This document shows positions 1-64,000 of a stretch of DNA of 64,000 bases, one piece after another. The notes under the pieces are model-generated. The model worked only from the letters and a program-made list of their open reading frames with translations. It did no database searches and was not told the DNA's origin. A program made the position numbers and the translations under genes. This DNA is from Paraspadella gotoi (Eukaryota > Animalia > Chaetognatha), in the NCBI GenBank assembly GCA_051294375.1, contig CM119263.1:30926053-30990052 (forward strand), given 5' to 3'. Every line of letters begins with the position of its first letter. Positions within the stretch are counted from its first letter, which is position 1.

Positions 1-20
1 GTCGTCGACCATTTTGGTCA

Positions 21-296
21 TATTTTCGAAAAGTGCCTCATTTCGGCTTAAGTTTTAAATTTATTAAGTTTTTAAGTTTGAAGATTTGGTTAACCGTTTA
101 AGAGAGGGATTAGGTTATGGATTAAAAGGTAAAGATTAGATATTTGGTTAAGGATTAGAGTTCGGGATTAGACTTAATGTAAGGATAGGGATATAGGTTA
201 GGAATTAAAGATTTGGGTTAGGGAATAATTTAAAATTTAATAAAAAAAAATAGGTGGCTTGGAAGGGGAACAGAAATAAGGGCCTTTTCGGAAATA
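21..296. mobile_element. MITE-like element with imperfect ~26-bp TIRs and a degenerate TTAGGG/GGTTAG-like interior
   Basis: 21-46 tattttcgaaaagtgcctcatttcgg versus the reverse complement of 271-296 (tatttccgaaaaggcccttatttctg). The interior is rich in ggttag/ttaggg. Related copies lie at ~7717-8045, 55555-55780, 56400-56618 and from 57428. Confidence 0.55.
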
Positions 297-511
297 GGAA
301 AAGTTAAAAAAAAATATTAAATCCTTGAAAATTAAAAAAAGGAGATAAAATATGAAACAAAGGAAAAAGATTTTTAAAAAATAAAAGAAAACATTAGAAG
401 AAGATAAGATTAAAGCGAAGTCATTTTAGAAAGAAAAAAAAAGAGCATCGAATTTCAATATTCGATTATTTTTTTTCTTTATAAGTTGGGCGGTGCTTCT
501 TATGAGAAAGA

Positions 512-545
<34 letters not shown>

Positions 546-640
546 TTGCTTGAAAGGCAAGATAAGGAGAAAAGAGATAGAGCTGTAATGGATTGAATTG
601 AATCTTGCAGAGAAGTTGATTCACCTGACGTATAAAATTC

Positions 641-706
<66 letters not shown>

Positions 707-1153
707 AAATAGAAAATAAATTGATAAACTTTCGAAATAAAATTGAGATCAAAAGACGAAGAAAGATTTATATATTTAATATTTTTATTTTATTAATCAA
801 CAAAAAAGTTGAAAAATCATAAAATTATTATCTAATATTTAAATTTAAAATTAAATCATTTGAAATAGAAATAAAATAATAAACTTGAGGCGAATCATTT
901 ACTTCGTCAGATTAAAATCTCTTTTTTTCTGTGACCTTGAATTCTGTTGAAATGGAATTTTTATTTTCTTTTAATGGAATTTCAACTTCAACTACGGAAT
1001 ATGTTTTTTTTAAACATCAAAGCTTAAATATTTAAACGGGGATTCGTATTTATATAAGTATTTAATTAATATTTAATTAGTGAGGCCCCAATGGCCCCAC
1101 TTCCGTTGGTGTCAAAACCGTCTCACATATAGAGGCGCGACGTCGAGAGACAG

Positions 1154-1190
<37 letters not shown>

Positions 1191-1290
1191 TGAACATTGA
1201 AAAATGAATGGCGAGAGGAGAGAGAGATGAATCGCGTTAGTCGCGAAATTGGCCGCTTCCCGCGGGAGGCCCGCTCTCTCTCTCTCTCTC

Positions 1291-1329
<39 letters not shown>

Positions 1330-1534
1330 GACCCTCAGAAAAATCACTGGATCGACTTTGTCTTAGAAGAATTTTGACAATGATTTTGTCAATGTAATAA
1401 TTATGCCGCAATCTTAAAATGTAGATGGTCATTGGTCAATTAAAGTTGTTGATTAGGTTTTACTGTAGAATCATTATAAATCATTGCGAATTACCTCATA
1501 AACTAACTAAAATATCTATTCAATTTTAATCACT

Positions 1535-2270
1535 GCAAAGGTCAATTCACATTTGAAATCAAGGGTGCTTTGAAAATCAGGGGTGCAAAGGTCAATTATT
1601 AGAATCGGAATCCGTGGGTGCGAAGGTCAATCCGCATTTGAAATCAAGGGTTCTTTGAAAATCAGGGGTGCAAAGGTCAATTATTAGAATCGGAATCCGT
1701 GGGTGCAAAGGTCAATCCGCATTGGAAATCAAGGGTGCTTTGAAAATCAGGGGTGCAAAGGTCAATTATTAGAATCGGAATCCGTGGGTGCGGAGGTCAA
1801 TCCGCATTTGAAATAAGGGTGCTTTGAAAATCAGGGGTGCAAAGGTCAATTCGCATTTGAAATCAAGGGTGCTTTGAAAATAAGGGGTGCAAAGGTCAAT
1901 TATTAGAATCGGAATCCATGAGTGCGGAGGTCGATCTGCATTTGAAATCAAGGGTGCTTTGAAAATCAGTGGTGCAAAGGTCAATCCGCATTTGAAATCA
2001 AGGGTGCTTTGAAAATCCGGGGTGCAAAGGTCAATTATTAGAATCGGAATCCGTGGGTGCGGAGGTTGATCTGCATTTGAAATCAAGGGTGCTTTGAAAA
2101 TCAGGGGTGCAAAGGTCAATCCGAATTTGAAATCAGGGGTGCTTTGAAAATCAGTGGTGAAAAGGTCAATCCGCATTTGAAATCTAGGGTGCTTTGAAAA
2201 TAAGGGGTGCAAAGGTCAATTATTAGAATCGGAATCCGTGGGTGCGAAGGTCGATCTGCATTTAGAATCC
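1535..2270. repeat. Composite minisatellite of 50-bp (A) and 35-bp (B) units, order AB AB AB AAB AAB AAAB plus a partial A
   Basis: A = gcaaaggtcaatccgcatttgaaatcaagggtgctttgaaaatcaggggt; B = gcaaaggtcaattattagaatcggaatccgtgggt. Units were read directly. Confidence 0.95.
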
Positions 2271-2373
2271 ATGATGAGGTCACCCTTTCCCTTTTCATCG
2301 CCTTCAATGAGCGACGACGCAATTTCTTTTCTTCTCATGGAAAATTTATGGATCGAGAAGGAAAAAAATGGCT

Positions 2374-2512
2374 TTTGCCAGTTCCCTGCTTTTGTCATTA
2401 GCCTCAAGAGTATTTGCCATTTCCCCGCTTTTGTCATTAGCCTCAAGAATCTTTGCCATTTCCTCGCTTTTGTGCTAAGTCTCACGAGAATTTGCCATTT
2501 CCCCTCTTTCGT
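2374..2512. repeat. 39-bp tandem repeat, ~3.5 copies
   Basis: Unit tttgccatttccccgcttttgtcattagcctcaagagta; starts at 2374, 2413, 2452 and 2491. Confidence 0.9.
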
Positions 2513-3097
2513 ATAAGTTTACCATAGCAACACATTTTTTTTCTTTTTTGTCACTTCCCTTTCTGTCATCATCAATAAAATGATCTAATTTTGATCAATA
2601 GGTACAACTTTGAGCAGTCATTAAACTGTCATTTTCTTTTTTGGTTTAAGAATAAACAAAGAAACGAGGCTTGACACAGACAACTGACAACTGAAAAGAC
2701 ATCGTTTGACATCGTTTGACATTCTTTGACATCGTCGCAAAAACACAGAAACCAAAAGTCAAAACCTCAATCGAAAGATTTTCACGAATCAGGATTTGAC
2801 TCGGTGACTCTTCTCTTCTCACTTTTCACTTTCAACTCTTCACTTTTCACATTCTTCACTTTACAGAACTTCGAATGCGATATCACTTCACTACTATCCA
2901 GTCTATCTCACCGATCTACAGCTCAAACTCTACCACTTCATTCCTCACTTCTCCACTTCTCATCACTTCACCCAAATCACTCCTCAGTTCACTTCTCCCA
3001 TCCTCTCTCACCACACCCATTCACTCCGACATCATCCAATTCTCTCCTTTCCAATCTTCTACATTTCCAACTCACCTCATCCCTTCTCTCCCCCCGA

Positions 3098-3263
3098 CCA
3101 ATTTCCACGCCCCTTCCAACCCTACTTCCCCACCTCCACCTATTTTCACGCGCCCTCCACCCTTACCTCCCCACCTCCACCCATTTCCACGCCTCCTCCA
3201 CCCTTACATCCCCACCTCCACCCATTTCCACGCCTCCTCCACCCTTACCTCCCCACCTCCACC
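3098..3263. repeat. 41-bp C-rich tandem repeat, ~4 copies
   Basis: Unit ccatttccacgcctcctccacccttacctccccacctccac (e.g. at 3181 and 3222). Confidence 0.85.
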
Positions 3264-3343
3264 GACTGAGATGAATCGTAGAAGAGAATTCAATTTCTTC
3301 GCATCAGAAAAGTTTTTTTTTCTCCAGAGAATTTGTGACCTCG

Positions 3344-3930
3344 GCCTCGACGCCGCCGTGCCACTCACGGAAGTGTCACTCATGCCTAGACGACGCCGTG
3401 CCACTCACGGAAGTGTCTCTCGTGCCTCGACGACGCCGTGCCACTCACGGAAGTGTCACTCACGCCTCGATGCCGCCGTGCCACTCACGGATGTGTCAGT
3501 TGTGCCTCGACGACGCCGTGCCACTCACGGAAGTGTCACTCGTGCCTCGACGCCGCTGTGCCTCTCACAGAAGTGTCACTTGTGCCTCGATGCCGCCGTG
3601 CCACTCACGGAAGTCTCACTCATGCCTCGACGCCGCCGTGCCACTCACGGAAGTGTCACTTGTGCCTCGACGCTGCCGTGCCATTCACGGAAGTGTCACT
3701 CGTGCCTCGACGCCGCCGTGCCATTCACCGAAGTGTCACTCGTGCCTCGACGCCGCCGTGCCATTCACGGAAGTGTCACTCGTGCCTCGACGCCGCCGTG
3801 CCACACGGAAGTTCTACTCGTGCCTCGACGCCACTGCGCCACACAGAAGTGCCACTCATGCCACTCATATTTTTCGTCACCGTGCCACTAATGGAAGTGC
3901 CACTCATGCCACTCGTCGCCCTGCCACTCA
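3344..3930. repeat. 40-bp GC-rich minisatellite, ~12 good copies then decaying
   Basis: Unit gcctcgacgccgccgtgccactcacggaagtgtcactcgt with an exact 40-bp period from 3344. There are no unique spacers. Confidence 0.95.
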
Positions 3931-4401
3931 CCCTAGTATCACTCAGTGAAATCCTATACGCCGCAGTGCCACGATTCAAATTGCCTTAATCAATGATTTC
4001 TTTGCTCGCCACTCTTCACTCTTCCACTCCTCAATGTGCCACTTCCTCATGTTTCTCCGAATAATACCACTCACTCGCCATTCTGCCAGTTACTACTCAA
4101 CACTCGAAGGGAAATTCCTTCTCTCGATCAAAACAAACTCCTTTCAGTTTTAATCGCTTTGTCGTCGACCTCATCGTCGTCGTCGTTGTCGACGTCGTCG
4201 TCGTTCGTGTTTGCTTGAAAATTTACGGTCTGTCTATCCATCTATCCATATATCTGATCGTAGCGTACAGGCCACTGTGAACTGACCCAAAGTGGCCCCG
4301 ACACAAAATGAATGCTCGGTTTGAAAAAACCAAAAGAATTATTTAACGTTTTCTTGTTTATTGTTTTTGCTGTTGCATTTTGCCGTCTACTTCTCTCTGT
4401 C

Positions 4402-4444
<43 letters not shown>

Positions 4445-5490
4445 CTCTCTCTTCTCTCTCTCTCCCTTCTTTGGTTGCCCTGTCTAACCAGAGACGCTTC
4501 AATCTTGTTTAACAAGTGGGCGTCTTATTCTACTGCGCTCTCTCTTCTTTCTCTCCCTCTCTCTCTCTCTCTGCTCCGCTCTCCTCTCTCTCTCTACTTC
4601 TCTGCTTCTCTCCCTCTCTCTCCCTCTCTCTCTCTCTCCCCCTTTCCGGGGGCGAGTTTTCTTGCACCCGCTTCCTAGGGGGCGTTGTGCCTTGGTTTCT
4701 CAGATGGTCGCTTGGCAACGCTTCGTATTGTTATCAGAGCGCGCGTGGTTTTCACGTGGAAGTGGTTTCCGGTTTGAAAGATTTCGTTTGAGCATTTTTA
4801 TAAGTTTTTTTTATAAAAACGTTAAAAGTGTATTATGCGTAAACAGTGTAAGTTTAGGTGGTGAAGCAGAAATTTCTAATTTTTAGCTTCATATATAGTA
4901 AATTTTACTAAGGCTATGAGTACTCATAGAAGAAATAGAGATAAAATAAATCTGCTCTTTTGGTGTCGGAGTCTCTTTCGATCTGTATATCATTTTAATT
5001 ATTACTATTATTACTAGCAGATGCTTTTACATTGTACATGGTACATTGTACAACCACGTCGTCCCTTATACATCCGATCACATTAATTAGGTGATGAATG
5101 ATGTTTTCAAAATTCAATAAGCAAATGAAGTTTGAAGCGAGGCTAGTAGAAAACATAAGATCAATCCGATAGTCCATGCGGCGAACCACCTTTGGATTCG
5201 CCGTTCCTTGATAGTCTTTTTATATATGACGAAAGTAGTTTTGAAGAATTTAATTAAATTCCACTGTTATTAAGGTGGATTTTTTCTCCTTGGTGGTTTA
5301 GGTGGTTGCTCTATTGGTAGTTCTTTCCATCAATTTTTCTCAACGACTTTTTTTTCTCTTCCTTCCTTTTCGGTTCAGGAGTCAAAATTGACTCAACCGT
5401 AGATTCTAATGTTTTCCAAATGGAGATTTTTAGGCTCAATTTTTGAGAGAAAGAACATTTAAAGTGAAAGGAACGGATAATGGGTGGGAG

Positions 5491-5558
<68 letters not shown>

Positions 5559-5682
5559 GACAGAAGAGTGGTAATCCTAGTAAAACGACTTCATATGACT
5601 GAAGTCTTTTCTCTTGACTCTAGGGGTAAATATTATTTCGCATTTTGTTTACGAGGGATTCCTTCTGTGTGTGTGTGTGTGA

Positions 5683-5785
<103 letters not shown>

Positions 5786-6607
5786 ATCAACATCGACGAT
5801 CATCAACAAAGATGGAATGAATATGAAATGTCATTAGAACATTCGCAGATGTGATATTTACTTTGGAGTAAATATTATACTTATTGAAATGACATGATAA
5901 AAAAGAGGTCTGACGAAAAAAATCGAATGGGCGTTTTTCTTTAATGTCGCCAAGAACTTTTTCAAAACTCAAAAGTTCTTAAGCTGCTCGCGAAATATAA
6001 CAATTAAGACTGGTAAAGTTTGAATTTTTAAAACGATTTGCGACAATTAAGGCAAAATATATGCGAAATATATGTACAAAGAGCGTTAAATATGTTTAAA
6101 GTGTAGGAAAAATATGAGAGAGCAAAAATATGTATTTTTGTGAAGTATGCGAAAAGTGTTAAACGTCTGATGTATTTGATTCAGCGCAAACTCTTATTTT
6201 TTTTTCTTTCGCCAGAGAATGAAAAAGAGAGAAAAAAGTTGCAATGATTTATTGCGGCCGACGTTGAGAGTGAGAGAAAATGTTATCAAATACCACCATA
6301 TTTTATCAAAGCGAGAGGGAAAGAGGGAGAGAGAGTGAGAGACAGTTCCGACAGCTGCTAATTTTTTTCTTCCTTCAGATTTCAGCGGCACAGAATTTTA
6401 TCAGTTCATTAAAATAAATGAGCTCCGTTAATATCTTTTTACTTTAAAAAAAAAAATTTACAAGATTTTTTTACACAACTTTTTATTCTATAGTTTTACC
6501 TTTAAAAATTTAAAACTTATTTCAATTAATACTAAAAGAAAAAAAAGTATGTACAATAAAAAATATAACCTAAAGATTCAAATTTAAATCCTGCCAAAAA
6601 ATGGAAA

Positions 6608-6881
6608 TAACAAGAACTGTAATTCCAATTTGTTGCGCCATAATGACTTTATTTTTACATGTATTGTACATGTTACATGATATGGCATGACTAAAAAAAT
6701 TTCTTTGCCCGTGTATTTATGACATGCACTGCATCAAAATTCCGTCTTTTTTTCCTTATATTTTTAGGAATTTCTGAAGGCGGCACAAACAGTCTCTTAG
6801 ATTTGAGGTTTTTTTCTGTCTTAACTTATGCATTTTTAACGTAAGTGGGATGGGCCGACCGACCAAAAAGTGACTTATAGA
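6608..6881 (-). mobile_element. Helentron-associated / DINE-1-like non-autonomous element (5'-truncated copy)
   Basis: The reverse complement matches the copies at 15690, 32975, 50395 and 60243 (gtcggtc tract, gccgccttcag, gcatgtcataaatacac, 3' ggcgcaac...ttcttgtt). Confidence 0.6.
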
Positions 6882-7716
6882 AAAAAATGGAAATAAATAA
6901 AGAATTTCAAAAAAATGTCTCAGTAAGAAAAGGAGAGAGAGAAAGATTTTTTTTCGTTCTCACTCGAAAAGATAAGAAAGGAAGATTATGCAAATAGCAA
7001 AGTTAAAAACCTTTTTTTCTCTTTTATTAAACGTCCTTCAAAAGAGCCTTTAAGTTAGGGTTGTTGTGTAATAATTGCGGGAAAATGTTATGGGTAAATT
7101 TTGAATCGTGAAAAGAGGCGAGAAATAAGAAAAGTGTAGAAAGTTATTTTGGCTAAAAAATTTGAAATAGAATTAGAATTTTATCTTTTTTCTTTCACTC
7201 GTCAGTTTTTTATAAATTGTAACTAGTGCAAAATGACCTTTACGTGCTTTTATCAAACTTAACATTTGTCTTTAGAAGGCTTTAAAAAGTTTGTTCATTA
7301 TCGAGTTCAAAGTCAAAGAAAATTTACAATTTCTAACTCGAATATATTTATGACAAAGTTTTCAAATAATAAAAAAAATAATTTTAATTCATATTTGCAC
7401 TAAAAAGTCATCAATCCGCATTAGCCATTAGCCAACGTCCTTTAATTTTTTTTAATCAAAGAGAGAGGCCGCCAGGAGTTCGGTCAACCATCGACGTCGC
7501 GATTACGAAAAACAAAAGACATCGTTTCGCTTTTTCCACGCGAGGCAGCGCTGTAGTCGCGACAGTAACAAAGGAGATCCGTCATTAGTCGCGACCGGTC
7601 ACGCCTACTTTTATTCTCCCGCCTTTGTTTCATTTTTTAAACTTTTCTTTTTTTCTTTTTGTTGCGGTTTTTTTTTTTGTTAGATTTGTTCCGTTTTGTT
7701 TTAAAATATTAATTTT

Positions 7717-8045
7717 TGGCCTTATTTTCTCAGAACGCCCCATTTTATCTTAAATTCGGATTAAGTTAAAAGTTAAATTTAAGGATTTGGTTAAGGATTC
7801 AGTTAGTGATTAAAGTTATGAACTAAGTTTGTAATTAAGGTTAGGGATTTGGGTTAGTGGCAAACATTTTAGGTTAATAGTTAAGATTAGAAATTAAGGT
7901 TTAGGCTATGGTTAAATATTATAAATATGGATCAAGGTTAGCGATTGCTTTATAAGTTTAAAAATATATTTATGTTAAATATTAAGATTAAAATTAAATT
8001 CTGGGATAAACGAACAGAAACGGGGCAGCCTCGGAATAAAGCGCC
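7717..8045. mobile_element. Second copy of the TIR MITE with TTAGGG-like interior
   Basis: Left end ggccttattttctcagaacgccccatttt; right end cagaaacggggcagcctcggaataaagcgcc is inverted-related; the interior is ggttaggg-rich. Confidence 0.5.
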
Positions 8046-8338
8046 TCAACATTTTCTCTATTTACCTTCGACTTTGTTGATGATTTTTTATTTTGTTTAT
8101 TTTCTTAGCCTTTTGTTCCACTTTTTTCTCTTTCAACTCTGGACGACCTCAGCAGCGCCACCCATCGTCGCCTTTTAGTATTCATAACAGTTCAAAGGGA
8201 AAAATGGAGGTTTTGACATTTATCAACTTTTTTTCCTCTCTTTTCTCCGTTCATGTCACAACTCTTTCTGTCACTCGTTCTCTTTTACTGTCCTTCATAA
8301 ACAATTCAACAAAACATAAACCATACAAGATCGGCGAC

Positions 8339-8393
<55 letters not shown>

Positions 8394-8976
8394 GCTCTCT
8401 CTCTCGTCAAAGACGTGCCATTTTCTCTCTACTCTCTGTTTACCCCGGACGCTTTTTTTTAAATTTTTTATTGACAGTATTGAATACTAATTAAGAAGTA
8501 ATAACAAACATTGGCTCTATCTAATCGCACCCAGTTATTTGCAGCCCACGGGAATATTCGCATCCACGAAAATCTTTATGTTCTGCGAATAAACCTCGCC
8601 AAATCTTTGCGCCAAAGGCCAGACGAGAGCGAAAATTAACTTTTGGCGGACTTTTTATTACTGTTTATTACTTTTTATTACTTTTTATTGCGTTTTATTA
8701 CACCATAAACGGGGAAAAGCCGAACGGTGAACGCTGAAAAACCTCGGAACTAAATCTTTATGAATTCCAAGACTTTTTCTCTCCGACCGGCCAAACAATG
8801 GAATAAGCCATTACCGGATCCGGGGACTTGGTGCTAACACACTCTCTCTCTCTCTCTNNNNNNNNNNCTCTCTCTCTGAGATAATTCTTGATTCCTGTCA
8901 CGGGTCTTCTTACTTTTCCCCTCAAAATTTTGTTCATTTGTTTACCCTTCTTTATGGTATGTGTTGGGCGCCTTAG

Positions 8977-9074
<98 letters not shown>

Positions 9075-12000
9075 TTCTCTCTTTCTCTCTCTCTCTCCTC
9101 TTTCTCCTCTTCCCCCTCTCTCTCTCTCTCTCTCTCTTTCGTTTTACTGGGTCGTATTTTCTCAGTTGGAGTCCAAAATTAACTTCATTTCGTTTTATCC
9201 TGAGCATCTACTATTAGGAAAAAAGTTAGAACACTTTTTAATTGAGGATATCTACTCGAAAACTTTGCTCGATTTTAAAAAATCAGGATGTTTCAGATTC
9301 TAACACTAAATTTCCTTTCAGTTGCTTCCTTCCATTTTTCGTAGATCCAACCGTATAGAAGTTAGAGGCAAAATAAGATTGCTACCTCAAGTGAAAAATG
9401 GCGGAAAAAATCGCCTTTAGTTTTCCCACAATTCTTGTATTGAGTTTTGTTTCTATTTATAAATTGAGTTAGTTATTTTTTTCATTTTTTAAATTTGGTT
9501 ATGCCGAATAGACAGCCCCTCTCTTTGGTTTCATAAAGGTGCGATTGTAACTCTGAGAAAAAGGGGAAAGAACGCAACAATTCATCAGCAATAGACTTGG
9601 AATCCCTCGTCTCCACCATTGCAAATTTTTGACGGCGATACAAACAAATCAAAAAACATTTGGTGTGTGCTTTACGAGAGCATGCCCAGACGAATGCAGG
9701 CAAGGGTCGATGCGCGAGGGAAGGCTACCAAATATTCGAGAATATTTTTACCCATTTTTTGTATATTTTTTATTGAATAAATAAACTTTTAAAAAAAAAA
9801 TGTTTCTAACTTTTTTCATAGATAGTAGTATTTCGAATTGTGATCGACCCGACAATTTTAAGATAAAATAAACTAAAAAAAAGAAACAATTATTATTATC
9901 TTTTTATTCTATTTTATTATCATTAATTCCCTTTATTTTATTTTATTTGGTTATCTTATATTAGATCTCTACTATGAAATTAAATTCAATATGGGTGGAG
10001 GTTTAGTCTTTAAGTCTATTTTCAGGTAAAAAAATATTTTTTTCAAAAGTTCGATTTTAATGCTTTTATTGTTGCTAACAAAATTACAATATTGCTATAT
10101 AATGATAAATAATTTTAATCAAAAAGTTAAATAAATTTATTTTCTAGTCTTCAATTGGAATTTAGAAAAAAAACGGGCTATAACTGGGAATCATGACCTT
10201 TTAATAGATTCTCTCTCTCTCTCTCAGAATAATTCGTCTGCTCTCCAGTCGCCACCCGAGCGTCGCCATTTTGAATTTCTCTCAAATCTCGAATAAAATA
10301 GCGAATAAATTGATTTTGATCTCTAGAAATCTAGAATCAACACGATTCACGAAAATCGCTTCTTTTCAAAAAATACTAGTAATAAAAATTATTTATCCTT
10401 TTCCCTGTTTTTAAATGTATAATGTACCATTTCCTGTATTAGTTTTTTTTTGTTTTGTTCTTTTATTATTGTTGTTGTTTTGTTATGTTTTGTTTTCGAT
10501 TCTGGTATCGAAATTTGTTGGTTTCTCGGGAATTTCTTTCCTTCACTTTCACTTTACTTTTTTCCCTTTAGCGCTGCCCCCTTTTTAGTTGAGACGCGAT
10601 AACCCGCGGTGCGACTCTTTAAATCATTTTTTGGTCGGTCGGTCAATCCTGATATATTTTTTTTATGTTCAAATGAGCATAACTGGTATAAAACTAACCA
10701 ATTTTGAGTGATAGTTGGCAGTTATACTGTATGCTGTATCAATAAACTCTTTTTGTATTTATTTTTGAATACTGGTCTAGTGATATTATCACCAAAAATA
10801 TCACAAAATGACTAAAAAAACACAAAGGGAAAGTTATTAGGGCGCAACATCAAGGAATTGAAGTCATATCTTTTCCATTTTCCTTTTTTCTTTCTTTTCC
10901 TTTTTTTCCCTTTAGCCTCATTTGTTTTTTCTTTTTCTATTTTCTTTCCTTTTTTTTTAGAATTTTCTTTTATTTTCAAATATTTTCTTGTTTTGCCGCC
11001 ATCATCATTTTTCCTCCTTTGTTTACAGCCTCCTATGGTTTTGTTCCGCTCTCTGTCTCTCTCTCTCTCTCGCTCTCTCTCTCTCTCGCTCTCGCTCGTT
11101 CTCTTGATCTCTTCTCCCCATCTCTCCTTTTCTTTTTCATTCTTCATCTTTTTTTCTCTCTCCCTCGCACTTATTCTCTCATCCACTCTGTCCATCTCTC
11201 TCCCCCTCTCCCTCTCTCTCCCTCTCTCTCCCTCTCACCTCTCTCCCTCTCTCCCTCATTCCAACGTAAGACGGCTTGGAATTATTCCCTTCCTTAATTG
11301 TCACTTCGCCGGATCCCGTTTTCTCTTTAAACTCCGATAAAAAAGAAAAGTAATTGATGATGCAATGAGCGTAGTTTACTTCAGGTTGACTTACTTATTC
11401 CGAGTAGGTCATTTATTCCTTTGTTTATATCTGGATGAACTCGACCAAAATGGGTAAAGTCTTCATACAGTTTATGGACGTTCAAAAATAAATTTTTCAC
11501 CAGCTTAATTTTTTGTTTTTTTTACAAAACGAATTTTATATTTTTATATTATTAAAACAAGGTATTGCTAAATGTTTATTCCGACTGAATTACTTCTATG
11601 ATAACACGTCATAGGGTCTCAGAACACCACATTTCATTTTAAATTTGAATAAGGTTATTTTTTTTTAAGTTAAAGATTAATGAATTAGGTTAATGATTAC
11701 CAATTGATTAGGGTTAGTAGAGTTAAGGATTAGGGTCAGTGATTAGGGTTTAAGATTAGAAATTAAGGAAGACTTAAAACTATCGTCATATTTTATCTAA
11801 CGTCAATCGTTATTCAGTTAACTGCGCCATTTTGAAAAAAAAACATTGATTTTTCACGTCGAACAATTGAAGGGGGAATAATAGGGAAATGATAGAAATT
11901 AGAGATGAGAGAGACGATGAAGAGGGAGAAGAGAGAAAGAGAGAGAGTGAGGGAAAGGGAGAGAGAGAGAGAGGAGAGAGAGAGAGAAGAGAGAGAAGAG

Positions 12001-12603
12001 AGACGAGAGAGAGAGAGGAAGAGAGAAGAGAGAGAGAGAAGGAGAAAGAAAGAATGAGGGAGGATAAGTTTGGAGTACTCACCTTAAATCTTACCAGTCG
12101 CCTCACTAAGAGATTCGCCAACTGCAGTCCCATTTCAGCTCGACCCCCGCTGACCTTTTGCCTTACCCTTCAGTCCCTATTGACCGAGGTAAGTTTTAGA
12201 GCTGAGATTTGCGAGGGGACAAGAGAGAGAGAGATAGACGAGAGCGAGAGAGAGAGACGATGAGAGAGGAGAGAAGACGGGAGAGAAGAGAGAAAGAGAA
12301 AGATAGAGAGGGAGGAGAGGGAGGGAGAGAACCTAGGGAAAGAAAGGCATGAGGAGAAAGAGAAGTAGAAAGAGAAAGAGAGAAAGAAGAGAAGAAGAAA
12401 AACGTAAAAAAGAAAAAGAAAAAGGAATCTAATGCTGGTCGTTTTGGGGAAAAAGAAAGAGGGCGAGAAAGGGGGGGAGGGGAAGGGGGGACGGGAGGAA
12501 GAGGAGGAGGAAGAGGAGAAGAGAGAGGCTATGACATTTGGGGCTTAAGATTATGATCATTAAGAAAGGCGGTTGTCGTCTCGGAGAGAGCATTTTTGGG
12601 AGG

Positions 12604-12649
<46 letters not shown>

Positions 12650-13169
12650 GAGAGAGAGAGAGAGATAAAGAAAAAGGAAAGGAGAGAGTAGGATGAGAGA
12701 GTGGGAGCAATGAGATAGGGAGAGAGAGAGGGATTGAGAGAAATTGATTAGATGAATTTTGATTTTTTTATGCTCAAAATGTTAAATTTAAACAATTACA
12801 ATTGTTAATGAGAGATGAGATATAGAGAGTAGACGAGAGAGAGAGAGAGAGAGAGAGATATGAGAGAAAGATGAAGAGGAGACGACACGAGAGAGAGAAG
12901 AGATAGAGGCGAACGGTCATTGCCTCATGAGAATCATTTGGAAGGGAATTCCGACGATGTTCATCTGCGGAGGAAGAGGAAGAGGAGGAGGAGGAGGAGG
13001 AGGAGGAGGAAGAATAGGAGGCGAAGAAGGAATAGTAGGAAAGACAAAGAGAGGGAGGGAGGGAAGAGGAGATAAAGGAGGAGGAAGAGAAAGGGAAGGA
13101 GAAGAGGAAGAGGAAGTGAAATGTGAGAAAGAAGGGAAGGAGAAAGGGAGGGAGAGAGAGAGGGAGAGA

Positions 13170-13207
<38 letters not shown>

Positions 13208-14217
13208 GATTAATGAGGCGCGTTAGAAAAAATTAGCCATAATTCTGCTACTTAAAACCAACTCGACAGAACAGAGCCAAATCTTTCCTTTCTTTCTTTA
13301 TATACCTCATCAGGTTTTCAAAGAAACACTGATCATTTTTAGTTAAACTTAATTTTAATTTTAGTCATAATCTTAATTGTAAATCATTCTTCTTATCATG
13401 TGTCAGGTTTGAAAATCCGGTCGCCAATGAAATATTTGATCAGTTATCTTGCGAGAGGATTCAAATAAGTAATAGATCATTAAATGTTAAACTTGACTAC
13501 AATTTCTTTAATTAAAAATAAATGAAAAGTTGACCACCCCACAGGAATTATTTAATAACATAATTAGTTATTATTGTAAGAGAATCAATTTCTGTCAAAA
13601 AGTAAAAATCATAAAAATTCTCTCTTCCCAATTGGCAGAGCGGGTTATTGCTATGGGATAAAGTTCATGTATAAGCGAAAGAACAATACCAAAAATTGAA
13701 ATTTAAATCCTTTTTTACTAATGAGTCTCCCAAAAAAATGAAAGCAGTTACAAGGGAGGCGATGTTTAATGTCCACTCAAGATTTTAAAAAATTTGCTTC
13801 AAAAAATGTTGGATGCCAGAATTGAAGATCAAGGGCAGCTTTGCAGGATGTGAAAACGAATGCTAAAGAGAAAAAAAAGAAATTAATCTTACGTATTATC
13901 TTATTTCAGTCGAACAATGTTTAGAAAACTTAAAAATACGGGTTTAAAATTTAATTTTTTAAAAGGCTTTCTAGTACATGAATACTTTTGAATAGCAGGA
14001 ATAGAATAAGTCTTCCTTTCCGAGTAGGAGTTAACTGTTTAAAATTATATATAAATCTAAATTGTACATCAACAAACATTATTTCCGACGAAAAGGTATT
14101 TTATTAATACACTCATTGATTTAGTTACAAGTTTATTATTTTATTACAGATATTTGTTATTGTACATATCTTTTATTATGCTTTATTTAAAAATATTTTA
14201 CTCGCCTTCATCTGAGT

Positions 14218-14426
14218 TTAGTCCCATACTCGAATCTTGACGACGTGAGAAGAGAGTCGCCCAGTTCCTCGCCATCCGCCAACAACGAAGACGCTTCCAC
14301 CCGCATATGCTGCTCTGTGTTCCCAGATGCTGGTTTCGCCTTCCTGAGTCGGAAGTTCGTCCCTTTCGCTCCAATCCTTGGTTTCCAAGTCGAAAAGCCA
14401 AGTCTCGCCCTCCACCACTATAGTTC
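14218..14426 (-). CDS. Terminal Kelch exon (end of blade 5, blade 6, stop) of the KLHDC1/2-like propeller
   Basis: Acceptor ttatacAG (14428-14427), phase 1. Translates GTIVVEGETWLFDLETKDWSE...IWEHRAAYAGGSVFVVGGWRGTGRLSSHVVKIRVWD*. AATAAA-type signals follow at ~14130-14190. Confidence 0.85.
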
Positions 14427-14772
14427 CTGTATAAGTACATCCTTGATTGCATTGGCCAATTAAAAGGGTCCAACTAATAACGAAGTAGTTGTGGTGGTAG
14501 AACTTAAAGACAAATCCCTAGAGACGATCCTTACCCATGTCTCAATGGCTGAGCGGGATAAATTGACTTAACTCTGCATCCCATGTTCAGAATTTGTGTA
14601 CCGACTGTAATGTGTATATGTCTTAGATCTTTTGAGACAGGCGATCACTGATTGTTTGCAACTCTGCAGTCCTTCGTCTCCAAGGAATCACAGGCAATCC
14701 TATCCTTGCCATTCTGTTTATTTCTTACGTTTTTATTGTAGTTCTGCATTTACTTTCTAACTGTTTCATTAC

Positions 14773-14921
14773 CTCCCCAGCCGCCGACGAGAAAGAGTTG
14801 TCGCTGACTTATGGCGGTCAGACTCACGCTGTCGCGGGGAGAAGGCTTAACCGCTGAGACAACGATTTCTGTCCACGAAGGAGACTTCATGTCGAAGCAC
14901 CAGAGGTCGTCGAGGCGACCT
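14773..14921 (-). CDS. Kelch exon (not in the ORF track)
   Basis: Acceptor ttctttaaAG (phase 2) and donor GTAATG (phase 1). Translates GRLDDLWCFDMKSPSWTEIVVSAVKPSPRDSVSLTAISQRQLFLVGGWG. Both phases match the neighbouring exons. Confidence 0.88.
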
Positions 14922-15060
14922 CTTTAAAGAAAAAGGGTTTAATTTATTAAATTATATATGGAAAACAGTTATAAATACTATTACTTCCTTTAACAATTGG
15001 TAATTTTGTCATGTTTGAGATAAAAATATTTTTATATTCTAATCCCTTCAGTAATCCTAC

Positions 15061-15412
15061 TTGTCCCAAACTCCGCCAAAGACGTAAGCCTTCGCCTTCA
15101 CCGCCGCGCATCCTGTCTTGTATCTCGGTTTTGGTCTTGGTCCCTCAGTGGAGACATCCGCCCATCGCTTTGTTGAAGGCGAAAAGCGGACGAGTTGATT
15201 GGTGCGACCGTCAGAGTCTCTTTCGCCGCCTTCAAGGTCCGACGGGGACGGATCATCACCCCAACCGCCGAAGAAGTAACAGTCTCTTCGGTCCGCACAG
15301 AGGCTCGAATTATAAGCACCACCCTGCAAAATTCCCTAACTCCTCATTCGCCCTGCCAATCAAGTAGTCCGTCCACGAGCTCATGAACCATCTTCCACTC
15401 GGCTTTGGCCAT
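15061..15412 (-). CDS. Kelch exon(s), blades 3-4; 5' boundary unresolved
   Basis: GGAYNSSLCADRRDCYFFGGWG...RWADVSTEGPRPKPRYKTGCAAVKAKAYVFGGVWDK ends at donor GTAGGA (15060, phase 2). The upstream AKAEWKMVHEL is in another frame with an in-frame TGA, so a small intron (ttttgcAG acceptor near 15324) or an indel is required. Confidence 0.75.
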
Positions 15413-15687
15413 TGGCACAAAAGTCGTTTCCAACGTCGTGGCGAACAACAAAATATTATTTTTTAGCAACAATAACAATTTTTAAATAAAATATTTTTAT
15501 ATGATTTTATTTTTTCTCATTACTGCATACCGTCATACAATACTTGACTTGGTTTTCAGTTGGTGAAGATTGTTTCGTCAGCATGGGGTTATTATATGGT
15601 TACACTCACTCTCTCTCTCTTTCTCTCTCTTATTAGTTCAGATTCGTTTCACTATCTCCACCTTTTCGCATCTCTGTTTCTGTATTT

Positions 15688-15950
15688 AAATTTGCGCCGC
15701 GAGTACTCGCGGAGCAGCTCTATAATTCACTTTTAGGTCGCTCGGTCGGTATGTCTGTCCGTCGGTCTGTCCCGCTTGCGTTAAAAATGCTCATAACTCG
15801 CTCATTTGTTAAGACGGGAAAAAACTTCAAATCAAAGTGACTTCTAGCGCCGCCTTCAGGAAATCCTCCAACTACAAAGAATAAAAGGCTATTTCCGATG
15901 CATGCGTGTCATAAATACACAGGCACGCATTAGAAGGACCGATCATCGTT
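15688..15950 (+). mobile_element. Helentron-associated / DINE-1-like element inside a Kelch intron
   Basis: 5' ttgcgccgcgagtactcgcggagc contains a 16-bp perfect palindrome (15697-15712), followed by a GTCY tract (gtcggtatgtctgtccgtcggtctgtc). The body is shared with the other copies. Confidence 0.65.
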
Positions 15951-16005
15951 CTATAACCAATTGAAATCAACTTTACTCAAATCTTTTAACAAAGATCTTT
16001 TATAC

Positions 16006-16330
16006 CTTTCATAAGAGTAGATCTCATTTCTTTCTTTCCCTCCATCGTATCCTCCAAACAAATACAGCAGACCACCGTCCATCCCGGGCGGAACGTCGCC
16101 CTCAGTCTCGTCCACCGACCAAGAGTGAGACTCGGGATGAAGTCGCCACACTAATTCAGGGAAGAGGCTTTCGCCTTCTCCCACTCCGCTGAAGACGTGG
16201 ATCTGATCGTCCAGACTCACGACGACGGGACATTCGGAGCCGGGAAATGAGGCCTCGGGATTCGTGGCGGAGAAATTGGGGATCAGAGTCATGGGCAGAG
16301 GAGAAGGGAGAGAGATGGAGGGAGGGAGAT
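16006..16330 (-). CDS. Kelch exon, blades 1-2, spliceable in frame to the NACHT exon
   Basis: Strong acceptor ttttctcttttctAG (16332-16331), phase 1. Translates (H)LPPSISLPSPLPMTL...DDQIHVFSGV...WSVDETEGDVPPGMDGGLLYLFGGYDGGKERNEIYSYE. TEGDVPP-x-M and LYLFGG recall KLHDC1/2. Probable donor AG/GTATAA at 16005. Confidence 0.8.
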
Positions 16331-16722
16331 CTAGAAAAGAGAAAAGTTCGTTTGCTAATTTTGTTTACTTAAAATCATACTCATGAAATCTATGAAATTG
16401 GTACAACCAATATGTGTTTAACCAATATCGTCATAATCTATTTCTACTTTGTTTTGTTTCATTATTTAACTTACTGAGTAAAATCTGTTTTAAAATATTT
16501 TATCCTTAAAAGTTTTAACAATTGTCTAAGACGAAATGATTCTTATGTCTAGAAAAAAAAATTGGCTGGCGATGCTAAGTTTTTTCCCCAAGTTTTGCAC
16601 ATTAAAAAAAGTCAATGATTTATTTTCTAATCATAAGGCAAAATTGATATTTTTATTGGTATTATATACTAAAAACATTGTAATGCGCTCTTGCACGGTT
16701 AAAAGAGTACATGATAACTTAC

Positions 16723-19105
16723 GGCTTTTTGAAACTTTTGGTGCTTTTCCAACGAGAACTTTGGATTCGCGAGTTGCATGCTTTTCCCTTATAAACCATC
16801 CAAGGTTGGGAAAACATATATAAATATAATCATTTGAGTTACAAAACAAATCCTTGATCACAAAAAGAGATTTTTCTGGCCAACTTGCCGTGAACTTTGC
16901 AACTTGAAGTAGCCTTTCCAGCTTCTTCATGAGTCTTTCGGGTAGTTTGCAGTAGGAGCAGTTCGGATTGTTATAGTGGAACAGTAAATAGTCCAACAAA
17001 TGTTCATTCAAATGTTTTTTTAGCATCTTGGCCTCTCGTGTGTTAACATGCTTAATTTCTTTCTTTATGCAGTGGAATAATTGAAGAACTTCCGATTTAA
17101 ATTTCGGTAGCTTAATGCCTAACTCCAATACATTGGCAGATATTTGAGACAGTCGCCATTTTGTTACGTTTATCGTCGATCGAAAAGTGTGTTTGATGAA
17201 TCTGATTAAAGAAACGACTCGTTTGGCTGTCATCGTTTTGCTCTTGATGATCAAAGTCAAGATACATTGAAAAATTGAGATGGTCGAGTTTTGAATTTCT
17301 GTTGGAGTAGAAGGTAGAGGCAATGTGTCTTGATTGTTCATGAGAAACAGAGCGACAACGAATTCACGGATGTTTCGGTGATGAAATCGATAGAAAGAGT
17401 GAGTTGCTGCTCCATCAATCTGTACGCGTTCCATGATGCTGAGACGCAGCACAGTTTCAACTTCGTCTGGAGCCAAAGTTTTGTGTAGTTGCTCCCTCAA
17501 GTCCTTTTCAGAAAGATCTTTAAACCCAGCCGGAGAATTTCCATTACAAAAAAACACGGCCCCTCCAAGGCTGCTGAGTAATATCATGTTTTCATTGAGC
17601 AGCTCATTGATTCCTAATTGAGCCATTTTCTTTCTCTTGTTTTCCAGTGCTTGACTCTCTTTTTGTTCATCAATTATTTTGAAAGCATCAGATTTTAGGG
17701 ACAAAGTGAACAATCCTTTGTAAATGTCAGTTTCATCATTAAGATCTTTGCTGATGACGTCATCATCATACAATGTGCAGATTAATGTTGTGTACAGAGG
17801 AATACACATCAAACGTTTTACAAATGGATTATTCTGAAAAGCATCCAGGATACGTTTTTTCTTCGATCCCGCATCCAATTTATATGCATATTGTTGAATA
17901 AAATCTTCACATTGTTTTTCTGTAAGATCTTGAATTGTAAACTCCCAGAGGTTTGGTAGAATGTTATCAATAGCTTCCTTTCCTTCCAGTCTAGACAAAA
18001 AAATAAAGGAGCTCTCTGGATATGTCTCTTGAGAGTTTTTGATCCATTTGTTCAAGTTAAAATCACCTTCATCCAATCCATCCAAGACCCAAAGGATGTC
18101 TTTTTCATACTTGAATAGGATTGTATTCAATCTTGTTTTTTCTTCTGATGTCAACTGATTCAGGGATGGAAATTGCTTGAGCATGTTGTCACAGAGACTT
18201 TTGTTGGAATCGATATCCTTGACATCGAGTCTTATGACAAGACGAAACTTCTTAAGACAATCGCCCAATTCCCATTGTAGTACTAGTCGCTTGGAAGCTG
18301 TGGTTTTACCTCTTCCTCCGGCAGCAGTAATAATTATATTTTTTATGTCATTGTGTTCCAATGTAGTAACTTCATCAATCATTTTGACAAATTCTTTGAA
18401 AGTCATCGAAGAGCTTAATGCGGATTTTGCCTCATCATTATCGTCAGATTCAGAAGCATATTCATCCTCACTGCTGTCATATGATTCTTTCTCGTCATCG
18501 ATGCTGTCTTCAACATCACCTCGTTTTGCTCCATTGTGGGAATCTTCAGAATCTTTTTCAGAAACTCTTGCTTGATTCTGATATTCAGCATTTGAAGATT
18601 CGGTTTGAGGTTTTTCAACAGTGGGACTTATATTCTTAAAGTTTACTCCAATTTTTTTCTGCAGTAATGCTTCAGCTTCTGGTTGAGAAATGCCACCAAC
18701 ATAATTCTTTGATGACAAACTCACATTTATGTAAGTTCCCATGGTATCCAATGTGATATTTGTGCCAGCAACAGAATATCTGGTGTATTTGTTTTTGTAG
18801 TGTCTTTGTAGTAGATTGCTGGTATGTGCAAGTAATTCATCATCATTTAGTTTGTATGGGCGAGATAATTTTTCATGACTTTGCTTGTTATTCTCCCAAG
18901 CATCTAGGCGATCTAGTAATTGCGTTTGATTATCGTCTAATTTGTCCAATTTTGTTTTGATTTTTTCTTGCGACTCTTCAACATAATCCCTGAAGGAGGC
19001 AATGATTTTGGAAATATTTGCCTCTATCTGCTCTAGGTTATGCAAAGGTCCACTTTTGATATCCTCTAAGCAGTTCAACCAGTAGTCTCGCTCTCTCTCT
19101 CTCAT
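16723..19105 (-). CDS. NACHT (STAND) NTPase exon of an NLR-like protein: helical/coiled region, acidic linker, NACHT, HD1/WHD, helical tail
   Basis: Walker A IIITAAGGRGKTT (~18330-18300), Walker B ILWVLDGLDE (~18097-18068), sensor-1 FIFLSR, LMCIPLY (GxP-equivalent) and WHD FYRFHHRNIREFVVA. A consensus donor C/GTAAGT lies at 16722; unspliced, the ORF reads on to a stop at 16631. Confidence 0.93.
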
Positions 19106-19532
19106 CTAGCAGTTGGTTGCAAATCATCTTCAATTCATCGAACTCTGATTGAAATCGAGTCGCGTCCAATTCCAGTTTTGTTCCATGAGCCAAATTGTTT
19201 CTTTTGTTTTTCAACTGCTCAACGATTGGTCTCTTGTCAAGAGCAAAAAACCCAATGACATAAAAAAGTAACTTGAGTTCACAATCGGCAAAGACTGGAA
19301 CTTCTTTGTCCAAATAAGTCGTTTTTGGTTGAGACGCAAAAAATCTGTATTTCTTTACAATGTTGTGATTCTCGTAACACCATCTGTTCCAATGTTTATC
19401 TTCAAAAGGCTCATTGTATTTCTCTTGAAGCTTTAATTGATAAAATCCTTTCACCATATTTGGTCCGAATTGAAAAATGGCGAAGCAAAAGCGAAACCAT
19501 CTCTTCTCATCCTCTGTGTAACTTTTATACAT
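19091..19532 (-). CDS. DZIP3/hRUL138-type HEPN domain (putative endoribonuclease effector), N-terminal to the NACHT
   Basis: The Rx4H motif RNNLAH (19202-19185) sits in the context DCELKLLFYVI...VEQLKNKRNNLAH...RFQSEFDELKMICNQL, typical of animal DZIP3-like HEPN domains. ATG is in an AAAAATG context. The frame is offset from the NACHT within (GA)6G at 19103-19091. Confidence 0.82.
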
Positions 19533-20069
19533 TTTTGTGGTAAGTGGTATTCATAAACGATAATAACCCTTTTCAAAGATTGGATGTTTTAGTAGTTAAT
19601 ATGAACTATTACAAAATCACGATTCACTCAGCTTTTAAAAAACTGTATTAAAGATTGGATCAATACGGATTTATATTAAAAATTAATACACATTACCATT
19701 AATTTTTCTAATTCTACCAACTACGTTACAAACGTTGCTAGGGTTTTCCGAATTTAAAACTTAAAAAAAATATATGTACGATATCCAAATCAGCTTGTTC
19801 CATCGCGAAAGGAAATAGAAATGGTATTTAAAATTATTTAACATTTAAGTAAACACTTTTCAGTTTTCTGTTTTTTCTTCCCCTTCAAAAAACGCCCCTT
19901 GCTGAGTCACGCTCGATATCTTTAAATTTTTTCGGTGTTGAATTCAAAAGTCAATTTGAATCAAGATAAGAGTTTTTGAAACTCAGGTTCTTTACTTTCA
20001 AATATATGTGAACCAACTCGAGTCTTTACGCTCACGGAGATATTAGTGATATTATGAGTAATACTCAAA

Positions 20070-21600
20070 AACCCTAATGGTCAAGGTGTGGAAGGAGGCG
20101 AGGAGGGAGACCCGCGGCCTGCCCCTCCAAGTCCTATTCAGCAGATTCGCGGAAAGACTGTCGACGGTGACGCACTCGTGGCAAGCAATGGGCCCGATGT
20201 GCGAGACAGCATTGGCAAAACTGGAAGGTGCGATGTGGAAAATCATGAGAGGGATTCACGGGAACGGCCTCCCGACATGGTTCGTACACCTCCCTGCGAG
20301 GTTCCTAGGGTTGGGGCTCCCGAGCCTCAGGGAAATCACCATAATCGGTGGAATCAGGTCGGCGAGCTTGCTCCTAAGCCTGACGACCCCCATCAGGGGA
20401 CAGGACAGCCCCTTGGGACAAATACTCAAAGACTTCACTTCCTACGCCTTGGAGGTAGCGCGGCCAAGGATTAGCGGAATCGCCTCAGCAAAGAAGTGCC
20501 CGGAGACATCGACTTACCTGGCGGTCGAGTACCAAAACATGGGGCGGGTGATCCCCCTCTCCACCCTGAAAGGAGTAGGGCCCATCACCCTCCCGAAGCT
20601 AAGAGCAAAGGCGGCAGACTCCCAATACAACGGGGTCCTGTCCTGCCTCGCCACGGTGGGAGCGCGAGTCTAGAAAGGGGCAATAGTCTTCAAAGGGAAA
20701 AAGCCCTGCAGGGTGACCTTGATCCCCGATGTGGTCAAAGCGGCCAAGAAGGGGCTACGGGAAGTGGACCCCGACAACAAGAGCGCGGGCCACCATACCC
20801 CAGCGACCATGAGCTCAACGATGGTGGACAACGCCAAGCAGGGAAAAACATGTCTGTGGAACAAGACCCTAAAGACACCCAGAGGGATCCACGACCTATT
20901 GGAGGCGAAGCTAATCTTGGTCGCGGGAGCCAATAACCAAATAGCGGGGAACTACAGAAAAGCTAGTGTCAACAGGGGCAAGCCCCATCAACCTTGGAAG
21001 GTGTGCAACGCGTGCGGAGCCAGGACCCCGGCAGTCTTGGTCCTGAACCACGTGTACCTGGGCCCCCTTAGCAAGGGGGGTTCTGCCCGGCAACGAGAAG
21101 CCTGGTCATAAGGAAACACGACAAACTGACCAGGGAATACACGGATTCCTTTGCAGAGAAGAATGCGGAAAAGAGGGGAACCTTCCTTGAAATACCCAGT
21201 TCAACGAACCTGCAAAGAACAAAAGACCGGCCCCTCCTACAACAAAGAGTAGGAGCAAAACCGACGGACAAAAGGGTGGATGCAGTTGCGATCCAAGGAA
21301 TAGAAGCATTTGCCTTCGAGGCCTCGGTAACCACCAAGAGCGCGCACACGGCCCTCAAGAGCCAACAGCTGCACGCATACGCAGTGGACCTGGAAAAGGC
21401 CTTGGGGATCCACCCGAGGGGGTGGCCGCCGCAGGTCGTCTGGAGGAAGATGGGGCCGGATGAGATCCTGGATGCACCACCCCACTCGGGTGAGGCGAGG
21501 TCACCATGGCTCTCGCCCATGCCAAGAGTGGAACAGTCATTGACCGGCGCTTCAGAGAGGCAATGAAAGCAAGGAAGGAGGCTATCCAAGCCTTCATCAA
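20070..21600 (+). mobile_element. 5'-truncated, disrupted non-LTR retrotransposon of an RLE clade (R2/CRE/NeSL/Hero-like): RT thumb, zinc knuckle, restriction-like endonuclease
   Basis: HLPARFLGLGLPSL (thumb GGLG-like), CNACGARTPAVLVLNHV (CCHC-like knuckle), RKHDKL (RHD-like) and KRVDAV...FEASV (PD..D/E-like). Stops and frameshifts are present. Confidence 0.75.
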
Positions 21601-21781
21601 GTCGTCTTCAGGGTGGCCAAGGATAAAAGAGCCAAGAGGAGAAAGCAGCTCTTCTGCGCAACCCAGCCGGAGATAGTGACCAGGCCCAGGGCTAAACCCC
21701 TGGCCCGAGACCTTGGCCTAGCATGGCCAGCAGCTAACCTGGATGGTCCGAGAGACCCTGGAATTCTGACTGTAAAGGAGT

Positions 21782-22685
21782 GGCGTGGATGACCTCCTTC
21801 CTTGCTTTCACTGCCCCTCTAAAGCACCGGACGATGACTGTTCTGCTCTTGGTGTGGGCGAGGGCCATGGTGACCTCGCCTCCTGCAAGTGGGGTGGTGC
21901 GTCATAGGATCTCATCCAGCCCCGTCTTCCTCCAGACAACCTGTAGCGGCCACCCCCTCAGGGAGATCCCTGAGGCCTTTTCTAGGTCCACTGCGTACGC
22001 GTGCAGCTGTTGGCTCTTGAGGGCCATGTGAGCGCTCTTGGTCGTTACCGAGGCCTTGAAGGCGAATGCTTATTCTTTGGATCGTGACTGCATCCACCCT
22101 CTTGTCCGTTGGTTTTGCTCCTACTCTTTGGTGTAGGAGGGGCCGGTCTTTTGTTCTTTGGCAGGTTCGTCGAACTGGGTACTTCGAGGAAGGTTCTTGG
22201 GAATCCCCTCTTTTCCGCATTCTTCTCCACAAAGAAATCCGCGTATGCCCTGGTCAGCTCGTCGTGTCTCCTTATGACCAGGCTTCTCATTGCCGGGCAG
22301 ACCGCCCCCCTTGCTAGGGGGGCCCGCGCACACGTGGTTCAGGACCAAGACTGCCGGGGTCCTGGCTCCGCACGCGTTGCACTCCTTCTTCCAAGGTTGA
22401 TGAGGCTTGCCCCTGTCGACACTAGCTTTTCTGTAGTTCCCCGCTAACGTTTGGTTCTTGGCTCCCGCGACCAAGATTAGCTTTGCCTCCAGGAGGTGGT
22501 GGATCTCTCTGGGTGTCTTTAGGGTCTTGTTTTTCCCTGCTTGGCGTTGTCCACTATCGTTGAGCTCATGGTCGCCGGGGTATGGTGGGCCGCGCTCCTG
22601 TTGTCGGGGTCCGCTTCCCGTAGCCTCTTCTTGGCCGCTTTGACCACGTCGGGGATCAAGGTCACTCTGCGTGGCTTTTTCCCTT
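21782..22685 (-). mobile_element. Second, inverted fragment of the same RLE retrotransposon
   Basis: The reverse complement aligns with 20693-21592. Encodes ECNACGARTPAVLVLNHVCAG, IRRHDEL and KRVDAV. Confidence 0.8.
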
Positions 22686-23504
22686 AGTGCTTAATTTTCG
22701 GGAGAAAATATTTACTTTCTTTATTTTTTATTTTAAAATTTAAGAAAAATTTTTTATAGAGAATGGACTCGTCTTGAACTCAAAAGAGGTAGGCGTCAAC
22801 TGGAGTCTCTTGGTGGGCGTGGCAGCGTCAATTCGAGTAGGCGTGGCAGCGTCATTTCCGGTGGGCGTAAATGCGTTAGAGTGAATGAAGACGGAGGGAG
22901 AGAGAATTTCCTTTTAGTCATTAACCTTCTGGAGTACTTGCTAAGATTTGGAGTCAGAATGTTTAACTTAAAACTGAATATTTAAAAATATTTACAGGCT
23001 ACAGGCTACACAATAATATAAAGAACAAACATGCAGGTCACGTCGAAACAGCATGTATCTCTTGTCAAAAAAATTGTTCGGACTAAATATTTATTAATTT
23101 AATATTTTTATTTGATATATTTGACGGAGTTGGCATTAAATTTTGGAAAATCAAAGGCGGGGTCGAAGTGTCGAATGTGGGAGCCTCCAAGGGCCCGTCA
23201 ATTCGGGATCAAAGTTCACAAAGGGCATCGGTGGGTCGACGGCTGAGGGCGTGCCCGTTGGGGCACCAAAGGATACAAAGGGCGTTTCGGGGTCGATGAG
23301 CCAGAGCGGCATCGATGCCGGCGCCCCTCTGGGAGATTTGACCTTCGTCGTGGCGATAAGGAGGTTAAGAGGGAGAGAGGGAGACAGAGAGAGAGAGGAG
23401 GAGAGGGAGAGAGAGGAAAAGAGGAATGTGAATGAGGAAAAAATGAAGAAGAAAAATAAAAAGGAAAACAGGTAAAGAAAAAAGAGGATTTATATTGTAG
23501 AATT

Positions 23505-23691
23505 AGAGTTATGGCAAAGATAAGAATAGGAGAAAATGGTATCAGAGTTATGGCAAAGATAAGAATAGGAAAAAATGGTATCAAAGTTATGGCAAAGATA
23601 AGAATAAGAGAAAATGGTATCAGAGTTATGGCAAAGATAAGAATAGGAGAAAGAAAATGGTATCAGAGTTATGGCAAAGATAAGAATAGGA
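23505..23691. repeat. 39-bp tandem repeat, ~5 copies
   Basis: Unit agagttatggcaaagataagaataggagaaaatggtatc. Confidence 0.9.
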
Positions 23692-23993
23692 GATGGCAGA
23701 GAGATGGCAGAAAGACGTGACAAGACAAGACAGGTAAGAGAAAGGAAAGGAAAGTAGAAATGAAAGGAGAAAGAAAGAAAAGAAAAAAGAAGAAGAAAAG
23801 AAAGGAAGAAATAAACCAAAGAAGAAAATAAGTTTTAGAATTTTAGATTTTAGTGAAAAAAAAATCACAATGTTTAAGATAATAAAACGATTTTTTTAAT
23901 TTAGCTAAATCAAGTTTGAACTTTTTTTGTGGCTCATCATCCCTTATTCTTTACTTTTCACACAGAAAATAAAATATATTTGAATTTCTTTCG

Positions 23994-24045
<52 letters not shown>

Positions 24046-24156
24046 TTATTTTTCTCCCTCTCTCTCTCGGTATAAGTGTCTCTGCCCCTCTTTCTCTCCC
24101 ATTCTCTCTCTCTGTCTCTACCTCTTTTCTCTATTCTGTTTCGCTCTCTCTCTCTG

Positions 24157-24189
<33 letters not shown>

Positions 24190-24779
24190 GTCTCTCTGGC
24201 TGCGTTTTCAGTGCAACAAGCGAAATGTCTAAATGTTTATTTTAACAAAAAACGTGGCTCCATGGGAGAAAATTTAATAGAGAGAGAGAGAGAGAGAGAG
24301 AGAAGGGGGAAGAGAGAGAGAGACAGAGACAGAGAGGGGGAAAAGAATTCCCCAAAGTGTGACTTATTTTAAAAAGGAAGCTTTGCTGCTGAAAGGATAG
24401 CGATAGAGTATTAAAAAAAGAGAGAGAGCGATAGAGATAGAGAAAGAGAGATAGAGAGAGAGGGAACGATAGAGAGAATTCGTTTGAATGTAATCTTACG
24501 CTTAAATGAACTTCTTATTTATCTATGAAATTTTATTATACAAAACGATAAGACTCAAGACAATATAATTATAATTACTAATATCTTTTAAATAAGTTTT
24601 ATTCCTTTTAATAAATTGTACGTATTCGAATTACATTTACCGCTTGGTCGCCTCCGGTTCGATTGATTGGTTTCCTTTTTGCTTCATTGCTTGATTTCTC
24701 GGTTGCTTGCCTGCTTGGCGCCATTTCCCGAACTTAAAGAAAAAAATTCCATTTTTCAAAATCCACTTTTCTTTACCTT

Positions 24780-25600
24780 TACCTCTCTTCTTTCTTGACT
24801 TTATTTTTTTCTTTCCTTTTTTCCTTCTTTCCTTTTTTCCTTATTTCCTATTTTCCTTCTTTGCTTTCTTCTATCTTTTCTTTCTTCCCTCTTTTCTTTT
24901 TTCCTTTCTTCTATCTTTTCTTTTTCCTTATTTCCTTTTTTCCTTCTTTACTTTCTTCTATTTTTTTCTTTCTTCCCTTTTTCCTTTTTTCCTTCTTTCC
25001 TTTTTTTCTTCTTTCCTTTTTTCCTTCTTTCCTTTTTTCTTTATTTCCTTATTTCCTTTTTTCTTTTTTGCTTTCTTCTATCTTTTCTTTCTTCCCTCTT
25101 TCCTTTTTTCTTTTTTCCTTTCTTCTATCTTTTCTTATTCCTTATTTCCTTTTTTCCTTCTTTACTTTCTTGTATCTTTTCTTTCTTCCCTTTTTCCTTT
25201 TTTCCTTTTTTCCTTCTTTCATTTTTTCCTTCTTTTCTTTCTTTTATCTTTCCTTTTTCCTGTTTCCTTTTTTCCTTCTTTCCTTTCTTCTACTATCTGT
25301 TCTTTTTTCCTTATTTCCTTTTTTTTTACTTTCTTGTATCTTTTCTTTCTTCCGTCTTTCCTTTTTTCCTTTTTTCCTTCTTTCCTTTTTTCCCTCTTTC
25401 CTTTCCTCCTTTTTCCTCCGCTTGCCTTTTTTTTCTTCTCCTTAATTTCCTTTCCTCCTTTTAATATTTTCCTCGCCGAAGATTTTATGTCCTCTTTTTC
25501 CCTTTTGTCCGACTTTTTATCGCTTTCTTTTCGCTCTTCCTCCTCCTCCTCTTCTTCTTCTTCTTCCTCCTCCTCCTCTTCTTCCTCCTCTTCTTAATTT
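24780..25600. repeat. Long polypyrimidine (C/T) low-complexity tract, duplicated at ~34570-35320
   Basis: Almost purine-free ttccttttt-type degenerate repeats. These are the source of the spurious Phe/Ser/Leu ORFs. Confidence 0.9.
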
Positions 25601-26326
25601 CCTATCTCTACTTTCGCTCTTGTTTTAAGAAGGAAGAGAAACGTCAACAATTGTGGTTTGCGGAATTTATAATAGAAGTTCCTAGTTTGTTTTAAAAATT
25701 AGACGATGGAAACTTCCAACAACAACAACGACGACAACAACAACAAAAAGAGAGGAAGTTGGCCTTATTTTCCCCGAGCGCTCTATTTCATATTAAATTT
25801 GGAATAAAATTAACCATGCATAATATACATTGTATATCCTTTGTTTTATTTTTCCTTCGATTTTCGAAAGGCGGCGCCGCAACCGCAAGGTCGGCGACTC
25901 TACGGTGCTCGGGAAATTCCCGCCGTGCTCGAGAGTCTGCAGTGCCCGAGTTTAAAGTCGCCCGCTTTCTTCGCTTATCTTTGTCACCGACAAAATCGAA
26001 GGCAGCAGCAGCAGAGACGGAGGCAGCAGCATTAGAAGCAGCCGACGCGAAGATTCAGGAGACTGGAAAGTTTGGGAAGAAAACAGGATGTGAGGAAAAC
26101 AGACTGAAGAAAGATCGAAAGAGAGAAAGAAAGAAAGATTGAAAGAAAGAAAGATAGAAAAAAGAAAGAAAGAAAGAATGAGATGATGGGAAATAAATAT
26201 CGACCTCCAACTGATCCTAGAACAGAAGACTTAATAGCAGAGAGAGAGAAAGAGAGAGAGAGAGAAAAAGATAGAAGATAGAGAGAAAAAACGAGAGAGG
26301 AGAGAGAGAGAGAGAGAGAGGAGAGA

Positions 26327-26370
<44 letters not shown>

Positions 26371-27992
26371 ATGACGACGACCTCGCCAAACAAATAATTT
26401 AAGCGCAACAAAACCTCGATTGACTTCGGACAGATTTTGCTCTTCCGCCATTTTGCTTTTTCTGGTTTTTTGCTTTTTTTGCCTTTTGCTTATGCAGAAT
26501 ATCAAATTATTAATATTTTTATCTTTTTTACACAAATATCATGCGTTCCCTGAATCATTTAGTTACTTATCTAATGAAATCGGTACCAGCAATATAAACG
26601 TTATCTATTCATTGAATAAATAAGCTATGACTTTGGACAGACCTCGATTCAGGCAAGAATTTAATATTTTTTTACAATATGAAACAGTCTGCAATAAAAT
26701 TCTTGTCCTTTTTCAACCAAATTGACTTATGATTTTAGATTTTGATTATATTCATTTTCCTTACGTATGGAAGCATTTTAATATTTAACAATTAATAAGA
26801 AATGCTTAAAAAATTTATATTTTTAAAAATAAGTTAGATAAAGGTTAGTATTACAAATTTCAAAAAATTTAATGATAAATAAGTTAAAATTGGAAAAAAA
26901 ATTTAAAAATTATCATCATCATCATCATTCAATAAATTTGATAGTTTTTTAATTTTCATAAACAAATCATTAAAATTTCAAAAAGTTGTAGTAATAAGCT
27001 TCATCTAACTTTTTAAGCTTTATCAGAATCCGATAAAAAATATTAAAATTTACTAAAAAATTTTTTGGACATTATATAGTAATTGGATAATATAAAATAA
27101 TATTATAATAATATTATAATAATATTAATAATAATAATATTAATATAATAATAATATTATAATATAATATTTTCACAATCTTTAATAAACACATTACCAA
27201 TATTTATACCGGACTTCAGGTAGTTTGTAACCTGTTCCGCTTGAGCCTCCACCCCTCTTTCATTTATTTACTCATGTATACATGATTTTAATAGTTTTAT
27301 TCATTCATACGTTTATTCATTCAACAATGTAATGCTGAATCCTAAACCCAATTTTTTAGCAATTTAGGACAATTATTAATGATAAAAAAATTTTGTTTGT
27401 TTACAGTTATGACGTCATCCATGTCGGAAAAAAAACATTTCTACGAAAAAATAAAAATGATGGAAAAATATTTGTACTAAGCCTAAGCTAAGGAGAAAGA
27501 ATTAAAACTGGAACAAAAAACGAAGAACAAAACGAAAATAAAATAAGAAAAAGAAAATAAAAGAACAAAAAGAAAAAAAATATGAAACGAAAATATTAAT
27601 TTTGCTGAAAAATTAATGAAACGAAGTTGAAAATGAAAAAGATAATGAAGTCTAATGAAAAGAACAACGACAACAACGACAACAACGACAACAACGACAA
27701 CAACGACAACAACGACAACAACGACAACAACGACAACGAAAAAGCAAAAGGAATAAAAAATTAAAAATCGAGTTTTTTCTGCTGTAGTTAGAATAAAGTG
27801 ATGGAGTTAGTTCAACAAACCTACAGTGATGGAGACAAACTTTACCTCGAAACATCCTCCTTTCTCCATCAAATCTGTTGCGTTGACCTGCATCAAATGC
27901 TGCAGTGAACCAACTCCAATGCTGTAGCAAACGGCATCTATTGCAGAGATCCACCTGCATTGCATCAGGCAGAATCCACGATGACTTCACCA

Positions 27993-28052
27993 ATGGCCAA
28001 CGCATCCTTTTTCCTCGTTTTTTTGACGCTGATGCACCTGTTATCACCTGCA

Positions 28053-28087
<35 letters not shown>

Positions 28088-28384
28088 GCGACAAGAATCG
28101 TTATCATTGTCCGCCCCCGAGGCGTTAGCGTTGGAGTCAGCGCCGGCGGCTGCCGCGTCGGGGGCGGAGGCAGCGGCATCGTTTAAAACGTCGGTTTCCT
28201 CGTCGGCTTTGTCGTCTCCGCAGTCGGCTATGGCGGCCAGAATGTCGGCTGCGAGTGCAGTGGAGGCGGCGGCGTCAGCGGCGGCGCCGGGCGGCGCGGC
28301 GGTGACATGCAAAAACTTTGTCGGTGGAAGAAGAGATAAAGTATCAGTTGCAGACGCACTTTGATGTTGCGCCGGTTAAATCAG
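27993..28384 (+). CDS. Candidate first coding exon with signal peptide and Thr/Ala-rich ectodomain, possibly of the downstream GPCR; duplicate at 42846-43234
   Basis: MANASFFLVFLTLMHLLSPA then poly-T, RRQESLSLSAPEALALESAPAAAASG. It ends at donor CAG/GTGAGA (28385). The frame near the 3' end is disrupted and the indels differ between the two copies. Confidence 0.45.
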
Positions 28385-28386
28385 GT

Positions 28387-28450
<64 letters not shown>

Positions 28451-28521
28451 GAGAGAGAGTGTGTAAACCTAGTAGTATATACTAAATCGATTGTGGAAAT
28501 AGGGAGGACAAAGGAAAGAAT

Positions 28522-28557
<36 letters not shown>

Positions 28558-28581
28558 GAGAAGAGAGAGAGAGAGAGAGAG

Positions 28582-28615
<34 letters not shown>

Positions 28616-29148
28616 AAAAAAATCCATTGAGATGTGCGCCAATTTTAAGGTGGAGAAAAGAAGTTGACAGGAAAATGTGATAATTCGAGGTGTGAAAAGA
28701 AAAGAGAAGAAGATGAAGATAGAGGTAGAGGATAGAGAAAAAGGATAGGTAACAGAGGGGAGAAGAGGAGGAAGAGGATAGAGGAAAAGGATAGGTAAAA
28801 GAGAGGAGAAGAGAAGATAGAGGAAGAGGAGGATAGAGGAAAAGGATAGAGGAAAAGGATAGGTAAGAGAGAGAAGAAGAGGGGATAGAGGAAGAGGATA
28901 GAGGAAAAGGACGGAAGGAAGAAGAAAAGAAGCGGTAGAGGGAGTAAGTTGAGAGACATGTTGAAAGAAAGGAAGAAGGTAAGGTACGTGACTTACTCAA
29001 AGTAATAGGATCATTGATAGGAATTTGAGCGTTGTTAAGTTCAAATTTGGTCATTTTAAAACATCTGAATTTTGGAAAAGTGAAGAGATGAAGAGGACGT
29101 GAAATGTGGAAAAGTGAGTGAAAGAGGGAAGGTGATTTCGAGTGAGTT

Positions 29149-29281
29149 AAAGCGAAGAGGGAAGTCAAAGTGAAGAGGTAAGTCAAAGCGAAGAGGTAAG
29201 TCAAAGCGAAGAGATAAATCAAAGCGAAGAGGTAAGTCAAAGCGAAGAGGTAAGTCAAAGTGAAGAGGTAAGTCAAAGTGA
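29149..29281. repeat. 18-bp tandem repeat aaag(c/t)gaagaggtaagtc; longer, noisier versions at ~43944-44235 and ~46311-46632
   Basis: Read directly; ~7 units in copy A. Confidence 0.9.
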
Positions 29282-29576
29282 AAAATCCGGGTGAAGTTTT
29301 TGAGGCCGCGATTCTCGACGGTTAATGGGGCGTGATGGTCGGAGAGGGACGGAGAGGGGATTTTGTGGGGAGGAATTGTGGGCGTTGTGGATATTGTGGA
29401 TAATGGATAAAAAGTGGATATAATGCGGAAGTGATTGTTGTGATTGTTAAGGATGAAAACTCCAAGGACTTGAACTCAGAGGTTAACATCGGTTTTAAAC
29501 CTGGAAAGGACTTTATTATGTTCCTTCGCTTGGACGACAACAGTTGAAAATTTTGATAGAATTCTTGAGACACGAT

Positions 29577-29699
29577 AACGATCGATCAATCAATCAATCA
29601 ATCGATCGATCGATCAATCAATCAATTAGTCAGTCAATCGATCAATAGATCAATTAATCGATCAATCAATTAATACATCAATGAATGAATGAAAGCATA

Positions 29700-29730
<31 letters not shown>

Positions 29731-29753
29731 CAATCAGTCAATCAATCAATCAA
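29577..29753. repeat. (ATCA)n/(ATCG)n compound tetranucleotide microsatellite, also at ~44530-44697 and ~46925-47097
   Basis: Read directly. Confidence 0.9.
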
Positions 29754-29989
29754 CAGAGGGATTTATCGTTACGAACGCCTGAAAATGATTGAGGCAGATT
29801 TAGTAACCAAGGGAATTGGTCATTGAGGCAAAGGATTTTCGTTGGATTAAACTCGCTTCATGCCGGCGGCGGAAGAGGAGGAGGAGGAGGAGGAGGCGGC
29901 GGCGNNNNNNNNNNNNNNNNNNNNNNNNNGCGGAGAGTCGGGGTCGGACAGAGAACTCTGTTGACGCTGAAATTGAGGAGGCGGGAGAG

Positions 29990-30040
<51 letters not shown>

Positions 30041-31231
30041 AGAGAGAGAGGAAGCTGGAGGTTAAAGGGTTAGAAGAAGGACACAAAGGAGGGAAGAAGC
30101 GGCAGCAGCAATAGCGGTTGCGGTGGCGGAGCTGCGGTGGCGGCGGCGGCGGCGGGAAATGAAGCCGATTTCTCCAATTGTTTATGATGCTATCGAAGAA
30201 GAGATTTTTTCGCGGAAGCGTCGATGCCGAAAATCCTTTGGTCATAAATGAGTGGAAGGAAAAAGGGATTTGAGTGAGGGAAGAGGAGGAAAAGGGATTT
30301 GGAGTAATAGGAAAAAGGGGATTTGGGGGAAAAGGATGAAACAAGGATTTTGGGGAAGAGGAGGAAAGAGATTTGGGGGAAGAAAAAGGGGATTTGGGGA
30401 GGAGAGAGGAGGAAAAGGGATTTGGGGGAAGAGGAAAGGCATTTGGGGGAAGAGGAGAAAAGGGGATTTGGGGAAGAGGAGGAAAATGGATTTGGGAGAA
30501 GAGGAATTATTAATTTAATTAAAGGGAAGAAATTTTAGGAAAAAAGAATATACGCAGATAAACATATATATATATATATATATGTAACTTATATAAATAC
30601 TTAGAAAAAGAAAGGCAGCAGCTTTAGAGTAAGTTCAAAAGCGAATCATCGAGAAACGATACTTACCTTTCCCGATTTCAGATCCTCTCGATCTTCCTTC
30701 ACGCCACCAGCGCCAATCTTTTCTTCACGGAACCAATCACAAAAACCGAGGACCAACGCACACATCAAACACCTGGCCAACACCACGTGGAAACAACACT
30801 GGAGCGATGGGAAAAAACCAATTCTACCTCAACAACGAAAACAACAACGACGATCGAGATCAGAATCATTACTTACCCGTCGATCACGTTATCGATCACG
30901 TGATTCTTCACGAAAATCGACGCTTTTTTTAATCACGTTAGTTTTTTGAAAAGTTTGAAGGAACATTTTATTTTTTCTTTTTTTGTTTTTTATAAATATT
31001 GACATTTTTTAAAAGATGAAATGAAATTATTTCATGGCAGGGGGGGGTTACGTAAAGTAATGAGAAGATTTAGGGGAAATTAATAATTTATTTATTTACC
31101 CGATTCTTACATTTTGCGTTTTAAAAATATCTTATTTATATTTCTGTATCGATTACTCGAGAAACGATACAGTCGGTGTTTCGAGGCAAGATGGCGTCTG
31201 CAAGCAAGCAGAGGGCACCAAGCTAACCTTA

Positions 31232-31268
<37 letters not shown>

Positions 31269-31443
31269 TCTTCTCTCTCTCTCTCTTTCTCTTCTCTCTC
31301 CTTCTCTCATCTCTCTCTGTTTTTTTTTTTCTCTCTCTCTCTCTCCCTCTCTTCTCTTCTCCAAGTTTACCTTCCCCCCCTCTCTCCCTCTTCTCATTTT
31401 CTCCACCCTCGTCTCTCTCTCTCTCCTCTCTTCTCTCTCTCTC

Positions 31444-31484
<41 letters not shown>

Positions 31485-31498
31485 CCTCCCTCTTACAG

Positions 31499-31579
31499 AC
31501 CCTCCCACCTCCCACTCCCCGCTCTTGTCGGTCGCCCCACGGGAGGCGGCAATCTATCTTCCGTTGACTCCAATAACAG
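31499..31579 (+). pseudogene. Duplicate of the GPCR N-terminal exon (48842-48921) carrying one extra G
   Basis: Same ctcttacAG acceptor and AG/GTAAAT donor, but 81 nt versus 80 nt (cacgggaggc versus cacggaggc). May be a consensus error. Confidence 0.55.
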
Positions 31580-31615
31580 GTAAATAGGTTGGGCGGAAAG
31601 AGAGAGGATGAGGAT

Positions 31616-31670
<55 letters not shown>

Positions 31671-32974
31671 AGAGAGAGGAAGGAGAGGGGAGAGAAGGAG
31701 GGAGGAGAAGAGAGAGAGAGAGAGAGAGAGGAAGGAGAGGAAGAGCAGAGGATTTAGGAAAAAGAAAAAGAGAGGATATATAAGGATATAAAGTAAGAGA
31801 TTTTAATTTTAAGAATTTTTAGAGAAATACTCATTCCTTTCTCGTTCACCACGTGACTTACCTTTTATCTACGATTCTCACTTTTTCTCTATTCGTCTTA
31901 AGACAATAAACAGTTTTCACGCTTGAGTTAAACCGAAGTTTTCTTTTCTGAGAAATAAAAGGATGACTTAACCGTCGGAGTAAAAAGGGGTCAAGGGAGA
32001 GCAGAGAAGAGAGAGAGAGAGAGAGAGAGGAGAGAAGATAGAGAGAGAGAGAGAGAGAGGAAGAGAGATGTTTTTGGGCAGGTGCGAGATTTAAGCAAAA
32101 TAAGTTTTTGAAGATGAATGGCAGAAGGGCAAAGAAGATATAGATTAAGAGCAGAAAGGTAGAAAATAAAAAATTAAGGGCAAAGAGATAAAAATATAGA
32201 GCAATAAGGTGCAAAGAGGATGAAAATTAAGGGCAAAAGGGTAAGGAAGATGAATTAAGGGCAAAAAGGGCAAAGTAAGAAAAAAATTAAGGGCAAAGAA
32301 GATTAAAATTAAGGAAAGCAAAGCGGGCTGAGAGAAAAATGAGAAGAAAAAAATAATCGAAATCGACAAAAAAGAGGAAAAAAAGAAAAGAAAATGAAAA
32401 AAAAAGAGAAAAAAAGAAAAAAAAGGAGCGCTAGAAATGTGAAGATGAAAAACGAAGATAGAACGAAACGCTTCCTGAAAAAAAGAGCAAAAATGGAAAA
32501 GTGAATAAAAAAAGTAGAAAAAGGGAAAACATAGAAATATGTGAATGAAAAAATGGCAAAAAAGAAAGAAAAATGAAAAAAAGAGAATAAAAAAATGGAG
32601 AAAGTATTAAAAAAAGAGAAAAGCGGGAAAAAGGGAAAAAGGGAAGAAAAAATGGAAAAAATGGAAAAAAATGAGAAAAATTGGAAATCGAGAAGAGGAA
32701 AAAGAAAAAGGAAGAAGAAAAAGAAAGAAATTGAGAATATTTTCTTTTTTTTTTCTGAATATGAATTCATTTGAATTCAAATTCGTTTAACTTTGATTTC
32801 GTTTTTCATGAGAATTTCACGAGTTTTGGATTTTTTTTATTATCTTCGTTTTCAGCCATCCGAATTCGAAGAATTTTAAATGCGTTTGTAACTTTGTTAC
32901 CCAAAGAAGTTGGAAAATTGATAGCAATAAATAAAAAATTAATGATATGATTAGTGTTAATTGTTAAGCAATTC

Positions 32975-33318
32975 GTTGTGAGTACTCGCGGAGCACTCTA
33001 GAGGACACTTTTCGGTCGTCTTGTCGGTCAGTCATATAATATAATATAATGCATATAATTTGCCTATAGTTAGTTGCTCATTGTTAAACAGAAAAAAACC
33101 TTAAATCTAAGGGACTTGCTAGCGCCGCCTTCAGGAATCCTTTAAAACTATAAGGTAAATAAAAGACGAAATTTTGATGCAGTGCATGTCTAAATACACG
33201 GGGAAAAAAGTTTTTAGTTCATGTCAATCACGTCATGTCATTCATTATACATATTATATGATCAAGGCGAAAATACACGTGAAAAATAAAGTCACTGCCG
33301 GCGCAACGCATTCCTTTT
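32975..33318 (+). mobile_element. Helentron-associated / DINE-1-like element, duplicate at ~50395-50738
   Basis: gagtactcgcggagc...ttttcggtc...gcgccgccttcagg...aataaagtcactgc(c)ggcgcaacgcattc. Confidence 0.65.
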
Positions 33319-33461
33319 TCATTATTTTGTTTGCCAGTATTCGATTCATGGACGAATCATTTTTCAAGTCAGTCGTAGAGTAAAAATGAACACAGAAAAT
33401 TTAGATGTGTAGTCGGGCATTGCATTGTTCCCCCGCCTATAAGCATGACACCTTCAGTCGT

Positions 33462-33672
33462 GACCCGTTTGCTCATTGAGTAAGGACATCAGCTATACAG
33501 TAGTACCGGGTCCAATCCCAACCCTGTAACTATCGGTAAGCGTGAGGATGTCGTAAGCCGCCTCTGGGGCGTGGAAAACCCTCAAACCTGTTCCAAGCCC
33601 AGGTACCCGTTCCATGGCTGCTGAGAGGGCATAGAACGATAAAGATAGTAGTCTCAGCCCACTTATCGCCAA
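33462..33672 (+). mobile_element. tRNA-derived SINE-like element, duplicate at 50883-51102
   Basis: The head gacccgtttgctcattgagtaaggacatcagct...ccgggtccaatccc has an A-box-like TGCTCATTGAGTA and a B-box-like GGTCCAATCCC at tRNA spacing. A non-tRNA body follows. Confidence 0.55.
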
Positions 33673-33957
33673 TCAGAGAGAGAGAGGAAGCTGGAGGTTA
33701 AAGGGTTAGAAGAAGGACACAAAGGAGGAAGAAGCGGCAGCAGCAATAGCGGCTGCGGTGGCGGAGCTGGCGGTGGCGGCGGCGGCGGCGGGAAAATGAA
33801 GCCGTTTTCTCCCAATTGTTTATGATGCGATACGAAGAAGAGATTTTTTCGCGGAAGCGTCGATGNNNNNNNNNNNNNNNNNNNNNNNNNCCCAGACGCC
33901 GCCGCTTACCTCTTTTCTCTATTCTGTTCGCATCTCCTCTCTCTCTGCTCTCTCTCT

Positions 33958-33988
<31 letters not shown>

Positions 33989-34076
33989 GGCTGCGTTTTC
34001 AGTGCAACAAGCGAAATGTCCTAAATGTTTATTTAACAAAAAACGTGGCTCCATGGAGAAATTTAAATAGATGAGA

Positions 34077-34130
<54 letters not shown>

Positions 34131-35581
34131 GAGAGAGACAGAGACAGAGAGGGGAAAAGAATTCCCCAAAGTGATGAACTTATTTTAAAAAAGAAGCTTT
34201 GCTGCTAAAGGATAGCGATAGTAAAAAAAAAACAGAGAGCGATAGAGATAGAGAAAGAGAGAATTAGAAGAGAGAAGAAGACATAGAGCTCTCGTTCTTG
34301 AAATGTAATCTTACGCTAAATTGAACTCTTATTTATCTATGAAATTTTATTATACAAAACGATAAAGACCTCAAGACAATATAATTATAATTACTAATAT
34401 CCTTTAAATAAGTTTTATTCCTTTTAATAAGTACGTATTCGAATTACATTTACCGCTTGGTCGCCTCCGGTTCGATTTGATGGTTTCCTTTTGCTTTCAT
34501 TGCTTGATTTCTCGGTCCCTTAGGCGCCATTTCCCGAACTTAAAGAAAAAAATTCCATTTTCAAAATCACTTTTCTTTACCTTTACCACTCTCTCTTTCT
34601 TGACTTTATTTTTTTCTTTCCTTCCTTATTCCTCATTTCTTCTTTGCTTTCTTCTATCTTTCCTCTTTCTTCCCTCTTTTCTTTTTCCTTTCTTCTATCT
34701 TTTCTTTTCCTTATTCCTTTTTTCCTTTTTACTTTCTTCTATTTTTTCTTTCTTCCCTTTTTCCTTTTTTCCTTCTTTACATATATATATATCTTCTTTC
34801 CTTTTTTCCTTCTTTCCTTTTTTCTATTTCCTTATTTCCTTTTTCTTTTTTGCTTTCTTCTATCTTTTCTTTCTTCCCTCTTTCCTTTTTTTTCTTTTTT
34901 CCTTTCTTCTATCTTTTCTTATTCCTTATTCCTTTTTCCTCTTACTTCTTGTATCTTTCTTCTTCCCTTTTTCCTTTTTCCTTTTTTCCTTCTTTATTTT
35001 TCCTTCTTTTCTTCTTTATCTTTCCTTTTCCTGTTTCCTTTTTTCCTTCTTCCTTTCTTCTACTATCTGTTCTTTTTCCTTATTCCTTTTTTACTTTCTG
35101 ATCTTTTCTCTTCCGTCTTTCCTTTTCCTTTTCCTTCTTTCCTTTCCCCCCCCTTTTTCCTCCGCTTGCCTTTTTTTTCTTCTCCTAATTTCCTTTCCTC
35201 CTTTTAATATTTTCCTCGCCGAAGATTTTATGTCCTCGTTTTCCCTTTTCGTCCGACTTTTTATCGCTTTCTTTTCGCTCTTCCTCCTCCTCCTCTCTTC
35301 TTCTTCTTCCTCTCCTCCTCTCATACACATACATCATATCTTAATTTCCTATCTCTCTTTCGCCTCTTTGTTTTAAAGAGGAAGAGGAAACGTCACAATT
35401 GTGGCTTTGCGGAATTTATAAAGCTCCTTCCGTTTGCTTTCAATAGACGATGGAAAACTTCCAACAACAACAACGACCGACACAACAACAAAAAGAGAGG
35501 AAGTTGCCTTTATTTTCCCCGAGCGCTTATTTCATATTAAATTTGGGAATAAAATTAAACCATGCGTAATATACATTGTAT

Positions 35582-35827
35582 TGATGCAGGATTGTTACTG
35601 CACGAGGGTTTGAACAGAGAATTGTTTACTTCAAACGATAAAATTAATAACAATAACAATTGATACTAGTCTAAACAATGAGACATATAAGGTTCAAATA
35701 CGAAAGCGGTAAATCATGTGAGAGAGAGAGAGAGAGAGAAGAACGAGAAGACGCCTGAGAGAGAGAGAGAGAGAGTCTTAAATAAGTTTGTCGATCGCAG
35801 CCAAGGTCACGTGTGGTTACTGCCACA
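35582..35827 (-). repeat. 3' LTR, preceded on the minus strand by polypurine tract GGTGGGGGATG (35838-35828)
   Basis: TG...CA termini; aligns with 40522-40755; contains a (GA)n tract. Confidence 0.9.
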
Positions 35828-38800
35828 CATCCCCCACCGAGGCTCACCCGATGGGGAGAAGACTATGAGAGTTTTTGATTCTTGTTTTACTCTTCATCAG
35901 GGGTTGAGCATTGAAGGGAGAATGTTCATTAGGCCTGGAATTGGTTTCTTGGACGTCTGAGCGTCGAATGATTAAGGTGACGCGGCGAGGAAGGGGGTGG
36001 AACGAATTGGTCAGTGGAAAGCAGGGAGGGTGTGAACGAGGCGTGGGACCACGGCGCTGGCGCCGGCGGAGGCGAGAGGCGTAAGAGAGTGGCTCGAGAT
36101 GGCTAGCTTCAAGCCGATCGACAGAGATTCGTCTCAATGCCTCGTCCAGGAATTTCGAGTTTGAAAGTTTTTTTGGCTCGTTCCACGATGATGTATGGCC
36201 TCGTATGGGGGCTGGAGAGGCGTCGAATGGCCTCGCGCCGGATATAGACCGCGCGTGCGCATCTGCTAGTGTTTTCAGGGACCTGTGGAGGCGGGACTGT
36301 GTGCCAAGCCGTGGGCTAGGCTGCATGAGGGCGACGTCCGCGCGCAGCTCTTCGCGGTATACGCGCGCGGGCGTCAGATCGGCGTCGGCCATTGGGACCG
36401 GAAGTAGTTGCTCCGGGATAGCCTGTCAATGTTTCTCCCAGCGCCCAACTCGCGGAGAGATGGTTCGGAGTACAGATACATAACAATAAGAGAGGAGAGT
36501 AGCCGGACGGCTGAGTAGGGTCCAGGGGAAGTTGCTGCAACCAGTTATTGCCAGCGCATCAGCAGCCGCACGGAGTGCCCTTGAGAGTTGCCGATGGAGT
36601 CATCTCTACCATCCCGTTTGCCTGGGGATGATTAGGCGGTTGTAGTGGCCGGTGTCTCAAAACCGACTACCGCCGCCCTTACTTGGGCGCCAAAGTTCAG
36701 ACGTGAATTGTGCGCCTCTGTCGGTGCCGCTCCCAATGGCGGCACGGCCAAATTCGCGAGACCAGTAGAGAAGCGAAGGGTTCTGCGACTTGAAAGAGCA
36801 GAGACATTATGTGTCGCGCCATGGCGCCACTTCCGGCCACGCGTGAAGCTGGTCAATGATTGTGGAATAGAGGCCCGCGGCCGGGCGAGAGGGACCAACG
36901 ATTCTCGACATGATGTGGGCGAATTCTTTTTGATGGCGGTTCAAAGTGTTGGAGGGGCGCGGATTGACGTTGAAACTTTTTTGCGCGCTGGACACGTGTC
37001 GCACGCGGCCGCCCAGCCCATAGATACAGACATAAGAGAAGAACAAGAAGAAGAGAACCAAACAAAACGTTTTTTGTTACAAGGCTTTTTGATGCCTTGA
37101 CTCCGGGTGGCCGAAAATTGTGGGGGTAACATCGAACAATACGGCCGCCATGTTAGGAACGAGCTGGGCGTGCGCGTGTACTGTATATATCGCAGATGAG
37201 GGAAGCGTGACATGCGTTGACTCGCGTTTTAGTCATAGAGCCGGTATGAGGATCATTGAGGAGGCGTTGGACGTGTCATCATTCTCTTGGTCAGCCGCCA
37301 TAGCTTCCAGGTTGATGCTAAGGCGCCTATTGGCGTTGACAGTGGCGACAACATCCTTTTTGGCACGTGGTCTTCCTCTGTTCTGCTGTGGGTATGGAGC
37401 TGCGGTGTCGATGGCATGGCTGGTGGGCGTGAAAGGGCATCGGCGACGACATTAGCCTGCCAGAGATGTGACGAATGTCGCCATAAATTCCGCAATTCCA
37501 GCCAGTTGCGTAGTGTTTTGTCGCATGGTATGGTACGGGGTATACTGGTTTCCTGATTGCTGAGAATGAGCGAGATGTGGTCGCTATGATACAGTGTAAT
37601 AAGCGGCGCCCCTCGACGTAAGCCGGAAATGGCGGATGCGGTAATGAGCCAGAACAAAAAGTTCTTTGTCAAATGGTGGGCCACTTTCTTCTGAGAGCTT
37701 GAAGGCCTTTTGAAAAACCAAGCGGCTGCCAGAATTCAACCTGCTGCTCCAAAAGAACAGCGCCGATATGCAACCAATCAGCAGGCGTCGACACGCTGGC
37801 CAAGAGGGGCACAGATCAAATGGAGATATACAAGTAGATGGTGGCATCAAGCAAGAGCGTTTTGTGGCAGTGAAGGCCCGGCCTCCTGTGGTGCTGCCCA
37901 TTTTTCGAAAAGGCGCCGTTGCCCTGAAGGAGTTCATAGAGGGGCCAGATGTGGGCCGCGTGAGGGGAACCCACGGCGGTAAGTAGTTTAGCATTGCCCA
38001 AAAAACGTTGAAGCGTCCTGGTACGTGGTAGAGATCTGATAGGATGCTGCGGATAGGCATCAACCTTGGACGGCAGTGGCTATTTATAGCCATGACGACA
38101 ACTTTTATAGCCCAAGGAACTCCAAGCTGGTCGCGGAATACACATTTGGCCGCGCTGTTGACAACTAGACCATTGTCGGCCAAGGGCCGTTGAAGACAGC
38201 CTTCTAGGTCTTCAAAGTGTTCGTCATGCGAGTTTGAGGCAACAAGAAAGGTCGTCTAGATAGACAAAGACATGCGGGTATTCCATTCAGGACCCGATCC
38301 ATCATCCTCTGGAAATCCTTGTGCATAGACATAACATAATATAGACACCAAAGGCATAAGTCAAATCAAAGAGCCCAAATGGAGTGATGATGGCGGTTTA
38401 TGGCGGTCTTCTTTGGCAACAGGGATCTGGTGAACCCTTTGCAAGGTCGATCTTGGAGAAGATGTTTTTCGGCACTATCTGCGTGAAATCCATCAGATGC
38501 GTATAGGGTACGGTCATCATGGTGGCGCCATTGAGCGCCGTAGTCACAACATGGGCGGAGCGAGCCATCTGGTTTTCGCGTGACGTGGAGAGGGGATGCC
38601 CAGGCAGAGGTAGAACGACGAATAATGCTAGCTCCTCCATCTTTTGAAATTCGGCTTTTGCAGCTGCGAGCTGGTCCGGGGCGAGGCGTCTGGCACGAGC
38701 ATGGACGGGCGGCCTGAGGTGTGGTGTTCACGCCATGCTTTGGAGTGCAGCATTGAATATGAGCTTTGTCAGTTCGGGTCGCTCATCAAGGAGCGAAGTG

Positions 38801-40467
38801 TAGACGTCGCGACATGATGGACGCGAGGGGGCGTGGTTGAGGCAGAGTTCCGGCGTGTCCTGCAATGATGCTGAAATCATCAAGATTAAGTAGAAGGCCG
38901 CGTCGGTGGTCAACGCCAGTGGTGTTCCATCAAAAAATCTGCTCCCAGTATGGGCGTGGCCCATCAGCCAGCGGACAAGGTAGGATACGAACGGGAGCCA
39001 AGTCGAATTGGATTTCCTGGAGTCCAAAAATTTTGATGGCGTGTCATTGGCAGCGTGGAGGGTTGGAAAGTGGCGGCGTTTGAGTGCCGCTTTGAACAGC
39101 GGGGCGCGGGCCTTTTGCGCGATCGGGAAGGTGTAGCAGGTAGAAGTGGTGGCTCAGAGCCACCATCGACGAGCCACTCCACGCCAGAATAAGGGTCGCG
39201 CAGGGTAAAATAGTTTGGAGTCAGATCGGCCAGCGACGCGGGCGACTAACGGCCCGCCCGCGTTGGCGTTTGACGCCATGCTGCAGGGGCGGGCCGTCAC
39301 ACTGATAGGCCCTGTCTTTAAAGACGTAGTGATACACGCATTTCTTTCACCAGCAGGGAGAGATTGAGCGCGAAATCCGATCGCGTAGGTCGTTGTTGTT
39401 GTTGTTGTGGTCGGCGCTGGGTGCTGATTCCTCAGACGAAGTGGTGGCCTGAATACGTCCGCTTGACTGCATTGGCGTATGAGGTGGCCTGCGTGGTGGA
39501 ATCGGGATCGGCGAATTCTTCAGAGGCTCAAGATGCTCGTCCGCAGTGTCCTCAGCCAAGGGACCAGATGACCACGCATTTAGATGTTTGTTTGGTTGCG
39601 GACTGACCTGAAGGCGTGAAGAAACATTGTTGCTGTTTTGAGCAACAGTCATCGAGGCTTTCCTCCTCTTTGATGACATGTCGGTGACTGACGTAGGCAG
39701 GGAGGAGATAAGCAGTGCCTTTAGGACGTCGTCGAAGTTAGGCCTTGTCCTTGTGATCTGAGGGCGGCGAGATGTGTAGGGGGGTGCTCCCCTTCAAAGA
39801 AGTCATCTTGAGAAGTTTGACGGCGCGTTGGTCTTTGCATCGCCATACACATCCCTAGGTGCGACGATGAGACGCGAGATAGGAAGCCATTCGACTTGTC
39901 CTTCCTGATGTCAGGGTCGAGGTGGCGGTGGCGGTCCGTAGGGATCGCCGCTAGTAAGTGGGCCTTCTTCACACGGGCGTCGAGGACGTCGGCGACTCGA
40001 AGGCATTGTCTACAGCAATATCCCATTCGTCAATGTTGTCAGATCGAAAGTTGGTATTTTGGCGTTCTCGGTCGGAGGGGCAGCGTCAACACTTGTGGGG
40101 ACGCTGCGGCGTCACCGCGTCTTTCCGGTCGTGATTGGCGGTAATTCCGATGATGCAACACTAGCGTTAGCCGTTCGAGTCGTCTTCAGCATTTCCATTA
40201 TATCGTTCATTGGCTTTTCATCACATCATCTCTTGCCGAGGCTTCGTTGATATCGGCGCGCCTCAGCGGCCGGCGTCGTGGAACGCATCGTCGGCTGCGC
40301 AGGTCGGAGAGGTTTTGTCTTGGGTGCATCAAGGAACCTCTTCTTCGTCAGCGGGAGGTTGATGGCGTGGACGAGAGAATAAGTATTTTTTCGTAGCCAT
40401 AGTGAAGATTTTTATTTTGCTTGTTTTGTTTTTTTTTTTTTGTGACAAGATGAAAAAGGTTTGATTT

Positions 40468-40501
<34 letters not shown>

Positions 40502-40521
40502 TAACGTCGTGGCTTACCACG

Positions 40522-40646
40522 TGTGGCAGGAGTTGTTACTGCACGAGGTTGAATCGAGAATGGTTTTCTCCCGTTAATAACAATACAATTGATACTAAGT
40601 CTAAACAATGAGAAACATAAGGTCATACGAAAGCGTGAAATCATGT

Positions 40647-40706
<60 letters not shown>

Positions 40707-40755
40707 TTCTTAATAAGTTGGTCGATCGCAGAAGTCACGTGTGGTTACTGCCACA
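40522..40755 (-). repeat. 5' LTR, followed on the minus strand by a PBS-like TGGTAAGCCACGACGT (40519-40504)
   Basis: TGTGGCAG...CTGCCACA 8-bp inverted termini. The PBS resembles the tRNA-Trp type TGGTGACCCCGACGT with mismatches. Confidence 0.88.
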
Positions 40756-42905
40756 GTATATCCTTTGTTTTATTTTTCTTCGATTTTCGAAAGGCGGCGC
40801 CGCAACCGCAGGTCGGCGATCTACTGGTGCTCAGGGAAATTCCCGCCGTGCTCGAGAGTCTGCGTGCCCGAGTTTAAAGTCGCCGCTTTCTCGCTTATCT
40901 TTGTCACCGACAAAATCGAAGGCAGCAGCAGCAGAGACGGAGGCAGCAGCATTAGAAGCAGCCGACGGAAGATCAGGAGACTGGAAAGTTTGGGAAAAAA
41001 CAGGATGTAGGAAAACAGACTGAAGAAAGATCGAAAGAGAGAAAGAAGAAAGATTGAAAGAAAGAAAGATAGAAAAAAGGAAAGAAAGAAAGAATGATGA
41101 TGGGAAATAATATCGACTCCCAACTGATCCTAGAACAGAAGACTTAATAGCAGAGGAGAGAAAGAGAGAGAGAGAGAAAAAGATAGACGATAGAGAGAAA
41201 GGAGAGAGAGGAGAAGAGCGCGGGGAGAGAGAGAGAGAGAGAGAAGATAGAAATATAATGACGACGACCTCGCAAACAATAATTTAAGCGCAACAAAACC
41301 TCGATTGACTTCGACAGATTTTGCTCTTCCGCATTTTGCTTTTTATGGTTTTTTTGCTTTTTTTGCCTTTTGCTTATTGCAGATATCAATATTAATATTT
41401 TTATCTTATTTTACCACAAATATCATGCGTTCCCTGAATCATTTAGTTACTTATCTAATGAAAATCGGTACCAGCATATAATATCTATTCATTGATAAAA
41501 AGCTATGACTTTGGACAGACTCGATTCAGGCAAGAATTTAATATTTTTTTACAATATGAAACAGTCTGAATAAAAATTCTTGTCCTTTTTCAACCAAATT
41601 GACTTATGATTTAGATTTTGATTTATTCATTTTCCTTACGTATGGAAGCATTTTAATATTTAACAATTAATAAGAAATGCTTAAAAAATTTATATTTTTT
41701 AAAATAAGTTAGATAAAGGTTAGTATTACAAATTTCAAAAAATTTAATGATAAATAAGTTTAAAATTGGAAAAAAATTTAAAAATTATCATCATCATCAT
41801 CATTCAATAAATTTGATAGTTTTTTAATTTTCATAAACAAATCATTAAAATTTCAAAAAGTTGTAGTAATAGCTTCATCTAACTTTTTAAGCTTTATCAG
41901 AATCCGATAAAAAATATGTAAAATTTACTAAAAATTTTTTGACATTATATAGTAATTGGATAATATTAAATAATATTATAATAATATTATAATAATATTA
42001 ATAATAATAATATTAATATATAATAATATTATAATATAAATTTTCACAATCTTTAATAACAATAAAATACCATTTTATACCGGACTTCAGGTAGTTTTGT
42101 AACCTGTTCCGCTTGAGCCTCCACCCCTCTTTCCTTTTTACTCATGTATACATGATTTTAATAGTTTTATTCATTCATACGTTTATTCATTCAACAATGT
42201 AATGCTGAATCCTAAACCCAATTTTTAGCATTTAGGAAATTATTTAATGATAAAAAAATTTTGTTTGTTTACATTATGACGTCATCCATGTGGAAAAAAA
42301 ACATTTCTACGAAAAATAAAAAATGATGGATTTGTACTAAGCCTAAGCTAAGAGAAAGAATTAAAAATGGAACAAAAAACGAAGAACAAAACGAAATAAA
42401 ATAGAAAAAGAAAATAAAAGAACAAAAATAAAAAAAAATATGAAACGAAAATATTAATTTTGCTGAAAAATTAATGAAACGAAGTTGAAAATGAAAAAGA
42501 TAATGAAGTCTAATGAAAAGAACAACGACAACAACGACAACAACGACAACACGACACAACGGACACAACGACAAAACGACACACACAACGAAAAAGCAAA
42601 AGGAATAAAAAATTAAAAATCGAGTTTTTTCTGCTGTAGTTAGAAGAAAGTGATGGAGTTAGTTCAACAAACCTACAGTGATGGAGACAAACTTACCTCG
42701 AAACATCCTCCTTTCTCCATCAAATCTGTTGCGTTGACTGCATCAAAATGCTGCAGTGAACCAACTCCAATGCTGTAGCAAAACGGCATCTATTGCAGAG
42801 AACCACCTGCAATTGATCAGGCAGAATCCAGCGATGACTTCAACCATGGCCAACGCATCCTTTTCCTCGTCTTTTTTTGACGCTGATGACCTGTTATCAC
42901 CTGCA

Positions 42906-42940
<35 letters not shown>

Positions 42941-43241
42941 GCGACAAGAATCGTATCATTGTCCGCCCCCGAGGCGTTAGCGTTGAGTCAGCGCCGGCGC
43001 TTGGCCCGTCGGGGGCGGAGGCAGCGGCATCGTTTAAAACGTCGGTTTCCTCGTCGGCTTGTCGTCTCCGCAGTCGGCTATGGCGGCCAGATGTCGCTGC
43101 GAGTGCAGTGGAGGGCCGGCGGCGTCAGCGGCGGCGCCGGCGGCGGCGGCGGTGACATCAAAAACTTTGTCGGTGGAAGAAGAGATAAAGTATCAGTTGC
43201 CAGACGCCTTTGATGTTGCCGCCGGTTAAATCAGGTGAGAA

Positions 43242-43295
<54 letters not shown>

Positions 43296-43355
43296 AGTGT
43301 GTGTAAACCTAGTAGTATATACTAATTCGATTGTGAAAATAGGGAGGCAAAGGAA

Positions 43356-43386
<31 letters not shown>

Positions 43387-44650
43387 CAATAAGAGAGAGA
43401 GAGAGAGAGAGAGAGCTAAAAAAATCCATTGCGATGTGGCGCCAATTTTAAGGTGGAGAAAAGAAGTTGACAGGAAAATGTGATATTCGAGGTGTGAAAA
43501 GAAAAGAGAAGAAGATGAAAGATAGAGAGTAAGAGGATAGAGAAAAAGGATAGTAACAGAGGGAGAAGAGGAGGAAGAGGATAGAGGAAAAGGATAGGTA
43601 AAGAGAGGAGAAGAGAAGATAGAGAAGAGGAGGATAGAGGAAAAGGATAGAGGAAAAGGATAGGTAAGAGAGAGAAGAAGAGGGGATAGAGGAAGAGGAT
43701 AGAGGAAAAGGACGGAAGGAAGAAGAAAGAAGCGGTAGAGGGAGTAAGTTGAGAGACATGTTGAAAGAAAGGAAGAAGGTAAGGTACGTGACTTACTCAA
43801 AGTAATAGGATCATTGATAGGAATTTGAGCGTTTTAAGTTCAAATTTGGTCATTTTAAAACATCTGAATTTTGGAAAAAGTGAAGAGATGAAGAGGACGT
43901 GAAATGTGAAAGTGAGTGAAGGGAAGGTGATTTCGAGTGAGTTAAAGCGAAGAGGAAGTCAAAGTGAAGAGGTAAGTAAGCGAGAGTAATCAAGCGAGAG
44001 ATAAATCAAGCGAAGAGTAATTCAAGCGAAGAGGTAAACAAAGTGAAGAGGTAAGTCAAAGGAGAGTAAGAAGTGAAGAGGTATCAAAGCGAAGAGGTAA
44101 GCAAGCGAAGGATAATCAAAGCAGAGATAATCAAAGCGAGAGAGGTAATATCAAAGCGAAGAGGTAAGACAAAGTGAAGAGGTAAGTACAAATAAGCGAA
44201 GAGGTAAGTCAAAGTGAAGAGGTAAGTCAAAGTGAAAAATCCGGGTGAAGTTTTTGAGGCCGCGATCTCGACGGTTAATGGGGCGTGATGGTCGGAGAGG
44301 GACGGAGAGGGGATTTTGTGGGGAGGAATTGTGGGCGTTGTGGATATTGTGGATAATGGATAAAAAGTGGATATAATGCGGAAGTGATTGTTGTGATTGT
44401 TAAGGATGAAAACTCAAGGACTTGAACCAGAGGTTAACATCGGTTTTAAACCTGGAAAGGACTTTATTATGTTCCTTCGCTTGGACGACAACAGTTGAAA
44501 ATTTTGATAGAATTCTTGAGACACGATAACGATCGATCAATCAATCAATCAATCGATCGATCGATCAATCAATCAATTAGTCAGTCAATCGATCAATAGA
44601 TCAATTAATCGATCAATCAATTAATACATCAATGAATGAATGAAAGCATA

Positions 44651-44681
<31 letters not shown>

Positions 44682-44907
44682 CAATCAATCAATCAACAGA
44701 GGATTTATCGTAGAAACGCCTGAAAATGATTGAGGCAGATTTAGTAACCAAGGGAATTGGTCATTGAGGCAAAGGATTTTCGTTGGATTAAACTCGCTTC
44801 ATGCCGGCGGCGGAGAGGAGGAGGAGGAGGAGGAGGGCGGCGGCGGCGGAGAAGTCGGGGGTCGGAACAGAGAACTCTGTTGACCGCTGAAATTGAGGAG
44901 GCGAGAG

Positions 44908-44946
<39 letters not shown>

Positions 44947-46139
44947 GAGAGAGAGAGAGAGAGAGGAAGCTGGAGGTTAAAGGTTAGAAGAAGGACACAA
45001 AGGAGGAAGAAGCGCAGCAGCAATAGCGGTGGGTGGCGGAGCTGCGGTGGCGGCGGCGGCGGCGGGAAATGAAGCCGTTTTTCTCCAATTGTTTATGATG
45101 CGATACAAGAAGAGATTTTTTCGCGGAAGCGTCGACGAAAATCCTTTGGTCATAAATGAGTGGAGGAAAAAGGGATTTGAGTGAGGGAAGAGGAGGAAAA
45201 GGGGATTTGGAGTAATAGGAAAAAGGGGATTTGGGGAAAAGGATGAAAAGGATTTTGGGGAAGAGGAAAGAGGATTTGGGGGAAGAAAAAAGGGGATTGG
45301 GGAGGAAGAGGAGGAAAAGGGATTTGGGAGAAAAAGGATGAAAAGGGATGAGTAAGGGAAAAGGGGATTGGGGGAAGAGGAGGAAAATGGATTTGGGAGA
45401 AGAGGAATTATTAATTTAATTAAAGGAAAGAAATTTTAGGGGAAAAAAGAATATACGCAGATAAACTATATATATATATATATATGTAACTATATAAAAT
45501 ACTTAGAAAAAGAAAGGCAGCAGCTTTAGAGTAAGTTCAAAAGCGATATCAATCGAGAAACGATACTTACCTTTCCCCGATTTCAGATCCCTCTCGATCT
45601 TCCTTCACGCCACCAGCGCCAATCTTTTCTTTCACGGAACCAATCAACAAAAACCGAGGAACCAACGCACACATCAACACTCTGGCCAACACCCCACGTG
45701 GAAACAACACTGGAGGCGATGGAAAAACCAAATTCTACCTCAACAACGACAACAACAACGACGATCGAGATCAGAATCATTACTTACCCGTCGATCACGT
45801 TATCGATCACGTGATTCTTCACGAAAATCGACGCTTTTTTAATCACGTTAGTTTTTGAAAGTTTGGAACGGAACCATTTTAATTTTTCTTTTTTTTGTTA
45901 TTTATAAATATTGACATTTTTTAAAAGATGAAAATGAAATTATTTCATGGCGAAGTTACGTAAAGTAATGAGAAGATTTAGGGGAAATTAATAATTTATT
46001 TATTTACCGATTCTTAACATTTGCGTTTAAAAATATCTTATTATTATTTCTGTATCGATTACTCGAGAAACCGATACAGTCGGTGTTTCGAGGCAAGATG
46101 GCGTCTGCAAGCAAAGCAGAGGGCACCAAGCTAACCTTA

Positions 46140-46175
<36 letters not shown>

Positions 46176-46200
46176 NNNNNNNNNNNNNNNNNNNNNNNNN

Positions 46201-51101
<4,901 letters not shown>

Positions 51102-51114
51102 TATCCCCAGATTT

Positions 51115-51164
<50 letters not shown>

Positions 51165-51270
51165 TAGCAAAATACAAAGGAATTATAATTGCAGTGGTCA
51201 ACAAAAGAACATAGTTTCCTGGGCCAGAGTCAAAGCACTGAATCCCTCTTTTTATAATTATATTTTAAAG

Positions 51271-51358
51271 ATGGCGACTTCCGAATTACGATCGAATTTT
51301 TTTGGTTTCTGTTGGACTCACGATCTTCGGTTCCGCCTTCAACATCTGCGTCTTTCAG
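51271..51358 (+). CDS. Class A GPCR, TM1 exon
   Basis: Acceptor tattttaaAG (phase 2). Translates WRLPNYDRIFLVSVGLTIFGSAFNICVFQ (GxxxN, N1.50). Donor CAG/GTTCCA, phase 0. Confidence 0.8.
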
Positions 51359-51659
51359 GTTCCAATACTTTCATTTTTTTTTACTATTTATCGACTTCTC
51401 TATTCTTCTATATATTTTATTCTATTCTTCTCTATTTTCTATTCTTTGGCATCGTAATTTCTTTTTTGAAATACCCAATTTTAAAAAAAATGATGCTGAA
51501 AAAATGAAATCTAATTCTTTATTTAGATTTTTTTTATTTATTTTTTTTATCTATTTTTTTTTGTTAAAATCTTTTCTATTTAATCATATATTTTCATATT
51601 TTATTTATATATATATATATATATACTTTTCTTTTAATATCTTTCTTTTTTTTCATCAG

Positions 51660-51785
51660 ATTCTCTCTGCTCTCCCATCGTCTGGCGCCATTTTCCTCCT
51701 CCGTCTTCTGGCCGTCGTTGATTCCTCCTTCCTCTGGACGCAAGTCATTCTTCGGTGGAGCGTGGCCGAACTCAGGGCGCAAACG
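51660..51785 (+). CDS. Class A GPCR, ICL1-TM2 exon
   Basis: Acceptor tttttttcatcAG. Translates ILSALPSSGAIFLLRLLAVVDSSFLWTQVILRWSVAELRAQT (LAxxD, D2.50). Donor GTGAAA; phase 0/0. Confidence 0.85.
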
Positions 51786-51934
51786 GTGAAAACAATCAAT
51801 CAATCAATTATTTACCTAATGAATTACTGGCTCTTTTTTAATTTAATAATTAATTTACAAATTTATGTATAGTATCTTCGAAGGTTTGAAATATCAGTCA
51901 TTTATTTTAGTAGTTTTATAATAAAATCCAATCA

Positions 51935-52145
51935 ATGATCCAACCAATCAAAACAATCAAATAAATCTGTAAGTCAACCAATCTAAAAAATAAACTAAAT
52001 CTGTAAGTCAACCAATCAAAACAATCAAATCAATCTTTAAGTCAACCAATCAAAAAAATCTGCAAAATCTGTAAGTCAACCAATCAAAACAATCAAATCA
52101 ATCTGTAAGTCAACTAATCAAAAAAATCAATCAATCAATCAATCA
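51935..52145. repeat. ~33-bp degenerate tandem repeat containing CCAAT, intronic
   Basis: Unit aatctgtaagtcaaccaatcaaaacaatcaaatc, ~5 copies. Confidence 0.8.
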
Positions 52146-52146
52146 G

Positions 52147-52249
52147 GATGACGAATTCTGGTCTTGCGAAATCGCGCCCGTTTTTATCTTCTCCGTCGCC
52201 TACGCACATTCTTGGCTCTACGTTGCTTTGGGCTTTGAATCCATTTTGG
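52147..52249 (+). CDS. Class A GPCR, ECL1-TM3 exon
   Basis: Translates DDEFWSCEIAPVFIFSVAYAHSWLYVALGFESIL(G): C3.25 and an SWLxVA motif like invertebrate peptide-receptor-like GPCRs, with the DRY position reading ESI. Donor G/GTAAGA, phase 1. Confidence 0.85.
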
Positions 52250-52260
52250 GTAAGAGAGAG

Positions 52261-52315
<55 letters not shown>

Positions 52316-52439
52316 GAGAGAGAGAGAAGGAGAGAGAGAAGAGAGAGAGAGGAGAGAGGAGAAAGAAGTGAGAGGAGAGAGAGAGAGAGAGAGAGATAGA
52401 GAGAGAGTGAGAAAGAGAGAAAGAGAGAGATAGAAAAAG

Positions 52440-52475
<36 letters not shown>

Positions 52476-52476
52476 T

Positions 52477-52508
<32 letters not shown>

Positions 52509-53159
52509 AGAGACGAGAGACGAGAGAGAGAGAGAGAGAGAGCAAGAGAGAGAGAAAGATAAAAAAGAAGACACTTAATATGTTTAATCAATGGAGTAGA
52601 AAAAAAGGCTTCTCAATCAGCCCAGTAGGAAAACCTCCTTAAGTTTATCACAAAAAAAATTTTAAAAAGAAACATCAGCGCCTAATGTATTCAATTCTAT
52701 TCTTAACTAGGATGTAAATGTATGATATAGTATAAATTAATTAAATATATCATTTTTTTTATTGTAAAACTAATTTCTCAGTCGTTCTTGTTTTCCTACA
52801 AGCTTAGTAACGCGATATATACTTTTTTATTTATCATTGAATAATTAATAAATAAAACATTTACATATTATTTATTAGGTAGAAGGTACCATAATTAGAC
52901 TTAAATTGTTCGACCGCCCGACCGATAAATCATTTATGGAGTCGCATCAAGAAAACGAAGCTTAGTCTCATCTCAATATTTTCACAAAAGATTAATTTTA
53001 GGCAAAGACTTGAAACTCGTGAGACTTCCTCACGTTTTTGACTTTTGAAAAAGAAAAATAATTAAAATCCACTTTTTTATTTTGAAAAAGTAAAAAAAAA
53101 ATTTGAAAAAGAAAAGACTTTTTTAAAAAATAAAATGGTTTACCAAAACATGTTTTCAT

Positions 53160-53256
53160 AAAGAAAAGAAAAGAAAAGAAAAGAAAAGAAAAGAAAAGAA
53201 AAGAAAAGAAAAGAAAAGAAAAGAAAAGAAAAGAAAAGAAAAGAAAAGAAAAGAAA
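53160..53256. repeat. (AAAAG)n pentanucleotide microsatellite
   Basis: Pure run read directly. Confidence 0.95.
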
Positions 53257-53836
53257 AAAAAGAAGAGAAGAGAAAGAGAGGGATTATTCTTTTGACTGGA
53301 ATTCCTTGAGAGTAGAAGATGTAACGTCGTTAAGGATTAAGCATTAGTACTTAATTCTGGATTAAGGGACTAAGGTTAAGAATTAACTGATTTGAGTTAA
53401 ATATTCACATAAAGTATTCGGAATAAGAAACCGAAATGAGCGCTTTTGAAAAAGAGAGCCTAAAGAATTACATCGATTATCGTGCGAGACGATAAGTGAG
53501 CATTCAGTATTAAATTTAGGTCAACTGGTAGACAAGAAAATACAATATTTACAAAGAATAAGTGACAAAACAATTCATGAAACCAAAATATTTACGTTGA
53601 AAATCTGATTGTGATATAATCTTCACTAAAAACGATAAATCGCTAAATCACATTAAGTTACATTAAATTACATTGCGAAAAAAATTACGGGGAAAATAAA
53701 ATAAAATAAAATAAAAGTAGAAAGAATCTTAATTAGCGAGAGACTTCGCGATCAAATTGTAAATTAATATTAATGGTTTAATCACAGCGAAGAGATTTAA
53801 AATTTTAGACTTAAAGAGTTCGTTCAACCTAAGTCG

Positions 53837-53930
<94 letters not shown>

Positions 53931-54048
53931 GGGCGCCAAGATTTGAAAATGTTGTTTATTTTCGGTTTGCGTTTTTGTCTTAACGAGATTAATTATCGCG
54001 TGAAAGGAAGTTAAGAGATCGTGAGACGCCTTTGGGTGAGGCCACTCG

Positions 54049-54282
54049 GGCTTTGGAGGAGCAAGAGTCATGGGTAAGAGGCTTTGAAGGAGCAGAGAGT
54101 CATGGGTAGGGGCTTTGCAGGAGCAGAGAGTCTTGGGTGAGGGCTTGCATAAGAGGAAGCAGAGATCTTGGGTAAGGGGCTTTGGAGGAGCAGAGAGTCA
54201 TGGGTAAGGGGCTTTGAAGGAGCAGAGAGTCATGGGTAAGGGGCTTTGGAGGAGCAGATTGTCTTGGGTAAGGGTCTTTGGA
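54049..54282. repeat. 32-bp tandem repeat, ~7 copies, intronic
   Basis: Unit ggctttggaggagcagagagtcatgggtaagg. Confidence 0.9.
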
Positions 54283-55799
54283 CAGGCATCCAGAAGGATT
54301 TAAACTTGTTCAAAAAAAGCCTGGTAGTTGATTCGCTTGAAGACAGGCGCGTTTTTGTCAGGCGTCTGTTTGTGAAACTAGTTAGTTTATAAAAAAATGG
54401 AATTTTTAAATAAGACAAAGATGACGACGATGACGACGACGACAAAATTGGGCGGCGGTGGCGGCGGCGGCGGCGGCGGCTGCAACTGTTGCAGGCACAA
54501 ATATTCTCCAATTAGTATTCGCCGGTTTTTCTCGTTTGAGTCACAACCGTTTATCCTTCGTCACTCCTCCTCTTCCTCCTCCTCTTCCTCTTCCTCCAAC
54601 TCCTCATCTTCATCATCATCATCATCATCATCATCATCTTCTATAAATACTTTATCCACCGCGAAACGTTGCTATCAGATTCCTTCCCGATTCTCTCACA
54701 AATTCATTTTTCCTTTTGTTGTCATTAATCGCATCTCATCCAGACATTTATCCATCAATCAAGCAATCCATCCCTACAACCATTTATCCATTCACCAATC
54801 CAAACAACATTTCATTCATCAAGCCATCCATCCACCCATCTATCCATGATCTATACATGATCTATCCATGATCTGTCCCATACCCAATTTTCGAACAGCT
54901 GAAAAACATTTAAATTTCGGTTTTTCTATTTGGAAATTTATGAACAACCAGCATAAAAATAATTATCCATATATTCATAAAATTAACTCTTTGGTCCTAG
55001 ACTTTGGACAAGATATGGTGATCCTTTTCAGAATCTATTTCAAGTCTTAATTCATCGCGACCTTTTCTTATCCCGCTTTCCAAACACCAGTTCACATTTA
55101 ACCAAACTTCACAATTCACATTTCAGTTTTTTTTCCCAAAATTCCCTGCTTCCATTTTTTTTATCCTTTTCCTTCCAAAAACTTAATTCCACTTTCAAAA
55201 TATTTTAAGCCAAAAAAAAAAAGTTGAGAGGCGGCTTTGGAAGTAAAAAAAAATCCTTTCCTCTTTTGCCACCTCATTACTCCAAATTTGGGCCACACTC
55301 TCTTAATAACTCTATCCCGTATCCTCTGCACCCTCGAAAGTCTCCTTCACACTGTCTTCAACATCCTTTGCACCCTCTGTTCATTTCTTAACAACCTCTC
55401 TGGATTGTGGTTCACCCACTTTGGGCTTAACGAGTTACGTCTGTTTAATTTCACGATTTTTTGTCTGCCTCTTTAACTTTTAAAAACGATTTAACTCATT
55501 TCTTAATTGTAAAACACGAAATGTCATAAAATTGTTGTTATTCCGGATACCATTTGGCCTTATTTTCAGCTTAAATTTAAAAGTTTAGTTTTAGTTTAAA
55601 ATTAAATTGGGGTATATGGATACTAAATAAGGATTAGACCAAAAATTCTTAGATTATGGTAGGGTTAGGGATTAGGATTAGGAAAGGATTAAGCATTTTG
55701 GAAGAGATTAAGGTTAATTATTAAATTATCAAAATTTAATATTAGTAACAAAAATGAGGCGTTTTTGGAAAACAATACCGGCTTCCCTTTTTCTCCCTA

Positions 55800-55836
<37 letters not shown>

Positions 55837-55924
55837 TCACTCCCTACTTCCAGCCACTTTCCATCTCTCCCGGTAGAGATACAAAAATTCGAAAAGTTTT
55901 CACGCTGCGTTGGTTTTTGAAAAT

Positions 55925-55997
<73 letters not shown>

Positions 55998-56330
55998 AGA
56001 GAGACATGGAAAAATAAGTACACGTCCATGCAAGGAAAAAGGGGAGAGAGGCAGAGATGGAGCGAGAGAAAGAGAGAGAGAGAGAGAGAGTGAAACTCAA
56101 AATAAATTTGCAGTTATTACGAATTTTTTTCTCTTAGTTTTTATTTGCCCAAATTTTTGCTTTTCTTTTCTCGCCTTTTTCTTTTTATTTTTCTTTCTCT
56201 TTTTTATACCCGCCTTTATCCTCTCCCCTTTTTCCTTTATTTTTATTTTATAATTTTTAATAATCTTCACCTAATTATAAATTTTCTCTTCTTACTTTCT
56301 CTTCCTCCATTATTTTTATTTCCTTTACTC

Positions 56331-56384
<54 letters not shown>

Positions 56385-56808
56385 TTTTTGTCTCTCTTTT
56401 TCCAGAGCACCCCATTTCTGTTGCTTTTTCCCAGAATTAAATATATTCTTAAACTTATAACACAATCCCTAACCCTGATGACAAACTCTAGCCTAGTCTT
56501 AAACTGTAACCTTAGTCACTAGCCTAATCCCTAACCTATAACCTAATCTTTAACTTCAAAAATTAACCGAATTCCGAATTTAAGATTAAAATTGGTCGTT
56601 CTGCGATAATAAAGCCCTTTATTTCTCCTTCTTTCTTCTCCCTCCTTTTCTCTTCCTCCTCCTTTCCTCTCATAATTCAAAACCCAAATATAGAACAAGA
56701 GTTTTTTTTTTTCTTTTTTTTGTTCCTTTGTTCTGTTTGAACTAAGAACTCGAGCGGGTCTTTCATTTTCTTTATTTTCCTTCGATAAAATTAAATGGTG
56801 GAGAAAAG

Positions 56809-56880
<72 letters not shown>

Positions 56881-58608
56881 TGGCTCCTATGATTCATAGA
56901 CAAAGACATCGCCCATTGTCGACCCCATGGTATTGGGAAACCGACTCCATTGTACTTTTTTCTCTTTTGAATTTTTAATACATTTTATATATTAGTACTT
57001 TTTTCATTATTTAACGAGAGTTTATTCCCTCATATCAAGGACAATGAATTAATTAAGGGTTTTTTTCTCTCTCTGTTTAATCGGGCCTAACGATTCGCTC
57101 CCACTAGAGTACAGGGGGAATCATTTTATGTTTCGTGTAATCTACAGTACGATCAGTTGAGTGAAAATTGCGGTACAATGCATTTTGTCCGCTGTCCGAG
57201 GACATAACAGATTGTTCATAAATACACATATATATATCCTTAAACAATAAACACATCATAATGAACAATGTTGATTACGAAATAAAAATTTGATTGTCGT
57301 CCTACATTCGAAATAAGTTGACATCAGTTAATTTAGAAAAATAAAAGTTTAATTTTCCACTAAATTTCACTAAAGGTTAATCAACTTCTGCCGCAATAAA
57401 CTGGTCTCTCATTTCGTTTCCCTTTTTTGGCCTTATTTTCTCATAGCGACCCATTTCATCCTAAATTCAAAATTGAGTTAGTTTTAAGTTTAAAGATTAA
57501 TTTAAAAGTTAAGCTTAAGGATTATATTTTGGATTAATTTAAATATTAAGGTAAGTGATTAAGGTTAGGCAAGATAGACAATATTTCCTCTTCTTCCTCC
57601 CCTCATAGTGTCCTCCTCTTTATCCCCAAGTTATGGATCGGGTTTTGGAGATAGGCTTCACAATAACTTACCATAGTTTTAGGTTCTTCGATCCTTTTTT
57701 GCCCTCTCTCTTTTTTTATGTACCTTTATTCCCCTTGCTGTATCTGTTTCCCATTTACCCATATATATCCTTACCTCACCTCTTTTCCCTGCCGAGAGCA
57801 TAGTTAAAGCCTTACCATAACATCGCAGATGGAAAAGGAACCAAAAATAGAATCGGATCCGCAACTCGGGTAGAATCCGCCGGAAGCCGGAATCTATCCT
57901 CTCATTGGACGAACTACCAAGTGAAGCAACCAATCACAAGATGGGCTTTATGCCATCGGGAAAACCTGCCCGTATTGATGATCCGATTGCTCTGTATAAA
58001 TACTGACCATTTTTGTATTGATTCACTCTGTCTCAAATTCTGACACCGTCTTGTTCTTATTCTGAAATAAATTCCACTTTGGTTTCATGCTGAAATCCTT
58101 GTCTACTTACTTAAATGATAGATAAATAAATTCCTTCAGGCCTCTCTCCAAGGTCTAACCTTCCCCAGGATTAAAGTTTAGGGTTTGGGTTCGAACTTAA
58201 AGATTAAGTATGAGGGTTAATATTTAGGCTAGGGTTAGGGATCAGGGTTTATGGTTATATGAAATTGGTACAACCAATATAAAAATGATCCATTCATTTA
58301 ATAAATAAGCTATCTTGCCCCTGACTTTGGACAGGCTTTGGTGGTTTAAGGCCTCCATCACTCTTACAAGATAATGACATAGCAGGTCCCTACAAGCTTT
58401 CAATCAAGACTCTCTCACAGTCTCGTTTATTCACTCCCATATATTATAATCTTAATTGAATTGGGGCAATTTGGGAAAATAGAGTCGCGTATTTTTTTTA
58501 TTTTCGGTTTTATCCTCTCTTGTTTTCATTTCGTTGTTTTTTGTTTTTTTTTTTGTTTTTTCTCTCTCTCTCTTGTTTTATCTTTTGTTTTTATTTTGTT
58601 TTAATTAG

Positions 58609-58780
58609 GAATTCATCGAGAATCGAAGTCGCTGGCGGCGGCGCTGCGGCTGGAGGCTGCGCTGCGGGCGGCGTCGAGCGGAAGCGCCGGCGGCGGCGGC
58701 GGCGGTGGCGGAGGAGGAGGAGGAGGAGGAGATGGACACAGCGAAATCGGGATGAAACTAAACGAGAGAGAAACACGAAG
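58609..58780 (+). CDS. Class A GPCR, long ICL2 exon with poly-Gly
   Basis: Acceptor ttgttttaattAG (phase 1). Translates IHRESKSLAAALRLEAALRAASSGSA-G14-DGHSEIGMKLNERETR. Donor AAG/GTGAGA (phase 2) exactly bridges the phases of the TM3 and TM4 exons. Confidence 0.75.
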
Positions 58781-59281
58781 GTGAGAAGGAGGAAGGGGGG
58801 GAAGGGAGAAGGGGAGGGGAAGAAGAAGAAGAGGACAATGGGACATATGTCTAAAAGTCTACAAATATCAATAAATGTTTAACTGTCTACCGAATCTTAT
58901 TTAATTAAGTTTTATAATTTCACGTGACGAAAAAATGTCTTTATTGTCATCATTGCTTGTTTAATACTACCATTTCGTTTGCCATCATTGCTTTTCGATA
59001 TCATAGATTAGGCAATGTTTAATTCCTTGTCCCAATTGAGCATCAGATGTCATATCAAAGACTTTCAAATCTTTGCCCTTTTAGATAATAATCGCTCTAA
59101 TCAAGTGAGAAACTTTGCCTGCAATGATTGCTCAATAGAAGTTATCACTGAATAGAACATCCGGGTATTCACAGAAAGAAGCCTTTCACAGAATACCGAA
59201 CCTGCGTCGAACCGTTTCTCCAAGAATCTCTCACTCTTTTTCACGCCAACCATTAGACCCACTATTGCTCTCAGCTGCTTC

Positions 59282-59371
<90 letters not shown>

Positions 59372-60208
59372 TTCCTCCAGCTTTGACGAGGGTCTAAATT
59401 TGATTTATTTGCATAATTAATTAGCCCAGGAAACAATAAAGACTTGGCAGAACCGTACCCAGTCATCCAACTCGGCATGTGCTCATTTATTGAAATTTAT
59501 TTTAGACGTTTCGTCATGAGAGAATTTAATTTTGAATAATTAATATATATATATTTTTTTTTGCCTAATTACTAGTATGTTTCACTTTTGTCAGTGGTAT
59601 GGAGAATGTATAAATAGATATGAGATGATGATTACTTTAAATAAATCATCAATTTTTTTATGTAATAAATGATTAAACTTAACGAGAAAAATTCAAGCGA
59701 CTAAAAAAAATGTTGAGGCGAGTGAATGAACTTTGATCGTCGCCGGTTTATCGTCTCTTTATAGCGTCACGCCTGATTAGAGGCGCCTGATTAGAAACCT
59801 CAAGACAGGGGCCTGTCACCAGGCTTATTGATAGACCTCCTGGCGACTTCATTCAACCGCATATAACTGGCCAGGCCTACAGGCGCTTTTCTTTCTCCCA
59901 CGCCTGTTTGTAATGACCTCTCTCTCTCTCTCTCTCTCTCTCAGGAACTATTAGTAACTCAACGAAACCCATTTTTGCTCTTTTTTTTAAAGCCTAACGG
60001 TTTTTCATCCCTCAGGTTTTTTTCCGCTCCCTTCACCGCGATGTTATTATGGTCATTAGTCCCTCAAGTCTCAATTCTCCCTTTTGGCCGGAACCACCTC
60101 GAACCCCCTCCTCTTCCTCCTCCTACTCCTCCTCCTCCTCATCGTCTCACCTAGAGAGAAAAAGCATTGTCGACTCTGGTTATTTTTGAGTAGTGAATGA
60201 TGGAGAGG

Positions 60209-60242
<34 letters not shown>

Positions 60243-60452
60243 AACAAGAACGGTAATTCCAATGTGTTGCGCCGCAGTAACTTTATTTCCCTTTGATCAC
60301 ATGATATGACATAGTATGACATGACTAAAAAACTTTCTTTGGTATGTACTTTGACATGTACTGACAGATATACCGACGGACCGACCGACCGACGGACCAA
60401 CCGAAAAGTTACTCAAAGAGTTGCTCTGCGAGTACTCACGGCGCAACTAAAA
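60243..60452 (-). mobile_element. Helentron-associated / DINE-1-like element, internally deleted with both ends present
   Basis: Minus strand reads ttttagttgcgccgtgagtactcgcagagcaactc...gtccgtcggtcggtccgtcgg...ctgcggcgcaacacattggaattaccgttcttgtt. Subterminal inverted repeat gttgcgccg/cggcgcaac. Confidence 0.7.
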
Positions 60453-60500
60453 AGGAAGACGTTAAGTATAGAGAAGAGGGAGATAAGAGAGAGGATAATG

Positions 60501-60544
<44 letters not shown>

Positions 60545-61053
60545 TAAAATGCTCTAGACTTTAAAGATTCATTTTGGATGGATGCATTGTAACAATTGTT
60601 ACATGGCTAACGTGGGGATATGGGAAGAAATAGTAAATGACCAGTTTAATAGAATTAATATAAAACAGTTTTGAATTGTTACAATTCAAAACTGTTTTTC
60701 CTAAATGAATTGAGATAAATCTTTTTAACAATTTTTTATCAACGATTTTAATTTTATTTTAATTTCATTTTTTATTTTTTATTCTATCATTTATCTATTA
60801 TTATTTATTATCATTATTACTCTGAGTAGTATTCATTATCATTTAATTATTATCATTTCTATTTTACTTTTTAAAAAAAGAATCATTTTATATGTAGATT
60901 TTTCGCCTCCCTCTCCAAGAGCAGTCCCACCCCCTACTCTCTGCCCGCCAATTCCATTCTCACTCATTCACATTCACCATTAGTCACATTCACATTAGTA
61001 AATATATACATATATATACATTGAAAATAATTTAAATATTTCCTCCTTTCAAG

Positions 61054-61167
61054 CGCCCCGTCTTCCAACGAGCGCTTGACTCGTCCAGTCTTCACTTTCT
61101 TCGTCGTCGTCGTCGTCGCGATGAGCGTCGCTATCGTCACTCGGACGGCGTTCAGTCCTGAATGCAG
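61054..61167 (+). CDS. Class A GPCR, TM4-ECL2 exon
   Basis: Acceptor tttcctcctttcaAG (phase 2). Translates APSSNERLTRPVFTFFVVVVVAMSVAIVTRTAFSPEC(R) with an ECL2 Cys. Donor CAG/GTTCTT (weak), phase 2. Confidence 0.75.
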
Positions 61168-61449
61168 GTTCTTGTTGTCGTTGTTGTCTTCGTTGTTGTT
61201 GTTGTTGTTGTCTTCGTAGTTGTTGTTGTTGTCTTTGTAGTTGTTGTTGTTGTCTTCGTAGTTGTTGTTGTTGTTGTTTTCTTCGTTGTTGTGGTTGTTG
61301 TTGTCTTCGTTGTTGTTGTTGTTATTGTTATTTTCATTGTTGTTGTTGATGTTGTTGTATTCGTTGTTGTCTTCGTTGTTGTTGTTGTTGTCTTCGTTGT
61401 TGTTGTTGTTGTTGTCTTCGTTGGTGTTGTTGTTGTCTTCGTTGTTGTG
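61168..61449. repeat. (GTT)n microsatellite punctuated by gtcttc, at the start of an intron
   Basis: Read directly. Confidence 0.9.
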
Positions 61450-61818
61450 TTTTTATCTTCATTATTTTTATTATTCTTTTGTTTTGGTTTAATGGTTTTT
61501 AATCACAGGACGGGCCAATCGTCCATGGGTCACAGTATCACAAATAATCGCATTTTTGCGCACGAAGGAAATGCTACGACCAAAACTTACAAATCATTAA
61601 AAATTGTTCTTGAATAACTAATTATTTATTAAAATACCTTTGACGGGTTTTGGTTGTTGTTGAATATATTGTTTTTTTTAAATATGTATATAATACTATA
61701 TATATACTATACTATATACTATATACTATATATGTATTGTATAGAGGATGAGGCACAATTACCATAAATCTCATATAATTTCCGCCCGGACTTCCCCACG
61801 GTTTTCCCTCTTCTTCAG

Positions 61819-62000
61819 ACAATCGACCCTCGTCCGTCCTTCCGCCTACACCACCCACGTGGCGCCATCTCTTTACGTCCTTCTCGCCTCGATTCTTCCC
61901 GCCACAATCGTCGCCATCTTGATTCTCGTCTCCGCCGCCAGGAGGATTCGACTCCGCGCCGCCCTCGCCGAAGCGGAGGCAAAGGAAATTAAAACAAAAG
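61819..62000 (+). CDS. Class A GPCR, TM5-ICL3 exon; TM6/7 not found in the window
   Basis: Acceptor ttccctcttcttcAG (phase 2). Translates QSTLVRPSAYTTHVAPSLYVLLASILPATIVAILILVSAARRIRLRAALAEAEAKEIKTK (P5.50). Donor AAG/GTCAGT. Confidence 0.82.
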
Positions 62001-62477
62001 GTCAGTTGGGGAGGTTAAATATGGAAGATAGAAATTATTATTTTGTTTTATGAAAATATATAAAATCAATTTCAAAATTATTTATTTTTTACGAAAAAAA
62101 ACTTTGGACAGACTATGGTGAATCAAGATTGTATCACTGTCTCACTACCTGAGTTCTTGGCTTCCTTAACGTTTTATGTGATTATTTAGACGACCGATAG
62201 GCGCGCTAAATTTGTTTTTCAAGAGAACAAAATATACTACGTATTTATAAACGAAAGTCAATGAGGAATATTTTTCCTTCAAATCGAAGAGAAACTACGA
62301 AACCGGAAAATATGGTGAATAAAAAAAAACAGGAAACGAAACGGAAAAAAGAGCATAAAAAGGCAAAAAAAGGCAAAAAAGGCAAAAAAATACTTAAGAA
62401 GCGAAACAAAGGAACAAAGAAGACAATTGAGAGGAAAGCCGCTACAGGAAACCGAGAAAGAAAATATGGAGAAAAGA

Positions 62478-62529
<52 letters not shown>

Positions 62530-62796
62530 AAGACTTAGAGAAAGACAGAGAGAGGCAGAGAGGTTGAAAAAGAGACAAAGAGAAAACAGGAGAGAGATAA
62601 ATACAGACCGAGACAGAGACCGAGAGAGAGATCGAAAAAAAAAAGAAAGAGAGAGATGAATAGAAAGAGGCAGACAGACAGAGAGAGAGAGTCTTGCATC
62701 GTAAAAAAAGCCATGAACTCCACTCGGGTCTTCCATCGTCTTTGCTGAAAAATCGAGACTTGAGGGGAAAATTCACGAGACAGAATAAACGGGAAG

Positions 62797-63035
62797 AATG
62801 AGGAGTTGAGGGGATGAGGAGTTGAGGGGATGAGGAGTTGAGGAGTTGAAGGGCTGAGGATATGAGGAGAGGAGGAGTTGAGAAGTTAAGGAGTTTAGGG
62901 GATGAGGAGTTCAGGGGATGTGGTGTTGAGGAGTTGAGGGGATGAAGAGTTTAGGAGTTGAGGGGATGAGAAGTTGAGGAGATGAGGGGTTGAAGGGTTG
63001 AGGAGTTGAAGGGTTGAGGAGGTGAGGAGTTTTAG
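62797..63035. repeat. Degenerate gaggagttgaggggat-type purine-rich repeat
   Basis: Read directly. Confidence 0.8.
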
Positions 63036-63582
63036 GAAAGAGAGGACGGGATATAAAATGTCCAGATGAAGAGATGAGAAGAGAGATACAGTAATGAGAT
63101 ACAGTAATGAGAAGAGAGATACAGTAAAGGGTCGAGTCATGAGATGAAATATTAGAATTTATATGATTGAACGAAATTTAAAAAAGAAATTCTGTCACAT
63201 CTTTTATTAGATGAGGATGAGGAATAGTATTAGTGGAGTGAATGTTTTGTTGCATTTGCTTGTGAATTTTGTCCATTTGTATTTTTTTTTATTCATATTG
63301 TACATTCAAAGAATTATAATGAGGGTTGAAGAATGAGATAAGTGAAGAGTTGAAGGAAGAAATAAAAGGATGAGGAATGAGATTAAAATATGAGATATTA
63401 AATAAATAGAAGCAAGAAGTAAAGGGTGAAGGGATGAAAGAAGAATTTTACTCCAGAGAGAAGAAAAGGAACAATAAGTGTCAAAGTTGAAAGGAAGTAA
63501 ATATTTTTATGCCTCGTGATGTGAAATAAAATCAGCAGAAACGAAACAGGAAAAGAAAAAAGAACCTTTCAAAGCAAAAATT

Positions 63583-64000
63583 TATGGAAAATGGAAAAAA
63601 ATGGAAAAGGAAATGGAAGAGAAAATGGAAAGGAAATGGAAAAGAAAATTAAAAAGAAAATGGAAAAGAAAATGAAAAGAAAATGGAAAAGAAAGTGGAA
63701 GAAAAAATGGATAAGAAAATTGAAAAGAAAGTGGAAAAGAAAATGGACAGAAAATGGAAAAGAAAATGGAAAAGAAAATGGAGAATAAAATGGAAAGGAA
63801 AATGGAAGGGAATTAGAACAGAAAATGTAAAAGAAAATGTAAAAGAAAATGAAAAAAAAACTGAAAATAAAATTGAAATAAAATGGACAGAAAGTGGGAA
63901 GGAAAATGTTAGAGAAAATGGACAGAAAACGGACAAGAAAATGAAAAGAAAATGTAAAAAAATGGGAAAAAAATAGAAAAGAAAATGGAAAAGAAAATGG
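63583..64000. repeat. Degenerate 12-bp aaaatggaaaag tandem repeat running off the window end
   Basis: Read directly. Source of the K/E/W-rich ORFs. Confidence 0.9.

Follow-up and report, generated by a model that had tools for sequence, protein, structure and literature searches.

A probably broken allele of an NLR-like receptor gene with HEPN-like, NACHT and Kelch parts

The minus strand of the window, by which we mean the whole 64,000-nucleotide stretch of Paraspadella gotoi DNA analysed here, raises the question of whether one locus encodes a receptor with an RNase head, an ATPase switch and a Kelch sensor, as a preliminary description had proposed. The known sensors of animal STAND/NLR proteins are LRR, WD40, TPR or ankyrin repeats. 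Our results show that the parts are real and that a single HEPN-NACHT-Kelch protein is beyond the coding capacity of this allele, in which HEPN and NACHT are separated by a frameshift, a splice acceptor is dead and the Kelch part carries an insert. The reading we favor, with a probability of roughly 0.6, is that the locus is a likely transcribed yet broken allele of an NLR-like receptor gene, the intact form of which would have three parts: a head that is probably a HEPN RNase, a NACHT ATPase as the switch, and a Kelch propeller of six blades that is predicted to be the sensor. We call the allele broken because the head is out of frame and the propeller is disrupted. As the sequence stands, it can give a 164-aa HEPN-like peptide, and it can give a NACHT protein, ending after fewer than two Kelch blades, only if translation restarts at 19105.

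Table 1. Features of the locus, in window coordinates
Feature	Position	Strand	Basis
Acceptor AG before exon A, plus 10-nt upstream piece, letters unseen	19643	-	X6 contig end
Exon A (5′ UTR, HEPN-like ORF, frame break, NACHT module)	16723..19642	-	X6 contig cover, splice sites
HEPN-like ORF, 164 aa	19038..19532	-	Rx4H motif, sub-cut-off Pfam HEPN matches
(GA)6G microsatellite at HEPN/NACHT frame break	19091..19103	-	Dinucleotide-run count
NACHT module, 794 codons	16723..19105	-	Pfam, motifs, solved-structure match, alignment to P0014
Intron 1, GT-AG, phase 1, 392 nt	16331..16722	-	Splice sites, X6 depth, end of relatives' similarity
Exon B: Pro-rich linker, Kelch blade 1, first part of blade 2	16006..16330	-	34% to P0014, E 3e-17
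Intron 2, with repeat element 15692-15924	15446..16005	-	Exon start from alignment to P0014
Exon C: last part of blade 2, blade 3, first part of blade 4	15061..15445	-	Blade reading, alignment to P0014
76-nt insert in blade 3	15291..15366	-	Contig junctions
Intron 3, GT-AG	15060-14922	-	
Exon D: last part of blade 4, first part of blade 5	14773..14921	-	51% to P0014, X6 record 9
Intron 4	14772-14427	-	Bridged by an X6 record
Exon E: last part of blade 5, blade 6, stop at 14220-14218	14206..14426	-	X6 record 9
Putative 3′ UTR exon after GC-AG intron (14205-13863)	13546..13862	-	X6 bin depth

The NACHT open reading frame with Walker A, Walker B and winged-helix motifs claimed in the preliminary description holds up. 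The Pfam profile PF05729 scores 41.4 bits against a cut-off of 26.7, and the motifs can be placed: Walker A at 18325-18299 (AAGGRGKTT, with Ala for the first Gly, a change shared by several relatives), Walker B at 18091-18068 (WVLDGLDE, in agreement with the hhhhDGLDE pattern), sensor 1 (IFLSR) and the winged helix at 17389-17360 (RFHHRNIREF, with the FxH motif). The module runs from a helical or coiled-coil start through an acidic linker, the NACHT domain and the winged helix to a family-specific C-terminal CxxC..WP domain, and the chance of so long an open frame is about 4e-26. Its best solved-structure match is NLRC4 (E 1.9e-5); NB-ARC reached 14.7 bits, under the cut-off of 23.5, and a profile search found no LRR in the locus product. 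For the window locus, PADLOC gave no match and NCBIfam no useful one. In a quick tree, which left out 50 of 151 candidate proteins because they covered fewer than 150 residues of the core, the window NACHT and that of the protein P0014 fell into a nine-member clade (SH-aLRT 99), a test that is partly circular since the members had been picked by profile score. Word-index searches for relatives returned 1, 2 and 2 matches, and a metagenome scan returned 11 distant NACHT loci, none of which matched the Kelch or HEPN pieces of the window.

The splice sites proposed to join NACHT to Kelch are confirmed on the sequence, the donor at 16722 and the acceptor at 16331 both being in phase 1 and the join in frame. 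A spliced, RNA-like contig from the sequencing run X6 ends exactly at the donor (16723) with 51 further letters beyond it, the X6 depth arithmetic leaves no cover at 16543-16722, and lengths of this kind point to a probable NACHT-to-Kelch splice at this locus. The similarity of 11 relatives stops between window residues 766 and 804, around the donor at residue 794, and among those reaching the C-terminal domain 9 of 11 end within 8-75 residues of the donor-equivalent point, as expected from intron read-through. P0014, a protein of 1,332 aa in a single ORF on a 4,273-nt Logan contig, carries a NACHT of the same subfamily, a Pro-rich linker and a Kelch propeller (Pfam PF24681, 176 bits). It is collinear with the window model, read with X at the breaks, over 1,101 columns (27%, E 5e-99), identity being 39% in the linker and Kelch part and about 25% in NACHT. 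P0014, and indirectly the contig ending at the donor, back the earlier proposal of a six-blade Kelch propeller joined to NACHT through this intron, and the NACHT-Kelch fusion is, as judged from these comparisons, well supported as real. The family is likely a STAND, NLR-like one with Kelch as the likely sensor, the intact P0014 being one relative with a six-bladed propeller.

Six Kelch blades had been counted at the locus, and six, with GG and W motifs, are found when X is read at the breaks; the window's own letters do not permit the translation of all of them, owing to a TG acceptor and the 76-nt insert. The six blades correspond to seven profile stretches collinear with P0014, blade 3 being split by a loop, and Pfam gave Kelch matches in all four downstream pieces scanned. 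Intron 2 ends in TG (15447-15446) rather than AG, directly before the exon C start that matches P0014. A start at 15436 behind CG had been considered and was replaced by 15445 after the alignment to P0014, neither being preceded by AG. The intron-2/exon-C stretch has 21 in-frame AGs; reading on from 18 of them meets a stop, and the three that stay open are internal to the exon. Intron 2 is retained in X6 contigs. The insert consists of a 71-nt unit of a high-copy tandem repeat (satellite) and a 5-nt duplication (CGGAC), and it, not Kelch, makes up the N-terminal part of the ORF at 15335-15057. Its junction occurs in an X7 contig, while one contig each of X1 and X6 lacks it, and because contigs free of the insert exist, a Kelch-intact haplotype is probably segregating. 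Blade 2 has seven residues fewer than in P0014, and exon B is without 21 nt at 16072-16074 relative to an X7 contig. That the ORF track is split into pieces, as the preliminary description pointed out, is explained in part by introns, and real lesions that it overlooked contribute as well. Further downstream, X6 record 9 joins 14425 to 14772 with no gap; the idea that this record is a paralogue transcript was dropped, as the GC-AG intron in the 3′ UTR explains it, and with the putative 3′ UTR exon the predicted X6 bin depth equals the observed one (5.79 in both cases).

The HEPN-like ORF with RNNLAH lies where it had been described (19532-19038), the Rx4H motif being at 19202-19185, residues 111-116. 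Pfam does not support a DZIP3 type for it: HEPN_DZIP3 (PF18738) gave no Pfam match to the ORF at E up to 1, and HEPN_RiboL-PSP (E 0.0017) and HEPN_MAE_28990 (E 0.026) stayed under their cut-offs. The Rx4H motif and these weak profile matches tentatively suggest a HEPN domain. Atlas features place the head at 0.95 to DUF4559 / HEPN_DZIP3 clusters, each family being on 11% of members, and in its nearest clusters PF18738 or DUF4559 is on 11-38% of members, which makes this a lead only. Structure prediction, from which the preliminary description had expected help, gave models too poor to use for NACHT (pLDDT 38) and for the head, whose single-sequence model is all-helical (pLDDT 46) and found no Foldseek match at E up to 0.001. 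Among solved structures, the P0014 propeller matches KLHDC2 and KLHDC3 best (E 1e-24 and 1e-19). HEPN and NACHT do occur in one ORF in L005/P0008 and in P0007, and the pairwise comparison of the head with P0008 was not significant (E 0.31). The same architecture was recovered elsewhere in part, as NACHT-Kelch in P0014; none of 150 NACHT matches had a matching HEPN head, and the three-part protein is intact in none of these sequences.

The HEPN and NACHT frames, which in a HEPN-NACHT-repeat receptor are one, are offset by 1 at this locus and overlap by 68 nt, and the contigs show no intron that would join them. Inside the overlap lies the (GA)6G run, the only dinucleotide run of at least four units within the 2.8 kb of coding sequence in exon A, and a TAG stands in the NACHT frame directly before 19105. 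The frameshift most likely arose from slippage of the GA microsatellite. In X1, X6 and X7 contigs (three samples, two studies) the break region is gap-free and the (GA)6 length unchanged, which demonstrates the presence of the frameshift rather than its fixation, as contigs can drop a second allele. The HEPN frame (142 codons) and the NACHT frame (794 codons) contain no other stop or shift, in agreement with a recent break or continued use. The stretch past the break was considered as the last helix of HEPN and rejected, since 189 of 300 shuffles scored as high with a five-sequence HEPN profile.

An X6 contig covers 16723-19642 with no gaps and two substitutions, leaving 51 and 10 further letters unaligned at its ends. 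The label of the X6 record reads 'DNA?'; we infer that it is spliced RNA from one intron joined directly, ends at an acceptor and a donor, and six length or depth checks that fit, and the gene is likely transcribed. Contig depth was never taken as expression level or copy number. X6 and X7 represent other haplotypes, since they differ from the window by 2-3 substitutions. The window is noisy in general, and its duplicated segments differ by hundreds of gaps.

Such noise could mean that the gene is intact and that its breaks come from errors of assembly, and small indels at 15889-15990 are indeed contradicted by the contigs there. For the three main lesions this is refuted by the contigs, as the frameshift is gap-free in three runs, the TG acceptor region is the same in X6 and X7 and the insert junction recurs in X7, so that an intact gene behind the errors is hardly credible. 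Equally little credence can be given to the Kelch exons being a separate gene, to which NACHT was joined by young chance read-through, the CT-rich start of exon B being a 5′ UTR before the ATG at 16292. GC3 does differ between the HEPN/NACHT part (0.37, 347/936 codons) and the Kelch part (0.58, 181/310; p 6e-11), and many contigs 88-95% alike stack on the Kelch exons, with no such stack on NACHT. However, P0014 has the same fusion and Pro-rich linker at about 25% NACHT identity, which largely refutes the idea, and it was abandoned once P0014 was seen.

A functional role for the locus in some individuals or at some times is unlikely. In such a case variation in GA length, or slippage by polymerase or ribosome, would give some full-length receptor from the Kelch-intact haplotype, and the run would switch a dangerous RNase on and off or set its dose. 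The break does fall on a dinucleotide run, of a kind that is common in the window (109 GA/TC runs of at least six units), both flanking frames are otherwise open, and a two-base slip on a GA run would by reasoning keep codon-anticodon pairing; X1 and X6 have Kelch contigs without the insert, and contigs that stop at 15448 (X1) and 15437 (X1, X6) hint at the existence of another sequence at the acceptor. Against this, the run has the same length in all three samples, neither an in-frame variant nor a stimulatory element was seen, and the three NACHT substitutions relative to the window, too few for a test of constraint, all change the residue and so give no sign of it. It is quite improbable that the mRNA is used as it is, to make a HEPN-like protein either by itself or together with a separate NACHT(-Kelch) protein that starts at the ATG at 19105 and recruits it. 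The HEPN-like ORF retains its Rx4H motif, HEPN proteins lacking NACHT are abundant in pearl oyster according to the available text of PMC9646362, and the NACHT frame begins with the ATG directly behind the TAG. Eleven ATGs lie upstream of 19105 in the transcript, however, and the 68-nt overlap disfavors reinitiation. A stop so far upstream of several exon junctions also predicts nonsense-mediated decay. The broken allele that we favor is of less importance than the family, as it probably reflects the usual birth-and-death turnover of immune genes; this would change if the GA run turned out to be a switch.

In intact members of the family, ligand binding to the propeller would, from what is known of the STAND family, release autoinhibition, whereupon NACHT could oligomerise and cluster the N-terminal effectors, and paired HEPN domains may then cut RNA and so kill the infected cell or silence it. 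Invertebrates commonly have HEPN and NACHT fused in one ORF, judging from the portions available of PMC9646362 and PMC8260672. The closest parallels are the DZIP3/hRUL138-like receptors of pearl oyster (PMC9646362) and anthozoans (PMC8260672), also PMC3710099, which in the available parts of these papers share an N-terminal HEPN-type Rx4H (R-N), a central NACHT, C-terminal repeats and loci at which alleles decay and haplotypes vary. LRR, TPR or WD40 serve as their sensors, the word 'kelch' being absent from the main texts, whereas the window has Kelch, a head under the HEPN_DZIP3 profile, a separate NACHT clade with the CxxC..WP domain, and a frameshift. The locus shares NACHT fold motifs with the animal NLRs NLRC4, NLRP3 and NLRP14; lacking LRR and a death-fold head, it is NLR-like rather than a bona fide animal NLR as defined in the accessible text of PMC3879445. 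A STAND immune receptor with Kelch fused at its C-terminal end recalls plant NLRs with integrated Kelch, where, as far as the text at hand of PMC8832786 and PMC4759884 goes, Kelch is a decoy added to NB-ARC-LRR. In the window, Kelch replaces LRR behind a NACHT, the combination of NB-ARC, LRR and integrated Kelch is not found, and the fusion is likely independent in origin. We did not find the HEPN/NACHT-Kelch layout described, nor any animal NACHT-Kelch protein, in literature outside subscription papers and the pearl-oyster supplement, which could list one; 'kelch' is absent from the supplements of PMC8260672, PMC12909245 and PMC4986451 (one file of the last excepted).

KLHDC2 and KLHDC3 share the six-blade Kelch fold with the P0014 propeller and, in the part of PMC11568203 available, are ubiquitin-ligase receptors for C-terminal degrons that bind peptide C-termini, whereas the window and P0014 propellers are candidate sensors. 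A more far-reaching reading, distinctly unlikely in our view, would be an NLR-like family of an animal lineage with KLHDC-type Kelch sensors, perhaps for peptide ends cut by pathogen proteases, and with swappable heads, the RNase head here being put out of frame by a GA microsatellite that acts as a slippage switch or marks a population on/off allele. A Kelch-tipped NACHT family extends the known sensors by a class whose peptide pocket is rigid and well understood, which makes the identity of the ligand tractable, and P0014 provides an intact member to work on. In another relative, P0161, the NACHT module is followed by a second NTPase, not Kelch.

The sequence comparisons indicate that a Kelch-tipped NACHT family is real, and that the window carries a broken allele of it with a probable HEPN head. 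As the preliminary description had claimed, a HEPN-like ORF and a NACHT ORF lie on the minus strand, and donor 16722 and acceptor 16331 join NACHT to Kelch in frame. The join leads through a proline-rich linker, the NACHT profile score exceeds the Pfam cut-off, and Kelch matches fall in four downstream minus-strand pieces. The proposed HEPN-NACHT-Kelch gene stood as to its NACHT-Kelch part, which the 1,332-residue relative P0014 carries in one ORF, but not as to its first join, since head and NACHT are in different frames overlapping by 68 nt.

Features of the locus and its surroundings (window positions)
Feature	Position	Strand	Remarks
Head ORF	19532-19038	minus	164 aa, RNNLAH
NACHT ORF	19105-16631	minus	824 aa
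C-terminal domain	16723-16960		about 110 residues, CxxC and WP motifs, conserved across the clade; no Pfam match
Dispersed repeat	15692-15924		short, with GACA/GACC tracts
Copies of dispersed repeat	near 6706-6863, 33076-33238, 50401-50661, 60372-60446
Satellite unit	15296-15366		one unit of a tandem repeat with very high copy number
Inverted pair	20693-21592 / 22685-21782		88% alike, directly upstream of the gene
Candidate decayed non-LTR retrotransposon end	20062-22690		by eye, present as the inverted pair; no Pfam match
LTR-retrotransposon-like remnant	36000-40500	minus	by eye, GC-rich, frameshifted; no Pfam match

Searching 1.84 billion representatives with a profile built from the NACHT ORF and its one word-index match yielded 19 proteins with E of 1e-30 or lower. 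The best 20 matches were metagenome or Logan proteins, bar one starfish NACHT protein, and P0014 alone among the 150 matches listed has Kelch in the same ORF. Its order is NACHT, the CxxC..WP domain found in the window, linker and propeller; the linkers are alike (LPSLPCPLP in P0014, ISLPSPLP in the window), and the two proteins align along 1,101 columns with 27% identity (E 5e-99), and with 39% across linker and Kelch. In a quick 102-row tree the window protein groups with P0014 and seven further proteins on one side of a branch (SH-aLRT 99). Eleven relatives extend as far as the C-terminal domain, and their similarity to the window protein runs out at its residues 766-804, the donor being at residue 794. 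Nine of them terminate 8-75 residues from that point, as expected for gene calls on unspliced DNA; P0014 goes on with Kelch, and P0161 has a second P-loop NTPase there. The fusion is therefore old and its junction modular. The GC3 values of 0.37 in HEPN/NACHT and 0.58 in Kelch had suggested that NACHT only recently came to read through into a Kelch gene of its own, a reading that is rejected. The second NTPase of P0161 (832 aa) is STAND-like with a winged-helix-like end and follows the NACHT module in place of Kelch; residues 69-92 in the N-terminal region of P0014 weakly resemble that end (E 0.004).

Heads vary in the family. That of P0014 is not HEPN, and the window's head is unmatched in any of the 150 listed NACHT matches. 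The N-termini of P0010, P0014, P0019 and P0009 have short Gln/Asn/Gly/Val-rich stretches which by eye resemble RHIM-type amyloid signalling motifs; these had no Pfam match. The HEPN assignment of the window's head is favored by an Rx4H motif and two sub-threshold HEPN profile matches, but PF18738 (HEPN_DZIP3) did not match it. Asn follows the Arg, the form commonest among oyster DZIP3-type HEPNs in the excerpts of PMC9646362. Neighbours in the Atlas cluster resource at 0.95 provide a lead; a pairwise comparison with P0008 was not significant, a profile test for the last HEPN helix beyond the frame break failed, and a structure model was uninformative as to fold. Animal proteins are the nearest annotated look-alikes of both head and NACHT, which makes an invertebrate source likely. 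The head is a probable HEPN. Its exon in common with NACHT, the place of a GA run and the existence of natural proteins with HEPN and NACHT in a single ORF (L005/P0008 and P0007) lead us to infer a former fusion of the two. In P0007 a TIR-type head and four HEPN-like repeats precede NACHT, and P0008 (L005:1332-5207) ends in a ZU5-like domain.

A TAG directly before 19105 closes the NACHT frame, and (GA)6G at 19103-19091, inside the overlap, is the sole dinucleotide run of at least four units in the 2.8-kb stretch. This stretch is present in 9 of the 11 sequencing runs listed, none recorded as RNA, and contigs of X1, possibly the source sample, and of X6 and X7, from another study, were compared. 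The X1 contig is identical to the window over 16283-20100, those of X6 (16723-19642) and X7 (19021-19430) have no gap at the GA run, and NACHT in the latter two differs from the window by 2-3 substitutions. The frameshift is therefore no artefact of assembly; as a contig may conceal another allele, the shift may not be fixed. A polymorphic or slippage switch is a less likely reading of the locus. In contrast, several small indels at 15889-15990, contradicted by the contigs covering them, and the 21 nt missing from blade 2, which X7 supplies and which correspond to a 7-residue gap against P0014, look like window errors.

The six Kelch blades claimed are recovered when a placeholder residue is read at each break, but not from the window's own letters, which have a TG acceptor and a 76-nt insert. 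The exon start matching P0014 is 15445, behind the TG; among the 21 AGs in frame before or within the exon, 18 run to stops and 3 would remove the end of blade 2. The insert, in blade 3, combines one 71-nt unit of a tandem repeat with very high copy number and a flanking CGGAC duplication, and shifts the frame. Whichever of five acceptors is used, and also if the intron is retained, translation from ATG 19105 ends at or before about 980 residues, short of the propeller. The likeliest state of the window allele is non-functional and decaying (probability about 0.6); that its parts are translated separately is improbable. The insert junction is present in X7, one contig each of X1 and X6 is free of it, and contigs end at 15448 and 15437, by the exon C acceptor, which suggests a second sequence there. 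Since these contigs lack the insert or end at this point, there is probably a haplotype with intact Kelch or a close paralogue. The satellite unit, whose arrays are joined by short TA runs in contigs, seems mobile because it was inserted with a 5-nt target duplication.

X6 is labelled 'DNA?', yet it has the properties of spliced RNA. In one record 14425 is directly followed by 14772, with a GT-AG intron removed; a second record extends from acceptor 19643 to donor 16723 and carries 51 unaligned letters, which by length would reach 16280, and an X1 contig begins at the next 31-mer, 16279-16309. Exon B begins with a CT-rich repeat. A 53-nt tail is consistent with intron 3 and a 71-nt head with an insert-free exon C, and three bin depths are reproduced exactly (1.57, 7.40 and 5.79, the last of them when a GC-AG intron is placed in the 3' UTR). 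Intron 2 is unspliced in X6 contigs (16032-15408). Together, lengths, depths and contig ends support by inference a single transcript running from HEPN through NACHT to Kelch. Ten extra letters joined at 19643 in an RNA-like X6 contig may stem from an exon further upstream or from a trans-spliced leader.

In the standard STAND cycle, ligand binding by the sensor is followed by nucleotide exchange and oligomerisation of the NTPase, which brings the effectors together; HEPN RNases require paired domains. By analogy, in intact members the propeller would bind ligand, and binding would drive nucleotide exchange and oligomerisation of NACHT and so cluster the effectors. Because the propeller of P0014 most resembles those of KLHDC2 and KLHDC3, which anchor peptide C-termini (PMC11568203), a peptide end may reasonably be guessed as ligand of P0014-type propellers. 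The HEPN-NACHT-repeat receptors of oysters and cnidarians have LRR, TPR or WD40 tails (excerpts of PMC9646362, PMC8260672 and PMC3710099), and plant NB-ARC receptors have Kelch as an integrated domain after LRRs (excerpts of PMC8832786 and PMC4759884). No NACHT-Kelch protein was found in the portions of open-access literature covered, texts and supplements included.

The window is eukaryotic and noisy, with many microsatellites and transposons. The segment 24119-33671 recurs at 33907-51101 as multi-kb segments of 87-93% identity with hundreds of gaps, either a tandem duplication or uncollapsed noisy reads. The short dispersed repeat is presumably Helentron/HINE-like.
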